Position numbers and translations under genes: made by a program. A DNA stretch of 64,000 nucleotides from Ignavibacteria bacterium (GTDB lineage: Bacteria; Bacteroidota; Ignavibacteria; Tepidaquicellales; OLB5). The notes under the pieces were generated by a model. The model did not search any database. It was not told the origin of the DNA and saw only the letters and a list, made by a program, of their open reading frames with translations. The stretch lies in the NCBI GenBank assembly GCA_041917655.1, contig JAYRXC010000003.1, positions 70,264-134,263 on the forward strand, given 5' to 3'. Shown in pieces: positions 1-64,000 of the stretch (positions within the stretch are counted from its first letter, which is position 1; the number at the start of each line of letters is the position of its first letter).

Positions 1-2
1 AA

Positions 3-1226
3 ACCAAAAAGCAGCTTGGAACGGAAATTCTGGATGGCATTAAGTTCGCACTTACCGAATACAGCAAAAATGCTCCGGTCAAAGTAACACTGGAAGTTAT
101 GGATACCAAACGTGACCCCATCGCGGCAAATGATTTGATACGCGGTTTTGGCGAAGATGAAGCTGTGATAGGCGTAATCGGACCAATATTCAGCAGTGAG
201 CTGAAAGAGGCTGCGCAGAACGGTCCGGAATTCAAAATGCCGATCATCTCTCCAACAGCAACCGGCGATGAACTTGCGGCTAACTATAATTATGTCTACC
301 AGCTTAATCCAAGCTACGAGGTTAGAGGCAAGCTAATGGCTGATTATCTAATCAAAGTGAATGGATTAAAGAACTTTGCTGTAATTTACGAAGAAACCTA
401 CGGCGATAACTTCAGGAAACACTTTGAAGATGAAGTGAAAACAATGGGCGGTAAGATACTCATAACGCAAAGCTACCCCAAAGACCCTAAAAGCATTACC
501 GATCAGATAAATGCCATCACAAAATATATCAGGGAAAACGACCTGTTTATTAATGCTGCTAACCTTAACCTTACGCAGCGCCAGAAGCTTGAATCTGCGG
601 GGGTAAGGTCAACTCTCATCGATTCCTCCGTAACTATGAATATGGATGTGAGTATCTATTATATGTTTGGCAAGAACGGCAAGAAAACAATAGATACGCT
701 TAATATGAAACCCTACAAACTGAAGCCGGAAACTACAAAGTTTGTACAGGGGGTGATCGATGCGATCTATATCCCGATCGCTAACCCCGGCGAGATCAAT
801 GTAATTGTTCCCCAGCTCTTTTCAGACGGGCTGAGCATGTATATAGCAGGCACCGGTGACTGGAATAACGAGAAGACACTTGAAGAGAACAAAGTATATC
901 TTAAGAATCTTGTGTTTGAATCAGAATATTTCACAGGCAGCGATGATTCCGATTTCAGCTCTCTGAAAGAAAGACTGAAGAAGTCAAAATTCAAGCTATC
1001 AAAGAATTTCCTTTTCGGGTATGATTCCGGCAAGCTGATATTTGACCTTATCGGCGGCGGGGCAAAAACACGGGAAGAGCTGAATACAGCGCTGAAAAAT
1101 CTTGTAAATTACGATGCAATAAAATCTAAAATTTCCTTAGATTACCACGGAATAAATTCCGAGCTAAACATCCTTCGTTATGAAGATGGCATAAGGCTGG
1201 TAGATACTTATAAACTTTCAAAATAA
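3..1226 (+). CDS. Periplasmic binding protein type-I family (LivK/Peripla_BP_6-like) solute-binding protein, 5' end off-window
   Basis: The frame is open from nt 3, upstream of the listed ATG at 99. It has family-typical blocks (VIGVIGPIFSSE, MPIISPTATGDEL, FAVIYEETYGDNF). No ABC permease or ATPase gene is adjacent. Confidence 0.65.
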   Translation, partial: TKKQLGTEILDGIKFALTEYSKNAPVKVTLEVMDTKRDPIAANDLIRGFGEDEAVIGVIGPIFSSELKEAAQNGPEFKMPIISPTATGDELAANYNYVYQLNPSYEVRGKLMADYLIKVNGLKNFAVIYEETYGDNFRKHFEDEVKTMGGKILITQSYPKDPKSITDQINAITKYIRENDLFINAANLNLTQRQKLESAGVRSTLIDSSVTMNMDVSIYYMFGKNGKKTIDTLNMKPYKLKPETTKFVQGVIDAIYIPIANPGEINVIVPQLFSDGLSMYIAGTGDWNNEKTLEENKVYLKNLVFESEYFTGSDDSDFSSLKERLKKSKFKLSKNFLFGYDSGKLIFDLIGGGAKTREELNTALKNLVNYDAIKSKISLDYHGINSELNILRYEDGIRLVDTYKLSK

Positions 1227-1230
1227 ATTA

Positions 1231-1941
1231 TTGCTGAAGATCCTTTTAATATCATTGCTGCTGCTTCCCGGGCTCGTCAGAGCGCAGTTCAACAAGCTGC
1301 CTGATGACCTGCCAAAAGAGCTTAATCAGAAGCAGTGGGAGATGGTTAGGGATTTCTATGCAGTCGAGGCGATAAAGCTGCTGGCCAGAATGGACACTTT
1401 AGCTCTGCAGATCGACAGCCTTAAGACACTAAATGCTGCCATTGACGCTTTTTCATGCGAAGATGAGCTTTATGCGATTGTCGGCGCAAGCCGCCAGCAG
1501 GTGAATGATTTCAGGATTAAATTTGATGAAGCCGAAAGGCTGATACAGAACCATTCTTCAACGCCGGACGCCGCTAGAAATGCATTTGCGGAACTGAAAG
1601 CTTCAAAGATAAGATGCCTGCCAGAGTTCAGCGACCGGTTCCTTAGCCTGCAAAAAAGAATAAACGAATATGGCACAGTAAATGATGTGCAGCTGCCAAA
1701 TACCGCTTCCGATTCATATACAGTAGCCAAAGGTGATTGCCTGTGGAAAATATCTCTGGAAAAATACGGCTCACGGTACTTGTGGCCAATCATCTGGGAA
1801 GCCAATAAAACGGAGATCCCGGACTCTTATTTAATATATCCGGGACAGGTACTCAAGATTCCGGCTATCAACACAGAAGAGCGGGAAAAGATGCTTAAAC
1901 GCTCTAAAGAGTTTCGCCGCACCCGGAAACTTGAACAATAG
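1231..1941 (+). CDS. Secreted coiled-coil / LysM peptidoglycan-binding protein (paralog 1)
   Basis: TTG start. Signal peptide LLISLLLLPGLVRA-QF. C-terminal LysM motif YTVAKGDCLWKISLEKYG...LIYPGQVLKIP. Shares the LYA(I/L)VG..DFR.KF.E and RCLPEF blocks with ORF 2406-3287. Confidence 0.8.
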   Translation: MLKILLISLLLLPGLVRAQFNKLPDDLPKELNQKQWEMVRDFYAVEAIKLLARMDTLALQIDSLKTLNAAIDAFSCEDELYAIVGASRQQVNDFRIKFDEAERLIQNHSSTPDAARNAFAELKASKIRCLPEFSDRFLSLQKRINEYGTVNDVQLPNTASDSYTVAKGDCLWKISLEKYGSRYLWPIIWEANKTEIPDSYLIYPGQVLKIPAINTEEREKMLKRSKEFRRTRKLEQ

Positions 1942-2040
1942 TGTATCCGGCACTGTATCAATTTTAGTACACCTGCTGTGTTTTTGCACTTTTTGCCTTA
2001 TAATCAACAAATCTGACTGTATAGTTTTTTAGAATTTCGC

Positions 2041-2069
2041 TTGACAAACAGAAACAAATAAGCTATATT
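2041..2069 (+). promoter_or_regulatory. Candidate strong promoter (TTGACA-N17-TATATT; the -10 also reads TATATTTG)
   Basis: TTGACA lies at 2041-2046, a 17-nt spacer follows, and TATATT is at 2064-2069. AGGAGG at 2114-2119 sits 7 nt upstream of the ATG at 2127. Confidence 0.5.
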
Positions 2070-2126
2070 TGTTCTGTTAATTAACCAATTTCAATAACAG
2101 CCAATAAAAATACAGGAGGTATTTCA

Positions 2127-2405
2127 ATGGCAAAGTTAAGAAGCAAGCTTTATATGCTCTTAATCGCTACAATGTTCACCGGATCAGCGTTCCTCGTTGG
2201 TTGCGGCGGCGGTGTAGACGAAGAGCAGATGGAAGCTTTAAACAACCTGAAAGCTGAAGTTGAAAGCTTACGCGCTCAGGTAAAAGGTAAGGAAGACGAA
2301 AAAGCTTCTTTACAGAAACAGATTTCAGATAAAGACGCAAAAATCAAAAAATGCAATGACGATATGGCAAAAACCAAGTCATGCGTAGACGGGATGGGTA
2401 AATAA
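2127..2405 (+). CDS. Small coiled-coil lipoprotein (Lpp-like architecture)
   Basis: Lipobox FLVGC-GGG. The mature part is about 67 aa, heptad-like and charged (LNNLKAEVESLRAQVKGKEDEKASLQKQISDKDAKIKK), and ends in Lys. Strong SD. The stop TAA abuts the next ATG (TAAATG). Confidence 0.7.
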   Translation: MAKLRSKLYMLLIATMFTGSAFLVGCGGGVDEEQMEALNNLKAEVESLRAQVKGKEDEKASLQKQISDKDAKIKKCNDDMAKTKSCVDGMGK

Positions 2406-3287
2406 ATGAAATTACATAAATTATTTATCTTATTCTTTTTAGCATTAGGTTTATCATTAAACAATGCTAACATTTTTGCACAGGATGATGACGATGATGA
2501 TGATGATGACGACCAGCAGATGGAAGAGATGGACGAAGAAGAGTGGCAGAGACAGATGGACGAACTCAACGCTGAAAAGTCAAACTTGACAACCAAGTTA
2601 GCTCAGTTAAACGGCGAGATCGACAACTTAAAAGGAACATCAGCTAACAAAGATAAAGAACTCGAAAAATGCGAGAACGATCTTTACGCTTTAGTTGGAA
2701 CAACAAAGAGCGGCGTTGCTGATTTCAGGAAGAAATTCGAAGAAACAGAGAAGAAGATCAACGGCAAAGTTGGAACACCGGCTGACGCACGTAAGATGTA
2801 CTTTGACGATATCACAAAAGACAAAGCTCGCTGCTTACCCGAATTCCAGGACAGGTATGCTTCTATGAAGAAGAAACTTGCTGACTGGGAAGGTACACCG
2901 GTTAACGAAGCTTGCTACACTGTTGTAAAAGGTGATTGCCTCTGGAAGATCTCCAAAATGAAATACGGTTCACCGTATTACTGGCCCGCAATTTGGGACG
3001 CTAACAAAAACGGCGTTGCAAATATGGACAAAGTAAAACCCAGGCACAAAAAAGTTACTAATCCTAACTTGATCTATCCTGGTCAGTGCTTAAAGATCCC
3101 CACACTCACCGACGCTCAGAAAAAAGAAGCTGAGATGAAGTCAAAGAAGTACAGAAAGACAAGAAAAGTAAAGAGCACAACAACCGACACCAAGAAAGAA
3201 GACGTAAAGAAGGACGAGAAGAAAGACGTTAAGAAAGATGAAAAGAAAGATGTAAAGAAAGATGAAAAGAAAGACGTTAAGAAATAA
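2406..3287 (+). CDS. Secreted coiled-coil / LysM peptidoglycan-binding protein (paralog 2) with a poly-Asp block and a basic KKDEKKDV-repeat tail
   Basis: Has a signal peptide, a D10 run and a coiled-coil segment. LysM motif YTVVKGDCLWKISKMKYG...LIYPGQCLKIP. C-terminal DVKKDEKK repeats. Confidence 0.8.
   Translation: MKLHKLFILFFLALGLSLNNANIFAQDDDDDDDDDDQQMEEMDEEEWQRQMDELNAEKSNLTTKLAQLNGEIDNLKGTSANKDKELEKCENDLYALVGTTKSGVADFRKKFEETEKKINGKVGTPADARKMYFDDITKDKARCLPEFQDRYASMKKKLADWEGTPVNEACYTVVKGDCLWKISKMKYGSPYYWPAIWDANKNGVANMDKVKPRHKKVTNPNLIYPGQCLKIPTLTDAQKKEAEMKSKKYRKTRKVKSTTTDTKKEDVKKDEKKDVKKDEKKDVKKDEKKDVKK
2484..2513 (+). repeat. (GAT/GAC)x10 trinucleotide run encoding Asp10
   Basis: Read directly: gat gat gac gat gat gat gat gat gac gac. 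Confidence 0.9.
3201..3284 (+). repeat. 24-bp tandem repeat, 3.5 units, encoding DVKKDEKK
   Basis: Units are at 3201-3224, 3225-3248 and 3249-3272, with a half unit at 3273-3284. Differences between units are synonymous third-position changes. Confidence 0.9.
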
Positions 3288-3334
3288 TTAACTGATTTCG
3301 CTTTACTTTGTCAAGTTTACAAAGTATTCTTCAG

Positions 3335-3372
3335 GCCCTTGGACTTCGGTTCAAGGGCTTGTTTATTTATCA
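3335..3372 (+). terminator. Rho-independent terminator
   Basis: The GCCCTTGGAC/GTTCAAGGGC stem (one G-U pair) closes a UUCG tetraloop and is followed by TTGTTTATTTAT. Confidence 0.8.
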
Positions 3373-3488
3373 GAACTTTTCAAATTAAAGAGCTTTTTGT
3401 TAATCAGAACTTTTTTCAGGCTGCTGAAGTTATCTAATACTCAGCCGGTAAACTACAGATCAAATAATCTAAATTAAAGCAATACGAA

Positions 3489-4589
3489 TTGGCAGTAACA
3501 GATAAAAACATTACTCTGGAAGGCATAGACCTGATGAATTTTGCAGGGGTCAACGAAAAGAATATTGACCTTTTGAGGGAACACTTTGCATCAAACATAA
3601 CTCTAAGGGGTGAGAATATCTTCCTCAAAGGCAGCGAAGAAGAGCTTGCAGTGATCGAAGTCATCACAAAAGAGCTAATGCTCCTGCAGAAACGCCAGGG
3701 AAAGATCACCGAAGGCGATGTACAACTAATTATTGAGCTGGTAACCGGCTCACAGGATTCTGCACTTGAAAAGCGCGTTGGTTTAAGGCGCGAAGAGCTG
3801 GATGATGTTATTCTTGTTGAAAAAAGCGATTACATAAAGCCTAAAACTATGGGACAGCTTGAGCTGTTCCGCAATACTAAAACAAATGAAATAGTATTCG
3901 CGATCGGACCCGCCGGTACAGGAAAAACCTACCTTGCGGTGGCTATTGCGCTTGCAGCGCTAAAGGCAAAAAAAGTTAACAGGATAGTACTTTCACGACC
4001 CGCAGTTGAAGCAGGCGAAAGCCTGGGATTTTTGCCGGGCGACCTTTCCGAAAAAGTGAATCCCTACCTTAAGCCGCTCTTTGACGCGCTGGAAGATATG
4101 GTGCCGAGAGAAAAGCTGGAAACGTATTTCGAAAGGAATATCATCGAGATCATACCTCTCGCTTATATGCGCGGCAGAACCCTTAACAACGCATTCCTCA
4201 TCCTTGACGAGGCGCAGAACGCTACTTCAATGCAAATGAAGATGTTCCTTACAAGGCTTGGGATAAATTCAAAATGCATAATTACTGGTGATATCACCCA
4301 GATCGATTTGCCGACCAAGCAGACTTCGGGGCTTGTGCAGATCCAGAACATTTTGAGAAATGTTGAGGGCGTGGCATTTGTTTATCTTGATAAGAAAGAC
4401 GTTGTAAGGCACAGGCTGGTGAAGGATATTATCAATGCTTACGAAGAATTTTCGGTAAAGAACGGTAATGGAATTGACCCGGGAAAAACCAATGGGGATG
4501 CCGGAAATGGCAGTATTAAGAATGCATCAGAAAAAGATAAGTTTAGCGCAAACAACAAGGATGAAAACAGCAAAGAGCTTGGTCAATAG
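3489..4589 (+). CDS. phoH: PhoH-family ATPase (PhoH/YbeZ)
   Basis: Walker A AIGPAGTGKTYLAVA. Also has the LILDEAQN and ITGDITQIDLP blocks. TTG start. Low-complexity C-terminal tail. Confidence 0.9.
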   Translation: MAVTDKNITLEGIDLMNFAGVNEKNIDLLREHFASNITLRGENIFLKGSEEELAVIEVITKELMLLQKRQGKITEGDVQLIIELVTGSQDSALEKRVGLRREELDDVILVEKSDYIKPKTMGQLELFRNTKTNEIVFAIGPAGTGKTYLAVAIALAALKAKKVNRIVLSRPAVEAGESLGFLPGDLSEKVNPYLKPLFDALEDMVPREKLETYFERNIIEIIPLAYMRGRTLNNAFLILDEAQNATSMQMKMFLTRLGINSKCIITGDITQIDLPTKQTSGLVQIQNILRNVEGVAFVYLDKKDVVRHRLVKDIINAYEEFSVKNGNGIDPGKTNGDAGNGSIKNASEKDKFSANNKDENSKELGQ

Positions 4590-5342
4590 GTAATGGTGCG
4601 TTTTCCTGTTGAGGTAAACACCCAGCCTTGCAGCCGGAATTGATGCAAGTATAACCGGGATACATGAAACTGTATCCACCATACCAAATGAATATGGTAT
4701 ATTCACTGACCCAGACGGCATGTTAATGAAATAACTTAATACCCCAGCAGCTGCTGTGATCAATATTGCAGCTGATGATGTTCCGATAGCTTTTTTGAAA
4801 GGTACTTTCATCAGGTAATGCATTAGCGGAATTACGAACACTCCCCCGCCAAGTCCCGAAAACGCTGCAATTGCCCCGCTCAGCGTTCCAATTCCGATGC
4901 AAATCCACATACTATATGATTCCGGTTCGCTTTTCTCTCTTTCCTCGTGGCTCTTCTTCCCGGTAAAAAGCATCTTTAAGGCAACAATAACCAGTACAAA
5001 CGAGAACACTTTTTTCAGAATATCCCCGGGTAACAGCACAGCAATTTTGGAAAACAGGAAAACAGTCACCGCGCTTGATAGCCCGATCACGAGAGCTTCC
5101 TTCCACTGTACGTTGCCATGCGAGAAATGTTTATGGGATGAGGAGAGGCTTGTGAATATGATGATGAAGAGACTTGATGCAATTGCGATATGAACCATGT
5201 AGGGTGAATCAAGATGAGTATAACCGTAAACAGCAATAAGCGAAGGAACTATGATAATTCCTCCGCCTACTCCGAATAATCCCGATAACACTCCTGCAGC
5301 AATGCCTATTGATAAAAGCAGGAGGATTATATCAATACTCAA
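4527..5342 (-). CDS. TauE/SafE (TSUP, DUF81) family membrane transporter
   Basis: Polytopic membrane protein with a duplicated GxGGG motif (LFGVGGGIIIVP, SGLGGGVFVIP), as is typical of the family. Confidence 0.8.
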   Translation of the reverse strand: MSIDIILLLLSIGIAAGVLSGLFGVGGGIIIVPSLIAVYGYTHLDSPYMVHIAIASSLFIIIFTSLSSSHKHFSHGNVQWKEALVIGLSSAVTVFLFSKIAVLLPGDILKKVFSFVLVIVALKMLFTGKKSHEEREKSEPESYSMWICIGIGTLSGAIAAFSGLGGGVFVIPLMHYLMKVPFKKAIGTSSAAILITAAAGVLSYFINMPSGSVNIPYSFGMVDTVSCIPVILASIPAARLGVYLNRKTHHYLLTKLFAVFILVVCAKLIFF

Positions 5343-5381
5343 TTATTCCCTTCATTAAAAGAAAGATGTTATTCATCCTGA

Positions 5382-7076
5382 TTATTTCGGTTCAAGCAAA
5401 CTGTTGTATAAACCCCTGTCTTTAATTATCCTTAAGGCTTCCTGGAGCTGGAGGTCATCCTTCAGTCCGGCTTCAACAACAAGCTTTTCAGGTTTATTAT
5501 ACCTGCGCAATATCTCAGCTTCAAGTTTTTGAGATATGACCGGTTTTGAGTTTTCGAAATCCTTAAACTTTTCAGTTTTCAGCTCACCTTCGAGAAGTGA
5601 AATGTAGCTTTTAACTTTTTCGGAATACATTTTATCTTCTGTATCCTTCTTAAGCTGTGCAAGCTCGCGCTCCGCATTTGTGTTAAAAGAAAAATCAGCG
5701 GTACTTATATAGCTCAGAAAGCCATTCAATACACCGTCATTCATTGTAAAATTGGATCCATCGGGATTTTCAGCGGTGTAAACTGCTGCGTATCTGTAAT
5801 ACATATCCTCATAGTTCAGGGCCTGCAGCAGCTCGTTATCTTTGATAACATCCACAACAAAATCTGGTGTTATACCGCCTTCTGTGAGCACTGTTCTGCC
5901 ATTAAGAGTCTTAAACTCCTTCTGGTTAAAGTACGGATTTGGTTTAAACACCCCGTATTTGTTTTCCTTGAAATAATTTTTTGACTGTATCCATCTGCCG
6001 CTGGGCGTAAAATACTTTTGGTTAGTGATCTTAAGCTGGTTGCCGAAGCTGAGTGGCTGAAACACCTGAACAAGTCCTTTTCCGAAAGACTTTGTACCCA
6101 CAAGCACCCCCCTGTCGAGGTCCTGTATTGCGCCTGCTACTATTTCGCTTGCAGAAGCTGAGCCCTCATCTATCAGAACAACCAGGGGCACATTTTTATC
6201 CAGCATTGGATTTTCCGTCGCGAAATATTTACGTTCTGAATCAAGCTTTCTGCCCTTGGTGGTAAGCAGCAGGTCACCTTTATTGTTAAATTTGTTTAAT
6301 ATTCCAATAGCTGCATCTAGCAAGCCGCCCGGGTTTCCTCTCAGGTCAAGTATCACGCCTCTAACATCGCCTTTGGCTTTGATCTCGGTAATAGCGTCAA
6401 TGATCTCGTTTTCAGCATAGCGGCTGAAACGGTCAAGCTTTATATAGCCGATTCCGTCCTCAATTGTACCCTTGTAGCTAACATTCTTAAGCTGAATTTC
6501 CTGCCTTGTCAAAGTAAAATCGAGTTCCTTTTCGCCTCTCAATACTTTTATCTTAAGCTGGGTGCCCGGTTCGCCGCGGGTATAAGTGCGTACGTCGCTT
6601 ACTTTTCTTCCAAGCATGCTTGAGCCGTCAATCTCAATTATCTTATCTCCCCTTCTTATGCCTTCCTTCTGCGCTGAATAACCTTCCAGTATATCGGTTA
6701 CGATAATTATGCTGTCTTTCATTCCCACTGTTATACCTACGCCGCCGTATTTACCTGTTGTGATTAGGTCTATCTCATCTTTTCGCGATTCATCAAGGAA
6801 GTTGGTATATGGGTCAAGAGTGCCAAGCATTCCTTCGATGCCAGCTTTCATGAACTTATCGCCGTCTATTTCGTCCACATAATCCAGCATAATCTCTTTA
6901 TAGAGCTTGCCGAACACATCCATGTTCTTGTTGATCTGTGTATAAACATCATCATCGCCATCTGCGCCCTTAAAGCCTGTCACAGAAAGGAATGTGGTGA
7001 AAATTAAAAGGAGGAAGAGCTTTTTGTAAATGTTTATTCTGCTCATGCGGAGTTTACTCATTTTGAGTTTATTCAT
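5382..7076 (-). CDS. Carboxy-terminal processing peptidase, family S41, with PDZ domain
   Basis: PDZ-like GYSAQKEGIRRGDKIIEIDG. S41 blocks LDLRGNPGGLL and VVLIDEGSASASEIVAGAIQD. Signal peptide present. The true start may be an internal Met (about 7046), which would avoid the overlap with tmk. Confidence 0.9.
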   Translation of the reverse strand: MNKLKMSKLRMSRINIYKKLFLLLIFTTFLSVTGFKGADGDDDVYTQINKNMDVFGKLYKEIMLDYVDEIDGDKFMKAGIEGMLGTLDPYTNFLDESRKDEIDLITTGKYGGVGITVGMKDSIIIVTDILEGYSAQKEGIRRGDKIIEIDGSSMLGRKVSDVRTYTRGEPGTQLKIKVLRGEKELDFTLTRQEIQLKNVSYKGTIEDGIGYIKLDRFSRYAENEIIDAITEIKAKGDVRGVILDLRGNPGGLLDAAIGILNKFNNKGDLLLTTKGRKLDSERKYFATENPMLDKNVPLVVLIDEGSASASEIVAGAIQDLDRGVLVGTKSFGKGLVQVFQPLSFGNQLKITNQKYFTPSGRWIQSKNYFKENKYGVFKPNPYFNQKEFKTLNGRTVLTEGGITPDFVVDVIKDNELLQALNYEDMYYRYAAVYTAENPDGSNFTMNDGVLNGFLSYISTADFSFNTNAERELAQLKKDTEDKMYSEKVKSYISLLEGELKTEKFKDFENSKPVISQKLEAEILRRYNKPEKLVVEAGLKDDLQLQEALRIIKDRGLYNSLLEPK

Positions 7077-7695
7077 TGGAAATATTAAGTTTCTTGTTTA
7101 CTGTTTTTTTGATCTCAAGGCCGATCTCTTCGATGGTAAGAGAACCCCTAATTACAACAAATCTTTTTTTATTATGGTTTGCTATATCTTTGAATCCTCT
7201 GTATACCTTATTATAAAATGCCAGATTTTTGTTTTCCATCCGGTCTTTTTCATTGCCGCGTTTGTGCGCTCTGCCAAATGCCGCCTTTGGTGCCAGATCA
7301 ATCAGGATCGTCATATCCGGCTTCAATCCCCCGGTTGCTATTCCATTAACTTTCATCACATCCTTAAGTTCCAGGCTGCCGCCGTATGATTGGTAAGCAG
7401 TTGAAGAATCATAATACCTGTCGCAAATTACCACATATCCTTTTTTCAGATGCGGCCTTACAACCTGGCTGATCAACTGCGATCTTGATGCAGAAAACAG
7501 CATGAATTCTGTAAGCGGAGTCATTTCAATGTGTTTGCGGTCAAGTATGATTTCCCGCACTTTCTCGGATATTTTCGTGCCGCCGGGCTCTCTCAAAAGC
7601 AGGCATTTTTTCCCGATCGATTTCAGGTATTCATAAAGCATCCTTGCCTGTGTGGATTTGCCTGAAAAATCAAGCCCTTCAAATGTAATAAACAT
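7069..7695 (-). CDS. tmk: dTMP (thymidylate) kinase
   Basis: N-terminal MFITFEGLDFSGKSTQ P-loop, plus the DRY..S..AYQ block. Confidence 0.9.
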   Translation of the reverse strand: MFITFEGLDFSGKSTQARMLYEYLKSIGKKCLLLREPGGTKISEKVREIILDRKHIEMTPLTEFMLFSASRSQLISQVVRPHLKKGYVVICDRYYDSSTAYQSYGGSLELKDVMKVNGIATGGLKPDMTILIDLAPKAAFGRAHKRGNEKDRMENKNLAFYNKVYRGFKDIANHNKKRFVVIRGSLTIEEIGLEIKKTVNKKLNISNE

Positions 7696-7820
7696 GCGAT
7701 TTCAATAATTTACCAATTTGGTACAGAATGTACAAATTAAGTAAATATATAGTTTAATTAAATTGACATTTTATGGTATGATTTAATTTCATATTTTACC
7801 GCACAAATAAAACTTCAAAT

Positions 7821-8360
7821 ATGGATAGACTGATCAAAATAGAGACAGCTTCTGATATTCCTGCAGAATACAAAGATACACCAATTGGCAATTTGCTGGA
7901 ATATCACAATCTTAAAAAGCCATTTGGCTCATATACCAGTGCGCAGCTGCTGATAGGGATGTGTATGGATAACCGCAAACACCTGAATGTGCCCGACAAC
8001 TTTGCCTTTGTGATCAGGGCTGGCGGTGCAAACCTTCGGTACAGCGAGTTCAAGGTTTCATTTGCTATCGCTGTCGGCGGTGCACAGCAAATTGCGCTCA
8101 TAGGCCATAACCATTGCGGTATGGTTAACCTGGCTTCTAAAAGAAGCACATTTGTTGATGGCATGGTTGAAAGAGCTGGATGGACAAAAGAACAGGCAGA
8201 AGAACAATTTATGAATTTTGCTCCCATGTTCGAGATCGGCAATGAAATTGATTTTATTCTAAGCGAAACTGTCCGCCTGCGCAAAAAATACCCGAAGATC
8301 AAAATTGCCCCGATGATGTACCTGGTTGAAGATAACAGGCTGTATCTGATAAGGGAATAA
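7821..8360 (+). CDS. Beta-class carbonic anhydrase-like protein
   Basis: CMDNR (CxDxR), FVIRAGGAN and GHNHCG (HxxCG) match the beta-CA zinc-ligand layout. Confidence 0.55.
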   Translation: MDRLIKIETASDIPAEYKDTPIGNLLEYHNLKKPFGSYTSAQLLIGMCMDNRKHLNVPDNFAFVIRAGGANLRYSEFKVSFAIAVGGAQQIALIGHNHCGMVNLASKRSTFVDGMVERAGWTKEQAEEQFMNFAPMFEIGNEIDFILSETVRLRKKYPKIKIAPMMYLVEDNRLYLIRE

Positions 8361-8472
8361 TATTTGGTATTAACTCTAACGCGGGGCAAACCCTTTAGGC
8401 GGGATTTCTCAATTGAAAACCTCTCCAATTTAAGGTATTTTCGTGAATTCCCATAATTTTTAACCACATTTA

Positions 8473-11073
8473 ATGGCTGAAGCCCAGACACCTTTGATGC
8501 GGCAGTATTCGCAGATCAAGGCTAAGTACCCTGATACTGTGCTGCTGTTTCGTATGGGTGATTTTTTCGAAACATTCGATACAGATGCGCATATTGCATC
8601 GAAAGTACTGGGAATAACTCTTACCAAACGTTCTAACGGCTCTGCATCCGAAGTTGCGCTTGCGGGATTCCCGCACCATGCCATAGATAACTACCTGCCA
8701 AAGCTCGTCAAAGCCGGCTATAAAGTGGCTGTTTGTGAACAAATGGAGGACCCCAAGCTTGCCAAAGGCATTGTTAAAAGGGATGTAGTTGAGGTAGTAA
8801 CATCCGGCCTTACATTTTCGGATAAGCTTCTTGACCATAAGAGCAATAACTATATCGCATGTGTATTTTCCCGTGAAGAAAAATGCGGCTTTGCGTTTTG
8901 CGATATTTCTACCGGCGAGTTTTTCACCTGCGAAATTCCGTTCCGCCATGTTAAGGAACAGCTTGAGCTGATAAATCCAGCGGAGATAATCATATCCAAA
9001 CCGCAGAAACAGCTTTTTGCGGGTGTTATCGATATGGAACCGAGTCCGCTTGTACAGAACCGGCTAACCGTAACACGGCTTGATGAATGGATATTCAGCC
9101 ATGATTACTGCAACGAACTTCTTCTTTCCCAGTTCAAAACCAAATCACTCAAAGGTTTCGGTATCGATGAATTCCCCCTTGCTATAATTGCAGCCGGCGG
9201 AATTCTAAGCTATGTGAACGAAACCCAGAAAGGCAACCTTTCGCATATCAATAAGATCGCTTATTACGATACAAGTGACTATATAATACTCGATAACTCA
9301 ACAAAACGAAACCTTGAGATAATCTCTTCCATGGCCGGCGGCAGCCGCGAAGGAACACTGATCTCTATCCTCGACAGAACACAGACAGCAATGGGCGCCA
9401 GGCTGCTGAAGAACTGGATATCCCGACCGCTGAAAAAGCTGGCACAGATACAAAAGAGGCAGGAGTGTGTAACCGAGTTTTATGAAAACAAACCCCTTAG
9501 CGTAAATCTCGCTGCCGCATTGAAAAATATCGGAGACCTTGAAAGGCTGATCTCAAAAATTGCGACAGCCCGCGCAGTTGCCCGTGATTTGATCAATCTG
9601 AAGTACTCGCTTAAGAATCTAGCCGAAGCAAAACTCGAACTGAACAAGGCTGAGTGTAAAACCCTGAAGGATATTAACAGTAACATTAAGCAGCTTGACG
9701 AGCTTGTTAAAATAATCGATGAATCTATCAATGAAGAGAACTCCGTACACATGGAAAGCAAGGTCATCATCAAGCCGGGCTACAACAAGGAGCTTGATGA
9801 GCTGCGCAATATTCTCAACTCAGGCGAAGCATGGATGGAGAATTACCAGCGCAAGGAACGCGAGCGCACTAAGATAAATTCGCTGAAGGTAAGCTATAAC
9901 AGGGTATTCGGTTACTACATAGAAATATCCAAGGCTAACCTTGTGAAGGCTGATGCGATAGAAGGATATATTCGCAAGCAAACACTAGTAAACGCGGAGC
10001 GTTTTATCACACAGGAGCTTAAAGAATATGAAGAAAAGATTCTGACTGCCAATGAGAAGATCGCTGCACTTGAATCAAAGCTGTTTGCAGACGTAAGGCT
10101 GCAGGTTGTGGAGTATGCCAATGATATCCAGATGAATGCAGCTATGATTGGCATTATTGATGTTATGCAGGGTTTTGCAGAAATTGCCCGCCAATATAAA
10201 TATACCCGTCCTGTGCTGAGTGACGCCGACAGTATTGAGATCACCGAAGGCAGGCACCCGGTTATTGAGCAGCTTCTGCCCGCGGGTGAAAAATATGTGC
10301 CAAATGATACGTACCTCGACCCGGCTGATACTCAAGTCATAATTATTACCGGTCCCAACATGAGCGGTAAATCTTCTTATCTTAGGCAGGTTGGATTAAT
10401 AGTTTTGCTGGCGCAGATCGGCTCTTACGTTCCTGCAAAAAAAGCTTCCATCGGGCTGTGCGACAGGATATTCACCCGTGTTGGCGCTATGGATAATATA
10501 GCAAGGGGCGAAAGTACATTCCTGGTTGAAATGCAGGAATCGGCCAATATATTGAACAACCTTACACCCAAAAGCCTTGTTCTGCTTGATGAAGTCGGAC
10601 GCGGTACAAGCACTTATGACGGTATCTCAATAGCGTGGGCTATAACGGAGTTCATTCATGAAAATCCGGCCGCAAAAGCAAAAACGCTTTTTGCCACACA
10701 TTATCATGAGCTGAACGCGCTTGCAAGTCTGTACGCCAGGATAAAAAATTCAAGGGTCGAAGTAAAAGAGGTGGGCGATAAGATAATTTTCCTGCATAAG
10801 ATAAATGACGGCACTGCCGATCACAGCTTTGGAATCCATGTTGCGCAGATGGCAGGTCTGCCGGATATTGTAACTAAACGCGCAAAAGAAATTCTTGCAA
10901 ATCTCGAAAAACGCGAGGAACGCTCCCGCCGCAAAGATGAATTCCAGATCAACCTGTTCGAATATAAAGATAACGAGCTTAAGGATATACTGGATAAGAT
11001 CAATCTGGATAACATGACACCGCTGGAAGCCCTGAACAAGCTCCAGGAACTTAAAAAGCTCATCACAGATTGA
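8473..11073 (+). CDS. mutS: DNA mismatch repair protein MutS
   Basis: N-terminal TPLMRQY..IK..YPD..LLFRMGDFFE. Walker A GPNMSGKSSYLRQ. Also has DEVGRGTSTYDG and a length of 866 aa. Confidence 0.95.
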   Translation: MAEAQTPLMRQYSQIKAKYPDTVLLFRMGDFFETFDTDAHIASKVLGITLTKRSNGSASEVALAGFPHHAIDNYLPKLVKAGYKVAVCEQMEDPKLAKGIVKRDVVEVVTSGLTFSDKLLDHKSNNYIACVFSREEKCGFAFCDISTGEFFTCEIPFRHVKEQLELINPAEIIISKPQKQLFAGVIDMEPSPLVQNRLTVTRLDEWIFSHDYCNELLLSQFKTKSLKGFGIDEFPLAIIAAGGILSYVNETQKGNLSHINKIAYYDTSDYIILDNSTKRNLEIISSMAGGSREGTLISILDRTQTAMGARLLKNWISRPLKKLAQIQKRQECVTEFYENKPLSVNLAAALKNIGDLERLISKIATARAVARDLINLKYSLKNLAEAKLELNKAECKTLKDINSNIKQLDELVKIIDESINEENSVHMESKVIIKPGYNKELDELRNILNSGEAWMENYQRKERERTKINSLKVSYNRVFGYYIEISKANLVKADAIEGYIRKQTLVNAERFITQELKEYEEKILTANEKIAALESKLFADVRLQVVEYANDIQMNAAMIGIIDVMQGFAEIARQYKYTRPVLSDADSIEITEGRHPVIEQLLPAGEKYVPNDTYLDPADTQVIIITGPNMSGKSSYLRQVGLIVLLAQIGSYVPAKKASIGLCDRIFTRVGAMDNIARGESTFLVEMQESANILNNLTPKSLVLLDEVGRGTSTYDGISIAWAITEFIHENPAAKAKTLFATHYHELNALASLYARIKNSRVEVKEVGDKIIFLHKINDGTADHSFGIHVAQMAGLPDIVTKRAKEILANLEKREERSRRKDEFQINLFEYKDNELKDILDKINLDNMTPLEALNKLQELKKLITD

Positions 11074-11081
11074 ACTGATTT

Positions 11082-11522
11082 ATGGATTCCGCTGATGACA
11101 AATCCAATCGTTACAAGTACTCTGACCTCACCGGCAAGATCATTGGGGCAGCAATGAAAGTGCACTCAACATTGGGAAATGGTTTTCCGGAAATCATTTA
11201 TCAAAGAAGCCTTGCCATTGAACTTGAAAAGTCAGGAATTCAATTCCACAGGGAAATTCAGCAAGATGTATTTTATGATGATGTAAAAGTAGGTACAAGA
11301 ATTGCCGACTTCTTGATTGAAGGAAAAATTCTGGTGGAGCTAAAAGCATTAAGCGAGATCAATGAAGCTCATTACTCGCAGATTCTGAATTATTTGAAAG
11401 CTTTTAAACTGGAAATCGGTTTGTTGATAAATTTCGGTTCAAATAGCCTTCAATTCAAAAGATTGATAAATAGTAAAAGAGAACAATCTGTGAAATCACT
11501 CAATCAGATTAATCAGCGATGA
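11082..11522 (+). CDS. GxxExxY family protein (PD-(D/E)XK nuclease-like fold)
   Basis: GNGFPEIIY matches the GxxExxY signature. Also has D..IEGKILVELK and LINFG blocks. Confidence 0.8.
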   Translation: MDSADDKSNRYKYSDLTGKIIGAAMKVHSTLGNGFPEIIYQRSLAIELEKSGIQFHREIQQDVFYDDVKVGTRIADFLIEGKILVELKALSEINEAHYSQILNYLKAFKLEIGLLINFGSNSLQFKRLINSKREQSVKSLNQINQR

Positions 11523-11968
11523 CGCAGCATGAAATATGGATGCAATACGCCTTTAAGGAAGCCGAGAAGGCGTACGCTAAGGAAGAAATACCTATCGGCG
11601 CAGTGGTTGTTTTTGATAACCGCATAATAGGCAAAGGGCATAACCAGGTTGAAACCCTGCGCGATCCAACCGCCCATGCGGAAATAATAGCGCTCACCTC
11701 AGCGGCGGAGTATCTTTCTTCGAAGGTACTGCTTGGATGTACTATGTACGTCACACTGGAGCCGTGCTCCATGTGTGCCGGGGCGATCGTTCTGGCGAAG
11801 CTGGAGGCATTGTTTTTCGGCGCTTATGATAACAAATCCGGTGCATGCGGCAGCGTGCTGAACATTACAAACAATAAAGCCCTTAACCACCAGTTAAGTG
11901 TCACTGGCGGTATTATGGATGACAGGTGCGGAGAATTGATAAGAAGCTTTTTTGATGTGAAAAGATAA
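11519..11968 (+). CDS. tadA: tRNA-specific adenosine deaminase
   Basis: CDA zinc motifs HAEIIAL and PCSMCAGAI. The start overlaps the upstream stop as ATGA. Confidence 0.9.
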   Translation: MTQHEIWMQYAFKEAEKAYAKEEIPIGAVVVFDNRIIGKGHNQVETLRDPTAHAEIIALTSAAEYLSSKVLLGCTMYVTLEPCSMCAGAIVLAKLEALFFGAYDNKSGACGSVLNITNNKALNHQLSVTGGIMDDRCGELIRSFFDVKR

Positions 11969-11977
11969 GGTTTAGAA

Positions 11978-13375
11978 TTGCTTACAACTTCAGGAAATTT
12001 AAACAGGCAGATCATCAGGCTGGCATGGCCGGTATTCTTCCAGAATCTTGGCCGAAGCCTTGCTGTAGCGATACTTGATTCATACTGGATCGGCAAAATA
12101 GGGAGCGAACATCTTGCTGCGTTGGCAGTAGGCACATTCCTTTCATGGGGAGCGTTTGCTCTTGGTGAGCTTGTACCGATTGGCACCAATGCACTTGTTT
12201 CACAATCAGTTGGTGCTAAAGATGAGGATGCCGCATGCCGGGTAAGCACACTTAACCTGATAAACTCGGTGATCTGGGGTGTAATCATAGCCGCTGTTAT
12301 GATACCGCTGCTGCCTGTATTGTATGGATTCACAAATCTTGATACACCTAAGGCAATCCTTGCTAATGAATACCTGTTCCCAATTTTGGTTCTGCTTCCT
12401 GCTATAATACTTTTCGAATCCGGCAGTGCGATCTTCCGCGGTCATGGCAACACAAAAACACCTTTCCGCCTGTTGCTTGTGGTTTTTGCTTTGAAAATAG
12501 CCCTCTCCCCCCTTTTGATCTTCACCTTCAATTTCGGTATTGGCGGCGCATCAGCTGCAACTATGATATCTTACGGCAGCGTGTTTGTGATACAGCTTGT
12601 TTTGCTTAAGCGGCGTGGATTCATAGGTTCGGTGAAGAAAAAATTCACCGCCTTGATAACTGATATTAAGTACAACTGGAAGATCACAAAGGAAACCATA
12701 AAGATCGGTCTTCCGCTATCGCTGGAAGGCCTGGCATTCTCTTTCATTTATATATTTGTGAGCAGGTATGTTGCGGATTTCGGTACAACGGGTCTGGCAG
12801 CTCTGGGCATAGGCCACCGGTCAGAGGCTATTCCTTACCAGGTCGGCGAAGCATTCGCTGTAACCGCTTCGATTGTGGTGGGGCAAAACATCGGCGCGGG
12901 AAATTATGACCGCGCAAACAAGGGCGCATGGCGCGTACTGGTTTTATCATGGATACCTATGGCAGTGTATGGAATAATCCTGTTTTTCTTTCCTGCCCAA
13001 ATCGCCGGGATATTTACTTCAGACCAGGCGGTAATAGAAACTGCGAAAGTGTATAATATGATAGCGGCGTTCAGCATATTTTTCGCGATGAGCGAACAGA
13101 TATTCTCCGGCGCATTCGCAGGTGCGGGCAATTCATTGCCGCCGCTTGCGATCTACCTGCCGGTGACTGCGCTGCGTATTCCCCTTGCCGCCATACTCGC
13201 TCCCATTTATGGCATGAACGGTATATGGATAGCCATATTTGCAACCTCTATGACAAAAGGAGTTTTGATAGCTTTTTGGTGGCGTCTTGGCAGATGGAAG
13301 AACAGAAAATTTGTTTTAAGCAAACAGCCTGAAGAACCGGTTGAATCACCTATAGAGAAATTTGATATACATTAA
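11978..13375 (+). CDS. MATE family efflux transporter
   Basis: About 12 predicted TM segments, 465 aa, with a typical N-terminal ...LAWPVFFQNL... block. TTG start. Confidence 0.85.
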   Translation: MLTTSGNLNRQIIRLAWPVFFQNLGRSLAVAILDSYWIGKIGSEHLAALAVGTFLSWGAFALGELVPIGTNALVSQSVGAKDEDAACRVSTLNLINSVIWGVIIAAVMIPLLPVLYGFTNLDTPKAILANEYLFPILVLLPAIILFESGSAIFRGHGNTKTPFRLLLVVFALKIALSPLLIFTFNFGIGGASAATMISYGSVFVIQLVLLKRRGFIGSVKKKFTALITDIKYNWKITKETIKIGLPLSLEGLAFSFIYIFVSRYVADFGTTGLAALGIGHRSEAIPYQVGEAFAVTASIVVGQNIGAGNYDRANKGAWRVLVLSWIPMAVYGIILFFFPAQIAGIFTSDQAVIETAKVYNMIAAFSIFFAMSEQIFSGAFAGAGNSLPPLAIYLPVTALRIPLAAILAPIYGMNGIWIAIFATSMTKGVLIAFWWRLGRWKNRKFVLSKQPEEPVESPIEKFDIH

Positions 13376-13568
13376 CACCATTTCATCCCAGAACATGCCA
13401 AAATCTCCTTGCTTTACCAAATTTTCCAACCTCTCAACACCATTTGCAATTTAAATCTAAAATATTTATCTTTGCCTAACAAACGTTAGTATTTCAATCG
13501 TTTTGTTTATTTTTGTCAGATTATTGCAAAATTTACTATTTCCCACAACGGGAATGACAACCAAATAA

Positions 13569-14159
13569 ATGGAAACAGCACAGTTATCACGTAAAGAACA
13601 GATCGTTATTGCCTCGGCGAAACTATTCAGAGAAAAAGGATTTGAAGCAGCATCTATGCGGGATATTGCACGAATGCTCGGGATTGAAGCAGCCAGCCTC
13701 TACAGCCACATCAAATCCAAAGATGAACTGCTGGAAATAATCTGCTTCCAGATGGCAGACCGCCTGCTAAAAGCAATTGACGAAGTGAATGATATCTATT
13801 TTAATGCGGAAGAAAAGCTGCGTATGGCTATAAGCAATCACGTTAAGATCGTTACGGATGACCTCGACGCCTCGTCCGTTTTCCTGCGTGAATGGCGGCA
13901 TCTTAAACCGGAAAAACTGAAAGAGTTCATTCCGCTTCGCAACAGGTACGAAGATGGTTTTACACAGATACTCGTAAACGGTGAAAATGAAAATGTATTT
14001 GAGGCATCTGATAAAAAATTCGCAGTGCTCACAATACTCTCTGCTGTTAACTGGATCACAGAATGGTACCAACCTGACGGCAGGAAATCACCCGGCGAAA
14101 TTGCAGGGCACTTATGCGATTTTATCCTAACCGGCCTGAAGGTTAAAACACCGGCTTAA
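13569..14159 (+). CDS. TetR/AcrR family transcriptional regulator (candidate PaaR-type regulator of the adjacent paa genes)
   Basis: N-terminal HTH block A..LF.EKGFEAASMRDIARMLGIEAASLYSHIKSKDELL. It sits directly upstream of paaA. Confidence 0.85.
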   Translation: METAQLSRKEQIVIASAKLFREKGFEAASMRDIARMLGIEAASLYSHIKSKDELLEIICFQMADRLLKAIDEVNDIYFNAEEKLRMAISNHVKIVTDDLDASSVFLREWRHLKPEKLKEFIPLRNRYEDGFTQILVNGENENVFEASDKKFAVLTILSAVNWITEWYQPDGRKSPGEIAGHLCDFILTGLKVKTPA

Positions 14160-14249
14160 GCAGGTAATTTTAGTGCAGCAAATCAGAAGATAAAATTTAT
14201 ATAAATTAACTTAACGCGGAGTTCTAAAACACCGCGGCAGGAACATAAA

Positions 14250-15239
14250 ATGTACGGAAACGCACAGGTAGATCCAAAAGAAAAAGCAACCAGCCTTACT
14301 GAAGGCGAAGACCCGATTTTACTCGCAGAGTTTGAAGCAAGAGTGAGTGCAGGAGAAAAAGTTGAACCTAAGGACTGGATGCCGGCAGCTTACCGCAAAC
14401 AGCTTATCCGAATGATAGAGCAGCATGCTCATTCAGAAATTATAGGGGCATTGCCCGAAGGTACATGGATCACACGCGCACCGGGATTTCGCAGGAAACT
14501 TGCGCTGATGGCAAAAGTGCAGGATGAAGTTGGTCACGCGCAGCTTCTATACAGCGCTGCCGAAACACTGGGTAAAACACGCGAGGATATGATAAACGAT
14601 CTTATCAACGGGAAATCCAAGTATTCCAATGTATTCAACTATCCCGCTATGACCTGGGCTGATACTGCTATTATCGCATGGCTTATCGATGCAGGCGCGA
14701 TCATTAACCAGGTAACCAATTCAAAAGGATCATACGGTCCCTATTGCCGCGCACTTGAAAGAATCTGCAGCGAAGAGTCTTTTCACCTGAAATACGGACA
14801 TGATAATGTTGTGTATCTTGCAACAGGAACCCCGCAGCAGAGGGAAATGGTACAGGACGCGCTTAACAGGTGGTGGACACCCATAATGCATTTCCATGGC
14901 CCGCCGGATAAAATTTCACAGCACACTGAAGTACTTATGAGGTGGAAGGTAAAAATGGCATCAAATGACGATATGCGCCATAAGTTCCTTGAAGAATATG
15001 TGCCTAAGATATGGGACCTTGGGCTCACTATTCCGGACCCGAATTTGAGGAAGAATCCGGATACCGGAGTGTGGGAATATACTGAGCCGGACTGGGAGGA
15101 ATTCAAAAGGGTTATCAACGGCGATGGGCCATGCAACAAAGAGCGCCTGCAGGTAAGAAGGTGGGCGGAAGAAAAAGGCGCATGGGTAAGAAAAGCTCTG
15201 TTGAAGGCAGAAACTAAATATACAGTTCCGCTAGCGTAA
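14250..15239 (+). CDS. paaA: 1,2-phenylacetyl-CoA epoxidase, catalytic subunit A
   Basis: Di-iron ferritin-like motifs (EQHAHSEI, QDEVGHAQLL, EESFHLKYG), a length of 329 aa and the paaABCD context. Confidence 0.9.
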   Translation: MYGNAQVDPKEKATSLTEGEDPILLAEFEARVSAGEKVEPKDWMPAAYRKQLIRMIEQHAHSEIIGALPEGTWITRAPGFRRKLALMAKVQDEVGHAQLLYSAAETLGKTREDMINDLINGKSKYSNVFNYPAMTWADTAIIAWLIDAGAIINQVTNSKGSYGPYCRALERICSEESFHLKYGHDNVVYLATGTPQQREMVQDALNRWWTPIMHFHGPPDKISQHTEVLMRWKVKMASNDDMRHKFLEEYVPKIWDLGLTIPDPNLRKNPDTGVWEYTEPDWEEFKRVINGDGPCNKERLQVRRWAEEKGAWVRKALLKAETKYTVPLA

Positions 15240-15250
15240 AGGAGAAATTA

Positions 15251-15664
15251 ATGAGTTCTATTGATCCAAGAGTTAACCGTCTTGAACTTCCCGAAAACGA
15301 AGACGGGAAAAAGATTCTTGAAAAACTTGAACAGTGGGAAACCTACGAGGTGTTCCACCAGAAAAAACGCGGTGAACAGCACATTCACGTAGGTATAGTT
15401 CACGCTGTGAATCCTGAAATGGCAATTGTTCTTGCCAAAGAACAGTACACCCGCCGCAGGCAGACAACAAACCTTTGGGTGGTAAGAACCGCGGATGTTA
15501 CAGCAACATCATATGATGACGCGGACATGTTTGAAACTACTCCCGAAAAAACTTACCGTGAAGCAAGCGATTATTATTGTATGGACAGAATACGCAAATA
15601 CCAGCAGGAGCATGGAATTAAAGACAGGAAAGAAGACAGAAGAAAAGTAAAGGAGGCCGAATAA
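15251..15664 (+). CDS. paaB: 1,2-phenylacetyl-CoA epoxidase subunit B, with N- and C-terminal extensions
   Basis: Core block WETYEVF...GEQHIHVGIVHA..PEMA...A...Y.RR....LWVV. Lies between paaA and paaC. Confidence 0.8.
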   Translation: MSSIDPRVNRLELPENEDGKKILEKLEQWETYEVFHQKKRGEQHIHVGIVHAVNPEMAIVLAKEQYTRRRQTTNLWVVRTADVTATSYDDADMFETTPEKTYREASDYYCMDRIRKYQQEHGIKDRKEDRRKVKEAE

Positions 15665-15667
15665 CCG

Positions 15668-16438
15668 ATGGTTTTCAAAGAAAGTGAGCTGAAAGCAGTA
15701 AAAGAATTTTTGTATAAGATTGCTGATGACCAGTTAATAATCGGGCACCGCAACAGCGAGTGGACCGGGCTCGGTCCGCTTGTGGAAGAAGATATTGCAT
15801 TCTCTTCGATAGCACAGGATAAGATCGGGCAGGCACAGCACATTTATGAAATTTTGCATAGTCTTGGTGAAAAAGATGCGGATACGATCGCCTTCACCCG
15901 TGATGCGTCGCTTTTCAAATGCTGCCATTTGACTGAATACCCTATCGGTGAGTATGACTTCAGCCTGGTGCGGAATTTCTTTTTCAATCACGCCGAGCTT
16001 ATCAGGTTTGAAATGCTTGCCGCATCATCACTTGATGATCTTGCAAAGCTTGCAAAGAAATACCGGGGCGAAATAAAATATCATGTAATGCACTCGGATA
16101 CCTGGATCAAACAGCTTGGCAAAGCCAGCGAAGAGAGCCATAACAGGATGCAGTCCGCTGTGAATAACACGTTCAATCTGGCGCTGGGTATTTTTGAAGA
16201 AAGCGAATATTCTGAAACACTTAGGACACTGGCCGTTTTTGATGGAGAAAAAGAGCTTCAAAGCCGCTGGCTTGAAACAATTTTACCGATATTGGAAAAC
16301 TCATCGCTCAAGCTGCCAGATACTGCCACCTGGAAGCCGGCTTACGGCGGACGAAAAGGTCAGCATACTGAATACCTTCAGCCGCTTATCCACGAAATGG
16401 GCGCAGTCTTCAGGCTTGACCCTAAAGCTGAGTGGTAA
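15668..16438 (+). CDS. paaC: 1,2-phenylacetyl-CoA epoxidase subunit C
   Basis: N-terminal LADD.LI.GHRNSEWTG.GP..EEDIAF.SIAQD..GQA block. Position in the cluster fits. Confidence 0.8.
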   Translation: MVFKESELKAVKEFLYKIADDQLIIGHRNSEWTGLGPLVEEDIAFSSIAQDKIGQAQHIYEILHSLGEKDADTIAFTRDASLFKCCHLTEYPIGEYDFSLVRNFFFNHAELIRFEMLAASSLDDLAKLAKKYRGEIKYHVMHSDTWIKQLGKASEESHNRMQSAVNNTFNLALGIFEESEYSETLRTLAVFDGEKELQSRWLETILPILENSSLKLPDTATWKPAYGGRKGQHTEYLQPLIHEMGAVFRLDPKAEW

Positions 16439-16571
16439 ATGGTTTCAGGTCGCAGGTTTCAAGTTACAGGTTACAAGTTATCTCGCCGGCGGGATTTCAA
16501 TCAGTTTTCTTAACTGATTTCAACAGGTTGCAGGTTAGAAAACCGGAACTTTGAATTGCAGGAAGTTTGAA

Positions 16572-17072
16572 ATGAGCACTGATCTAAAAATATCGAAAGA
16601 AGATGTATTGGATGCCCTGCAGGAAGTTAAAGATCCTGAGATACCTACTATATCCGTAGTTGATCTTGGAATCATTTCGGAAGTAAATGTAAGCGAGGAT
16701 AATTTTGTATCGGTTGTAATGACACCCACTTTTTCAGGATGCCCTGCTTTAAAGTTCATGGAAAACATGGTAAAAGAGCAGATCAAAAAAATGCCCGTAA
16801 GTGGAGTGGAAGTTAAGACAACTTTTGATAAGCCATGGAATACTGATATGATCACAGCTAAAGGACTTGAAGGCCTCAAGAAACACGGACTGGCCCCCCC
16901 GTTAAGGCACAACGGGCTGGTACAAATTGAGATTCTAGATAAAGTGACTTGTCCACATTGCGGAAGCAAAAACACCACACTCAAATCACCATTTGGTCCC
17001 ACACTATGCAGGTCACTGCACTACTGCAACGAGTGCCTTAACGCATTCGAGCAGTTCAAACCGGTAGATTAA
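16572..17072 (+). CDS. paaD: Phenylacetate-CoA oxygenase subunit PaaD (DUF59 domain plus C-terminal zinc ribbon)
   Basis: L.EV.DPEIPTISVVDLGII, MTPTFSGCPA and CPHCGS...YCNEC. I prefer the ATG at 16572 over the track's TTG at 16551. Confidence 0.85.
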   Translation: MSTDLKISKEDVLDALQEVKDPEIPTISVVDLGIISEVNVSEDNFVSVVMTPTFSGCPALKFMENMVKEQIKKMPVSGVEVKTTFDKPWNTDMITAKGLEGLKKHGLAPPLRHNGLVQIEILDKVTCPHCGSKNTTLKSPFGPTLCRSLHYCNECLNAFEQFKPVD

Positions 17073-17193
17073 TACAACTATTGTAGTAGATTTTCTGGCG
17101 TTCTAAAAATAGCCCGTTAAACAGACTATCAAAGCCAACATTGGACATATTTCGAAATAATATCTTTTTTTGTTTTTTGAAGATTGTCGTGTA

Positions 17194-17668
17194 GAGACGA
17201 CCCGGTGGGTAGTCTCCTGTCCAGTTTATTGGCAGCAAGCAAAGCAATTTTTGTGCCGAAAATGACAGTCAAGGCTAAATGTTACTTAATCTTGTGATTA
17301 TCTCCCCGTTGTTGGTGTTTTCACCAACAACCCTCTCCTGCTTCTATTTTTTTCCATAGTATTTGCTGATACGATTTGTAAATCCGGTCGCCTGACCGGA
17401 CTTCAGAGCGCGCTTTGCATGCTCTTGACTTCCGCAATGTGAAAGTTCACATGCACTCGAATACGGCGATTCGAGCTACATTTTGCATCCCCAACGGAAC
17501 GGAATATATTAGCGAAGGGTGCAGCCCATTGGAGGATAACTCAGCCCACGACTTCAGTCGTGGGGGTTAACTCAACACCTAAGCTCTACTAACCGTTTCA
17601 AGGGTTTAAAACCACTGAAGTGGTTCATCACATTTCATCGTTCATGTTCCCACGGATAAATCCGTGGG
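17194..17668. repeat. Array of short perfect stem-loops in an ORF-free spacer
   Basis: Hairpins read directly at these positions:
- 17194-17216: 10 bp with 1 mismatch
- 17308-17331: 10 bp, loop TTTT
- 17383-17400: 7 bp, loop GCCT
- 17437-17452
- 17456-17475: 7 bp
- 17545-17564: 8 bp, loop TTCA
- 17610-17625: 6 bp, loop TGAA
- 17649-17668: 8 bp, loop TAAA. Confidence 0.6.
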
Positions 17669-17760
17669 CTAAAAAATAATTATGTTTACAACAACTATTT
17701 CTTGTAATTTAAAGATATGGCTTTGAAAACACGTTCTTTCCAGTGTCACGGCTTCAGCAG

Positions 17761-17955
17761 GACTCTGGAAAAATGAAGACATAGCAGCTTATAGAAAGAT
17801 AAATTTCATGACCTGCGTCATTGTTTAAGGAATAGGGTAGTAGTATATTTGTCTAAATCAATTAATTCGGAAATGGGCTTCCTTAACACTTTTACAGCTT
17901 GTTTCAGAAATGAAGTCCCTTTCATTAATAACATGCTATATATATCAAAAATAAC
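17761..17955 (+). repeat. Duplicated 5' cassette, copy 1 (promoter/leader/first codons)
   Basis: Nearly identical to 19241-19437. By eye, the differences are a few substitutions plus a 2-nt indel around 17901-17911. Confidence 0.9.
17821..17851 (+). promoter_or_regulatory. Candidate promoter inside cassette copy 1 (TTG...TATATTTG), with an ATGAC-N4-GTCAT palindrome just upstream
   Basis: TATATTTG at 17844-17851 and TTG at 17821-17823. The palindrome is at 17808-17821. Confidence 0.4.
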
Positions 17956-19138
17956 GCAGAAGTTCTCTGCGCTTTTTGCATTTATTATTGCTGCATTAAC
18001 CGTTAGCGGACGCGGAGAAAAGACAACAATTTCAGGCAGTTTTAAATCTAAACCAATGATGTTAAAAATCAATTCAAGATTCATGAAACTTACCTTTTTT
18101 GCTATTTTGTCAGTTATTATGTCATTCAGTGACTCTTGCGGAGAAGACCCTGTACGTCCAAGCGAACCGAGTGATGAGATCGAAGTATTAGACAGCAGCA
18201 TCTTTGAGTGGAGCTTCATACCGGTGCCAGTATTTAACTTCTATGATACCTATATAGCTGACACAAATGCAATATTCTATATTGGTGATGGTAAAGTGTA
18301 TTTATGCGACGGGATAAACTCTGTAAGAATATATGATAATATAAACGGTTCTGCTTATACAATAGATGGATCGGGAAATGAGCAGATCTTCATTGGCGGA
18401 TATAAGCAAGGCAGCCTCAACAGTACCCCGTTTCTTAAAAAATGGAATGGGGCCATTTTTGAAGATATTTTGCTGCCGGCTGATTCCAACAACGCCGTAT
18501 GGAATATTTGTGTTGAATCTGCAACCAGTGTATGGTTCGCGGGGCTAAACGGACGGATTTATCATTACGACGGTGTTAATGTTACTGGTTACAGGATAGC
18601 CATCCCTACCACTTTCCCAAAATTTTTCAAAAAAGATAACTCAGTATATTATTATACTGAAACTAATACTCCAAATGTCGTGGCATATGTGTACAAGTTT
18701 GATGGCAGCCAGTGGCAGCATGTCAGCACAGATTCCAGCAGCCCGCCTCTTTCGTGGTCGGGTATGGGACTGCTTGAACCCGGCAGCCACATTCTAAGAA
18801 AAACACCCAAATATATCGAAGAATTTAACGGCAGCAACTGGAACCGGGTTCTAAGAACAAGCGGCTTTGAAACTTACTCAGCGGCAGGTGAAAATTTGAC
18901 GGATTTACTCACTAATGGGATTGAAGAAGGCACTACCTATTTTAGACCATTTTATTACAATGGCTCAAAGTGGTTTCGCGATACTGGGCAATATTATCCC
19001 GAAACAGAGTTTTGGTCTTTCCCCATTGAAATGAAGTATTGCAAAGGAATCTATTTTGGTTTCTATTATGCTATAACGCTAATTAGCCATAATTATATTT
19101 TGGTAGGAAGAAAAATAATCACTCCACCGGTTAAATGA
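17933..19138 (+). CDS. Beta-propeller-like lipoprotein, hypothetical (start ambiguous: 17933 or 18083)
   Basis: The cassette ATG at 17933 gives a hydrophobic N-terminus with no lipobox. A second Met at 18083 gives a classic lipoprotein signal, MKLTFFAILSVIMSFSDSC. The body has repeated blade-like segments (IFYIGDGKVYLCDG, IFIGG, VWFAGLNGRIYHYDG). Confidence 0.6.
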   Translation: MLYISKITQKFSALFAFIIAALTVSGRGEKTTISGSFKSKPMMLKINSRFMKLTFFAILSVIMSFSDSCGEDPVRPSEPSDEIEVLDSSIFEWSFIPVPVFNFYDTYIADTNAIFYIGDGKVYLCDGINSVRIYDNINGSAYTIDGSGNEQIFIGGYKQGSLNSTPFLKKWNGAIFEDILLPADSNNAVWNICVESATSVWFAGLNGRIYHYDGVNVTGYRIAIPTTFPKFFKKDNSVYYYTETNTPNVVAYVYKFDGSQWQHVSTDSSSPPLSWSGMGLLEPGSHILRKTPKYIEEFNGSNWNRVLRTSGFETYSAAGENLTDLLTNGIEEGTTYFRPFYYNGSKWFRDTGQYYPETEFWSFPIEMKYCKGIYFGFYYAITLISHNYILVGRKIITPPVK

Positions 19139-19240
19139 AGAAGGCAAACAGCATCAGTCAACGTACAAAGTGAGTGATTGAACGATTAGTATCGTTTGCG
19201 CTTGCCTATTCCGTAATTTCCAGAGTCTCTGCTCCGGAAG

Positions 19241-19437
19241 GACTCTGGAAAAATGAAGACATAGCAGCTTATAGAAAGATAAATTTCATGACCTGCGTCA
19301 TTGTTTAAGGAATAGGGTAGTAGTATATTTGTCTAAATCAATTAATTCGCAAATGGGCTTCCTTAACACTTTTACAGCTTCTTGCAGAAAAATGAAGTCC
19401 CTTTCATTAATAACATGTTATGTATATCAAAAATAAC
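19241..19437 (+). repeat. Duplicated 5' cassette, copy 2
   Basis: See copy 1. The offset between copies is 1480 nt. Both are preceded by a CCAG(A/T)GTC...GACTCTGG stem-loop. Confidence 0.9.
19301..19331 (+). promoter_or_regulatory. Candidate promoter inside cassette copy 2
   Basis: TATATTTG at 19324-19331, with the same geometry as copy 1. Confidence 0.4.
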
Positions 19438-20530
19438 TTTTGGATTCTTTTCGATTGTGGCATTGCTATTTGCTGCATTTTGTTTTTATTCATGCGGCGA
19501 TGAAACTGTTATGATCTCTAAGGAAGAATTTGATCCTCCAAGATTTAACTGGAGGGGTATTGACTTGCCATTGACCGGATACTCAGATATTTGGGCACAG
19601 GATACTTCAAACATTTATCTGATAAATTATTATGACCGCAATTTATACAGGATCAATAATGGAAATACTTCTGCTTTTAATGCCGGGAATTACGGATTGA
19701 ACCACATGAAGGGAATTAACAACAATGAAATCTACATTTTTGGTGGTGCTTCTGATGGTATAGTTACAATAATAAAATGGGTCGGAGGCAGTTTTGAATA
19801 TTATCCCACAAATATCGATTTAGGTGCACTTACTACTCAAGGAATTAAGGGTTGTGTCCGAAATTCAAACGAAATATGGATATGCTGCCAAATCGGAATT
19901 GCTCGTTTTGATGGCGTTAATTACCAATATTTTTCTTCTGATGACTCAACAATGATGCCACAAACAATTTTTTTAAGTGAGAACAATACCATCCAATATA
20001 TTTCCATGAAAATTGATGAAACTGGCATAAAACATGTGCTTTATGAATTGAACGGAGATTCGTTCGTAAAATTGTACGAATATTTTGGAGACCCTAATGT
20101 TACGAGGAGTTCAGTATTTCTTAAGGAAATGCGGGGAAACAAGTTTGGTTTAGAAATCAAACAACCCGTGGGGGCAAGCTGGAGTCTTTGTTACCTTAAT
20201 TTTCAAAACTACTCTTTATCTCCGGGTTTTTGTTACAATAGCAAGATTCAAACCTTCTCCACTGATGTCCGCTCCATAAATCCTGCAGGATCGAGTCTAA
20301 ATAACTATGTCATGTTCATAGAAGCTGAAAACGGGTTTTTTGAACACTACCGTACAGGTTTGATACATTGGGATGGGAATAAATTCAGTAAGGAGCTTGG
20401 CCTTTCCGGACTTGCCAGGCCATCTTTCAGTATGTTTCTGTTATACAACATAAATGAATCGTCTTATTTATTTCTTGAACCGCATTATTCTGATGCAACC
20501 AGCAAGTTGTATATTGGCACCAAGAAATAA
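19415..20530 (+). CDS. Beta-propeller-like lipoprotein, hypothetical (distant paralog of 17933-19138)
   Basis: The cassette ATG is followed by the lipoprotein signal MLCISKITFGFFSIVALLFAAFCFYSC. Blade-like repeats are present (IYLINYYDRNLYRINNG, IYIFGG, IWICCQIGIARFDG). Confidence 0.7.
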   Translation: MLCISKITFGFFSIVALLFAAFCFYSCGDETVMISKEEFDPPRFNWRGIDLPLTGYSDIWAQDTSNIYLINYYDRNLYRINNGNTSAFNAGNYGLNHMKGINNNEIYIFGGASDGIVTIIKWVGGSFEYYPTNIDLGALTTQGIKGCVRNSNEIWICCQIGIARFDGVNYQYFSSDDSTMMPQTIFLSENNTIQYISMKIDETGIKHVLYELNGDSFVKLYEYFGDPNVTRSSVFLKEMRGNKFGLEIKQPVGASWSLCYLNFQNYSLSPGFCYNSKIQTFSTDVRSINPAGSSLNNYVMFIEAENGFFEHYRTGLIHWDGNKFSKELGLSGLARPSFSMFLLYNINESSYLFLEPHYSDATSKLYIGTKK

Positions 20531-20716
20531 AATGATTAATCAAAAATGGGAAGAGAAGATTAGTATATAATAAGCAATACTCGATTTAGATCTAAGCTCT
20601 TCAATTTAAATAAGAAGCAGACTCAGAATCAAAGACCGCGTCCAACGTTCTTTTGCACCTAAAATCAGGGGCTTTCCTTGTCTGCTTATTCAATAATAAG
20701 CAAAAAAATAACTGCA

Positions 20717-22510
20717 ATGAATACAAAAAGTATTATCCTTTGTATTACTTTTATGGTATCAAACTTATTTACACAGCAATGGATAAATAATTACAACTTT
20801 TCGGCAAATTATCCGGGTTATAATGTTATCCAAATGCAATTTCTAAATGCAGATTTAGGTTTTACTCGCATTAGGAGCGGTAACACAATTAAGATTTTAA
20901 AAACCACAAACAGAGGTACAACATGGAATGAGATAAATTCATATAATGTTTATCCTTACGATTTGTCTGTATATAGCTATATGTACTTCATAAATGAATT
21001 AACAGGTTTTCGATCACACGTTCCTCAAGAAACAGATAAAAATATTCTGGACAAAACAACTGATGGAGGAATGACTTGGATTAGAAAGATTAATTCCACA
21101 GATATTTTTGCCGTGCAGCCCCTTATCGGCTATACTGCTGAACAGGGTTTTTACTTATTGCTTGACAATAAATATCCTGACTTTAATCTTAAGATTTACA
21201 GATCAACTGATGGATTCGAGACTAAAGAAGTTGTTTATGACCAATATCCAGGGCTTCTCAATGACAAATACAGATTTATGAATGCGAAGTCATTTGAAGA
21301 TGGACAGATAGCCGCCGTGGGATTTGTACAAAGGGGCAACAATACAGACTATTTTAGACTTATTACAAATAGTCAATCTCCATATATACCTTATATAACT
21401 ACTAATAGTGATTTTGTTAATAATTACTTAAAATTTGAATATATTTTTAAAGTAAACAACAACTTCAGTTATTTAGGTACACAGGAAAATGTTCCGGGCG
21501 GAATGTCCGGTACAAGACTGTACTTTGACCTTAATCAAAATAATTCAACTTTAATTAACTCTCAATATTCACCTAATAGAGTGGGAGGTCTTTCTTTTTC
21601 ATCAAATAATAAGGGATTCGCTTTAATTGACGACAAGGTTTACTTGACTTTAAATAGTGGGCAAAACTGGAGCCAGGATGCGATTCTGACAAGTCCTATC
21701 ACTACCGGCCAAGATATGCTTACTTCTTTTGGCGATGCTTGCTATGCAATATCCTCCCCCGGCTTTTTCCATACGCGTAAAATATCAGGCAGTTACAATA
21801 CTAATTATGATTGGCAGGCAGGTCTCAACGGTTCCATTACTGTAGATGGAGAAAACATCAGTACACCAAATACAGGCTTTTTCAGAGGCGGCACTGTTTC
21901 TTTGACCGCAAATCAATATATTGTAAATAATACTTATGACACTGCAGCAAGATTTTATTATTGGGGTGGCAATTGCAATGGCAGCATGGGATATAATTCA
22001 GGATCTTATTTAACTAACTCAGGTTCACTGATTACTGCTGACTACAAAACCAAAATGAAATCATCAACACGTGAAGCCTTGAAGAATGCTAACCAGGTAA
22101 AGATCCTGAAAGACACCAACGGCGTAATAAACCTGATCTACGAATCAATGGAGGGAATATTTTACACACGCTCAAAGAACGCAAATGGTGATTTAAAGCG
22201 CGAAGAAATTGTCAGCGGCACTGTGCCCGCAGGTTATGTAACTTATCAAAACAAAAATCCGTACATTAGCGAAATCAAATGGCCTTCGCTGGATGCCAAT
22301 ATGCAGGAAAAGAATGTTGTAGCTTGCTGGGAAAGAAAGGTCGGCAACAGTATTAAGATATATGATGCCTACAGGACTCAATCCTACCCTGAATGGCCCT
22401 GGATTAACAATGAGAAATATACAATTGAAAATGTACCTGAAGGATTTGAGGCATTTCCAAAGGTATTTGCATTGTACCCGGGTTTAATTGCTCCAACACA
22501 GTTTCTTTAA
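20717..22510 (+). CDS. Secreted BNR/Asp-box repeat protein; probably the N-terminal part of an interrupted T9SS cargo gene
   Basis: Signal peptide MNTKSIILCITFMVSNLFTQQ. Asp-box-like motifs TTNRGTTW, TTDGGMTW, STDGFET and LNSGQNW. Ends at a TAA that is in frame with the next ORF. Confidence 0.65.
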   Translation: MNTKSIILCITFMVSNLFTQQWINNYNFSANYPGYNVIQMQFLNADLGFTRIRSGNTIKILKTTNRGTTWNEINSYNVYPYDLSVYSYMYFINELTGFRSHVPQETDKNILDKTTDGGMTWIRKINSTDIFAVQPLIGYTAEQGFYLLLDNKYPDFNLKIYRSTDGFETKEVVYDQYPGLLNDKYRFMNAKSFEDGQIAAVGFVQRGNNTDYFRLITNSQSPYIPYITTNSDFVNNYLKFEYIFKVNNNFSYLGTQENVPGGMSGTRLYFDLNQNNSTLINSQYSPNRVGGLSFSSNNKGFALIDDKVYLTLNSGQNWSQDAILTSPITTGQDMLTSFGDACYAISSPGFFHTRKISGSYNTNYDWQAGLNGSITVDGENISTPNTGFFRGGTVSLTANQYIVNNTYDTAARFYYWGGNCNGSMGYNSGSYLTNSGSLITADYKTKMKSSTREALKNANQVKILKDTNGVINLIYESMEGIFYTRSKNANGDLKREEIVSGTVPAGYVTYQNKNPYISEIKWPSLDANMQEKNVVACWERKVGNSIKIYDAYRTQSYPEWPWINNEKYTIENVPEGFEAFPKVFALYPGLIAPTQFL

Positions 22511-22522
22511 GTCATCACATTT

Positions 22523-24169
22523 TTGAAACCTGATGGCAGTGACAAAAAATTAATAGCAAGGGTGTATTTGGGTGAAAACTTTATTACAGAATATGTATTA
22601 ATAGGTCCTTCAAATATCCAGGAATATGCTATAGCTTCAATTGCAAATGTAATTGGTGAAGATAAGTACTTTAATCTCAACATTGCATATCGTAAGGACC
22701 AACTGATAGGATATAAACGGGTTGAAATTGGAAAAAACATCAGCTTTAACTCATATTTTTGCAATGTAATGGCAGGCTACCCAAACATTTCATCAGAAAA
22801 TTCACGCTGGAGAGCTTCATTGGATATAGCTTTAAAAAACACTTCAAATAGCACAAGCACATTCAATATGCAGCCGGTAATAACATACCAGGGAAGGTAC
22901 GATACAAGAATTATAGTCGATAACGAGGATGGTTCGCCTTCAGAAATAACAGGTTCCTACTATCCAATCTATGTAAGGGAAAGGCTTTCGGATGGCACCT
23001 GGAACAATTTTATTTCATACAATCCGGGCGTAAACATAATACAATTTACACCAAGTGTGGAAGGTTCCAAGCATAAAAATTCATATATGTTAAGTTATGC
23101 ACAGGGTTCCACCGAACCTTACAAATTCATTCAAAAAATTCCTGAATGGAATGGGGTAGTTAATACCCATGGGTTTTTCTGTAGCCCCGGCCATACTTGG
23201 AGTACTGACGCAAAGTTAATCAAGGGAGGGTTAATTAACGATTATTCTGCAAACCAGGACCTTGTTGCACTATTTCCCGATCCGAATCGGAATGGTGTTT
23301 TTACATTAGAAAAACGGCTTTTTACCATAACTAATGGCGCAATAGGCGATGGCAATTATGATGAGGTCATCGGTATTATTGAAGACAATGATGTAAAATA
23401 TTCTTTCAATCTGGGTAATATTATAGTTAATGGTTCAAGCATAGGTTTTCCAGGAGCTCTTGATAACACGATAGAAAATTCTAATGAGCTCAGCAATAAT
23501 ATGGTATCGCAAACTTTTCTACTAAACGAAAATGACACACTTGTAATAGGCAGAAACGCATCGTACTGTTTAGAGACAACAGAATCCGAATTTCGGGAAA
23601 TTGAATATTGGGTTAAGCTAATGAACAAAAGCAAAAATGAAATGCACCGTCTCCTTGTTCACGATACACTCCACTTCATGGACTCATTGCAATTCGAATT
23701 TCTTGAAGGATATATTATTAGGAATATATCAGCCGAAGGTGACAGTTTCTATGTTCAGCTTGAGATTGATACTGTTGATGGTAATTTTGGTATTGGCGGC
23801 GGAATTGGCGGAGATGAAGGTTCAGGCGACAATAATACATTAAAACGCAAGATATTCTGGGAAAATGATAATATGGTTACCAATAACAGTAATAATATTC
23901 CTACTACATTCAATCTGTATCAGAATTTCCCAAACCCGTTCAATCCATCTACTTTGATAAAATATGATTTGCCTAAAGACGTAAATGTGACAATCAGAAT
24001 TTATGACTTATTGGGGAGAGAAGTTGCTACGCTGGTAAATAATGAATTTAAGAATGCAGGAAGATATGAATTAGCATGGAATGCTTTGAACTATGCTACC
24101 GGAGTCTATATCTACAGAATAGAAGCCGGAGACTTTGTATCAACCAAAAAAATGGTGCTGATAAAATAA
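22523..24169 (+). CDS. T9SS C-terminal-domain protein with no signal peptide; probably the C-terminal part of the same interrupted gene
   Basis: Same frame as 20717-22510. It ends with a canonical Por/T9SS sorting domain: YQNFPNPFNPSTLIKYDLP...IYDLLGREV...GVYIYRIEAGDFVSTKKMVLIK. Confidence 0.65.
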   Translation: MKPDGSDKKLIARVYLGENFITEYVLIGPSNIQEYAIASIANVIGEDKYFNLNIAYRKDQLIGYKRVEIGKNISFNSYFCNVMAGYPNISSENSRWRASLDIALKNTSNSTSTFNMQPVITYQGRYDTRIIVDNEDGSPSEITGSYYPIYVRERLSDGTWNNFISYNPGVNIIQFTPSVEGSKHKNSYMLSYAQGSTEPYKFIQKIPEWNGVVNTHGFFCSPGHTWSTDAKLIKGGLINDYSANQDLVALFPDPNRNGVFTLEKRLFTITNGAIGDGNYDEVIGIIEDNDVKYSFNLGNIIVNGSSIGFPGALDNTIENSNELSNNMVSQTFLLNENDTLVIGRNASYCLETTESEFREIEYWVKLMNKSKNEMHRLLVHDTLHFMDSLQFEFLEGYIIRNISAEGDSFYVQLEIDTVDGNFGIGGGIGGDEGSGDNNTLKRKIFWENDNMVTNNSNNIPTTFNLYQNFPNPFNPSTLIKYDLPKDVNVTIRIYDLLGREVATLVNNEFKNAGRYELAWNALNYATGVYIYRIEAGDFVSTKKMVLIK

Positions 24170-24181
24170 AATAGCGTGCAT

Positions 24182-24219
24182 AAAGAAAAGGCAGGATCAA
24201 AACATCCTGCCTTTTCTTT
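24182..24219. terminator. Bidirectional rho-independent terminator between convergent genes
   Basis: 16-bp perfect stem AAAGAAAAGGCAGGAT / ATCCTGCCTTTTCTTT with loop CAAAAC. A/T runs flank both sides. Confidence 0.8.
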
Positions 24220-25531
24220 ATCTTGGCATCTGTGACTTAATGTATTCTGCAGGCACAAGGTAAATCTTCCCCACCTCGCCATCAAATGCCTTGGTGATCA
24301 TTCCGAGGAACTCGCCTGATTCCGTAAACACCGCCCCGCCTTCCAGGGAGATAGGTTTATTGGGCTTTATCTCAACCACGCTGGTCTTGCTCGTCCATTT
24401 TTTTGTTGCGCTCATCATGCCATCCATTGAATATACCACCGAAGAAAGCGTATTGGGATAGTAGAACAGCTTAACTTTATCGCCGTATTTTACCGATGAC
24501 AAAGTTGCGTATTTAATAGGCTTGAACTTATCCGGCGCGCCGTATCTCAAAAATACCAGGTCTTGCTTCTGGTCAAGATCTTTTTCCGTCATTTCATCGA
24601 TCCCTGCAAGTGAATCCGAAGGAAGAATTACACTGAAATAGCCGGCACCTTCAATAAGGTTCATTAGCTCAAAATTCGTCACAAGCAGTCCGTCTTTAAG
24701 CACAACACCGGTCCCGATCTTTACGGGCTCCTGGTTGCGGTTATAAACCTGTACCCTGATGAGCGGATTCTCCTTCTGGCTCACTTTGCCAACCGAGCGG
24801 TCTATCTTCTCTGCGTAGGTTAGCTCAAGTGTAGGGTCTTTAACCATCGAAGCCGTATCTGTCTGCTGGTTGAACATGATGTTTTCCATCGTCATTTCCC
24901 ACGTAAGTGTGTTACCGCTCGATGTCATGGCATTTGATTCTTTTATATCAAACGGGAATGTAATGCTGTATGTTACTTTTTTGTTCGCGTAGGTTGGACT
25001 GAATACGCTGTTCATAAGCTCATCATCAAAGCTTCTTTCAGCCTTGCGGGTAGTATGTTTGAACAGCAGGTCGCCTTCATCGTACTGGAATTTCAGCGTG
25101 CTGAACTGTACCGGGAGCTGGTTTGACCAGGTAAAAGTACACTCTTTGATAACTTTCAGCAGGACTGAAGGCTCATCAAAATGGTACTGAAGGAAAATCT
25201 CCTTTGAACCGTCTGCATTCGATGTTACCTTTACTTCCTTCACCGAAGTTCCGCCTACTCTCTGCATATCCATTTTGATGCGGTTTTCTATCATAGAGTT
25301 ATCGTTAACACTGTCCGCTCTTTTTTTCCATTTGCCTGTAGCATCGCTTGTGGCAAGGATATTCATCCGCTCAAAAAACTCCTTATCAAGAGTAACATAC
25401 ATGTTTTCCATACCGCTTCCGTCCGGGTTCATCTGGATCTCCCTTTTAACATCAAAACATCCGGCTGCAAGAAATGAAATTACGAGCAGCATAGGAACCA
25501 AAATGATATTAAAATATTTCTTTGGGCTCAT
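24218..25531 (-). CDS. Lipoprotein with a C-terminal trypsin-like (S1C-like) domain that appears catalytically degenerate
   Basis: Lipobox SFLAAGC. GTGVVLKDGLLVTNFELM aligns to the G.G..I...G.ILTN.HV block but has Phe-Glu where His is expected. LEGGAVF sits where GNSGGP is expected. Confidence 0.6.
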   Translation of the reverse strand: MSPKKYFNIILVPMLLVISFLAAGCFDVKREIQMNPDGSGMENMYVTLDKEFFERMNILATSDATGKWKKRADSVNDNSMIENRIKMDMQRVGGTSVKEVKVTSNADGSKEIFLQYHFDEPSVLLKVIKECTFTWSNQLPVQFSTLKFQYDEGDLLFKHTTRKAERSFDDELMNSVFSPTYANKKVTYSITFPFDIKESNAMTSSGNTLTWEMTMENIMFNQQTDTASMVKDPTLELTYAEKIDRSVGKVSQKENPLIRVQVYNRNQEPVKIGTGVVLKDGLLVTNFELMNLIEGAGYFSVILPSDSLAGIDEMTEKDLDQKQDLVFLRYGAPDKFKPIKYATLSSVKYGDKVKLFYYPNTLSSVVYSMDGMMSATKKWTSKTSVVEIKPNKPISLEGGAVFTESGEFLGMITKAFDGEVGKIYLVPAEYIKSQMPR

Positions 25532-25557
25532 GGCTGTAAAATTAGATTAAATTATTG

Positions 25558-26478
25558 TTATATAACAACCCTGTTGACTCTTTTCTGTACTAAAAATAAA
25601 ACTATCATAAGCAAATTTAAAGGCAAAATGCAGATTATAAGGAAAGCTTCCATGTTGTTAAATAGCGCAGCCGCGACACAAAGCGTTATATGTGTTGTTG
25701 ATCCAACATAGCTCCAAAGCCTTAATAGTACCCTGTTCTTTGCATAATATACTTTTGGATTCGGTTTTTGTTCAGCCTGCGATTCTTCGTGGTCCTTCTG
25801 GATCTTAAGCTGCAGAGCCGAGTACTTTAGATAAATGCTTATGAGAAACCTCTGGAAAAAATGTGAACCGGATTCGTCATATTTTAATCTCTGTATCTCC
25901 TGCTCATATTCTTTGATCTCTTCGATAATGTTCGATGCGCGCCCGTAAACAACTTCAAGAAATTTGTTCCTGTAGAAATCGAAATAAAAAGCCTGTACTG
26001 CGGATGAGATACCTCCTAAAATACTTAGCACCCATATATAAGTTACCGGCGGCCACTGTAAAATGGAATTCCCCCAGAGTCCGATCTCATGATAACCGAA
26101 CTGCTTTGTAAGTCCTATACCAATTCCAATGAACACGAATATGCTCACTATATAATCAACAAAGCCGTCAACGATCCTGCCGACCTTTGTGCCGTTCTTT
26201 TTCAGGCGTGCTATCTGCCCGTCAGCGCAATCAAGTACATTGCTTGTAAAGTACAAGAAAGCCCCAATGGCAAGGAATGTGAAATCCCCAAAGCTAAAAG
26301 CAACTCCGGCGCTGCACCCTATCAGGAGTGCAGCCACGGAGACCATGTCTGGTGTTAAATTTGTAGAGTAAGTTGCTTTAACGAAAAGGAATGCAAGCGG
26401 GCGGTAGAGAATAAGATCAAATACTTCTTCCACCTCTACTGCTTTCAGAGACGCTTTATATTGGCTGTATAAACTCAA
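25558..26478 (-). CDS. CDP-alcohol phosphatidyltransferase family membrane protein
   Basis: The complete signature D-x2-D-G-x2-A-R-x8-G-x3-D-x3-D is present in DCADGQIARLKKNGTKVGRIVDGFVD. Multiple TM helices. A C-terminal extension beyond the usual roughly 200 aa. Confidence 0.8.
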   Translation of the reverse strand: MSLYSQYKASLKAVEVEEVFDLILYRPLAFLFVKATYSTNLTPDMVSVAALLIGCSAGVAFSFGDFTFLAIGAFLYFTSNVLDCADGQIARLKKNGTKVGRIVDGFVDYIVSIFVFIGIGIGLTKQFGYHEIGLWGNSILQWPPVTYIWVLSILGGISSAVQAFYFDFYRNKFLEVVYGRASNIIEEIKEYEQEIQRLKYDESGSHFFQRFLISIYLKYSALQLKIQKDHEESQAEQKPNPKVYYAKNRVLLRLWSYVGSTTHITLCVAAALFNNMEAFLIICILPLNLLMIVLFLVQKRVNRVVI

Positions 26479-26535
26479 ATATCAGTATTCAGTTCTTTTA
26501 TATCCATTAATATCAGCTTTGAGCGTTTATCCCTG

Positions 26536-27660
26536 TTACTTCCAGTTTACCTCTTTGCAGTACTGCTTAATTGTATCCATAAGCAGCTTGTTCTCATCTT
26601 TTGTGCCGAGCGAGATCCTTGCTTCAGTGCGGAATGCATCTTCATCAAGGAATTTAATCCGGAGATTCCTGTCATCCAGATATTTTTTCAGCCCGGCGCG
26701 TATTTCTACCGGGATATCGACAAGCATGAAGTTGGCGTATGATTTGAAGGGAACAAACTCTCTAAGCTTAAGGAATTCCCTGTACATCATTTCTTTATCT
26801 TTTTCATACTGCTTGCCTACTTTGAGATACCATTTGATGTTATCAAGCGCAATTTCTCCAAGCTTTTCTGAAACCCTGTTGTATCCAAGGTAACGTGTGG
26901 TAAAGTTTATCAGCACATCCAGATTTTTGCCGGCGAATGCAAACCCGATTCGAAAACCTGCAAGCGCAAAGAATTTTGAAAATGTTCTGCAGATTATCAG
27001 GTTTGGGTATTCATCGATAAACGGCTTAACGTATGCGTTCTCGGTTGAGCCGAATCCCCAGTAAGCTTCATCGATCATCGTAATTGTATCCTTTGTAGCG
27101 TCAAGGAATCTCTTCAGGTCTTTGGAATCTATCCTGTTGCCTGTCGGATTGTTCGGTGAAGCTATTACAACAACCTTGGGCTTGGTATCATTGTAGATCT
27201 GTATCATCGTATCTATATCATACAGGTAATAGGGAATGCCGTCTTCGGTTCCTTTTTTCATTGGATACTCAACATTTGTACCGCCGCGTTCTGAAGCAAC
27301 CTTTTTATAATACCACCATGCTTCACGGGGTATCAGGATCTTATCACCCGGATTAACATAACAGTGAATGATCTGTTTCAGCAGGTCTTCGCTGCCATAG
27401 CTTAGCAGCACATGTTTTTCATCAAAACCATAATCATCGGCTATCCTTTTCGATAGTGCCGACTTGATCCCCTTCTGGAAATCGCGGGAATACCATGAAA
27501 GATACTCCATATCAACTTTTTTGAGGAACTTGTAAACCTCCGGCACCGGGCCTGTCTGCGATTCGTTCCTGTCAAGGAACAGCGGTTCTTTAGGGAACTT
27601 TGATTTTGAAGATTTCTGCTTTTTTATGGATGATTTTTTAGACTTTTTTTCTTTTGCCAT
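26536..27660 (-). CDS. Class I/II PLP-dependent aminotransferase, HisC/CobD-like, with a Lys/Ser-rich N-terminal tail
   Basis: LDRNESQTGP, SPNNPTGN and the PLP-lysine block RTFSKFFALAGFRIGF. The start lies 1 nt after the pgk stop. Confidence 0.85.
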   Translation of the reverse strand: MAKEKKSKKSSIKKQKSSKSKFPKEPLFLDRNESQTGPVPEVYKFLKKVDMEYLSWYSRDFQKGIKSALSKRIADDYGFDEKHVLLSYGSEDLLKQIIHCYVNPGDKILIPREAWWYYKKVASERGGTNVEYPMKKGTEDGIPYYLYDIDTMIQIYNDTKPKVVVIASPNNPTGNRIDSKDLKRFLDATKDTITMIDEAYWGFGSTENAYVKPFIDEYPNLIICRTFSKFFALAGFRIGFAFAGKNLDVLINFTTRYLGYNRVSEKLGEIALDNIKWYLKVGKQYEKDKEMMYREFLKLREFVPFKSYANFMLVDIPVEIRAGLKKYLDDRNLRIKFLDEDAFRTEARISLGTKDENKLLMDTIKQYCKEVNWK

Positions 27661-27661
27661 T

Positions 27662-28867
27662 TTATTTGTTATTTAATGCCTCAACACCGGGAAGCGTTTT
27701 GCCTTCAAGGAATTCAAGGCTTGCGCCGCCGCCTGTGCTTACGTGGCTAACCTGTTTTTCGAGGCCGGCTTTGGCAATTGCCGCAGCTGAATCCCCGCCA
27801 CCTATAACCGTAACTGCGCCTTTTTTAGTTGCTTCCGCAAGAGCCGAAGCAACTTCGAATGTACCCTTTGCAAAGTTATCCATTTCAAACACACCCATAG
27901 GGCCGTTCCAAACGATGGTTTTAGCTTTAAGCAATTCATCCCTGAATAGCTTAATTGTTTCAGGGCCGATATCCATCCCTATCATATCTGCCGGGATTGC
28001 ATCTGCTTTATACGTGCTGAACTTTGCGCTGTTCTCGAACTTATCGGCGCAAACAACATCAACCGGCAGCATCAGCTTTGTGCCGGCTTCTGCAATAAGC
28101 TCTTTTGCCAGCTCTATCTTATCTTCTTCAAGCAATGACTTGCCGATCTCATATCCCATAGCTTTATAGAATGTAAATATCATTCCCCCGCCTACCAGTA
28201 TCTTATCGGCTTTGCCAAGCAGGTTCTTAATTACATCTATCTTTCCGGATATCTTACTTCCGCCCAAAATGGCAGCATAAGGATGTTCGGGGTTTGCTAT
28301 TGCCTTCGATAAGTACGCCAGTTCCTTTTCCATCAGGTAACCGGCAGCGCATGTTTTGATGTACTTCGTTACACCTTCAGTGGAAGCATGCGCGCGGTGC
28401 GCGGTTCCGAATGCATCGTTAATATAGATATCACCGTAAGATGCAAGCTTTTTTGCGAATTCAGGATTGTTCTTTTCCTCTTCATTATAGAATCTCAGGT
28501 TCTCAAGCAGCAGAATATCGCCATCCTGCAGATCGTTTACTATAGCTTCGGTGCTTTCCCCGATGCAGTCATCCGCGAACAATACAGGCTTATCGAGCAA
28601 TTCCGAAAGGTGCATAGCTATTGGCCTGAGGGAATACTTCATGTTCTTTTCGCCTTTTGGCCTGCCCATGTGGCTCATCAAGATCAGCTTGCCGCCTTCA
28701 CTTGTTATCTTTTTTATGGTAGGAAGAGATTCTACAATCCTTTTATCGTCTGTTATTTGCCCTTCATTTTCCTTTGACATCGGCACATTAAAATCGACCC
28801 TGACCAAAACCCTTTTGGATTTCAGACCGCCTGATGCTGCAAGATCCTCAATTGTTAATTTGTTCAT
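27662..28867 (-). CDS. pgk: Phosphoglycerate kinase
   Basis: [24 protein letters not shown] and [11 protein letters not shown] prefer the Met at 28867 (MNKLTIEDL) to the track start at 28906. Confidence 0.95.
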
Positions 28868-28997
28868 ATTTGTATTAGTCAGCCGCACTGCGGCTTTGCT
28901 TTTCATTCATAATTACAGCCCACGGCTTAAAGCCATGGGCTGTTTAATAATTTGTCGAAATGTCACCTTATCACAGATTCCCTAACCGGCGAATATA

Positions 28998-30137
<1,140 letters not shown>

Positions 30138-30198
30138 TCAGTCTGTTAGAGCTAAATAAGATAAACACGGACTGTGTTTTTTATGTACGTAATAATAA

Positions 30199-30227
30199 AA
30201 AAGGGACTTTTTACGGAAGTCCCTTTA
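30199..30227 (-). terminator. Rho-independent terminator for gene 30249-30608
   Basis: GGGACTT/AAGTCCC stem. On the minus strand it is followed by TTTTTATTATT. Confidence 0.6.
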
Positions 30228-30248
30228 TAAACCCAAACTGCTAAAAAT

Positions 30249-30608
30249 TTACTCCATTGCAGAATAAGTGCCGTCTGCATTCAGAATCAGTGTATGCAGC
30301 TTGCATGCATCCATACCCGTAAAAGTTATGTAATTTCCTTCCAAATCTGTTATTTTCATGTCGAAAAGACAGGTTGAGCCGTAATCAGCGGGAATATCAA
30401 CTCTTACAGATGTGCTTGCTTCGAAAAGGTCATTGGGAAGAATATCATTTCCCCAATTCGTGGTTTCCGAAGGAGTAACGTAGATGTTGTTAAGTGTAAC
30501 GCCTGTATTGTTTGTTACAAAGAAATACAAAGCCTGTGAATAACTGCTTGTTTCTGCAAACATAAAGCTCACAACCAAGAACGATACAGCAAGAAGAATC
30601 TTTTTCAT
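30249..30608 (-). CDS. Small secreted hypothetical protein
   Basis: Signal peptide MKKILLAVSFLVVSFMFA. No recognisable motif. Confidence 0.55.
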   Translation of the reverse strand: MKKILLAVSFLVVSFMFAETSSYSQALYFFVTNNTGVTLNNIYVTPSETTNWGNDILPNDLFEASTSVRVDIPADYGSTCLFDMKITDLEGNYITFTGMDACKLHTLILNADGTYSAME

Positions 30609-30763
30609 TATATATATGTTTTAGTTAATAATAATGAGCAAAGATATACATTTTAACATCATTCTCCAAAAGGTAAATCGTAAAATAGTGTAAACCAGTA
30701 CCTTAATAATATTTGTTTGATTATTTGAAAGATTTTCCTATTTTGCAATAAAGATCGTACACT

Positions 30764-31327
30764 GTGAAAACTGCCTTTTACATAATGTTTTTTTCTATTG
30801 TCTTCTTACTTGTGGAAACAAGCCTGAGGGCGCAATGCCGCCTTGGTGAAGAAGATACCGGTGTATACAAGCAGATGCAGTTCAGCATGCAAAACGGTCT
30901 ATATGGTGATGCCAAGATCCGTGCGAAAGTTTTGATAACAAAGTACGGGAATTCCTGCCCGGAGCTTTATTACGATGCGGGATGGTTAAGCTATATGACC
31001 GAATCATGGTGGGATACCATAGAATTTATGCGCCTCGCCCTCAGGACTCTCGATTTCAGCAACCAGAGACTCCTGTTTGCCTATGCCGCGGTTGGAATTG
31101 CGTATTACAATGTTGATTACAGTACCGAATCGATTACGTATCTGGACAAGGCCATATCACTTGACCCCAAAGCTGACTACTATAAATACCGGGGATTAGC
31201 ATATTACAAGCTTGAAGATTACAATTCCGCACTGGCTGATTTCCAGGAAGCGAAAAAACTGGGATCAGAGTTCAACTCCTCTGAATCCGATATTTTCTGG
31301 GATGCAGCCGCAAAAATAAAGCAATAG
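30764..31327 (+). CDS. Secreted TPR-repeat protein
   Basis: GTG start and a signal peptide. TPR-like repeats (AIGIAYYNVDYSTESITYLDKAISLDP, YRGLAYYKLEDYNSALADFQEAKKL). Confidence 0.7.
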   Translation: MKTAFYIMFFSIVFLLVETSLRAQCRLGEEDTGVYKQMQFSMQNGLYGDAKIRAKVLITKYGNSCPELYYDAGWLSYMTESWWDTIEFMRLALRTLDFSNQRLLFAYAAVGIAYYNVDYSTESITYLDKAISLDPKADYYKYRGLAYYKLEDYNSALADFQEAKKLGSEFNSSESDIFWDAAAKIKQ

Positions 31328-31581
31328 TTATTCAATAATAGACATCAAAAATACACTTTCATAACCTATTTCAACCAGTTTATTGACTAAATCTCAAAAT
31401 TTCCAAAAACCATGACATAGAACATTGATATTAGTGACCTATATGGGTATATTTGCATATAACTTTAAGAGGAATTGTGAGTTTTTGAGCCTTTTTGCCT
31501 CGAAAATCACTGAAAACCATGTAAAAACAAGCAAATTCTATCAAAATCTGATAACTTTTAATAAGGAGATTTTCGGCATTT

Positions 31582-32145
31582 ATGGGTTCAACTTCTGATT
31601 TACGCAACGGATTAGTAATTAAGTATAACGGTGAGCTTCACGTGATTATCAAATGGGAACACCGCACACCCGGCAACCTTCGAGCCTTTTACCAGGTAAA
31701 AATGAAAAATCTTAAGAACGGCAAAACGATCGAGAATCGTTTCCGTTCAGGTGAAGAGATCGATATAGTAAGGATGGAGACCAGAAATTTCCAGTATCTG
31801 TATCATGATGGATCGGGATATGTTTTCATGGATAATGATAACTATGACCAGGTTTCAATTCCGGATGATATAGTTGGCGAGCAGGCCCTGTTCATGAAAG
31901 AAAGCGAGAATGTTCAGATAATGTTCGACGGTGAAAAACCTGTTACGGTTGAAATTCCCCCGCACGTAGAGCTGAAAGTTGTTGAGGCTCCCCCGGGAAA
32001 TAAAGGCGATACGGCTACCGGAGGCACAAAACCAGTTAAAGTTGAAACAGGCGCAACAGTAAACGCGCCTATGTTCATTAGCGAAGGCGATATAATTAAA
32101 GTGGATACCCGTAACTCTGCGTACCTGGAAAGAGTAAAGAAGTAA
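31582..32145 (+). CDS. efp: Translation elongation factor P
   Basis: DLRNG..I..NGE........HR.PGN..AF.Q.K.KNL..G, and 187 aa in length. Confidence 0.95.
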   Translation: MGSTSDLRNGLVIKYNGELHVIIKWEHRTPGNLRAFYQVKMKNLKNGKTIENRFRSGEEIDIVRMETRNFQYLYHDGSGYVFMDNDNYDQVSIPDDIVGEQALFMKESENVQIMFDGEKPVTVEIPPHVELKVVEAPPGNKGDTATGGTKPVKVETGATVNAPMFISEGDIIKVDTRNSAYLERVKK

Positions 32146-32274
32146 TATAGTAAGCTTGGGTATTTTTCAGCGCCCCTGATTAGCGGACACTGAAAAAAAC
32201 AAACAAACAATATTTCCAGACAATAATGTCAATAATATCCACAATCTATAACGAGGTAAGGATAAACAAAGAAA

Positions 32275-32796
32275 ATGAAAACTGATCTAAACTACATCAA
32301 AAAGTTGTTAAAGATCCTTGAAACCGGAGAGATCAATGAAATTGAGATCGAAGAAGAAGGCACAAGGGTAAGAGTGGTAAAAAGCAAAGCCCCCGAGGCA
32401 CAAGCTGCTCCGCAGGTTATTACCTACAGCGCGCCGCCGCAGGTAATTGCACCTCAGCAGAGCGCACCGGCAGCCCCTGCACCGCAGGCACCGGCTCCGC
32501 AGCCAAAAGCTGAAGAGAAAAAAGAAGTTCCCGCAGCTCCCCCGGGCAAAGATCTTATTGAGGTTCGTTCACCAATTGTCGGCACATTCTACAGGGCTCC
32601 TTCACCTAACGCCGACCCGTATGTCCAGATCGGACAGCAGGTATCCAAGGGAAATGTTTTGTGCATTATCGAAGCAATGAAGCTCATGAATGAGATCGAG
32701 TGTGAATTCGAAGGCAAGATAGTAAAAATGATGGTAGAAAATGCTCAGCCTGTTGAATATAACCAGGTTCTTTTCCTGATAGAACCAAATAACTGA
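32275..32796 (+). CDS. accB: Acetyl-CoA carboxylase biotin carboxyl carrier protein
   Basis: Pro/Ala linker. Biotinyl-lysine motif [11 protein letters not shown]. Confidence 0.9.
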
Positions 32797-32826
32797 TCCG
32801 GCTTTTTAACCTAAGGTAACCAGAAA

Positions 32827-34164
32827 TTGTTAAAGAAAATATTAATAGCAAACAGGGGCGAAATTGCCCTGAGAATAATTCGAACCTGCCGGGATATGGG
32901 CATCAAAACAGTTGCCGTGTATTCCGAAGCAGACAAGGAATCTCTGCATGTGAAATTTGCCGATGAAGCGGTTTGTATAGGTCCGCCGCCTTCAAGAGAA
33001 AGCTACCTGAGTATCCCGAGAATAATAGCAGCTGCCGAAATAACCAACGCAGACGCAATTCACCCGGGTTACGGCTTTTTGGCAGAAAATGCCGAGTTTT
33101 CGGAAATTTGCAGTGAATCTGAAATAAAATTTATCGGACCATCACCCCAGATGATACGCTCAATGGGTGACAAGGCTTACGCTAAAGATACAATGAAAAA
33201 AGCCGGCGTACCGGTTGTACCGGGCAGCGACGGTGTTATCGCAACATCTGAAGAAGCAAAAAAGATCGCAGCAGAATTTGGCTACCCCGTACTTATCAAA
33301 GCTTCCGCAGGAGGCGGCGGTAAAGGTATGAGGATAGTACACGAAGAAAGCGAGCTTGATAATGCTTTCACTATGGCTACCAACGAAGCGCTGAATGCAT
33401 TTGGAAACGGTGAAGTTTATGTTGAAAAATTTGTTGAAAATCCGCGCCACATAGAAATACAGGTAATGGGCGACCAGTTCGGGAACGTTGTTCATTTGGG
33501 CGAACGTGACTGTTCTGTTCAGCGCAGGCACCAGAAGCTTATCGAGGAGACCCCTTCGCCGTTCATAACCGAAGAGATCCGCGAGGCAATGGGTGCTGCC
33601 GCTGTAAAGGGCGCTAAATCTGTTAACTATGAAGGCGCCGGCACAGTAGAATTTATTGTTGATAAGAACAAGAATTTCTACTTCATGGAAATGAATACAA
33701 GGATACAGGTTGAGCACCCCGTTACCGAACAGGTTACAGGCGTTGATCTAATCCGCGAACAGATCGCAGTTGCATCCGGCCTTAAGCTTAAAGTAAAAAA
33801 AGTTAAGCGCGAAGGGCACTCAATTGAGTGCAGGATAAATGCGGAAAATCCTGATAAGAATTTCGCTCCTTCACCGGGAAGGATCACATCATTCCATATG
33901 CCCGGAGGTATTGGCGTCCGTGTTGATACTCATGCTTATGCGAATTATTACATTCCACCGTACTATGACAGCATGATAGCTAAGCTTATCGTTACGGCTG
34001 ATAACCGCGAAGAAGCTATCAAGCGCATGTACAGGGCCCTTGATGAGTTCATTATCGAAGGTGTATTTACAACCATCCCCTTCCATAAAAAGGTTATGAA
34101 ACATGAGAAATTTATTGATAGCGACTATGACACCAGCTTTATCGAAAAGTACAAGCTGGCTTAG
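32827..34164 (+). CDS. accC: Acetyl-CoA carboxylase biotin carboxylase subunit
   Basis: [26 protein letters not shown] and [19 protein letters not shown] start. Confidence 0.95.
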
Positions 34165-34186
34165 AAGCCGCTTAGATTGAAGATAT

Positions 34187-34219
34187 AAAAAAGACGGGTT
34201 TGGGCCCGTCTTTTTTTTT
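34187..34219. terminator. Bidirectional rho-independent terminator (accC / rsfS)
   Basis: An A-run, the GACGGGT/GCCCGTC stem, then T9. Confidence 0.8.
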
Positions 34220-34300
34220 GCTAAACTCTCACTTTTTTGGGAAATCCTCTGTTTCTAAGAAAGTCAAACTCAGGTCAATCAATATCAAAAAAGATACAGA

Positions 34301-34774
34301 CTATTTTTTCCCTGATGTTTTTTTGGGTTTTGCTGGGGAGTTTTTTGCAGCCTTTACGGAAGATTTTTTCTCAGAGGATTTGGTTGTCAATTTCTTAACC
34401 GTTTTCGCAGCCGGTTTTTTTATTGGTTTCTCATCGCTTACTTCTGTGACTTCAGCATCACCCCATAATTTTTCAAGTGAGTAGAAGCTGCGTGTATCCC
34501 TCAGGAAAACATGTACAACCACATCCACAAAATCGAGCAGCACCCATGAACGCATGTTTGTGCCCTCTTTATGCCAAACCTGCTGGCCATCTTTTTTTGC
34601 GCCTTCAAGTATAGCGTCGGCAACAGCCTTTACCTGCGGCTCGGAGTGTGCAGTACAAATTACAAAGAAGTCTGCAATAGTGGTAAGCTTCCTGAGGTCA
34701 AGTACTTTGATGTCATCGGCTTTTTTTGATAACGCAAATTCTGCTAAAGCAAAAGCTAATTTTTCTGAATCCAA
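34301..34774 (-). CDS. rsfS: Ribosome silencing factor RsfS with a Lys-rich, histone-H1-like C-terminal tail
   Basis: DIKVLDLRKLTTIADFFVICTAHSEPQVKAVADAI and LLDF.DVVVHVF. The tail reads KPIKKPAAKTVKKLTTKSSEKKSSVKAAKNSPAKPKKTSGKK. Confidence 0.85.
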   Translation of the reverse strand: MDSEKLAFALAEFALSKKADDIKVLDLRKLTTIADFFVICTAHSEPQVKAVADAILEGAKKDGQQVWHKEGTNMRSWVLLDFVDVVVHVFLRDTRSFYSLEKLWGDAEVTEVSDEKPIKKPAAKTVKKLTTKSSEKKSSVKAAKNSPAKPKKTSGKK

Positions 34775-34815
34775 ATTGTATAGTCTTTCTATATCGTTAT
34801 AATATGTTTTATGAT

Positions 34816-35331
34816 TTACGGTTTCGTTTGTGTTTCCGTTTGATGCCTGAAAGGCAGCAGCTCTTCATAATCTTTGCCGATCACAACTGTTGCATCAAGG
34901 AAATAATTCTTGTTCATCTGCTGAATAACGAATTTATCGGCAACTCCAAGCGACTGGGCAACGCGTTTGGCATTTTTCATGTTTCCCGCCCTGTCAATAA
35001 CCATCGTGGTTTTAATATCCTGTGTGGAAAAGTTGCCCATTTCAACTACATCGAAGCCTTTGGAGCGAAGGTACTCGGTAAACCTGTCAGCAATACCCGA
35101 AACACCGCAGCCGTTTTGCACATCAATTTGCAATGTACCGCCTGAAGGCTGTTTGGTCAGATAAGTCGTTGAATCAACGACCTGTGTCTTTACATCAGTT
35201 TGCTCGGTTGTAAGGCGCTTAAACAGATTATAGAAAAGATAAATAGTTATAACTGCAAGCAGAACAATTAATATGTTAATGGAATAATTGCGGAACTTGC
35301 TTACAAATTCGCCTGAATTTGCTGATGACAT
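34816..35331 (-). CDS. LytR_C domain-containing membrane-anchored protein
   Basis: N-terminal TM helix. NGCGVSGIADRFTEYLRSKGFDVVEMGN resembles the LytR C-terminal domain. Confidence 0.65.
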   Translation of the reverse strand: MSSANSGEFVSKFRNYSINILIVLLAVITIYLFYNLFKRLTTEQTDVKTQVVDSTTYLTKQPSGGTLQIDVQNGCGVSGIADRFTEYLRSKGFDVVEMGNFSTQDIKTTMVIDRAGNMKNAKRVAQSLGVADKFVIQQMNKNYFLDATVVIGKDYEELLPFRHQTETQTKP

Positions 35332-35826
35332 TTAATAGTTTCTACCGTAGAATCTGTTATAATAATTATTATCGTAATAATTGTAAAGATTATTACTATT
35401 GTTGTAATAATCAATGCTTATATAAGTATTCTTAAACGGCTGGTAATCCAGTGAAACACGGCTCAGGTTTATCCCATTAAACGAGTTCTGGAATTCTCTG
35501 TTTATTGCAGGATTGTTCGATCCGATTGAAGCATATGGTGAATATTGCATAGTAACATCAGCGCTGATATTCAAATTTTTCAGTATCCTGTAATCCAGGG
35601 TAGCGGTATAAGAAGCCAGGCTGACTGATGAATTTCCGCCTGTCTGAACTGACATATTAATAGAATGAGTCAAAGTAAAATTCTTCGGATTAATAAAACC
35701 CAGAATAAGCCCGTTGCCATTTGATTTCAGCTTGGTCTTTGTCTTACTCGGAATTTCCTTGAACTGGGAAAAGGAAATAGATGTAACCAGGGCTAAGAGT
35801 ACTGCTATTAATGTTATTTTTCTCAT
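35332..35826 (-). CDS. Secreted hypothetical protein (possible small beta-barrel) with a Tyr/Asn-rich C-terminus
   Basis: Signal peptide MRKITLIAVLLALVTSISFSQ. Alternating-polarity strands. Its stop abuts the next gene's start. Confidence 0.5.
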   Translation of the reverse strand: MRKITLIAVLLALVTSISFSQFKEIPSKTKTKLKSNGNGLILGFINPKNFTLTHSINMSVQTGGNSSVSLASYTATLDYRILKNLNISADVTMQYSPYASIGSNNPAINREFQNSFNGINLSRVSLDYQPFKNTYISIDYYNNSNNLYNYYDNNYYNRFYGRNY

Positions 35827-36299
35827 TTTTATTGCTGATTTGCTCACAGAATAGCAAATAATGGTTATTAAATCAACTGATTTTGGCAACTACAAATGTA
35901 ACAAATTGTTATGGCTATTCGTTTCACTTTTCCCTTTTAATGGTTCAAAACGAAAGTATTGATTCATTCCGCTTTACATAAAGAAAGGAGCCCCCAAAAC
36001 TAGGCTCCTTCTTCACTGCATTTGAATCTCCCGGAAAAAAATCTAATTACATTTGGGGGTAATTATTCAATTAACTGAATCCCTCGGAGATAACACCTGC
36101 ATTATGCTGCTATTTTTTTTCTTCTTATACAAAGATATACTAATGTTTAACAGAGGCAAAATCATAATTTAGTGAATTTCATAAGTCAAACTGATGAACG
36201 AATTGAAGAAAAAAGAAGAAAAAAGCTCATTTTCGGATCAATTTGCAATAAATCAAATCGGATAAAGGTTGCAAACATAATAAGTTGAACAGCCCTGAA

Positions 36300-36686
36300 T
36301 CACCTGCCCTGCTGCATTAAAATGAACTTTTCACAGTGCTGAATACCAGTGCCGTCAATTGCTTCAAGAGTACATAGATACTTTTGTTCATTATGGCTGC
36401 TGCTTTCCGGCCTGTTAGGAGTCTTAAAAATAACGCCATTTTCACCTATACCCATTTCTCCTTCAACCAAAAGCGTTACAGCCCCAGACTGCTCGTTAGT
36501 TACAAACAGCCTCACAAAGCAATCAGAGTTCACTTTAAACCGAATGGTTGTAATTTCTTCAAACGGATCGGGAGTATTCTGTAGGAGGGTGCAAAGTTCA
36601 GCAGAAGGTTCAGTTTGCCCAAATAAACATTCATTCATGTACAATACTGAAATACCGAGAATGACCAAAACAATTAGCTTTTTCAT
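36300..36686 (-). CDS. Signal peptide plus a T9SS-CTD/FlgD-Ig-like domain only (no cargo domain)
   Basis: MKKLIVLVILGISVLYMNECLFGQ, followed almost at once by LLQNTPDPFEEITTIRFKVNSDCFVRLFVTNEQSGAVTLLV, which follows the Q-N-x-P-(N/D)-P-F...T-x-I-x-F CTD pattern. Confidence 0.5.
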   Translation of the reverse strand: MKKLIVLVILGISVLYMNECLFGQTEPSAELCTLLQNTPDPFEEITTIRFKVNSDCFVRLFVTNEQSGAVTLLVEGEMGIGENGVIFKTPNRPESSSHNEQKYLCTLEAIDGTGIQHCEKFILMQQGR

Positions 36687-37013
36687 AACTGATTAGAGTT
36701 TAGTTAATAATACTTGTGTATTTGGAAGTTTTTCTGGTCAGCTGTTAACACGCAATCACTTGGCACCCATGGAGAATGCTTCAATTTTTGAAGTTATTTG
36801 CCTGCTTCCCGGGCTGATTGACTGCAAAATATATCCGTGAATACAAGAATTTGCAGAACTATTCAATCATTGATAAACGAATATAATTCAACAAGACTGC
36901 TGTTCAAAATCATTATTTCCATAATTTCATAATTCAAACCTTTGATTCGGCTGTTTTATCCTGGCAAAAAAAGCTATTTTAGCAGAAATTACTTTGGGGA
37001 GAATAATAAATCG

Positions 37014-38555
37014 ATGGGTGCATCAGATGACCTGTTTCAGCTGATAAAGTCTATGTCACGCTCCGAAAAGGGGTATTTCAAAAAATTCGCGTCAAAGCAT
37101 ACTATTGGTGAGAAGAACTCGTATGTAAAGCTGTTTGATGCGATTGATGCACAGGCATCATACGATGAAGACGCACTTAAACGAAAATTCAAAAATGACC
37201 GTTTTGTCAGTTCGCTTTATTCAACCAAAAACTACCTGTTTAACCTCACACTCAAGTCACTAAGCGCATACCACTCCGAAAAATATGCCGTATCGAAGCT
37301 CAACAATATGCTGACTGAGCTGAATGTACTATTCGAAAAAGGGCTGTACAAACAGTTCCGCACTCTGCTTAACAAAGCAATAGAATTCGCAAAGAAGAAC
37401 GATAAAATGTACTACCTCGCCATTCTCTATAATAAACAGCTGACATACGTGGCAACAGATTATTACGCATCAGACAATCATCTTGAGTTCAGTAATATAA
37501 AGAACAGGACACTTGATACTCTTGACAGGCTGAAGATTGATGAAGAATACCATATTATCTATAACGAGCTTTTCCTGTTCTCTAAACAGACCGGCTCTGT
37601 AAGAAATATTAAAGACCTTGAAAAGCTTAACGCTATACTTGATAACCCAATAATGAAGGATGAGAAGTATGCAGTAAACTTTGACGCGCGTTTCAAGTAT
37701 TATTCCATTTGGGGGCATTATTACCGCATTCTTAACGATATCGAAAACTGGTACAGATACCGCAAAGCGCTACTGGAACTTATGGAAAGCGATGATAAGT
37801 ACATCCGCGAAAACCCCAGGAGCTATGTACTGGCACTAAACAATTATCTGAATGTTTGTATTGCATATAACCGTTCGGTTGAGTTCGCGCATAATCTTCA
37901 AAAGCTTAAGAAATTCGCCGAACAGTTCGAGAACAAAAAGGAATTTATAGACCTCCACACAAGGATATTTCTGCTTGTAAGCGATCTTGAGCTCAGTTTC
38001 GCGATAAAGACCGGCAAAGCTGATAAGCTGAGCGAGATCATTACTGATATTGAGACCGGGCTAGCCGTATATGAAAAACTTATCCTCGAGAACCGGAAAA
38101 CTTCTCTGTATAACCGTATTGCTTATGCCTGTTTCCTAACCGGCGACTTTGAAAAGAGCATTTATTATACAAACCGCATAATGAATGCGGCTAACCCGAA
38201 ACTGGAGCCAGAACAACATATGCTTGCAAGGATAAGAAGCCTTATTGTGCATTTCGAAGCCGGAAATTATGAGCTGATTGAGTACAGCATAAAATCCACA
38301 ATGCGGTTCCTCAAAAAAACCGACAGGGTTTTTAAATTTGAAAAGCTCATATTGAATTTCCTATCAAGGGCTGTTAAGTATGATAGCGACAGCGAAAGGA
38401 TAGAGCTTTACGAAAAGCTGAAGGCAGACATAAATAAAATTTCAAACGACCAGTTTGAAAAAAATGTACTGGAACAGTTTGATTTCATCTCATGGATTAA
38501 CAGCAAGATCCTCGATACTGAAATGCTGAAAGTTCTGAAAAAGAAGGCAGTATAA
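37014..38555 (+). CDS. Hypothetical all-helical (TPR-like) cytoplasmic protein
   Basis: Long ORF. I prefer the Met at 37014 (MGASDDLFQLIKSMSRSEKGYFKKF). No catalytic motif was recognised. Confidence 0.55.
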   Translation: MGASDDLFQLIKSMSRSEKGYFKKFASKHTIGEKNSYVKLFDAIDAQASYDEDALKRKFKNDRFVSSLYSTKNYLFNLTLKSLSAYHSEKYAVSKLNNMLTELNVLFEKGLYKQFRTLLNKAIEFAKKNDKMYYLAILYNKQLTYVATDYYASDNHLEFSNIKNRTLDTLDRLKIDEEYHIIYNELFLFSKQTGSVRNIKDLEKLNAILDNPIMKDEKYAVNFDARFKYYSIWGHYYRILNDIENWYRYRKALLELMESDDKYIRENPRSYVLALNNYLNVCIAYNRSVEFAHNLQKLKKFAEQFENKKEFIDLHTRIFLLVSDLELSFAIKTGKADKLSEIITDIETGLAVYEKLILENRKTSLYNRIAYACFLTGDFEKSIYYTNRIMNAANPKLEPEQHMLARIRSLIVHFEAGNYELIEYSIKSTMRFLKKTDRVFKFEKLILNFLSRAVKYDSDSERIELYEKLKADINKISNDQFEKNVLEQFDFISWINSKILDTEMLKVLKKKAV

Positions 38556-38587
38556 TTACACTTTTCTATGATCCATTTGCCGGATAA

Positions 38588-39748
38588 TCACGTGGCAAGA
38601 ATCTCTTCATAGTACTTTTCATATTCAGGAATAATTTTCTCTGCTGAAAACAAAGTAGTTGCCCGATCCAGCGCGTTTTCGGAAAATATCTTGTATTTAT
38701 TCGGGTCTTCAAGCAGCCTTAGGGCATAATCTGCCATTTTATCTACATCACCAATCTCTGCAATATATCCGGTTTCACCGTGCAGATTCAGCTCCGGCAG
38801 GCCGCCCGCGTTTGATGACACTACAGGAACACCGCATGCCATAGCCTCTAGCGCCGATAGGCCGAAACTCTCGGACTGCGAAGGCATAAGGAAAAGGTCG
38901 GAAACCGAAAGTATTTCGGTAAATGATTCCTGCTCACCGTAGAACTTAACATTTTCAGCTATCCCCAGATCCTTTGCAAGATATTCGCACTTGCTTCGTT
39001 CCGGTCCATCACCAATAAGCAGCAGCTTCGAAGGGATCTTATCATTAATTATCTTGAACGCGCGGATCGCATCATCAACTCTCTTCAGCGGCCGGAAGTT
39101 AGAAGTGTGAACAAGTATCTTCTCACCGTTAGCGGAAAGCTTCTCCTTAAGGCATTTTGTCTCGTTGTTATCGATCTTCTTGTAGATATCCTGGTTTATG
39201 AAATTCGGGATAACTTTTATATCCTTTGTGATTTCATATTGTGATTGTGTCTTGGTTTTCAGGAACTCCGAAACCGCCGTAACACCATCTGATTTCTGTA
39301 CAGAGAATTTCATTGTAGGCAAAAAACTGATTTCCAGACCTGTAAGTGTAATATCTGTTCCATGAAGTGTTGTTATGATCTTTATGTTGCGGTTATTTTT
39401 TTTCTTGGAAAGGACTTCTTCTTTTATTATCTCTCTCGCAAGGTATGCACTTGTAGCATGCGGAATAGCGTAATGAGCATGAACGAGATCCAGACCGTTG
39501 AACTTTGCCACTTCGACAATCTTGCTTGCCAATGCGATGCTGTACAGAGGGAAATCAAAAAGCGGGTAAGATGCTATTTCAACCTTATGAAAAAAGATGT
39601 TATCTGAAAATCCCATGTTTAAGCGCATGGGCATGCTGTATGAAATAAAATGCACTTGATGTCCGCGTGCTGCCAGCTCGATCCCAAGCTCTGTGGCAAC
39701 AACACCGCTTCCGCCATAAGTTGGATAACAAAGAATACCTATTTTCAT
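38588..39748 (-). CDS. bshA: N-acetyl-alpha-D-glucosaminyl L-malate synthase (GT4), bacillithiol biosynthesis
   Basis: The N-terminus MKIGILCYPTYGGSGVVATELGIELAARGHQVHFISY closely follows the BshA signature. GT4 E-x7-E region (ESFGLSALEAMACGVPVV). Confidence 0.85.
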   Translation of the reverse strand: MKIGILCYPTYGGSGVVATELGIELAARGHQVHFISYSMPMRLNMGFSDNIFFHKVEIASYPLFDFPLYSIALASKIVEVAKFNGLDLVHAHYAIPHATSAYLAREIIKEEVLSKKKNNRNIKIITTLHGTDITLTGLEISFLPTMKFSVQKSDGVTAVSEFLKTKTQSQYEITKDIKVIPNFINQDIYKKIDNNETKCLKEKLSANGEKILVHTSNFRPLKRVDDAIRAFKIINDKIPSKLLLIGDGPERSKCEYLAKDLGIAENVKFYGEQESFTEILSVSDLFLMPSQSESFGLSALEAMACGVPVVSSNAGGLPELNLHGETGYIAEIGDVDKMADYALRLLEDPNKYKIFSENALDRATTLFSAEKIIPEYEKYYEEILAT

Positions 39749-39877
39749 AAATAATATATATTTAGAAAGAAAATTATAAACCCGGTTTTATATGAAGAAT
39801 GCTAAAATAGGAAATTAAGTTAATAGTTACTAACCCAGTAACTTAACCCAAAGTGTATGTATGTTTAAAGTGACGAA

Positions 39878-40702
39878 TCAGGACCAAAAATCTTTTTTAT
39901 CAATTCCGATATGACACAAAGCAAAATCGTATTTAACAGGGTCTGCAGGGTCAAAACTGCGAAGCTTTTCAGTAAGTTCAACAGCAAATTTCAGGTCGAT
40001 CGCTCTGCGCTTTACAAGTTTTAGTTTTTTTGAGATACGGGCTATATGTGTATCAACAGGCATTACCAGTCTGGCGCTTCCCACTTCGCTCCATATCCCG
40101 GTATCAATTTCATCTTTCCTTACCATCCATCTTAGGAAAAGATTCATTCTTTTGCATGTGCTTCCGTTTGCAGGATCACTAAGCAGGTAATGATAATATT
40201 TTCCCCTGTTATGCCTCGAGGGTGAATTCAGCCCGGAGACAAAGCCGCTGAGTGCGCTCAATACATTTTCGTCATCAGCCGTCAATTCTTTCAAAAAGCG
40301 CTGCTTCAATGATCCATGTTCCCGCAGCGCAGAGCCAAGTGAAGCAAGCAGCTCTGCCAGATCATTTGATGTGTTGAATCTGTACTTAAGCCCCTCAATG
40401 TGCTTTTTATCTTTTCGTTTCTGAAAATTAATGGTAAATTCGTAAGGCTTGTTTGAACAGGTTTCAAGCAATGAGTTAATGAACCGGTTTATCTGTTCAA
40501 CTGAGCCATAGGCATACGCTGCCGTTAACAGCCCGGCAATTTCAATATCTTTTTCATCACTGAACCGGTGAAGGATCCAAACGGGATCTTTTGAAGAAAA
40601 TTTTTGCCTGTAGGCTAAATAGTGCTGCTCTAATTTTTCTTTTAAATCAGAATTTTTCAATAATACGGATGACAAAAATTTTTTTAATGGGCTCCGGATC
40701 AA
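39878..40702 (-). CDS. TIGR02757 (DUF2400) family protein
   Basis: Blocks DPVWILHRF...EIAGLLTAAYAYG, CKRMNLFLRWMVR and VDTHIARISKKL. Confidence 0.7.
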   Translation of the reverse strand: MIRSPLKKFLSSVLLKNSDLKEKLEQHYLAYRQKFSSKDPVWILHRFSDEKDIEIAGLLTAAYAYGSVEQINRFINSLLETCSNKPYEFTINFQKRKDKKHIEGLKYRFNTSNDLAELLASLGSALREHGSLKQRFLKELTADDENVLSALSGFVSGLNSPSRHNRGKYYHYLLSDPANGSTCKRMNLFLRWMVRKDEIDTGIWSEVGSARLVMPVDTHIARISKKLKLVKRRAIDLKFAVELTEKLRSFDPADPVKYDFALCHIGIDKKDFWS

Positions 40703-41343
40703 TCAATTCGGAGATACGCGAACTGCTGAACGGCAAAGCTGAATTTACTGAAGAAGTTGGAGATGCGGATTTGGTTATAAATTCAACTAATTATCCCGAG
40801 TACGAAAAATCAGAAGAGCTTCAGTATGTTGAATCACAGACCCCAAACAATGTACCTATTTTCACCTCTTCCTTGTGTTATGCTGTATCAGACCAATGTG
40901 CCCTCCAGGCAAATCCTGAAAGGCTTATTGGAATTGGCTTATATGATACATTTTCCAAAGCTAAACGCATCGAGATCGCGCCGTCAAAAATAACGCATCC
41001 CGAAATACTTAAAAATGCAGAAAAATTCTTGAATGAATCCGGCATCACCTACTCGGTTGTGCCTGATAGGGTTGGAATGATCTTCCCGAGAATTGTATCA
41101 ATGATTATCAACGAAGCTGTTCAGGTGTATTCTGAACAAATAGCATCAAAAGAAGATATTGATACCGCAATGAAGCTTGGTACAAACTATCCTTTCGGCC
41201 CGCTTGAATGGGCTGACAGGCTTGGTATTGGGCTGGTGTATAATATATTGGCGGGTCTACAGCGTGATTTTGGTGAGGACCGTTACAGGCCGCACCCCAC
41301 ACTGAAAGAAATGATGATGCTAAACAAAAAGTTTTACGAATAA
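40669..41343 (+). CDS. 3-hydroxyacyl-CoA dehydrogenase family protein (short, with a degenerate Rossmann N-terminus)
   Basis: C-terminal domain block IINEAV....E.IAS.EDIDTAMKLG.NYP.GPLEWADRLG. I prefer the start at 40669, which avoids a long overlap with 39878-40702. Confidence 0.55.
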   Translation: MTKIFLMGSGSINSEIRELLNGKAEFTEEVGDADLVINSTNYPEYEKSEELQYVESQTPNNVPIFTSSLCYAVSDQCALQANPERLIGIGLYDTFSKAKRIEIAPSKITHPEILKNAEKFLNESGITYSVVPDRVGMIFPRIVSMIINEAVQVYSEQIASKEDIDTAMKLGTNYPFGPLEWADRLGIGLVYNILAGLQRDFGEDRYRPHPTLKEMMMLNKKFYE

Positions 41344-41404
41344 ATTGCTCTAAACCTGCAGCTTCTATACTTGCAACCTGAAACCTTCAGCCTGCAAATT
41401 AACT

Positions 41405-42358
41405 TTATATATCAACATCATCTGCCGATGTGATCCAGTTAATATTCCGGTCTCTTCTGAACCATGTCATCTGCCTTTTCGCGTAGCGGCGAGTGTTTTG
41501 TTTAATAAGCTCTAACATCACTTTCCGTGATATCTTCCCGTCCAGATAGTCAAACACTTCCTTGGCACCAACAGTGTTAAGTGAGTTATGCGTCTTGTAA
41601 TGGTACCCTTTATCTTTCAATCCTGAAATTTCTTCTATCATTCCTGCCGCCAGCATTTGCTCTGCACGCCTGTTTATGCGGTCATACAGTTCTTGCCTCG
41701 GCATTTCCACAGCATAGAGCATAGGTTTGAATTTTATAGCAATTTTCTTTTTCCTGTGTTCAGAAACAGGCAAGCCTGTAACATAATATACTTCCAGCGC
41801 CCTTATGACCCTGCGGTCTGTTATTTCTTTTATCGAATCGAAAGTTTCAGGATCAATTCTCTTCAGTTCATCTGCCAGGTCGGGTAGACCGTTTTTTTCG
41901 AGTCTATCATACAGCTCTTTGCGGATAGAAGCCTGTTTAGCTTCAATTTCAGCGGCATGGCTTTCATCATATTCAAACAATCCATATATAAGCGAGTTTA
42001 TATAAAGCCCGCTGCCTCCCACCACAAGCGGTATCTTTCCTTCTTTTAGTATTCTGTCAATCAGCTCTCTGCCCAGCTTACCAAATGAACCTGCATTAAA
42101 GCTTTCCTCAGGTTCAAGCTCGTTTATGAAATGATGCCTGAACATTTTAAGCTCTTCTTCCGAAGGCTGCGCGCTGGTAACGGGGAAATATCTATATACC
42201 TGGCGGGAATCAGCAGAAATTATTTCCACATCCCTGTTCCTTAGCTTACTGATTTTTTGTGCAATGCTTAATGAAAGGGGTGTTTTGCCTGAAGCCGTCG
42301 GGCCGGTTATGACAATAACCTCAGGTATACTGCTGTTCATTTCAGGCTTTCCAGCCAT
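41405..42358 (-). CDS. miaA: tRNA dimethylallyltransferase
   Basis: P-loop VIVITGPTASGKT. Also has SADSRQVYR and YAKRQMTWFR. The start may be the Met at 42340. Confidence 0.9.
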   Translation of the reverse strand: MAGKPEMNSSIPEVIVITGPTASGKTPLSLSIAQKISKLRNRDVEIISADSRQVYRYFPVTSAQPSEEELKMFRHHFINELEPEESFNAGSFGKLGRELIDRILKEGKIPLVVGGSGLYINSLIYGLFEYDESHAAEIEAKQASIRKELYDRLEKNGLPDLADELKRIDPETFDSIKEITDRRVIRALEVYYVTGLPVSEHRKKKIAIKFKPMLYAVEMPRQELYDRINRRAEQMLAAGMIEEISGLKDKGYHYKTHNSLNTVGAKEVFDYLDGKISRKVMLELIKQNTRRYAKRQMTWFRRDRNINWITSADDVDI

Positions 42359-42980
42359 CTTCGCCGATTAATGGAACAAACTTGAAATAATCATAATACT
42401 TCTTCGCCAAACCTTCTTTCAAATTTGTAATTACAAGCAAACGCTGTGACTGCTGGTCGCCTATCGGGACAATCAGCTTACCGTTTGCAGAAAGCTGTTC
42501 TACCAAATGATTCGGTATATCCGGTGCACCTGCGGTAACTATTATTTTATCGAAGGGCGCAAATTCTTCCCATCCAAGTGTGCCGTCATCAAGCTTTAGT
42601 AACACATTGTACCCAAGCTCCGCAAGCAGGGATTTTGCGTTTTCATGCAGCTTCTCTATTCTTTCCACAGAATATACTTCAGCTCCAATCTTGCATAACA
42701 CTGCTGCCTGGTATCCTGAACCTGTTCCAATTTCAAGTATCTTGTCGCCGGGCTTTACTTCCAGTACCTGCGTCATAAACGCTACCGTAAAGGGCTGCGA
42801 TATCGTTTGCGCGCATTCGATCGGAAGCGCATTATCATCATAAGCGAAACGCCTCAGCGCTGATGAAATGAATTTTTCGCGGGGTATCTCATATATGGCT
42901 TTAAGCACGCGCTCATCCCTTATGCCTTTATTCCACAGGGTTTCGGCCAGCTTCCGTTTTTCTTCTTCAAGAAGAAGCAT
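42342..42980 (-). CDS. pcm: Protein-L-isoaspartate O-methyltransferase
   Basis: TISQPFTVAFM, the SAM motif ILEIGTGSGYQAAVL, and VTAGAP.IP..L..QL..GG.LV.P. Confidence 0.9.
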   Translation of the reverse strand: MLLLEEEKRKLAETLWNKGIRDERVLKAIYEIPREKFISSALRRFAYDDNALPIECAQTISQPFTVAFMTQVLEVKPGDKILEIGTGSGYQAAVLCKIGAEVYSVERIEKLHENAKSLLAELGYNVLLKLDDGTLGWEEFAPFDKIIVTAGAPDIPNHLVEQLSANGKLIVPIGDQQSQRLLVITNLKEGLAKKYYDYFKFVPLIGEDGWKA

Positions 42981-43004
42981 TACAGTTTAGTTCCCCTACT
43001 ATGA

Positions 43005-43829
43005 TTATTCTTCATCCATCTCTTCAAATATCTCTTTAACCTCTTCCTTCACATCGGTTGATTCGAGTTCCTTCTGCATTTCACGCTTCAGCTCATCAAG
43101 GCCTGAAACAAATTTCAGTTTGCCGTCTTCAGCAATTGAAATTCCTCCGGTTTCTTCGGAAAGGATTATTACAAGTGCATTTACATCTTCCGATGCTCCC
43201 AGCCCCGCACGGTGGCGGGTACCAAGCTTCCGGTTCCCAATTTTTTCCGTAGAAGATAGCGGCAGAATGCAACGGGCAGCTTCGATAATATTATTATTTA
43301 TTATTACTGCTCCATCATGAAGGGGGGATTTTGTGCTGAATATTGAAATGAGAAGTTCTTTGCTCACTTTAGCCTGAAGGGGCTCTCCTGTTTCAACAAA
43401 GGAAGTGAGTCTGTCGCCCATTGAAATGACTATCAAGGCTCCCTGCTTGCGTTCTTTCAGTTCCTTTAACCCGTCAACTATCTCATTGATGGTTTCGCTG
43501 GCGTTTATTTTAAGGAAATACCTCGCAATTCTTGTTCGGCCTATTACCAGCAGCAGCCTTCGTATTTCCGGCTGAAAAAGTATAATAAATGCTATCACCC
43601 ATATATCTGTCAACCGGCTGAATATCCACCCGAGCGAACGCATGTTGAATGTTTGTGCTATAAGCGATGCTATTATTATAAGGGTCAGACCAAGGAAGAT
43701 CTGCGAGGCAATTGTGCCGCGCATAACAAGGTATAGCTTATAAAAGATGTAAGTTACGATAATTATATCTATTACATCAATTAAACCTACCTTTATAAAC
43801 CCGATTTCGAACAATTCCATGGTGAACAA
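43005..43829 (-). CDS. cdaA: Diadenylate cyclase (DisA_N/CdaA type), with three N-terminal TM helices and an acidic C-terminus
   Basis: GALIVI, DGAVII and TRHRAGLGASE..DALVIILSEETGGIS blocks. Confidence 0.85.
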   Translation of the reverse strand: MFTMELFEIGFIKVGLIDVIDIIIVTYIFYKLYLVMRGTIASQIFLGLTLIIIASLIAQTFNMRSLGWIFSRLTDIWVIAFIILFQPEIRRLLLVIGRTRIARYFLKINASETINEIVDGLKELKERKQGALIVISMGDRLTSFVETGEPLQAKVSKELLISIFSTKSPLHDGAVIINNNIIEAARCILPLSSTEKIGNRKLGTRHRAGLGASEDVNALVIILSEETGGISIAEDGKLKFVSGLDELKREMQKELESTDVKEEVKEIFEEMDEE

Positions 43830-43922
43830 ATTTAATGATTTGGCTTTTTACATAATAGTTAATAATTTTGAATAATCCGCAAGCGGAAATCCGCTTTATC
43901 AAAAATTTGGAACAAATGAATT

Positions 43923-44495
43923 ATGCCTAAAGAAATTATCCGCTGCCCGTGGTGCGGAACAGATCCCGTTTACATGAGATATCATGACGAAGAGTGGGGA
44001 GTGCCGCTGCATGATGACCAAAAACTGTTTGAATTTATTGTTCTGGAAGGATTCCAGGCTGGATTAAGCTGGCGAACTATACTACATAAGAGAGAAAATT
44101 TCAGAAAAGCATTTGATGGATTCGATGCACATAAGATAGCCCGGTACACTGACAAAAAAATTGAGAAGCTGATGAATGATGCTGGTATAATCCGCAATAA
44201 ACTCAAGATCCTGGCTTCAATTTCAAATGCCAGGGCATATCTTGATATAGTGGGGCAGCATGGCTCGTTTGATAAATACCTCTGGCAGTTCACAGATGGC
44301 AGGGTGATCAATAATGAATGGAAAAGCCTAAAGGAGCTTCCGGCACGGACAAAGGAATCAGACGCAATGAGCAGAAAGCTGAAGGAGGATGGATTCAAGT
44401 TCGTTGGCTCTACTATTTGCTACGCAAACATGCAGGCAACGGGCATGGTAAATGATCATTTGGTTGATTGCCACAGGTATAAACGTGTAAAATGA
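43923..44495 (+). CDS. tag: DNA-3-methyladenine glycosylase I
   Basis: RC.W...DP.Y..YHD.EWG.P..DD..LFE...LEGFQAGLSW, and 190 aa in length. Confidence 0.9.
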   Translation: MPKEIIRCPWCGTDPVYMRYHDEEWGVPLHDDQKLFEFIVLEGFQAGLSWRTILHKRENFRKAFDGFDAHKIARYTDKKIEKLMNDAGIIRNKLKILASISNARAYLDIVGQHGSFDKYLWQFTDGRVINNEWKSLKELPARTKESDAMSRKLKEDGFKFVGSTICYANMQATGMVNDHLVDCHRYKRVK

Positions 44496-44578
44496 CTGTA
44501 TTTAAAGCAAAGTTAGCTGTCATATAATTTGCTGACAAATGTCATTATTTGTTTAACCTGTCATTGTTATTTTGCAAT

Positions 44579-45397
44579 ATGAAAAATACCATTCTAATAT
44601 TCTTTACTATAGGGCTATTTGTATCTTTTGTAAGCGGATGCGGTGAAGATAATGTATCACCTCTCAATAATCAGCAGGATGAGTATGTAAAGGTCGCTTC
44701 GGCTGAGAGCGGCAATGTTAAATTTGAGATCTGGACAACCGGGAACGACACTTTAATGACCGGTTATAATAAAGTAGGCTTCAAAGTTTATGAGAACGGG
44801 CAGCCGAAAACCAGCGGTTCAGTTAAGTTCTATGCGAAGATGTTCCATTTCAGCTCAACTGATTTTCACGCCACGCCTGTTGAACCCGAATACTTATATG
44901 ATAACTCACTCGGGATGTTCACCGGGTATATTATCATGTTAATGCCTTCAGATACTTCAAGCAGATGGTACGGCTTCTACAGCTACAATGATATCCTGCG
45001 TGTTGATTCATCGAGGTTTGATGTAGGGTGGGATAACCTTACAAAGTTTAAAATATTTACTGACCTGAATACAAATCTCAGCTATTTGATAACAATGACC
45101 TCGCCTGTGCTTCCTGTTAGAGGATACAATGACTTCATTTGCCTTTTGCATGAGTCACCTGATTTCCTTAGTTTCACGCAGGTCAACACTGCCAGCATGT
45201 TTCTAAGGGTTAGGCTTGATTCGCTTAACCACACTTCGTCAGATAATATCAACCCGGTTTATACCGGAGGCGGATTCTACAAAGGCAGGGTGAATTTTGA
45301 TTACAGCGGCGGATGGAAAGTTTATGATTCCATTTATTATAATAACACCAACATAACCAACTTCGGTACTCCATACATCTATTACAATGTGCCATAA
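44579..45397 (+). CDS. Hypothetical lipoprotein
   Basis: The Met at 44579 gives MKNTILIFFTIGLFVSFVSGC (a lipobox). No other motif was recognised. Confidence 0.55.
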   Translation: MKNTILIFFTIGLFVSFVSGCGEDNVSPLNNQQDEYVKVASAESGNVKFEIWTTGNDTLMTGYNKVGFKVYENGQPKTSGSVKFYAKMFHFSSTDFHATPVEPEYLYDNSLGMFTGYIIMLMPSDTSSRWYGFYSYNDILRVDSSRFDVGWDNLTKFKIFTDLNTNLSYLITMTSPVLPVRGYNDFICLLHESPDFLSFTQVNTASMFLRVRLDSLNHTSSDNINPVYTGGGFYKGRVNFDYSGGWKVYDSIYYNNTNITNFGTPYIYYNVP

Positions 45398-45519
45398 AGG
45401 CCCGGTGAAGTCTAATAGATATGTTTCCCTGAGCTGAAACTAAGTACACGACAGTAGACAAATAAAACCCTACAAACTTTGTTAGAAGAAGTTTCTTGAC
45501 TCTGGATTTCAATAAACTT

Positions 45520-45621
45520 GACCTCACCCCCTGACCCCCTCTCCTGACAGGAGAGGGGGAACCAAAATTGTTGAGTTTTTTCTCCCCTCTCCCTTTGGGA
45601 GAGGGGTTGGGGGTGAGGGTC
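45520..45621. repeat. Nested GC-rich hairpin element (three-way junction)
   Basis: Outer stem CTCACCCCC (45523-45531) pairs with GGGGGTGAG (45609-45617). Inner hairpins are at 45535-45559 (CCCCCTCTCCTG/CAGGAGAGGGGG) and 45584-45606 (CCCCTCTCCC-TTT-GGGAGAGGGG). Confidence 0.7.
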
Positions 45622-45767
45622 GAATGCAAAACTACTGAGTAAATGTTTCACCGTCGTGTACTAAGGAGCTGAAAATTCCTTATATTTTGGGCTTTAATAA
45701 TTCAGAGTAATTTGTTAAATTTGTAAAATAGCAAATATGACGTTTTTTTGATATATTTGCGCAGCAC

Positions 45768-45849
45768 GGAGAGCTCGCATAATGGTATTGCAGCGGTCTT
45801 GAAAACCGCCGGGCGCAAGCCTGTGGGGGTTCGAGTCCCTCGCTCTCCG
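45768..45849 (+). tRNA. tRNA-Ser (anticodon UGA), class II
   Basis: Hand-folded. Acceptor GGAGAGC/GCTCTCC, 3-bp D stem, anticodon arm GCGGT-CTTGAAA-ACCGC, 15-nt variable arm with a GCAA loop, T arm GGGGG-TTCGAGT-CCCTC, discriminator G. TATATTTG lies 9 nt upstream. Confidence 0.85.
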
Positions 45850-45903
45850 CAAAACCATTCAATACTACAAGGGGTTGTTTACCCCTTGTTTTCTTTAACA
45901 CTC

Positions 45904-45990
45904 GGAGAGGTGCAAGAGTGGTTGAATTGGCCACCCTGGAAAGGTGGTATACCGGTAACGGTATCGTGGGTTCGAATCCCACCTTCTCCG
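45904..45990 (+). tRNA. tRNA-Ser (anticodon GGA), class II
   Basis: Hand-folded. Acceptor GGAGAGG/CTTCTCC (one G-U pair), anticodon arm CCACC-CTGGAAA-GGTGG, 18-nt variable arm TACCG-GTAA-CGGTA, T arm GTGGG-TTCGAAT-CCCAC, discriminator G. Confidence 0.9.
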
Positions 45991-46058
45991 CTTTGAATTT
46001 CAGAATGATCGTGGGTTCTCCCAAAGGGACTCTCGAAGATTCCTTTGGAACTTCGGAG

Positions 46059-46079
46059 GAATCCCACCTTCTCCGCTTT
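46059..46079 (+). repeat. 21-bp direct repeat of the tRNA-Ser(GGA) 3' end (att-like)
   Basis: GAATCCCACCTTCTCCGCTTT occurs at 45974-45994 (inside and just after the tRNA) and again at 46059-46079. Confidence 0.9.
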
Positions 46080-46121
46080 AAGTTTTTAGATTATTATCGT
46101 ACGCTAAAATGCGAAGTTAAT

Positions 46122-46156
46122 AAAAAGGCCGGACTTTAGTCCGGCCTTTCTGTTTT
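46122..46156. terminator. Bidirectional rho-independent terminator
   Basis: An A-run, the GGCCGGAC-TTTA-GTCCGGCC stem-loop, then TTTCTGTTTTT. It lies between the tRNA genes and the convergent peptidase gene. Confidence 0.75.
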
Positions 46157-46174
46157 TACCTAAATGAATATTTC

Positions 46175-49100
46175 CTACTTAAGTATTACCAGCTTCTTTA
46201 CATCCGTAAAGTCACCGGATTCCATTCTGTAGAAATATACACCGCTTGCAAATTGAGATGCGTCAAATACTGCTTCGTAGGTACCCGCAGTGCGCATTTC
46301 ATTTACAAGAGTCTTTACTTCCCTGCCCAGAATATCATAAACAACCAGCTTCACGAGCGATTGCCGCGGAACGGAATACCTGATATTCGTTACAGGGTTA
46401 AACGGATTTGGATAATTCTGTCCCAACTCAAACTTTACAGGAATCTGGTTATTGTTTACAGCAAGTATTGCATTATATATAATATTCAGGCAATATCTTT
46501 CAACATGTCCTGTATCGCTTCCTGCCTGATCGTTCACTTTAAGTATCCATTTACCGTGAACTTCAGCTCCATTATAAACATTGAGCGGCGATTCCGGCTT
46601 GTACGATCCTGTAAACGGCGCCGTTCCTGTTGAAATTGAGGCAGAAGCCGAATCATCGAACACAGTATTTATATAATTCTCACCGCTTGAACCGTGCCTG
46701 TTTGAAAGAACGACTTCAACACCTGCAGGCGAAGTTATGCTGAAAGTAATATCTCCGTCATAAGTATGGAGAAGTGTTTCCATTTTGAAATTTAGATCTA
46801 CAATTGTTCCGTACGGCACAACCATCAAGGTATCATAAGAAGTCTGGTTATCTCTTATTGGCATGTACGTATCTTTACAGAACATCTGTGCAGCCTGGTC
46901 AGTAATAAGGAACCCGTAGTAACCTGCAGCAGGCATCCTTCCAATATTATGGTTAGAAGAATTATCTACCGCCTTTACCATGTAGAATATTGAATCACCG
47001 GGTGCAACTTCAGCATTCAGTGAGTTAAACAAAGCGCTGTAATTGCTGCCTGACGTTAAATTGAGCCTGAATTTTTTGATAACCGAAGGGGTATTCTTAT
47101 ACCACTCAACCCATACACTATCAACGCCAATATTATCCGTTACACTGCTGTTAACAGTAGATGGCCACATTGGCTGACCTGTATTTCCAAGCTGTGTGTG
47201 CACTATGACAGGCGCGGTTGCGTCTACAGATGCGGAAAAACTGAAATATCCTGTGGGTGCGTCAGGAGGCAGAACAGTCACTCTCCCTGCCATATCACAG
47301 GTCTTCAGATAGTATTTATATAATGCAGGAGAACCGTTGCCCGGAATGCTTGCGCTCCAGTTATTACCTGATGAATTTGTGAGCGAAACACTATCTGCAA
47401 AAGTACTTCCGCGTGTCCAGAAGAGCTTGGTCTTTGCAGGATCAATATTTGATCCCGCAGGTGTTATCAAACAATTCACCGTGTATGGTCCGGCCAGGTT
47501 TTCGGTATTCGGCAGGCATGCATGCGAAATTACCGGGCCGTATGGTGCTTCGTAAAGTGACGGGTCACCGAGGCAGTTATACATTTCGAGGTATCTTCTC
47601 ATGTCAGTTGTAACACTGCCATAATGAAGTACGAGGTAGATCTTTGCCTGGACGAACATTGGGGCAGTCTTCTTCAATCCATCAGTGAACATTGCCCTGA
47701 AAAGCCTTCTTTCCAGGATATCATCTTCATCCCAGAATGAGTTTACGGATGAACCCCAGAACACTGAGCCGCCTTTTTGCCTGCGGATCCATGTTTCGCC
47801 AAAACACTCTGAATTCTGAAATTGACCTGTTAAGCACGCAAATGAATACACGAACGGGAAGTAGGTATTGTTCAATGAATTCACCTGCGACTGCGATAGC
47901 GGCGGGCCGTCTGCCCAGCTTGTAGTGCTGCCATGACCTGAATAGACCGCGAATACCTGGTTGGCATTAAGCGCATCAATAAGCTGCTGAGTAGTCGAGC
48001 CGTAGGTATAGGTATACAGCTTAATGTTAGCGAATGGCGGCGTAGTAAAGAAACTATCTACAACAAAGTTGTGAGTGCCTTCAGTAATGGCATGGTTATC
48101 GGTAGAAGCCATCCAAACATTCTTCTTCGGCAATGCGCCAATTGAGCTTTCCATATAAATGGTCTTATTTATTATGTTGCTAAGCTCAGACGAATTTGAA
48201 ACCGAAAAACGCCCGATGAAAGCATCCGCAAAAGCATCTCCGCCTTCAAGAAGAGTATAGTTCAGGTCTGTATGAGGGTTATCCGATCCGATGCCTGTCC
48301 ACTCGGGTAACATATTTATATCACCGGCAAGAAGTATAAACTCAGGCCGAGTTGAAATATTGTTGTACCTCTGCTGAATGTAGTTAAGAATAGCAGTTGT
48401 AGTTGTGCCTGTAGTACCTGTATTAACCATCAATACATTGTAGCCCATGCTTGATTTGTAGGAGGCGAATGGTCCCATTGCAGCCTCATATTCAGGCGGC
48501 GTAATGATGAGGTAATTATTAGTATTGGTGTATGTAATACACCCAGGGTTGACAGCAGATGCATTAAACATTTCCCTGAAAGAGCCGCCAACTGAACTGT
48601 AAGATGGCATACCTGCAGGAAGATCGATACTGATTCGCGCCGTGCGTGTTACAAACAGCTTTCCGCCTGCGGGATCATACCTGAACGGGTAAATTGTAAC
48701 CATAACTGCCTTAACACCTGCAATTACGATAGGCTCTGAGATCTTTACTAATGGATTGAAAATACTGCCGCTGGTTAAGTAGTAATCCTTATTAACAGTA
48801 AAGGGCCTGTCCTTTAGCTGTCCGGATTTCTCCCAGGGCGCCTGGGTTGGGAATATTTTTCTCTGCTGAAGTTTTTCTTCAACAGCCTGGTCTTTAACAA
48901 CAAAACCGGGTGATGATTCTGCTTTATTTATTACAAGGATGAAAGTGAGCTGAGGCAACATTGGAAGGCCTTCTTCGGGAGTGATACCATAGTTATTTAA
49001 GCTTATGATATCATATTGCTCTCCCTGCCTGGTTACAGTTTCTGTATTGTAACCCGGAAGGCTGTATTCTATTTCGTAGCCGCTTGTGGAATTTGTCAGC

Positions 49101-49192
49101 CTCAGGCCGTCTAATCCCTGCGAATATGAAACAGAACCGGCCGCCGTACATAGCAATAAAATCGCAATGACGGCCGCACTATAGCGTTTCAT
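46175..49192 (-). CDS. Peptidase C25 (gingipain-like cysteine peptidase) with a proprotein-convertase P-domain-like module and a T9SS C-terminal sorting domain
   Basis: Signal peptide present. C25-type blocks PEFILLAGDINMLPEW, VYSGHGSTTSW (catalytic His region) and FVYSFACLTGQF (catalytic Cys region). P-domain-like LLHTYDGDITFSITSPAGVEVVLSN. CTD NYPNPFNPVTNIRYSVP...GVYFYRMESGDFTDVKKLVILK. Confidence 0.85.
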   Translation of the reverse strand: MKRYSAAVIAILLLCTAAGSVSYSQGLDGLRLTNSTSGYEIEYSLPGYNTETVTRQGEQYDIISLNNYGITPEEGLPMLPQLTFILVINKAESSPGFVVKDQAVEEKLQQRKIFPTQAPWEKSGQLKDRPFTVNKDYYLTSGSIFNPLVKISEPIVIAGVKAVMVTIYPFRYDPAGGKLFVTRTARISIDLPAGMPSYSSVGGSFREMFNASAVNPGCITYTNTNNYLIITPPEYEAAMGPFASYKSSMGYNVLMVNTGTTGTTTTAILNYIQQRYNNISTRPEFILLAGDINMLPEWTGIGSDNPHTDLNYTLLEGGDAFADAFIGRFSVSNSSELSNIINKTIYMESSIGALPKKNVWMASTDNHAITEGTHNFVVDSFFTTPPFANIKLYTYTYGSTTQQLIDALNANQVFAVYSGHGSTTSWADGPPLSQSQVNSLNNTYFPFVYSFACLTGQFQNSECFGETWIRRQKGGSVFWGSSVNSFWDEDDILERRLFRAMFTDGLKKTAPMFVQAKIYLVLHYGSVTTDMRRYLEMYNCLGDPSLYEAPYGPVISHACLPNTENLAGPYTVNCLITPAGSNIDPAKTKLFWTRGSTFADSVSLTNSSGNNWSASIPGNGSPALYKYYLKTCDMAGRVTVLPPDAPTGYFSFSASVDATAPVIVHTQLGNTGQPMWPSTVNSSVTDNIGVDSVWVEWYKNTPSVIKKFRLNLTSGSNYSALFNSLNAEVAPGDSIFYMVKAVDNSSNHNIGRMPAAGYYGFLITDQAAQMFCKDTYMPIRDNQTSYDTLMVVPYGTIVDLNFKMETLLHTYDGDITFSITSPAGVEVVLSNRHGSSGENYINTVFDDSASASISTGTAPFTGSYKPESPLNVYNGAEVHGKWILKVNDQAGSDTGHVERYCLNIIYNAILAVNNNQIPVKFELGQNYPNPFNPVTNIRYSVPRQSLVKLVVYDILGREVKTLVNEMRTAGTYEAVFDASQFASGVYFYRMESGDFTDVKKLVILK

Positions 49193-49526
49193 GGTTCTTA
49201 GCTCCTGGTGTAAGAATTATTTTAAAGAACGTTTATTACACCATTACAAATATAATCTATAAATACAGTTAAAAGTATGAAATTTTGGTTACAGAATGGA
49301 ACTAAAGTGATCCAATCTGACCCGTCTCAAAGATATATAGAACCTGAATAATATAAGCCAATGAATAAAAAGTTCATTTATAGATCAAAATATTGTTTCA
49401 ACAATGTTTCAATCCGGGTTTAAATGGTATTCAAATTTTGAACATAGAAATACCGCATAAAAATGACTAATTTACATTTATATATTGAAATTACTTGACG
49501 ATATTTAACGAAGCAAACACCAATTT

Positions 49527-51338
49527 ATGAATCTGCCTGAAGGATATAACGGGAAGCTGTATTCTTTAATTGAAGAAGCACAAAGGATCAAAGTTAATGA
49601 GCCTCAAAAAGCACTTGAGCAGGCAAATTTTGTTTATGTTCAGGCATTAAAATCTGCAGATGAGGAACTTGAAGCTTTGTGCCTCTACACACTGGGAGTG
49701 TGTAACGAACTGCTGGCAAACTACCCCCAGGCAATGACATTCCTTTCCGAAGCGATCAAGCTCTCTCAGCATCTGGGCAATAAAAGGGTCATGGGTGATT
49801 CACTCAACTGTGTTGGGATAATCCATGACAACCTCAACAATTATTCCAATGCATTAAAAGCTTATTTCAGGGCATTGAAGCTCTATGAAGAGCTTAAAGA
49901 CAACAAAAAGATCGCGATTGTACTTTCCAATATTGGCCTTATATATACAAATATCAAAGATTACCGCAACGCCCTGAAATTCTATTCCCAGGCACTCGAC
50001 CTGGCCGAAGAGGAAAATGACAGTGAATCATTGCTTGTGACTAATATTAATATCGGCTTAACACATACTCTTCTGGGAAATTTTGATGAAGCATTAAAGT
50101 TTTTATATGATGCTCTTGATTTTGCCGCGAGAAATAATGACAGGCGGCGAAGTTCCATTACTCTTGATCATATTGCAGAGACAAACATTAAGCTGGAAAA
50201 GAACGATGAGGCTTATCGGCTTTTTGAAGAAAGCCGTAAGATCAAGGAAGAGCTTGATGATAAACGCGGACTTGTGAAGGTATTGGGTACAATTGGCCAT
50301 ATGAACCTTGTTGAAAACAAGGTTGAAGAAGCGAAAGCCAACCTCGAAAAGGCACTTGAAATTGCAGACAGGCTCGGGATGAAAAGATCGATCCACGAGC
50401 TGCATAAAATGCTGAGCGAATCTTATGAAAAAATGGGAGATGCAGAAAATGCGCTAATGCATCTAAAGATCGCATACAGGAAAGAAATTGAGCTGCTAAA
50501 TGAGGAGGCTGAGCTGAGGGCAAAAAACATCTCAACGCAGCTGGAGATTGAACAGGCACAAAAAGAAGCAGAGATCCAGAGGCTGAAAAATATTGAACTT
50601 GCGCAGGCCCTTGAAGATGTAAAAAAACTCAATGTAAACCTGAAAGAGCTAAATGACGAGAAAAATGAGTTCATGGCAATTGCAGTCCATGACCTGAAAA
50701 ACCCGCTGCAGAATATTTTATCTACAGCCAGAATAATGAAAAGGTCCGATGATTTGCCTAAAGAAGAGCTCGATGAGTTCACGTCTAATATTGTAAGTCA
50801 AACAGACAGGATGTTCAACATCATAAAGAAACTGCTTGATCACAATGCAATCGACCAGGGAGAGTTGAAAATTAAGGAATCGAATTTTGATGTTAATTCC
50901 CTTTGCGATGAGCTTGCCGAAAACTTCAGAGAAGAAGCCGAAAGAAAATTTCTCGAGATCAAGCTGGATAAATTTCCAGAAGAGCTGAATGTAAGAACTG
51001 ATAAGGTCATTCTTTATGAGATACTGCAGAATCTGATTTCAAACGCGATAAAATTTTCGCCACAGCACAAACATATCTTTTTAGGTACTTATGCAGATGA
51101 AGATTCAGTACGTATAGAAGTCAGAGATGAGGGCCCCGGATTCAGCGACGCTGATAAGTCTAAAATGTTCAACAAATTTGCACGTTTGAGCGCAAAACCA
51201 ACCGGCAATGAACATTCAACCGGCCTGGGTCTTTCTATAGTTAAGAAATTATGCGAATTGGCAGGGGCAAGGCTGAAGCTCGAATCTGTTGAGTCTCAAG
51301 GCGCTAAATTCATTATCTCTCTCAAAAGACAGAATTAA
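49527..51338 (+). CDS. Cytoplasmic TPR-repeat sensor histidine kinase (paralog 1 of 3)
   Basis: No TM segments. TPR array of about 300 aa, then a coiled coil. H-box FMAIAVHDLKNPL, N-box NLISNAIKFSP, G1 RDEGPGF, G2 STGLGLSIVKKL. Confidence 0.85.
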   Translation: MNLPEGYNGKLYSLIEEAQRIKVNEPQKALEQANFVYVQALKSADEELEALCLYTLGVCNELLANYPQAMTFLSEAIKLSQHLGNKRVMGDSLNCVGIIHDNLNNYSNALKAYFRALKLYEELKDNKKIAIVLSNIGLIYTNIKDYRNALKFYSQALDLAEEENDSESLLVTNINIGLTHTLLGNFDEALKFLYDALDFAARNNDRRRSSITLDHIAETNIKLEKNDEAYRLFEESRKIKEELDDKRGLVKVLGTIGHMNLVENKVEEAKANLEKALEIADRLGMKRSIHELHKMLSESYEKMGDAENALMHLKIAYRKEIELLNEEAELRAKNISTQLEIEQAQKEAEIQRLKNIELAQALEDVKKLNVNLKELNDEKNEFMAIAVHDLKNPLQNILSTARIMKRSDDLPKEELDEFTSNIVSQTDRMFNIIKKLLDHNAIDQGELKIKESNFDVNSLCDELAENFREEAERKFLEIKLDKFPEELNVRTDKVILYEILQNLISNAIKFSPQHKHIFLGTYADEDSVRIEVRDEGPGFSDADKSKMFNKFARLSAKPTGNEHSTGLGLSIVKKLCELAGARLKLESVESQGAKFIISLKRQN

Positions 51339-51418
51339 AGAACGGAAATAACAGCAGTTTTAATCTAACTTGTTTACGTTATTCCAATTCTTTCAAAGCC
51401 TTATAAATTACACTTAGA

Positions 51419-53188
51419 ATGAAACCAAATCTTGCAGAAATCACCAATAAAGCAGAAGAAATGAGGGAAAGCAACCCTTCAGGATCTTTAGAATTGTATC
51501 AGGAAGCCCTTAAACTTGCGAAATCAAGTAAGAAGGACAGAGAGGTCGTGGAAATCCTGTTTAATACAGGGGTCGTATACCACAACTTGGCAAACCACAG
51601 CGCCGCCAAAACTCATTTCTTCGAAGCTCTTGAAAATCCTTACATTAACCAGGATATGTTCCTCAAAGCAAACATCCTGCGCTGCATGGCGGTACAATAT
51701 GTATGTACTAACATGCTGCAGGAAGCTATTGACTACCTTTACAGCAGTGAAAGAGTGAGCGTTGAATGCGGATATGATGAGAATATCCACATGATAGAAT
51801 CAACTATGGGATCGGTGTATATTCAGCTGAAAATGTTCGATAAAGCGCTGGAGCATGAATTGAGATCTCTTGAAATTGCAGAAAAACTCGACTCTGGCTC
51901 AATGAGAAGTTATTCGTACCTGGGAATTGGCTCATGTTATTACCTTTTAAATAATCTTGATGATGCTGAGAAATTCCTCTTAAGAGTCTTTGAAAACGAA
52001 ACGACTGAATTCACAAAGGCGAACACTTACTATTATTTATCAAAGCTGAACTATGATAAGAGGAATTTCAGGGAAGCAATGCGCACAGCAGAAAAGGGAT
52101 ATGATATAGCAATAGCAAACCATATCCAGGACTACACCGCATTGTGCCTTGCGATGAAGGGAAATATTTACCTGGCGGAAGGCAATCATGAAGCGGCGCT
52201 TCGCGATCTTGAAGAAGCAATTGGACTTGCAGAAACTTTTGAGAACAAAAGAATTTTTTTCAGGCTGTACAGGTCGCTGATAAAATTATATGACAAAACC
52301 GGCGACTACAAGAGCAAGGCAGAAGCCTACTCAAAGCTATATGAGTATCACGTTGAGTATCTTGAAAACCAATCCAAGCTGAAAATAAAACAGCTCAACA
52401 GCGAGCACCTTGTTGAGAAAGCAAAAGACGAAGCCGAGATCGAAAGACTTAAAAATGTTGAACTGCGCAAAGCATTGGAAAAGGTGAACCGCCTTAACGG
52501 AGAGCTTGCGGAACTGAACTCAGAAAAAAATGAATTCATGGCAGTAGCGGTTCATGATCTTAAGAACCCGCTTCAGAATATTTTATCTACAGCAAGGATG
52601 ATAAAAAGATCAAACCCGGGTAAGGAAAATACCGAGTTCGCGGAAAACATTATTCAGCAGACTGACAGGATGTTCAGCCTGATAAGTAAACTGCTTAGCC
52701 ACAATGCAGTCGAAGAAGGAAAAATCCGAATAAGCAGAAGCGAATTTAAGGCTGAATCTATCTGCAGGGATATAATGAATGACTACCGCGAAGCTGCGGC
52801 GAGAAAGAAAGTTGAGCTTAGGTTCGAAAACGGCTGCAATGGGCACAAGCTGTTCACTGATTATGATATTTTGTTTGAGATCATGGGCAACATTGTATCC
52901 AATGCCGTAAAATTCTCTCCGCAGAATACGAAAGTACTGCTTAAGACTTTTCAGGATGCAGGGAATGTTTTGTTTGAGGTTACAGACGAGGGCCCTGGAT
53001 TTAATGATGAAGATAAATCACGGTTATTCAGGAAATTTTCAAAATTGAGCGCAAAGCCAACCATGGGTGAAAGCTCGACTGGGCTTGGACTTTCAATAGT
53101 TAAGAAGCTGTGTAAGCTGATTGATGCCGAAATACTGCTTGAGAGCAGTCCGGGAAAAGGATCAAGTTTCCGTGTAAAAGTTGGTTAA
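51419..53188 (+). CDS. Cytoplasmic TPR-repeat sensor histidine kinase (paralog 2 of 3)
   Basis: Same architecture. H-box FMAVAVHDLKNPLQNILSTARMIKRS, and transmitter blocks NIVSNAVKFSP, TDEGPGF and STGLGLSIVKKL. Confidence 0.85.
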   Translation: MKPNLAEITNKAEEMRESNPSGSLELYQEALKLAKSSKKDREVVEILFNTGVVYHNLANHSAAKTHFFEALENPYINQDMFLKANILRCMAVQYVCTNMLQEAIDYLYSSERVSVECGYDENIHMIESTMGSVYIQLKMFDKALEHELRSLEIAEKLDSGSMRSYSYLGIGSCYYLLNNLDDAEKFLLRVFENETTEFTKANTYYYLSKLNYDKRNFREAMRTAEKGYDIAIANHIQDYTALCLAMKGNIYLAEGNHEAALRDLEEAIGLAETFENKRIFFRLYRSLIKLYDKTGDYKSKAEAYSKLYEYHVEYLENQSKLKIKQLNSEHLVEKAKDEAEIERLKNVELRKALEKVNRLNGELAELNSEKNEFMAVAVHDLKNPLQNILSTARMIKRSNPGKENTEFAENIIQQTDRMFSLISKLLSHNAVEEGKIRISRSEFKAESICRDIMNDYREAAARKKVELRFENGCNGHKLFTDYDILFEIMGNIVSNAVKFSPQNTKVLLKTFQDAGNVLFEVTDEGPGFNDEDKSRLFRKFSKLSAKPTMGESSTGLGLSIVKKLCKLIDAEILLESSPGKGSSFRVKVG

Positions 53189-53303
53189 GTAAAGGAGAAT
53201 TGAATACCTTTTTCATTGTATATTCCCCCAAAAATTTACTATTTTGTGCACAATTCTTAATTCCTTTTAAAACTATGCAGAGCTTATCAGTACATTACTC
53301 TTT

Positions 53304-55082
53304 ATGAACAGCATTCGTAAACAAATTGATGATGCACTACTTGTAAGGCAAACCAACCCCGGAGAAGCCCTCCGTATATTTGAAAATGCACTCAGGGATG
53401 CGATTGAAGCAAAGGATGAGGAAAACATCACCGCTGCTTATTTTAACATAGCGATAGCTTACCTTAATCTATGCAATTATAAGGAATCGCTCAGGTATTT
53501 TGTTGCAGCGTCAGAAACACCTTATGCCGCAAGAGATAAAAAACTATATGCGGAAATTCTCAGGGGATTTGGTTCAAACTATTCCCGCACCTATAACTAT
53601 AAAGAAGCTCTCCGGTATTACTCGCTTTCTGAACAGGTTAGTATCGAATCAGGAAATACTCATAATCTTTACCATACCTACATGGCATTCGGCTCTTTGT
53701 TTAACAGGCTGAAGCTAATCGAGAAAACACTTGAATACTCCCTTAAGGCGCTTGCAATAGCCCGTGATATGAACGATAAGAGCGATATCCAGTATTCGCT
53801 TATGTCTATTGGCGCATGTCATTACCAGCTTCATAATTTTCCGGAAGGCGAAAAGTATCTGCTGCAATCCCTGGAATACTCGTCGAACCATTTCGCAGAA
53901 GCAAATGCGTATCATTTTTTATCACTCATCTTTTATGAGAAAGGAAATATCGCCGAATCAAAAACGCTTTCAAACCGCCAGGTTGAAATATGCAGGCAGA
54001 ATAATTATCCGGAGTTTGAAGCCCTTGCTTACAGGTTCATGGGCGATGCGATGATGAAAGAAGGCAGCATTGACGCGGCTTTGGAATACTTTAACAAAGC
54101 TCTTTCACTTCTGGAACAAATAGGGGAGAAACTGATAAAATTCACAGTCAAAAAAAGAATGATAGAAGCTTATGAGCAAATGGGCGGAAACGAAAAGACC
54201 ACAGAACTTTACAGTTCTCTTTACAGCGAACATGTTGAACACCTGGAGCAGAACATAATGTTCAGGATCGAACAGATCAATGTTCAGCAGGAAACCGAGA
54301 AGATCAAAGGTGAAATAGAAGCAGAAAGAGAAACCAATAAGAAGCTCAAACAGGCAATTGATGAAGTTAACGCTTTGAACATTAAGCTGCAGAATCTGCA
54401 TGATGAAAAAAATGAACTCATGGGCATTCTTGCACATGACCTGAAGAATCCACTTCAGAGTATATATTCAGCAGGAAGGCTTTTAGAAAACTATAAAGAT
54501 AATATCAGCATACTGGATGAGCTTGGCTCAAACATCAAGACTCAATCCGAAAGGATGTTCAGACTCATAAACAGGCTCCTTGATTACAGGGCTATAGAAG
54601 AAGGACAAGTCATCGCCGGAATTACTCAAACAGATCCACGTGCAATTTGCAAAAGGATAGTTGAAGACTTCACTCCTATTGCCGCCCAGAAGTCAATACG
54701 GCTCGAATACTCAATCGAAGCTGAAAATACTCTCATCAAAACAGACGCAGAACTTCTGTACCAGGTGGTAGAAAACCTGACTTCCAATGCTATTAAGTTC
54801 TCGCCGTTTGAGAAAACGATATATATAAGATGCAGGAAAAAAGGAAACTATTTCCTAATTGAGATTGAAGACCAGGGTCCCGGTTTTACGGAAAAGGATA
54901 AGCAGAAGCTTTTTTCAAGCTTTGCGAAGCTGAGTGCGCAGCCGACTGGAAGTGAACACTCTACCGGCCTTGGCCTGGCGATCGCAAAAAAACTTTGTGA
55001 TATGATAGGCGCGAGGCTTTCACTTACGTCATCGCCGGGTGAAGGCGCCAAATTTACGATCACCCTGGAGAAAGTAAACTGA
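53304..55082 (+). CDS. Cytoplasmic TPR-repeat sensor histidine kinase (paralog 3 of 3)
   Basis: Same architecture. H-box LMGILAHDLKNPLQSI, and transmitter blocks NLTSNAIKFSP, EDQGPGF and STGLGLAIAKKL. Confidence 0.85.
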   Translation: MNSIRKQIDDALLVRQTNPGEALRIFENALRDAIEAKDEENITAAYFNIAIAYLNLCNYKESLRYFVAASETPYAARDKKLYAEILRGFGSNYSRTYNYKEALRYYSLSEQVSIESGNTHNLYHTYMAFGSLFNRLKLIEKTLEYSLKALAIARDMNDKSDIQYSLMSIGACHYQLHNFPEGEKYLLQSLEYSSNHFAEANAYHFLSLIFYEKGNIAESKTLSNRQVEICRQNNYPEFEALAYRFMGDAMMKEGSIDAALEYFNKALSLLEQIGEKLIKFTVKKRMIEAYEQMGGNEKTTELYSSLYSEHVEHLEQNIMFRIEQINVQQETEKIKGEIEAERETNKKLKQAIDEVNALNIKLQNLHDEKNELMGILAHDLKNPLQSIYSAGRLLENYKDNISILDELGSNIKTQSERMFRLINRLLDYRAIEEGQVIAGITQTDPRAICKRIVEDFTPIAAQKSIRLEYSIEAENTLIKTDAELLYQVVENLTSNAIKFSPFEKTIYIRCRKKGNYFLIEIEDQGPGFTEKDKQKLFSSFAKLSAQPTGSEHSTGLGLAIAKKLCDMIGARLSLTSSPGEGAKFTITLEKVN

Positions 55083-55441
55083 TGCCTGGATACAAACTGC
55101 AGGATAAACCGTTTGTCGTTCCCGTTAATGACGGAAAGCTTATTGAAGAGTTTTTCGGCCTGGCAAGCATTGAGGCCTCAGGGATCAGCTTTGCGCATAT
55201 GGTTGCGCCGCCGGGCTGGAGCGAGCCGTTCCAAACTCCTGAATTCGACGAGATCACTTACATTATATCAGGCAGGAAACAGTTTGAGGTTGATGGTGAA
55301 GTGATAGTGCTTGAAAAGAACAAAGCGATATGCATTTACAGGAACACGAGAGTAAGATACTCAAACCCATTTGATGAGCCGGTTGAATACATTTCAGTAT
55401 GTATTCCGGCATTTTCAATTGATAAAGTGAACCGTGAATAA
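55082..55441 (+). CDS. Cupin-domain protein, translationally coupled to kinase 3
   Basis: The start overlaps the kinase stop (TGATG). Cupin-like strands run GWSEP...FDEITYIISGRKQFEVDGEVIVLEKNKAICI. Confidence 0.6.
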   Translation: MPGYKLQDKPFVVPVNDGKLIEEFFGLASIEASGISFAHMVAPPGWSEPFQTPEFDEITYIISGRKQFEVDGEVIVLEKNKAICIYRNTRVRYSNPFDEPVEYISVCIPAFSIDKVNRE

Positions 55442-55462
55442 CGGGAAACGAATAAGTTCTAT

Positions 55463-55497
55463 AAAAAAATTGGCCGCTTCACGCGGCCTTTGATTTA
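55463..55497. terminator. Bidirectional rho-independent terminator
   Basis: A7, the GGCCGC-TTCAC-GCGGCC stem-loop, then TTTGATTT. Confidence 0.7.
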
Positions 55498-55533
55498 AGA
55501 TTTTCTTATACTTTATAAATTCCTTCCTCAATC

Positions 55534-56004
55534 TCAGTTGAATCGCTTGCCGGGATCCGTCCAGCTGAAAATATTCCTGAACTTTCCTTCAAAATTAGGG
55601 TACTCAACAATTTTGTGGCTTGTGCAAGAGAGGATCGTATCGCATCCATATGTGCCCAGTACTAAAGGTACTTCATTTTGCACTCTGGGGTATGAAGACC
55701 ATGTAGCGGCAATGTAATATCTTCCTGAAGGCACGCCGTCCATATCATATGAAGTTTCGTAAAGATGATCTCTTTTTGTAAGCCGAAGTGTATCTGTCCT
55801 GACCGGTATCCTTGTAAACGGACTTGAGCTATCGGCGCTGAAAAGTGATATTGAATAGAATCCGCCCGTAAGGTATAGGTTTGAATCGACATGTGTAACA
55901 TAACCCGTCAGCTTATCGCCGGGCCTGTTCATCTCCATTGGGTTATCGCAGGCGACGATAACAAGTAATGTAAAGAGTATTATGTATGTTATGTATTTCA
56001 TCAT
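55534..56004 (-). CDS. Hypothetical lipoprotein
   Basis: MMKYITYIILFTLLVIVAC lipobox. Confidence 0.55.
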   Translation of the reverse strand: MMKYITYIILFTLLVIVACDNPMEMNRPGDKLTGYVTHVDSNLYLTGGFYSISLFSADSSSPFTRIPVRTDTLRLTKRDHLYETSYDMDGVPSGRYYIAATWSSYPRVQNEVPLVLGTYGCDTILSCTSHKIVEYPNFEGKFRNIFSWTDPGKRFN

Positions 56005-56085
56005 GTTTTAATATGATGAAACTAAGCTACTAGCACCATAACGGTATTGGTTATTTTACGATAGTATAACTCAGCTACTACTCAA

Positions 56086-56397
56086 TTATAATATCTTGAA
56101 AATCTCCCACTTCTGAGTCCCCGGTACTATATACCCGGAAATTTGTTCCGCAAATTTTTTGAATTGAGGCTGTGACATTCCCGCTAAAGCTTCTTCAAAA
56201 TCACCGAGAGATTCAAACACATACTCATCCACTATATGTGATGCAGATCTGCCTGCATAGCCGCAATACACTCTGCATCCTGTAGATCTTGAAAATGCTG
56301 AGCTCTTCATCTTTTCAGCTCCCCACTCCCTGATAATCTTCATAACTTCAGATTGCTTTCCGAAAACAATATCAAACGACCATTGGCATAAATACAT
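56086..56397 (-). CDS. Small hypothetical cytoplasmic protein
   Basis: An ORF in an operon-like array. No motif was recognised. Confidence 0.4.
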   Translation of the reverse strand: MYLCQWSFDIVFGKQSEVMKIIREWGAEKMKSSAFSRSTGCRVYCGYAGRSASHIVDEYVFESLGDFEEALAGMSQPQFKKFAEQISGYIVPGTQKWEIFKIL

Positions 56398-56427
56398 TTA
56401 GTACCTCCTGTTTAGTTCTTTTCCAGT

Positions 56428-56937
56428 TTATTTGAGATGCAGAATATCGCTGTATGATTCACTAACTCTGTCTTTTTGTTTTATTCCAAGTGCTTTTGTC
56501 AGCATCTGCATCTTACTCGCAGCCATCTTAGTTTCATTAGCTGTTCTGCATACCACCTCAATCTCGATAAATTTTCCCAGCCCGCGAATTGTATCTAAAT
56601 GAATTCTGACGTTTTCATAAATGTACAAAACCCGTTTCTTGTTTACAGTAATTAGTTTACCGAGTGAATCCCCCAGCAGCTTTTCTGTCTCCACCGGGTA
56701 ACGTATCTTCTCGAGGAAATAATTGCTGTATCGTGCTGACTTCCTGTCGGGCCTTCTGTAGTATATCAATTGATGCTCTACCCTGTTAATGCTTCTGAGC
56801 TTCAGCCTGCCGGGAGAAACTTTGAAATACACATCCCTTTGCTTAAGGATACCATTGTATTTGGCATTCAGCTTCCGGAGAGCAGAAACTGCCGCAGAAT
56901 GATCGCTGCACTTTGATTTAATTTCCAGATTTTTCAA
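56428..56937 (-). CDS. CYTH-domain protein (class IV adenylate cyclase / triphosphate tunnel metalloenzyme family)
   Basis: N-terminal LEIKSK strand (ExExK-like), GRLKLR, and FIEIEVV near the C-terminus. TTG start overlaps the upstream stop. Confidence 0.65.
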   Translation of the reverse strand: MKNLEIKSKCSDHSAAVSALRKLNAKYNGILKQRDVYFKVSPGRLKLRSINRVEHQLIYYRRPDRKSARYSNYFLEKIRYPVETEKLLGDSLGKLITVNKKRVLYIYENVRIHLDTIRGLGKFIEIEVVCRTANETKMAASKMQMLTKALGIKQKDRVSESYSDILHLK

Positions 56938-57425
56938 TTTACAGAATTTTCTGATGCGCCAAGTCTGTAGTAAGCTATCATTAATACAAATATTATAAGT
57001 GGAATGAATATATCTCCTGCATAAAGAAAAATCCCGGTGTTATATGGCGATGTATCGCCTTTTTGCATCTGGACAAAGTGGCCGTAAGCTGCACCCCATA
57101 AAAAAATGCAATAGCCGGTCACAACTGCCGCCCAAAAATTTCCTCTAATTCTTGTGCATAGTATTCCCAATATGCCAAATGCCAGATTTGCGATTGCAAC
57201 CTCAAACTGGAACGGACTTCCTGTAGGCCAGCCTATCTCCCTGGCAACTTCATTAGCAAGGAATGCATGCCCCATGAAGGCATAAACACTCCCAAGTCCG
57301 ATGCTGAAAAATATCATATAAAGGAGAAAGATACCAATGTAATCCTTTTTCGAATCAGGGCGTTTAATCAGGATCCGCACAGCCGCTGCAACTATTGCAG
57401 CAATAAATAATATTACAGTATACAT
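56934..57425 (-). CDS. Hypothetical integral membrane protein
   Basis: About five hydrophobic helices. I prefer the Met at 57425 (MYTVILFIAAIV), which avoids an overlap with the upstream gene. Confidence 0.6.
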   Translation of the reverse strand: MYTVILFIAAIVAAAVRILIKRPDSKKDYIGIFLLYMIFFSIGLGSVYAFMGHAFLANEVAREIGWPTGSPFQFEVAIANLAFGILGILCTRIRGNFWAAVVTGYCIFLWGAAYGHFVQMQKGDTSPYNTGIFLYAGDIFIPLIIFVLMIAYYRLGASENSVN

Positions 57426-57444
57426 AGTTGGTTTTAGCTTTGAT

Positions 57445-59544
57445 CTATAATAGTTCTGTAAACTCTTCGATAGTTTCAACCGGCAGCCTGCATGCGAAAT
57501 TCTCGCAAACATATGCTGTAGTAACCGGTTCGTTGATCACCACACCTGATGCAAATGTCAGGCTTTTAGGTGCATTCAGGGGATCGATCTTTACAAGTAC
57601 CTTATTCGGAATGAATCTTTTATAAACTTCCCTAAGCATATATTCTGCAGTATTATCCTTTTCCCTGCCCGCAATGATGATCTGCTTTGGCTTATGCAAT
57701 GCATAATCCAGCGCGACCAGCATTTGCGGCATAGCGTAAGGCATTTTTTCCAGCTTAGCCGAAAAAGCAAGTATTGAGCTGTAAGCCAGATCATACCACT
57801 TCTCCCTGCCTGTTAAAAATGAAAGCCTCATTAGGTTCATTATTGCAATTGAGTTACCGGTTGGCTCAGCGGAATCATAATCTTCCTTGGTGCGGACTAA
57901 AATACTTTTATCCTTTCCGGAAGTATCAAAAAATCCTGAAGCATCCTCGTCATAAAAATCGCGTATCATGGTTTCGGTAAGCAATACCGCTTTTTCTAGG
58001 TACTTCTCATCAAAGCTTGATTCATAGAGGTCAATCAGCCCCTGCGTAAAGAAAGCATAATCTTCCAGTGTTCCTTCTATCTTAGACTCGCCATCCCTGT
58101 AGCGGTGAAGCACTGTATTATCTATTTCCCTGCATAAGTGTTTCAGAATGAAATCAGCGCTGTCCGCTGCCAGTTTCAGGTAAGCAGAATTACCCAGTAC
58201 CTGGTAAGCCCGTGCAAATGCCGTTATCATTAATCCGTTCCAGTTGGTAAGTATTTTATCATCAAGATGCGGCAGCGGCCGCTTAAGCCGTTCGGCAAAA
58301 AGTATTTTCCTGCCTTCTTCAAGTATTCTGCTTACATCATCAGTTGAGCGCTCAAACTTATTTGATGTTTCCGAAACCGAGTGAGCGCGGTAGAGAATAT
58401 TTTTTTCAACAAACACACTGTGCGGGTCACTGCCCCGCGGTGCATTACCATACTCATTAACACCGTAATGATAATTGAAAACTTCTGCATCTTCGCCAAG
58501 CAGATCATCTATTTCTTTCTTGCTCCATACATAGCACGCGCCTTCTTCTTTTTCCTTCGGGTTATCGTCGCTCAGGGCAGATTCTGCGTCTTCGGCGGAA
58601 TAGAATCCGCCTTCCGGACTTTTCAGCTTACGCTCAACATAGCCCAGCACTTCTTTAACTATATCCGCAAAATAACCGTCTCCTGTCACCTGGTAAGCTT
58701 CAAGGTAATTTACTGCCAGCTGCGCCTGGTCATACAGCATTTTTTCAAAATGGGGAACGCGCCAGTAGCGGTCAACTGAATAACGGTGGAATCCACCGCC
58801 CAAATGGTCATACATACCGCCTTTTGCCATCTGCAGCAAAGTGCGGATAACCATTTGCAGCGATTCAGAGTCATCAAACCTATTGTAAGCGCGCATTAGA
58901 AAGTTCAATCCGGGCGGTCTTGGAAATTTTGGCGCGCCGCCGAATCCGCCATATTCCTCATCAAAGCCGTTCTTGAACTGCTGCGCTCCTTTGGTTAGCA
59001 TTTCCGCTGAAAGCTCACCGGCGGAGGCTGTATTATGTGATGCTTCGCGGATGTGGTTTAGTATATTTTCGCCTGATTCGTTCACTTCATCCCTGCGTGT
59101 TAGCCATGCCTGTTCAAGCTGGCGGATAAGGTCCTCGAATCCGGGCAATCCGTATTTTGAAGTGGGAGGAACGTATGTTGCTCCGTAAAACGGTTTAAGA
59201 TCATTTGTTAAAAACATTGACATTGGCCAGCCGCCTGAGCCTGTCATAGCCTGCAATGCAGACATGTACACACGGTCAACATCAGGGCGCTCTTCCCTAT
59301 CGACTTTTATATTTACAAATATACGGTTCATTTCTTCTGCAATGGATTCAACTTCGAACACTTCGCGCTCCATTACATGGCACCAGTAGCAGGTAGAGTA
59401 TCCGATTGAAAGGAATATGGGTTTATCTTCATCCTTCGCTTTTTTGAATGCCTCATCACCCCATGGATACCAATCCACTGGATTATGTGCATGCTGTAAT
59501 AAGTAAGGCGATTTTTCGTTGATGAGTCTGTTTGGTTTGGACAT
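57445..59544 (-). CDS. Thioredoxin-domain protein, DUF255/YyaL family, with a six-hairpin glycosidase-like C-terminal region
   Basis: [52 protein letters not shown] is the family signature. Confidence 0.9.
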
Positions 59545-59703
59545 TGAGTTATGGATGATTAGCTGCAAATATAGTTTTAATCTGAAGATTTATATAGATA
59601 AAAATTTTGGAGATTGGTATATTAGCACTATTGAACTATTCCGATTTTCAGAATAGTTGTTAATACTTAGCTTACCCCGAAGAAACTACAATTACTTTTT
59701 GTT

Positions 59704-59904
59704 ATGGACGATATATATAAGAATGGTGGTTATTTTAATGATGACGGAACACCATTAAATCCGGATCTTATACCTAAACCCGGTTTATGTATGATATGCG
59801 CTCTAGATAACGATCCAAATGAGGAAATTTTATGTAATTTGAACAGACTTGATCAACGAAATGAATCAGATTTTAAGTGCTTCGCTTTTAAAAACCTTGA
59901 ATGA
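59704..59904 (+). CDS. Small Cys-containing hypothetical protein (66 aa)
   Basis: CxxC...C...C pattern (GLCMICALDNDPNEEILCNL...FKCFAF). Its stop overlaps the next start (ATGA). Confidence 0.4.
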   Translation: MDDIYKNGGYFNDDGTPLNPDLIPKPGLCMICALDNDPNEEILCNLNRLDQRNESDFKCFAFKNLE

Positions 59905-60458
59905 AGTTGATCTATATGGGAGTTAGTATACATTTTAGAGGTTCAATCGATAGATCAGAGAATAATGACCCTCTGATAAATGAACTTTCTGAGATATCAA
60001 GTGAAATGGAGTGGAAGTATTTTGTTATTGATGATATTGAATTGCAATTGAAGGGCATAATTATACAGCCACACGACAAATCAGAACCGCTCTCTATATT
60101 GATAAATGCAAATGGCAAGCTAACCAACCTGTTGTATTTAGTAGATAAGGATGATGATAGATTTGACTATTCATTAGTCAGCATTAAGACACAGTTTGCG
60201 CCGGTCGATATACATATCACGATTGTGAAGCTGCTTAGGTACATCAAGAAAAAATATATATCTGATCTGGAAGTGACCGACGAAGGATCTTTCTGGGAAA
60301 AGGGTGATACTGACTTGTTAACTGAAAAAACTGATTTCATTAACGATAGAATAAATTCGATTGCGGGAATGATCTCTTCAATTCCAAACTCCGGGAGTGA
60401 AACACCTGAATCCCTTGCAGATAAAATAGAACAGTACTTAAAGGACAAATTTGACTAG
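59901..60458 (+). CDS. Hypothetical protein (185 aa)
   Basis: The ORF is coupled to 59704-59904. No motif was recognised. Confidence 0.45.
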   Translation: MKLIYMGVSIHFRGSIDRSENNDPLINELSEISSEMEWKYFVIDDIELQLKGIIIQPHDKSEPLSILINANGKLTNLLYLVDKDDDRFDYSLVSIKTQFAPVDIHITIVKLLRYIKKKYISDLEVTDEGSFWEKGDTDLLTEKTDFINDRINSIAGMISSIPNSGSETPESLADKIEQYLKDKFD

Positions 60459-60615
60459 CTGTTGCTTTTTAACGGCTCTCTGATTTACTCATTCCAACTA
60501 GAAAATTGAATATTTGCTTGTAAATCCAAGTTTTTTTATAGAGTATATGCAATCCATACTACACTAAACTAACTAACAGCTTTATCACTGAAAGACTCTA
60601 AGAAGTTTGAAATAA

Positions 60616-61254
60616 TTGATACCTCATTTGCATAAACTCAAATCTAAAATTCTCCCTCAGCTTTTCGTTATTTACACACGTTATCTCATCGGGGCGGCGT
60701 TTGTGTTTGCAAGTGTCGTCAAGATCCAGGGAAAACGGTTCACAACCATGGATGGAATCAACGAACCGATCAATTCCGCGTGGCATATGTTTGAAACATT
60801 ATATCAATCCGGGTTGTGGTGGAAGGTTATGGGGTATGGACAGCTAACAGCAGGCCTCCTGCTCATGACACAGCGTTATGCAAAGCTTGGCGCGTTAATG
60901 TTTCTGCCAATTATTACCAACGTGTTTATTTTTACTCTATCGTATGATTTCCGTGGAACACCCATAATTACAGGGTTAATGCTTGCTGCAAATATTATTC
61001 TAGTTTTGTGGGATTGGGATGAGCTGAAAATTCTTGTAAACAAAACACCTGTTATGCAGCCGCCGATCAGATTTGAAAACAAACGCGTTTGGGAAATTAC
61101 GGGGCTAATATTGTTCCTCTTCACCGTTATTTACAGAGCGGGTGTTACAGGATACAATATCCTGCTATGGGTACTTGTTAGTGCTGCAATCGGCATCACA
61201 GGATTAATCCTGGGAATATATAAATACAAAAAGGAACTAAATGCCAAATTTTGA
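60616..61254 (+). CDS. Hypothetical integral membrane protein
   Basis: Four to five hydrophobic helices. TTG start is uncertain. Confidence 0.5.
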   Translation: MIPHLHKLKSKILPQLFVIYTRYLIGAAFVFASVVKIQGKRFTTMDGINEPINSAWHMFETLYQSGLWWKVMGYGQLTAGLLLMTQRYAKLGALMFLPIITNVFIFTLSYDFRGTPIITGLMLAANIILVLWDWDELKILVNKTPVMQPPIRFENKRVWEITGLILFLFTVIYRAGVTGYNILLWVLVSAAIGITGLILGIYKYKKELNAKF

Positions 61255-62140
61255 TATTACCCTCTTAACATCATCGAGATATTTATCTGCGGAAACGGGA
61301 GATGAGTTTACTGAAACTATCCTGGAAGAAGACAGGATATTAACCCAGGCTTTGGAGCAGAAGGGATTAAAAGTCACCCGCACAAACTGGGATAATCCTG
61401 TTTTTAATTGGGCAGAGACCGGCTATGTGATTTTCCGAACACCATGGGATTATTTCAGTCGTTACGATGAGTTTTCACCCTGGCTCGAAAAAGCTGCCAG
61501 GTTAACCCGTTTCATAAATCCGGTTGATATTATTAACTGGAATATCGATAAGCATTACATGCTGGAGCTGGAAAAAGCAGGGATAAACATTCCCCCAACA
61601 ATTTTTATTGAGCCGGGCGATCAGCGCACTCTTGCGGAAATTACGGGAGAGCTGAAGTGGGATGAATTTATTTTAAAACCTGCCATATCGGGCGGCGCAT
61701 GGCATACATACAGAATAAGCAAAGATGAGATATTACAACATGAGCAAATTTACAAAGAGCTCATTCAGGAACGCTCAATGTTGGTCCAGGAATACCAGAA
61801 GAGCATAACAACACATGGTGAAGTTTCTTATATGGTAATAGGCGGCAAGTACACTCATGCGATCTTAAAGAAGGGAAAAGGAAGTGATTTCAGAATACAG
61901 GAATCCTTCGGCGGTACAATTCAGGATTACATACCTTCTAAAGAAGAAATTGATTTTGCGCAGAATGTGGTGAAAAACTCGAAACCGGGAATGCTATACG
62001 CAAGAGTGGACGTAATGTGGGATAACAACAATATACTGACACTGGGTGAACTTGAAGTATTTGAGCCTGCCTTGTGGCTGCGCAGGAATCCGGATGCTGC
62101 GGAACTGCTTGCTGATGAAGTTGTAAAAATTATGCAATAG
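61241..62140 (+). CDS. ATP-grasp domain protein (RimK-like fold)
   Basis: ILKPAISGGAWHTYRI, MLVQEYQ, GEVSYMVIGGKYTHAILKK, DFRIQESFGG and ARVDVM...LGELEVFEP follow the ATP-grasp strand order. Confidence 0.6.
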   Translation: MPNFDITLLTSSRYLSAETGDEFTETILEEDRILTQALEQKGLKVTRTNWDNPVFNWAETGYVIFRTPWDYFSRYDEFSPWLEKAARLTRFINPVDIINWNIDKHYMLELEKAGINIPPTIFIEPGDQRTLAEITGELKWDEFILKPAISGGAWHTYRISKDEILQHEQIYKELIQERSMLVQEYQKSITTHGEVSYMVIGGKYTHAILKKGKGSDFRIQESFGGTIQDYIPSKEEIDFAQNVVKNSKPGMLYARVDVMWDNNNILTLGELEVFEPALWLRRNPDAAELLADEVVKIMQ

Positions 62141-62257
62141 CTCCCTTTAATGAAGAAACTCAATTTTTTTAAATAACTAATTGAACCCTTTGGATTTCTT
62201 AAGTGTTATTAATATAAGCACATTCTATTTAATATTAATCACACAAAAGGGAGCAAA

Positions 62258-62635
62258 ATGTTTACAGCTAAAGATTCGTCCAGCGGATTTTCAGTAGATG
62301 ATACAGCACAGGCCCTGAAGTTTTACGGTAATATTCTGGAAATGAATATTAAAGAAGGTGAAATGGGAACCCTGGATTTGAGCCTGGAAAACGGAGGAAA
62401 TATCCTTATCTATCCAAAAGAAGACCATAAGCCGGCAGAGTTTACAGTACTTAACTTTCGTGTTAAAGATATACTGGATGCGGTAAATGATCTTAAAAAC
62501 AAAGGAGTAACATTTGAGCGTTACACCGTGGGTCCGGTAAAAACAGATGAAGACGGAATTTTCCGCGGCGGCGGACCACTGATCGCTTGGTTTCGGGATC
62601 CCGCCGGAAATATACTATCAGTAATGCAGATCTAG
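62258..62635 (+). CDS. VOC (glyoxalase/bleomycin-resistance) family protein
   Basis: 125 aa. The C-terminal AWFRDPAGNILSVMQ is typical of the family. Confidence 0.65.
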   Translation: MFTAKDSSSGFSVDDTAQALKFYGNILEMNIKEGEMGTLDLSLENGGNILIYPKEDHKPAEFTVLNFRVKDILDAVNDLKNKGVTFERYTVGPVKTDEDGIFRGGGPLIAWFRDPAGNILSVMQI

Positions 62636-62736
62636 AGAACTGCTTTGCCTTTTTTCTGTTTTATGTATGTGCTAAGTTTACAGAGTTACTTTTCATTTCC
62701 TGAAATTTTCAGAACCTGGACAGAACAAACCGAAAA

Positions 62737-63192
62737 ATGGCAATATGTTATTCATGTTTATCGAATTCCGGCGAGCGCAGAATTAGCCCTGGTGAGCAGA
62801 TATATAACGGTTCATATTGGGTGGTAGAGCATGCATATCCAAGCGGTCTGTTAGGCTGGCTTTCAATAGTACTGAAACGCCACTCGGAAGTACTGCATGA
62901 GCTAACGAAGGAAGAGTGGATTGAGCTCGGCGAAATCACCTTTAACGTGCTTAGGGCGCTCAAAAAAACTCTTAACCCCAAAAAGGAATACATAAGCTGT
63001 TTTGCTGAAACCCGAGGATTTGAACACATTCATTTCCATGTTATTCCGAAAACCGCAGCCTTTGACGATAATCTTCCGGGCACACATTCTTTCCGATACC
63101 TGCAGGTGAGCGAAAAAGAAGCGATTGAGACCGCAAAGATCAAAGAGCTATGTACAACCCTGAAACTGGAACTTTCTGGCAGATGGAGGTAA
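62737..63192 (+). CDS. HIT family hydrolase
   Basis: Histidine triad HIHFHVIPK. Confidence 0.8.
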   Translation: MAICYSCLSNSGERRISPGEQIYNGSYWVVEHAYPSGLLGWLSIVLKRHSEVLHELTKEEWIELGEITFNVLRALKKTLNPKKEYISCFAETRGFEHIHFHVIPKTAAFDDNLPGTHSFRYLQVSEKEAIETAKIKELCTTLKLELSGRWR

Positions 63193-63201
63193 AAAAGAAG
63201 A

Positions 63202-63501
63202 ATGAGCGAACAAAATGAACTCATAAACAACACCGCGCGCAGCAGGTATGAACTTGTGACCGATGGACATATTTCATACGTTGAATATATGCTGCCGGGC
63301 AGAAAGCTCATTTTATCACATACAGAAGTTCCCAAAGCTCTTGAGGGCAAGGGCGTAGGATCGAAACTAGTTAAGCTCGTGCTCGAAGATGCCAAAAGCC
63401 TCGGACTTAAGGTGATACCGCTTTGTCCCTTTGCTGCTTCTTACATTAAAAGACATCCGGAATGGAACAGCGTCTTAGATGATGATGTAAACCTCACTTA
63501 G
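63202..63501 (+). CDS. GNAT-family small N-acetyltransferase (YjdJ-like)
   Basis: GKGVGSKLVKLVLEDAKSLGLKVIPLCPFAASYIKRHPEW matches the short GNAT signature. Confidence 0.75.
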   Translation: MSEQNELINNTARSRYELVTDGHISYVEYMLPGRKLILSHTEVPKALEGKGVGSKLVKLVLEDAKSLGLKVIPLCPFAASYIKRHPEWNSVLDDDVNLT

Positions 63502-63578
63502 CCCTTTCTAAAATAATTATATTATAAATCACTATTTTTGTAGACAACAATTTAGTTCCATAAATGCAGTGAAACTAT

Positions 63579-64000
63579 ATGCAAAGACCCAAAGCAGAAG
63601 AATATGCTCCATACTTTGAAAGGTACATCAAGCTTGTACCCGAAGGTAATTACTCTGAAATTCTAATTGCAAATACACGCGAATGTACAGTATTTTTCAG
63701 ATCTCTCCCTCCTGAAAAACATGACTACAGGTATGCCGAAGGCAAATGGAATCCAAAAGAAATTATAATGCATTTGATCGATACAGAGAAGGTTATGGCA
63801 TACCGAGCTTTGGCTGCCGCAAGGCGCGATGTAAATATTGTTCTGCCAAATATGGATGAAGATCTTTATGCCAAAAATGCGTATGTAAACACTCGCTCAA
63901 TGGATAGCCTCGTGGAGGAATTTCTTGCCGTCAGGAAAGTAACGGAGCTATTTTATGAGAACGTGACTGAAGAAGACACGGAATATATTATATCAAGTGA
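63579..64000 (+). CDS. DinB-family protein (DinB_2-like), 3' end off-window
   Basis: Not in the ORF track because no stop falls within the window. The frame is open from the ATG at 63579 to the window end. Blocks YAPYFERYI and W.PKEIIMHLIDTE. Confidence 0.7.
   Translation, partial: MQRPKAEEYAPYFERYIKLVPEGNYSEILIANTRECTVFFRSLPPEKHDYRYAEGKWNPKEIIMHLIDTEKVMAYRALAAARRDVNIVLPNMDEDLYAKNAYVNTRSMDSLVEEFLAVRKVTELFYENVTEEDTEYIISS

Follow-up and report, generated by a model that had tools for sequence, protein, structure and literature searches.

The 64-kb window (the whole stretch of Ignavibacteria DNA that was analyzed, 64,000 nucleotides) contains two beta-propeller lipoprotein genes that lie as chromosomal tandem neighbors amid housekeeping genes and are each preceded by a copy of the same cassette (Table 1). 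The model of the downstream gene, gene A, is a 7-bladed propeller with a pLDDT of 86.8, and its matches in the PDB are generic propellers, Bacteroides surface lipoproteins among them. For the upstream gene, gene B, starts are possible at Met 18056, 18059 and 18083, all of them in the reading frame set by the cassette ATG (17933). The two proteins share 24% identity over 239 amino acids, no nucleotide similarity between their bodies was found by blastn, and each has its own orthologues at 50–89% identity; the body classes of the lipoproteins are 22–32% identical to one another. The bodies are thus as divergent as an earlier note on this DNA had claimed, and plain recent tandem duplication is not the case. 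When the junction was mapped by comparing gene B with a class B orthologue in contig L012, homology was found to begin only at the mature protein.

A repeat search of the window returned two direct-repeat blocks (17732–17910 with 19212–19390, and 17908–17955 with 19390–19437), and blastn aligned 17737–17997 to 19217–19479 with 89% identity over 263 nt. Within this alignment lies a core, 17761–17955 against 19241–19437, in which the copies are 96.4% identical, differing by 5 substitutions and one 2-nt indel, with a longest identical run of 109 bases. Identity between the copies is 75% in the upstream flank (17737–17760) and 62% in the downstream flank (17956–17997), a contrast between core and flanks with a Fisher p of 1e-10, and similarity falls off very sharply at 17955/17956, where 7 mismatches follow one another. 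The direct repeats are 1.48 kb apart and bracket gene B; searches with blastn and nhmmer found no copies beyond these two within the 64-kb window. The near-identical ~195-bp promoter, leader and start-codon cassette described in the earlier note is borne out down to its parts: the TATATTTG box is present at 17844 and 19324, the 14-bp palindrome ATGACCTGCGTCAT occupies 17808–17821 and 19288–19301, directly beside a TTG, the first 8 codons read ML(Y/C)ISKIT in both copies, and each copy is preceded by a hairpin of the same stem and a different loop, TTTCCAG(T/A)GTC-N13-GACTCTGGAAA. As had also been noted, a lipoprotein signal directly follows the cassette in copy 2; in copy 1 a hydrophobic stretch lacking a Cys comes first, and a second signal, this one containing a Cys (MMLKINSRFMKLTFFAILSVIMSFSDSC), lies further on.

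Table 1. Positions in the window of the repeated cassette, its parts and the neighboring genes
Feature	Position	Strand	Basis or remark
Hairpin before copy 1, TTTCCAGTGTC-N13-GACTCTGGAAA	17737–17771	+	dG −15.5, z −3.1
Cassette copy 1, near-identical core and putative gene-conversion tract	17761–17955	+	repeat search, alignment
14-bp dyad ATGACCTGCGTCAT, candidate dimeric-regulator site	17808–17821	.	half-sites kept, spacer varies, 11 loci
Bacteroidetes/FCB-type promoter TTG-N20-TATATTTG, −33 and −7 elements	17821–17851	+	motif match
Predicted 77-nt leader of copy 1	17856–17932	+	sequence conserved, unstructured
Cassette start codon and first 8 codons (MLYISKIT), copy 1	17933–17956	+	
Apparent decayed 5′ stub of a former paralog	17957–18055	+	identities to L019 stub and copy 2 in text
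Gene B, class B beta-propeller lipoprotein, own signal peptide (Cys at ..SDSC)	18056–19138	+	
Hairpin before copy 2, perfect 11-bp stem	19217–19251	+	dG −18.8, z −4.3
Cassette copy 2, putative native 5′ module of gene A	19241–19437	+	repeat search, alignment, comparison of loci
Parts of copy 2	dyad 19288–19301; TTG 19301; TATATTTG 19324–19331; predicted start ~19336; 79-nt leader; ATG 19415		
Gene A, class A 7-bladed beta-propeller lipoprotein (signal ..FYSC, then GDE)	19415–20530	+	
Downstream T9SS-sorted gene, ~1150 aa	20717–24169	+	follows lipoprotein array in related genomes

We know of no promoter mapping in Ignavibacteria. Both copies contain the arrangement TTG-N20-TATATTTG, which fits a −7 element TAnnTTTG (with no G allowed at either n position) and a TTG ~17–23 nt upstream, and the −7 box TATATTTGT is invariant across 11 loci together with several blocks of the leader. 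A related promoter motif has been reported for Chlorobi. With its −33 TTG, −7 TAnnTTTG (TAHHTTTG) and a leadered mRNA, the last predicted here, the cassette resembles sigma-A (Bfr) promoters of Bacteroidetes, for which the −7 consensus and the rule placing the G of the −7 box at −5 were described (PMC6847099). TAnnTTTG occurs 86 times in the window where 66 are expected and is 2.3 times denser in intergenic DNA, and the same promoter layout is found upstream of tetR/paa, efp and other genes. A sigma-70 promoter scan performed no better than on shuffles, as expected for this lineage. We infer that a Bacteroidetes-type sigma-A promoter drives the cassette, with promoter use and transcription start as predictions, and the cassette of copy 1 is predicted to hold the only recognizable promoter of gene B.

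The dyad, ATGAC-N4-GTCAT, overlaps the −33 element and is centered at about −41.5 from a transcription start that is itself predicted by the G-at-−5 rule (PMC6847099). Set against class II CRP/FNR activator sites, it is symmetric, with conserved half-sites, and its center near −41.5 is placed by the predicted start only; in contig L008 the dyad is replaced by a symmetric variant, TGAT..ATCA. We regard it as a candidate element that probably binds a dimeric regulator. A regulon search showed no enrichment of the dyad in the rest of the window, and among the ORFs scanned (5.4 to 55 kb) none near the cassettes was found to encode a regulator of the CRP/FNR type.

The predicted leader is A/U-rich and ~78 nt long, and an A-run within it has three residues in copy 1 and five in copy 2 and in the strain of contig L021. 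It shares with Bacteroidetes leaders without a Shine-Dalgarno sequence an A at both −3 and −6 and an initiation region that is A/U-rich and unstructured, but it carries two conserved upstream AUGs, which are under-represented near Bacteroidetes start codons (PMC6847099). A structured leader RNA, riboswitch or thermosensor was ruled out, as no stable secondary structure was found for the leader (z +0.45), the consensus fold is weak (−7.25 kcal/mol with a covariation term of −0.1) and nothing inside the cassette matches Rfam even at E ≤ 1. A 27-codon upstream reading frame starting at the conserved ATGGGC is open in all loci compared; a leader-encoded small protein was rejected, with variable sites distributed 6/10/7 over codon positions 1/2/3 and frame-changing indels giving no coding signal. 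Conservation of the cassette between genomes is about equal to or somewhat greater than that of the coding bodies and other intergenic DNA, a level that does not call for special selection on the leader. The 3′ arm of the hairpin before copy 1 forms the start of the near-identical tract, and the hairpin before copy 2 begins 79 nt past the stop codon of gene B. In all close relatives, the cassette is preceded at a distance of 90–150 nt by a REP-like hairpin doublet.

The window may be metagenome-derived and repeats are prone to misassembly, which raises the question of a duplicated or collapsed stretch or of a chimeric contig of two strains. However, the Logan contig L021, found in at least 20 samples, matches 17871–19278 at 99.4%, ends at both sides inside the cassette copies, as a true repeat would give, and spans gene B and both junctions, reproducing the arrangement independently. 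The copies moreover differ at 5 sites and by one indel, have different flanks, and belong to a type of cassette-plus-gene unit found in many other assemblies. An assembly artefact, which the earlier note had named as a possible undoing of its reading, is not the case given the confirmation by L021, and we find such an origin scarcely credible.

Outside the window, the cassette stands before class A bodies (contigs L002, L003-5, L006, L008/9 and L022), before class B bodies, as in the window (L021 and L017), before a class D body (L007) and, in L019, before a 412-aa T9SS propeller gene unrelated to the family; the junctions between module and body are different in each case. The N-terminus type MLYxSKI is found in proteins of classes A, B and D, and a sister type, MIFxxKNI, in those of classes A, B and C; the class D orthologues P0037 and P0023, at 63% identity, differ in their signal peptides. 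At the corresponding place before the ~1150-aa T9SS gene, related genomes carry gene A alone, gene B alone or the series A-C-B. The comparison supports the portable regulatory module that had been proposed from the window, given the range of genes found behind the same cassette, namely lipoproteins of three classes (A, B and D) and an unrelated T9SS gene. A degenerate pattern of the cassette gave one true match (the Ignavibacteria MAG L011) and one chance match (the Rheinheimera MAG L010) in public genome contigs, two matches (L019 and L020) in public metagenome contigs and none in public viral contigs; a profile search with the 46-aa cassette-encoded N-terminal peptide gave no match. A lineage-2 cassette common to L013 (class B) and L018 (class A) was discarded as a candidate, since the likeness is confined to the −7 box and to ~27 nt surrounding the start codon, with no match at BLAST level.

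The cassettes of other genomes are 81–88% identical to either window copy, so plain conservation cannot explain the 96% identity between the window copies. Copy 1, furthermore, is composed of two halves. In the promoter and leader, its identity is 96% with copy 2 and 81% with the L019 copy; over the signal-peptide stub, the corresponding values are 55% and 74%. Past codon 8, 14 of 26 stub residues match L019, 11 of 29 match the class D protein P0037, whose intact signal peptide the stub also resembles, and 6 of 29 match copy 2, the link to L019 and P0037 being drawn over ~70 nt, or 26–29 residues. The stub retains the h-region of a signal peptide, its lipobox Cys is changed to Arg (TGC to CGC), and downstream come ~10 former mature codons and then a spacer; a terminator-like hairpin lies in the stub region at 17955–17971.

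Taken together, these comparisons make it likely that the module is the 5′ expression and export unit of an Ignavibacteria family of paralogous genes for 7-bladed beta-propeller lipoproteins and that ~195 bp of copy 1 have recently been gene-converted by copy 2. The module would consist of the sigma-A promoter, the dyad, the leader, the start codon and 8 codons, with a lipoprotein signal peptide in intact copies. Copy 2 would be the native 5′ end of gene A, and copy 1 the leftover 5′ stub of another paralog with a class D-like signal peptide, now located before a gene B that would retain its own start codon and signal peptide. A non-reciprocal homologous exchange of ~195 bp, ending at codon 8, would have overwritten the promoter and leader of copy 1. 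We infer that a deletion left the stub before gene B; in a search for a remnant of a class D gene 3′ end, the spacer at 17998–18055 and L019 gave noise-level matches only. Recent gene conversion, which the earlier note had also put forward, is the best reading of the excess identity between the copies and of the different nearest relatives of the two halves of copy 1. An old duplication of A and B followed by purifying selection only, with no recombination since, would be in keeping with the conservation of the module across lineages, including the invariant TATATTTGT and leader blocks at 11 loci, and with a lineage-specific N-terminus type common to several body classes. It is very improbable in view of the 96% identity within the genome against 81–88% for corresponding copies elsewhere, the different nearest relatives of the 5′ and 3′ parts of copy 1 and the abrupt drop in identity at both edges. 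Since the promoter, operator and leader are shared, genes A and B should answer the same signal, and would be co-regulated.

Putative mobile promoters were defined by Matus-Garcia, Nijveen and van Passel (2012) through at least 80% identity over at least 50 nt between −150 and −50 and dissimilar coding sequences; they may reach into the coding region, and the means of their spread is unknown according to the authors (PMC3575422). The window pair reaches this identity, as 17783–17883 and 19265–19365 differ once (17870 G/C, ~99% identity); its bodies are 24% identical in amino acids, but they are distant paralogs that share 8 codons and part of the signal region. We hold it to be unlikely that a self-contained ~195-bp element was recently inserted before a gene B that previously had no such upstream region. 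The very sharp edge at 17955/17956, the unrelated T9SS gene behind the cassette in L019 and the REP-like doublet in all close relatives would suit such an insertion, but homology of 62–75% persists past both edges of the core, and the stub after copy 1 comes from another cassette lineage than copy 2, which is not expected from a fresh insertion. Features of a transposable element or MITE are likewise lacking, with no terminal inverted repeats or target-site duplication at the cassette edges, no transposase or recombinase among the window ORFs scanned and no copies in the viral contigs searched. In contrast to putative mobile promoters, the spread of the cassette is accounted for by homologous recombination among family members and not by an autonomous element, and the only non-family gene is that in L019. 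The idea that the cassette was pasted before a pre-existing gene therefore stands as far as a module shared by divergent paralogs is concerned and falls as to a fresh insertion, given the flanking homology and the stub shared with L019 and P0037. These two features imply that the 5′ stub of a paralog was already present and only its promoter and leader part was overwritten, and copy 1 was probably not freshly pasted before gene B.

Within the gene-conversion reading, deletion or amplification between the repeats is plausible, as the corresponding site in related genomes holds just one of the two genes, A or B, although no variant of this kind was seen for this genome. Programmed recombination that swaps, deletes or amplifies lipoprotein bodies behind one expression site to alter the cell surface, for example against phages, is a further explanation for repeats bracketing gene B, for the A only, B only and A-C-B arrangements and for junctions that vary from case to case, yet we judge it quite improbable. 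The ORFs scanned (5.4 to 55 kb) yielded no gene for a site-specific recombinase or invertase, both genes lack the tandem repeats and homopolymer tracts that are usual in phase-variable genes, and assemblies from at least 20 samples gave one and the same arrangement. The imperfect inverted repeat of 17 nt around the promoter and stub of copy 1 might be counted in its favor, but it shares a TCATGA palindrome and is likely due to chance; an invertible promoter was rejected, as this weak repeat is the only candidate and is present in copy 1 only. For hypermutable tracts, TRF returned only two trivial 20-nt rows, and the A3/A5 run of the leader is too short for slippage.

There is a close likeness to the erp genes of Borrelia burgdorferi (OspE/F-related, with an "upstream homology box"), in which promoter and operator, leader peptide and first mature residues are shared and the lipoprotein bodies are divergent or unrelated. 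The window cassette shows the same pattern in having one promoter and leader before bodies of three classes and a T9SS gene, and the same mosaicism in the two halves of copy 1 and in P0023 and P0037, which belong to one body class and have different signal peptides. The erp genes, in contrast, are found at allelic sites of several cp32 prophage plasmids, with BpaB, BpuR and EbfC as their regulators, whereas the window genes are chromosomal tandem genes for beta-propellers with a Bacteroidetes-type promoter and have no sequence relationship to them. In the Mycoplasma families vsp (M. bovis), vlp (M. hyorhinis) and vsa (M. pulmonis), a conserved 5′ UTR and prolipoprotein signal peptide precede divergent bodies in tandem arrays, and the shared 5′ ends are recombination substrates. 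In vsp and vsa a dedicated recombinase acts at recombination sites, in vlp the promoter has a poly-A spacer, and the coding regions of these families are repetitive. In the window, no recombinase was found among the ORFs scanned, and neither recombination sites nor a poly-A promoter spacer, repetitive coding regions or a slippage tract were found.

On the gene-conversion reading, homogenization of the cassette is a real, but already familiar, route of bacterial surface-protein family evolution, of which the locus offers a well-delimited case: concerted evolution limited to the regulatory and export end of a gene, over ~195 bp with sharp edges. A more far-reaching interpretation, which we consider unlikely, would make the cassette an actively propagated Ignavibacteria unit, with the dyad at −41.5 as operator and a leader recognized by a protein or sRNA, repeatedly captured by surface-protein genes into one regulon, its repeats mediating gain, loss and swapping of bodies without a dedicated recombinase. 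The captured genes would be those for propeller lipoproteins of several classes and T9SS cargo, and, if true, recombination-based surface variation would occur in a free-living, non-pathogenic phylum. Likewise, if the module truly co-regulates or shuffles surface proteins, a strategy known mainly from host-associated spirochaetes and mycoplasmas would reach environmental bacteria. To our knowledge, the promoters, leaders and lipoprotein families of Ignavibacteria are almost unstudied. The locus adds sequence support for Bacteroidetes-type −33/−7 promoters in this lineage, and its candidate promoter, operator and leader could serve as an expression module. It also brings to light a previously uncharacterized beta-propeller lipoprotein family that has no Pfam match and travels with a large T9SS-sorted protein, the gene for which is interrupted here by an in-frame TAA at 22508–22510.

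The cassette, a repeat of about 195 bp that carries promoter, leader and start codon, precedes two lipoprotein genes, gene B behind copy 1 and gene A behind copy 2. A repeat search of the window, blastn and a column-by-column count agree on the direct repeat that the earlier note had claimed. By the column count the core is 96.4% identical, with 5 substitutions, one 2-nt indel and a longest unbroken match of 109 bases, and identity is 75% over the 24 nt upstream and 62% over the 42 nt downstream (Fisher p = 1e-10 for core versus flanks). The palindrome (dyad), TTG, TATATTTG box and first 8 codons were all found, as were the hairpins before both copies, with a common stem and unlike loops. The bodies are indeed only distantly similar (24% protein identity over 239 residues), and in their alignment the signal peptide of gene A pairs with the second signal of gene B, not with the cassette-encoded hydrophobic stretch. 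No third copy was detected by blastn within the 64-kb window.

Positions of the cassette and of associated features (window positions unless a related contig, L001-L022, is named)
Feature	Position	Detail
Core, copy 1 / copy 2	17761-17955 / 19241-19437	
Repeat-search pair 1	17732-17910 / 19212-19390	94%
Repeat-search pair 2	17908-17955 / 19390-19437	96%
blastn pair	17737-17997 / 19217-19479	89% over 263 nt
Dyad	17808-17821 / 19288-19301	14 bp
Predicted transcription start	near 17856 / near 19336	predicted leader 77 nt / 79 nt
Conserved upstream ATG	17873	copy 1
Leader A-run	17905-17907	copy 1
Terminator-like hairpin	17955-17971	CGCAGA-AGTTC-TCTGCG, then CTTTTTGCATTT
Stub	17957-18055	decayed signal peptide
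Gene B	18056-19138	second signal from Met 18083
Gene A	19415-20530	
REP/REPIN-like doublet	17542-17673	CCCACGACTTCAGTCGTGGG and CCCACGGATAAATCCGTGGG
REP/REPIN-like doublet, L001	15298-15417 and 16560-16718	one of the two inverted
REP/REPIN-like doublet, L002	4058-4189	
REP/REPIN-like doublet, L003	2567-2697	
REP/REPIN-like doublet, L011, L019, L022		
Imperfect inverted repeat	17795-17811 and 18081-18097	17 nt, 15/17
T9SS-sorted gene	20717-24169	ORFs 20678-22510 and 22523-24169; TAA 22508-22510
TATATTTG box	45752	immediately 5' of first tRNA-Ser
Two tRNA-Ser genes	45768-45991	anticodons TGA and GGA
C25 (gingipain-like) peptidase	46175-49192, minus strand	T9SS-sorted
TPR-histidine-kinase trio	49527-55082	603, 589, 592 aa
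Cassette before class A genes	L002, L003-5, L006, L008/9, L022	
Cassette before class B gene	L017	P0027
Cassette before class D gene	L007	P0023
Cassette before T9SS-sorted propeller gene	L019	412 aa, another family
Cassette truncated by contig end	L011, L020	
Three-paralog set	L006 10001-13350	gaps 22 and 106 nt
Altered start region of P0001	L002 4400-4445	
54-codon ORF	L019 6940-7130, minus strand	

An assembly artefact, a possibility that the earlier note had raised, is ruled out by L021, a 1410-nt Logan contig recorded in at least 20 samples, which reproduces the arrangement with 99.4% identity to window positions 17871-19278 and encodes P0024, a protein with 99% identity to gene B in its 401-aa reading. 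The start of L021 falls just past the sole mismatch of copy 1's first half, and its end falls 38 nt inside the identical part of copy 2; a de Bruijn assembler produces such breakpoints at a true repeat. The A-run of the copy-1 leader is AAAAA in L021 versus AAA in the window, which makes the 2-nt indel a polymorphism between strains. Copy 2 also has A5. With the shorter run of the window, the conserved upstream ATG is read in the same frame as the cassette ATG and gene B.

Conservation alone was rejected as the cause of the near-identity, since identity to the counterpart cassettes of the closest relatives is only 81-88%. From the promoter through the leader to codon 8, copy 1 shares 96% identity with copy 2, 84-85% with L002 and L003 and 81% with L019. 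In the signal-peptide part that follows, its identity is 74% to L019 and 55% to copy 2; copy 2 there matches L002, L003 and L007 at 86-88%. Past codon 8 the stub residues match the L019 stub at 14/26 positions, the intact signal peptide of the class D protein P0037 at 11/29 and copy 2 at 6/29. A single TGC to CGC change has turned the former lipobox Cys into Arg, and the L019 version of the stub is frameshifted. In the simplest history, what remained of the 5' end of a former paralog, with a signal peptide like that of P0037, would have come to sit before gene B, and about 195 bp of it would recently have been overwritten from copy 2. Where the copies differ, copy 2 has the base of other genomes at 3 of 5 sites (the other two are mixed), which fits copy 2 as donor. 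The earlier note, largely right in its interpretation, had proposed recent gene conversion or a cassette pasted before gene B; the 96% versus 81-88% identity supports conversion, and the older stub speaks against fresh insertion. What chiefly needs correcting is the origin of copy 1, which is probably no new insertion but an older stub that gene conversion has overwritten.

The N-terminus type MLYxSKI occurs on class A, B and D bodies and a second, MIFxxKNI, on class A, B and C bodies, and the class D orthologues P0037 and P0023 are 63% identical with different signal peptides, that of P0023 being A-type. Within a lineage, therefore, the 5' ends evolve in concert while the bodies remain distinct.

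The idea of a portable cassette is supported by a BLAST and nhmmer-profile search of related contigs, which placed it before class A, B, D and T9SS genes; it is absent before the B orthologues of L012 and L013 and the A orthologues of L001 and L018. In an 11-sequence alignment the dyad half-sites TGAC/GTCA are conserved around a variable 4-nt spacer (L008 has a symmetric TGAT/ATCA variant), as are the adjoining TTG and the blocks TATATTTGT, GCTTCC, AAAAATGAAGTCCCTTTC and ATGCTATATACATCAAAAATAA. The junction with the body varies from locus to locus: L017 has its signal peptide joined in frame at the lipobox, and L007 keeps the common part through ..EEFDPPR. In the window and L019 the gene has a start codon and signal of its own, behind a decayed signal-peptide stub.

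Start regions vary as well. In L002, P0001 (the closest class A orthologue, 89%) has its usual ATG mutated to ATA, and a nearby ATG plus a 1-nt deletion in the A-run restore the frame (MYIKIT..), two compensating changes within a conserved region. In L019 a different 2-nt deletion links the upstream ATG to the stub in an ORF with an intact lipobox (..LSFSSCG..). This ORF ends in a TGA that shares bases with the start codon of the T9SS propeller gene behind it (ATGA), as is typical of translationally coupled genes.

The layout TTG-N20-TATATTTG agrees with the Bacteroidetes -33/-7 consensus, and a related promoter motif has been reported in Chlorobi. TAnnTTTG occurs 86 times in the window versus 66 expected, 2.3 times more densely in intergenic DNA, and the TTG-spacer-box layout also precedes tetR/paa, efp and other window genes. 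Together with the position of the G of the -7 box at -5 in Flavobacterium (PMC6847099), the match yields the predicted starts and leader lengths. It also places the dyad centre at a predicted -41.5. Class II CRP/FNR-type activators use this position; the dyad is a candidate regulator site, and no gene for such an activator was found among the window ORFs scanned from 5.4 to 55 kb. The leader is unstructured (z +0.45; consensus fold -7.25 kcal/mol with almost no covariation) and has no Rfam match. It has A at -3 and -6, bases favoured for initiation without a Shine-Dalgarno sequence (PMC6847099). An upstream ORF of 27 codons is open in all cassette copies and has no codon-position pattern. Between the cassette and the gene B start codon there is no further TAnnTTTG promoter, and A and B are likely both driven by the common predicted promoter, candidate operator and leader. 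A terminator-like hairpin (dG -10.4, z -2.6), limited to copy 1, coincides exactly with the 3' end of the near-identical tract, 22 nt past the cassette ATG, and could attenuate transcription into gene B.

Among 5.8 billion clusters, gene A has only 23 homologues and gene B six at E<=1e-3, and a Pfam scan found no domain in either. A profile of both families collected 79 representatives at E<=1e-30, most of them proteins of about 350 aa with a lipoprotein signal, and pairwise comparison sorted the bodies into four or more classes (A to D), which are 22-32% identical to one another. The sole hit to a named genome is a MAG labelled Ignavibacteria bacterium. For gene A, AlphaFold predicts (pLDDT 86.8) an N-terminal helix and then about 28 beta-strands, and the PDB matches of this model are generic 7-bladed propellers at TM-scores of about 0.55 (Vgb lyase, LGI1 EPTP, lectins and Bacteroides BtuG surface lipoproteins).

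The paralogs form an array before a T9SS-sorted gene of about 1150 aa, and its composition differs among contigs: A alone (L001, L008, L018), B alone (L012), B then A (window), or a single cassette followed by A, C and B (L006). This variation fits gain and loss by recombination within the family; among the contigs compared, none showed the window's own genome with a deletion or amplification. The L006 set, head to tail, resembles an operon form of the array, and its second gene keeps a signal peptide like that of the first. The surroundings are ordinary chromosomal genes (MutS, a deaminase, MatE, TetR and PaaABCD upstream; the T9SS-sorted protein, a peptidase, PGK and GAPDH downstream), and Pfam scans of window ORFs from 5.4 to 55 kb found no recombinase or transposase among the neighbours. 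An in-frame TAA splits the T9SS-sorted gene, unbroken in L001 (1149 aa), L012 (1153 aa) and L018 (1139 aa), and may reflect a pseudogene, a sequencing error or a strain-specific nonsense mutation. Elsewhere in the window, three tandem paralogous TPR-histidine-kinase genes adjoin the C25 peptidase, and a TATATTTG box precedes two neighbouring tRNA-Ser genes.

The Mycoplasma vsp/vlp/vsa families are among the closest analogues of this cassette family. Phase-variation systems are defined by further elements, namely a recombinase, recombination sites and hypermutable tracts, none of which was found in Pfam scans of window ORFs and repeat searches at the cassette locus. The closest analogues also include 'putative mobile promoters' (PMC3575422) and the Borrelia erp/UHB genes, in which one promoter/leader/localisation sequence is joined by recombination to many bodies (PMC10016077). 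Given these analogues and the lack of phase-variation elements, the cassette is a real, well-delimited case of an already known kind of evolution, in an unstudied phylum.

Two other repeats lie near the cassette. A REP/REPIN-like doublet of two same-stem hairpins about 104 nt apart is located 90-150 nt 5' of the cassette in all close relatives; the region is strongly folded (z -3.5), and it scores 29 and 23 bits against Rfam Acido-Lenti-1, below the gathering score of 37. An imperfect inverted repeat brackets the copy-1 promoter, leader and stub, its right arm covering Met 18083 of gene B, and is probably due to chance because both arms contain the palindrome TCATGA.

Follow-up and report, generated by a model that had tools for sequence, protein, structure and literature searches.

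The interval 20717-24169 of the window (the whole stretch of DNA analysed, 64,000 nucleotides long) raises the question of whether two open reading frames lying one behind the other in the same frame are two genes, or one gene broken by a stop. The ORFs run from 20678 (TTG) or 20717 (ATG) to 22510 and from 22523 (TTG) to 24169, the two TTG starts being 1845 nt, or 615 codons, apart. Nothing separates them except a TAA (22508-22510) and the four sense codons GTC ATC ACA TTT, as the first-pass annotation had read them, and the residues around the stop are APTQFL-stop-VITFLKPDGSD. We propose, with a probability of about 0.78, that the interval is one gene for a T9SS cargo protein of ~1150 residues, present here as a very recent loss-of-function allele or pseudogene that arose by a GAA to TAA change and was fixed in a clonal lineage of uncultured Ignavibacteria. 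The parts of the split gene are as follows.

20717..22507, plus strand: upstream half, 597 codons, with the Sec signal peptide, a Ycf48-like beta-propeller, a beta-sandwich and the start of the family-specific beta region
20717..20773, plus strand: signal peptide MNTKSIILCITFMVSNLFT, with the conserved QQW next (putative cleavage site)
22508..22510, plus strand: premature TAA stop; GAA (Glu598) in the ancestor, changed by G to T at 22508, and still GAA in L001-L004
22511..24169, plus strand: downstream half, 552 sense codons and the natural TAA, with beta-rich family-specific modules, a Gly-rich linker and the T9SS CTD
23927..24166, plus strand: T9SS type A C-terminal sorting domain (TIGR04183, E 3.2e-12; PF18962, E 4.5e-9)

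The signals for secretion are divided between the two ORFs in the way that had been described. The upstream half begins with a signal peptide, MNTKSIILCITFMVSNLF followed by TQQW (maximum Kyte-Doolittle 11-mer 2.4), and the ATG at 20717 is backed as the start by the signal peptides of homologs, nearly all of which, when full length, have one at the same position. The downstream half, for which the TTG at 22523 is the earliest possible restart, has no hydrophobic N-terminus (Kyte-Doolittle maximum 1.05) and ends in a T9SS CTD that occupies residues 473-549 of its 552 aa and scores 46.2 bits with TIGR04183 (cut-off 23) and 36.9 bits with PF18962 (cut-off 27). Thus, the signal peptide is found in the window only on ORF 20717-22510 and the CTD only on the other ORF, whereas the intact orthologs P0101 and P0002-P0020 carry both on the same polypeptide. 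The remark that no SD is visible before the TTG at 22523 carries little weight as an argument, because an SD-like motif was found for only 7 of the 25 clear genes of the window.

Alignment with orthologs shows that the single-gene reading of the first-pass annotation was right. All of the 22 aligned homologs are continuous across the junction, and about 20 of these are full length: single ORFs of 1131-1217 aa that span 95-100 % of the fused query and align end to end with both halves, so that orthologs forming two separate genes, the outcome that would have spoken against one gene, are not what is seen. In total, 41 full-length sequences of the family were collected, again single ORFs (1130-1234 aa), and the family-specific central region is contiguous in every full-length representative. 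The closest relative, L001, is syntenic with the window and 97.4 % identical to it at the nucleotide level over 13.7 kb; the ortholog protein (P0001/P0101) is 96 % identical, and the four DNA loci L001-L004 all have GAA where the window has TAA. The comparison of GAA in L001 with TAA in the window therefore indicates that the cause is one G to T change. The column in which the stop falls is variable among homologs, being occupied by E, K, Y, R, I, V, L, G or T. The split is an isolated case: elsewhere in the window, ORFs that follow one another in one frame are unrelated neighbouring genes.

The stop itself is real. The TAA haplotype was assembled separately from at least five SRA runs (SRR22032297, SRR22032298, SRR26835159, SRR35571890 and SRR30977643) and is also present in the NCBI MAG GCA_964577125.1; the copies are 100 % identical over 2-8.6 kb, and the intact haplotype is found in other SRA runs (GAA strain: SRR19611629, SRR19611630, SRR7119513 and SRR36443200). 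Since the same haplotype recurs in separate assemblies, the assembly or sequencing error that had been offered as one explanation is rejected. The chance that the codon at 22508-22510 is truly a sense codon and the gene intact is close to negligible, even though the difference is a single base and oxidative damage during library preparation can yield G to T changes, because the same base is seen in runs from several accession series as well as in the separate MAG, and records of the split products exist on 5-6 and 2-3 contigs. The 90 % cluster contains no intact protein from the window's haplotype.

Code reassignment, already held to be unlikely, is also rejected, as TAA is the commonest stop in the window, where it terminates 15 of the 25 clear genes, and the only tRNA genes in the 64 kb are two for tRNA-Ser, with no suppressor tRNA among them. 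We consider it very improbable that this TAA is read through, by near-cognate decoding or by a suppressor encoded elsewhere in the genome, so that the stop acts as an expression damper on a low level of full-length secretable protein. The downstream part is entirely intact, and K, Y, R and E in the same column of homologs imply that the usual near-cognate insertions at UAA would probably be tolerated; nevertheless, an ordinary sense codon stands at this place in the closest relative, TAA is the commonest normal terminator of this window, whose 64 kb encode no suppressor tRNA, and the stop is followed by G, an efficient termination context in E. coli. Nothing positive was seen in favour of readthrough or of reversion. 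Nor is the stop conserved in the manner of a recoding signal, since in other lineages both the stop codon and its position differ (TGA in L094). Phase variation was rejected because the junction contains neither a simple-sequence tract nor an invertible repeat.

The surroundings of the gene contain the following features.

17849-19138, strand not given: tandem paralog of the lipoprotein gene below, with which it shares a 227-nt leader (94-96 % identical)
19382..20530, plus strand: probable lipoprotein gene (FCFYSCGDE) lying upstream, conserved as a partner of this gene family
24180..24221, no strand: inverted repeat, perfect over 18 nt with a 6-nt loop, between the split gene and the convergent gene 24218-25531

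The inverted repeat is probably a bidirectional terminator. A repeat scan found no hairpin at the junction, and the absence of a comparable structure there fits one transcription unit. In L091 and L094, the gene immediately before the family gene is a homolog of this lipoprotein gene (E 3e-26 and E 1e-13, respectively).

Comparison with the intact-allele strain revealed that divergence is not uniform along the locus.

21910..29109, no strand: block 4.2 % divergent from the intact-allele strain, with flanks differing by 0.15-0.6 %

This block is probably a homologous-recombination tract; it begins on the left within the upstream half and reaches the TAA about 600 nt further on. No decay is visible after the stop: the 552 codons 3′ of the TAA contain no second stop or frameshift, polarised amino-acid changes are balanced (12 derived in the window versus 14 derived in the intact strain), and dN/dS against L001 is 0.20 downstream of the stop and 0.08 upstream, values which, because the haplotypes differ by the tract holding the stop, would reflect donor-recipient divergence and not the time since the stop. 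Within the sorting domain there are 0 nonsynonymous and 2 synonymous differences from L001. These observations point to a recent stop, and, with an intact GAA ortholog and no further lesions, a recent nonsense pseudogene is the favoured one among the options listed in the first-pass annotation. The intact state of the downstream 552 codons is also compatible with continued selection on them.

T9SS cargo follows a two-step route, export by Sec and then CTD-dependent export by the T9SS (PMC5837995). In the split allele, translation would halt after residue 597. The N-terminal product, with its signal peptide, would enter the periplasm, and, being without a CTD, could be neither exported nor anchored by the T9SS; any product reinitiated at the TTG at 22523 would have the CTD but no signal peptide, and would therefore remain cytoplasmic. 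With signal peptide and CTD on different polypeptides, the secreted or surface function would be lost. The N-terminal fragment may still be able to fold, because the stop falls within a variable loop that acts like a boundary between modules.

Family members differ in the length and sequence of this loop, which is probably a module boundary, as judged mainly from a relative on a 3.6-Mb contig (L091/P0175) that matches family HMM positions 1-590 (E 7e-99) and then passes directly into linker and CTD; the N-terminal ~590 residues can therefore exist without the 600-1040 module. L091 keeps its CTD, which follows an A-run in the +1 frame (ENA ERZ21878252 contig_1, about 2,963,2xx; the shift may be a long-read homopolymer error), and the case thus supports a module boundary, not the usefulness of a CTD-less product. 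AF2 models, which place beta-strands on either side of the loop without contact information, had inclined us to put it inside a domain, a placement that we gave up on the L091 evidence. A model of the trimmed central region had low confidence, with a pLDDT of 57.6, and its Foldseek matches to propellers were weak (E at least 1.4e-3).

Three other, distant lineages have one in-frame stop within about 22 codons of the window's stop (HMM about 595-616), the positions ranging from 2 codons before it to 19 codons after it. In L094 it is a TGA, seen in the DNA; P0268/P0129 have a nearby stop, against the intact P0271; P0170 ends nearby and is followed by a same-frame ORF. The fragments examined were those close to the junction, and, because sampling was thus biased towards the site, an enrichment of clustered stops is unproven. 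A purely random loss model does not predict such clustering, sampled as it was from this region.

A truncation tolerated or selected at the module boundary, with a folded CTD-less periplasmic protein keeping a function, would explain the recurrent nearby stops and is in line with the variability of the loop, with the N-terminal part of L091 standing without the 600-1040 module, with the single stops in L094, P0268/P0129 and P0170, and with the intact upstream partner lipoprotein genes; we nevertheless think it unlikely, given that the fragments examined were those near the junction, that P0021 and P0266, both on long contigs, end elsewhere (HMM about 962-963), that L091 keeps its CTD, if in another frame, and that beta-strands flank the loop in the AF2 models. 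A stronger form, in which the loop around the conserved YLKP motif is a recurrent, selectively favoured break point that uncouples the signal-peptide module from the C-terminal modules and the sorting domain, is in our judgement decidedly doubtful. Possible reasons for it would be a transfer of the N-terminal module away from the cell surface into the periplasm, or the shedding of a phage or grazer target while a periplasmic activity with the upstream lipoprotein is kept. When N- and C-terminal fragments were paired without regard to the site, the pair of the window was the only one to emerge, and hence this test has no power. If true, stop clustering at a module junction would mean recurrent, site-specific gene splitting in secreted proteins and would be of more interest than the window's gene, which, taken alone, is a routine strain-level loss-of-function allele.

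The very recent loss-of-function allele that we favour thus concerns a protein with the module order Sec signal peptide, Ycf48-like beta-propeller (about residues 20-350), beta-sandwich (about 350-445), family-specific beta-rich modules, Gly-rich linker and type A sorting domain. No Pfam or NCBIfam model was found for the passenger domains outside the CTD, and these domains constitute a small uncharacterised family: among 1.84 billion representatives, 63 clusters (50 % identity) match at E <= 1e-30. Ycf48 is matched by the N-terminal ~330 residues in a profile search against PDB sequences (E 1e-5), and the AF2 model matches it in Foldseek (E 6e-9, TMt 0.63, range 0.60-0.65). Of the four Asp-box/BNR-like motifs previously attributed to the upstream half, three are strict (TTNRGTTW, TTDGGMTW and TLNSGQNW), and the fourth, RSTDGFET, is degenerate and a by-eye reading. 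A likeness to the seven-bladed BNR beta-propellers of the Ycf48/HCF136 type is suggested by profile, fold and Asp-box-like motifs; however, the Pfam BNR match of this half is below threshold (E 0.7), the curated thresholds of PSII_BNR and BNR are not reached, the propeller is here one module of a 1150-aa secreted protein, and the organism is not a phototroph.

Known T9SS type A cargo, such as the gingipains of P. gingivalis, resembles the intact orthologs in having an N-terminal Sec signal peptide and a C-terminal type A domain. The window gene differs in that the TAA puts these two elements on separate ORFs, and the passenger domains differ in coming from the family described above. The conserved Gln after the hydrophobic core (QQW) is reminiscent of the Q-rule known from SPI substrates of Bacteroidetes (PMC5837995). 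With young nonsense pseudogenes of surface or secreted genes the window gene shares a single derived stop, an intact allele in a sister strain, the lack of secondary decay and its accessory nature; it differs from them in that three distant family lineages have a nearby stop and that the site is at a module junction.

Several candidates were discarded in the course of the analysis. L029, taken for a full-length single-ORF ortholog in a reference MAG, is really a tandem array of seven separate CTD genes, its 'residues 33-1150' being a union of unrelated HSPs. Two fragments proved not to be nonsense splits, P0138/L092 being a plain contig-edge fragment and P0124/L093 a 5′-truncated remnant, and ~710-aa 'Ycf48 + CTD' proteins were rejected as short forms of this family. 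When genomes were scanned with the family alignment, matches to the CTD drowned out the rest, and rescanning those 80 loci with the family HMM gave no further family member. The junction DNA pattern, with N at the first stop position, had no match in JGI metagenome contigs, and searching the literature under the SRA run numbers yielded nothing on habitat.

In annotations, the pair of ORFs should be joined and marked as a single disrupted gene instead of two hypothetical proteins. The strains, about 99.5 % identical outside the 7-kb recombination tract, form a natural knock-out/wild-type pair, which, given metaproteomes or enrichment cultures, could help to assign a function to an uncharacterised T9SS cargo family that always adjoins a conserved lipoprotein gene. 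The T9SS core genes SprA and PorK/L/M/N are not in the window. The window does encode a second, intact CTD protein (46175-49192), which has a C25 peptidase domain and scores 68 bits with the PorU model (cut-off 420).

The ORF listing and the raw sequence place ORFs 20678 (TTG)/20717 (ATG)-22510 and 22523 (TTG)-24169 in one reading frame, the whole gap between them consisting of TAA 22508-22510 and four sense codons (...APTQFL*VITFLKPDGSD...). A typical signal peptide, MNTKSIILCITFMVSNLF-TQQW, opens the upstream part; of the four Asp-box-like motifs that the first-pass annotation had assigned to it, three are strict and the fourth is degenerate. The downstream part lacks a hydrophobic N-terminus and closes with a T9SS type A sorting domain (CTD; TIGR04183 E 3.2e-12, PF18962 E 4.5e-9). 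The lack of a Shine-Dalgarno (SD) sequence before TTG 22523 carries little weight, because SD-like motifs are uncommon in the window (7 of 25 genes). A perfect 18-nt hairpin (24180-24221) follows the natural stop and a repeat scan found none comparable at the junction of the two ORFs, which fits a single transcription unit.

The fused translation of both halves, searched against 5.8 billion proteins, retrieved about 20 that are 1131-1217 aa long, with 95-100 % query coverage and 31-96 % identity. The two ORFs were one gene: all 22 aligned homologs cross the junction uninterrupted. Nearly all full-length members begin with MKxK, a hydrophobic stretch and then QQW, so ATG 20717 is the true start in the window. 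The stop is located in a loop varying in length and sequence, between the conserved blocks GFECFPKIF and TYLKPxG. Apart from the CTD, the family matches no Pfam or NCBIfam model. Among 1.84 billion representatives, the profile of its family-specific central region, a single contiguous stretch in all full-length members, matched no more than 63 clusters (50 % identity) at E <= 1e-30. The window strain belongs to uncultured Ignavibacteria: its EF-P sits in a 90 % cluster that takes its name from Ignavibacteria MAGs, and relatives by CTD overwhelmingly come from Ignavibacteria.

The intact ortholog, as modelled by AF2 (mean pLDDT 71), has the following architecture.

Segments of the modelled intact ortholog
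residues ~20-350, beta-propeller, confident
residues ~350-445, beta-sandwich
to ~residue 1027, more beta-rich segments
residues 1027-1077, Gly-rich linker, low confidence
residues 1078-1149, CTD

The top Foldseek match of this model is Ycf48 (E 6e-9, TMt 0.63), followed by many double-propeller proteins, and the family profile also matches Ycf48 sequences in the PDB (E 1e-5). The central region modelled separately was poor (pLDDT 57.6), with weak propeller matches.

An assembly error had been one of the explanations offered for the stop. Both half-proteins are present in the public collection, and the TAA haplotype is identical in five SRA runs (SRR22032297, SRR22032298, SRR26835159, SRR35571890, SRR30977643) and one NCBI MAG (GCA_964577125.1), whose contigs match the window at 100 % identity over 2.1-8.6 kb, which dismisses that explanation. 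Code reassignment is unlikely, as previously argued, since TAA closes 15 of the window's 25 clear genes; the only tRNA genes there are two tRNA-Ser. The three other same-frame ORF pairs (deaminase/MatE, PaaB/PaaC, unknown/LytR_C) are all unrelated neighbours, leaving the TAA-bearing cargo gene as the one split gene among about 55. An intact haplotype is identical in SRR19611629, SRR19611630, SRR36443200 and SRR7119513, the SRR7119513 contig being reported from at least 20 samples, and no intact protein of the window haplotype was found in the 90 % cluster. Two clonal strains therefore exist, of which only one carries the stop.

The closest relative, the intact ortholog P0001/P0101 on contigs L001-L004, shows synteny to window 20449-34165, with 97.4 % nucleotide identity. 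Its codon at the stop position is GAA (Glu), and the change is therefore G->T at 22508. The four contigs, from four different runs, all begin at the identical base, window 20449, which points to a shared assembly break immediately 5' of it; the repeated lipoprotein paralogs or variation between strains may be responsible. Divergence between the window and L001 is a mosaic.

Divergence of the window from L001
20449-21800, 2 mismatches, 0.15 %
21801-29450, 324 mismatches, 4.2 %
29451-34165, 27 mismatches, 0.57 %

This pattern looks like a homologous-recombination tract of ~7.2 kb (window 21910-29109), with its left edge within the T9SS cargo gene and its right edge within the GAPDH gene. Because the stop lies inside the tract, Nei-Gojobori dN/dS against L001 (0.08 upstream and 0.20 downstream of the stop; 0.01-0.03 in adjoining housekeeping genes) reflects donor-recipient divergence and not the age of the stop. 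The 552 downstream codons hold no further stop or frameshift, and the CTD has 0 nonsynonymous changes. Polarising the amino-acid differences by 18 outgroups assigned 12 changes after the stop to the window and 14 to the intact strain as derived, with 7 left ambiguous; in the columns of highest conservation the window retains the ancestral residue. At 23240-23260 an in-frame 3-nt indel lies in a nine-residue stretch with five amino-acid changes (window DYSANQ, L001 DNFYQ), the window state being closer to ancestral by outgroup comparison. That all TAA contigs are identical argues for a very young TAA allele. The observation is real and its first-pass interpretation correct: an uncharacterised T9SS cargo gene has acquired an ordinary nonsense allele, very recent and fixed in a single clone.

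T9SS cargo undergoes Sec export and cleavage by signal peptidase (SPI), then CTD-dependent export (PMC5837995). The 597-residue product would be expected to reach the periplasm and be unable to pass to the T9SS, and translation resuming at TTG 22523 would yield a product that bears the CTD and stays in the cytoplasm; by analogy with known cargo, secreted or surface function would be lost in either case. As the next gene is convergent, no polar effect is expected. The remaining T9SS cargo genes of the window strain are intact.

The sole aspect that might go beyond the ordinary is a possible recurrence of breaks at the module junction. A 1154-codon full-length member on a 27-kb Logan contig (L094 3045-6509, SRR21677145; HMM 4-1144, E 3e-244) carries a single in-frame TGA, at codon 635 (...HLRPNGSQNKIFASV*YNTQ...). 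Relative to the L of the motif LKP/LRP, it lies 14 codons after and the window stop 5 codons before, so that the two are 19 codons apart. On NCBI/ENA contigs of up to 55.9 kb, protein P0268 ends ...TYLKPEDNNNK and P0129 starts [M/V]YCIQDQ, where the intact sibling P0271 reads ...NNNK-SIQA-VYCIQDQ...; P0170 (JGI contig) terminates inside the loop, with a same-frame ORF of >501 aa starting 111 nt further on. Both cases resemble additional, independent in-frame stops within ~22 codons of the window stop. In L091 4001-6137 (ENA ERZ21878252 contig_1, 3.6 Mb) family homology (HMM 1-590) passes directly to linker and CTD, which marks the loop as a probable module junction; the linker and CTD are read in frame +1 following an A-run, GTTAAAAAAGGC, and this shift may be genuine or may stem from a homopolymer error in long reads. 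The interrupted lineages are mutually distant (33-54 % identity to different full-length relatives). Fragment end points across the family are scattered, as expected of contig-end fragments, the clustering of C-terminal fragment starts at conserved start-like codons is a gene-caller effect, and some members on long contigs are truncated elsewhere, near HMM 962-963 (P0021, P0266). Clustering of stops at the module junction is thus possible but unproven, the survey having sampled fragments near this loop only and tests blind to the site having lacked power.

The gene adjoining the cargo gene on its 5' side encodes a probable lipoprotein, and two distant genomes have homologs of it (E 1e-13 to 1e-56) directly 5' of their family genes.

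Lipoprotein genes (~355-380 aa) 5' of family genes
window 19382-20530, probable lipoprotein, paralog at 17849-19138
L091 2923-3999, homolog
L094 1958-3022, homolog

The same upstream gene in three distant genomes places the family gene in a conserved two-gene cassette. In the window, a 227-nt direct repeat (17732-17955 and 19212-19437, 94-96 % identical) spans the upstream region and first codons of the two tandem lipoprotein paralogs, whose gene bodies share just ~24 % protein identity; it could be explained by gene conversion or by a regulatory leader under strong conservation.

Elsewhere in the window, 46175-49192 (-) encodes an intact 1005-aa protein with C25 propeptide, C25 peptidase domain, P-domain and T9SS CTD, which matches the PorU sortase model weakly (68 bits, cut-off 420). 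Three tandem paralogs at 49527-55082 (+), ~590-600 aa each with TPR repeats, HisKA and HATPase_c, are TPR sensor histidine kinases. In another Ignavibacteria MAG (MFD04944.bin.2.51, L029 1-9708), seven consecutive same-strand genes, each ending in a T9SS CTD, form a tandem array of T9SS cargo genes.
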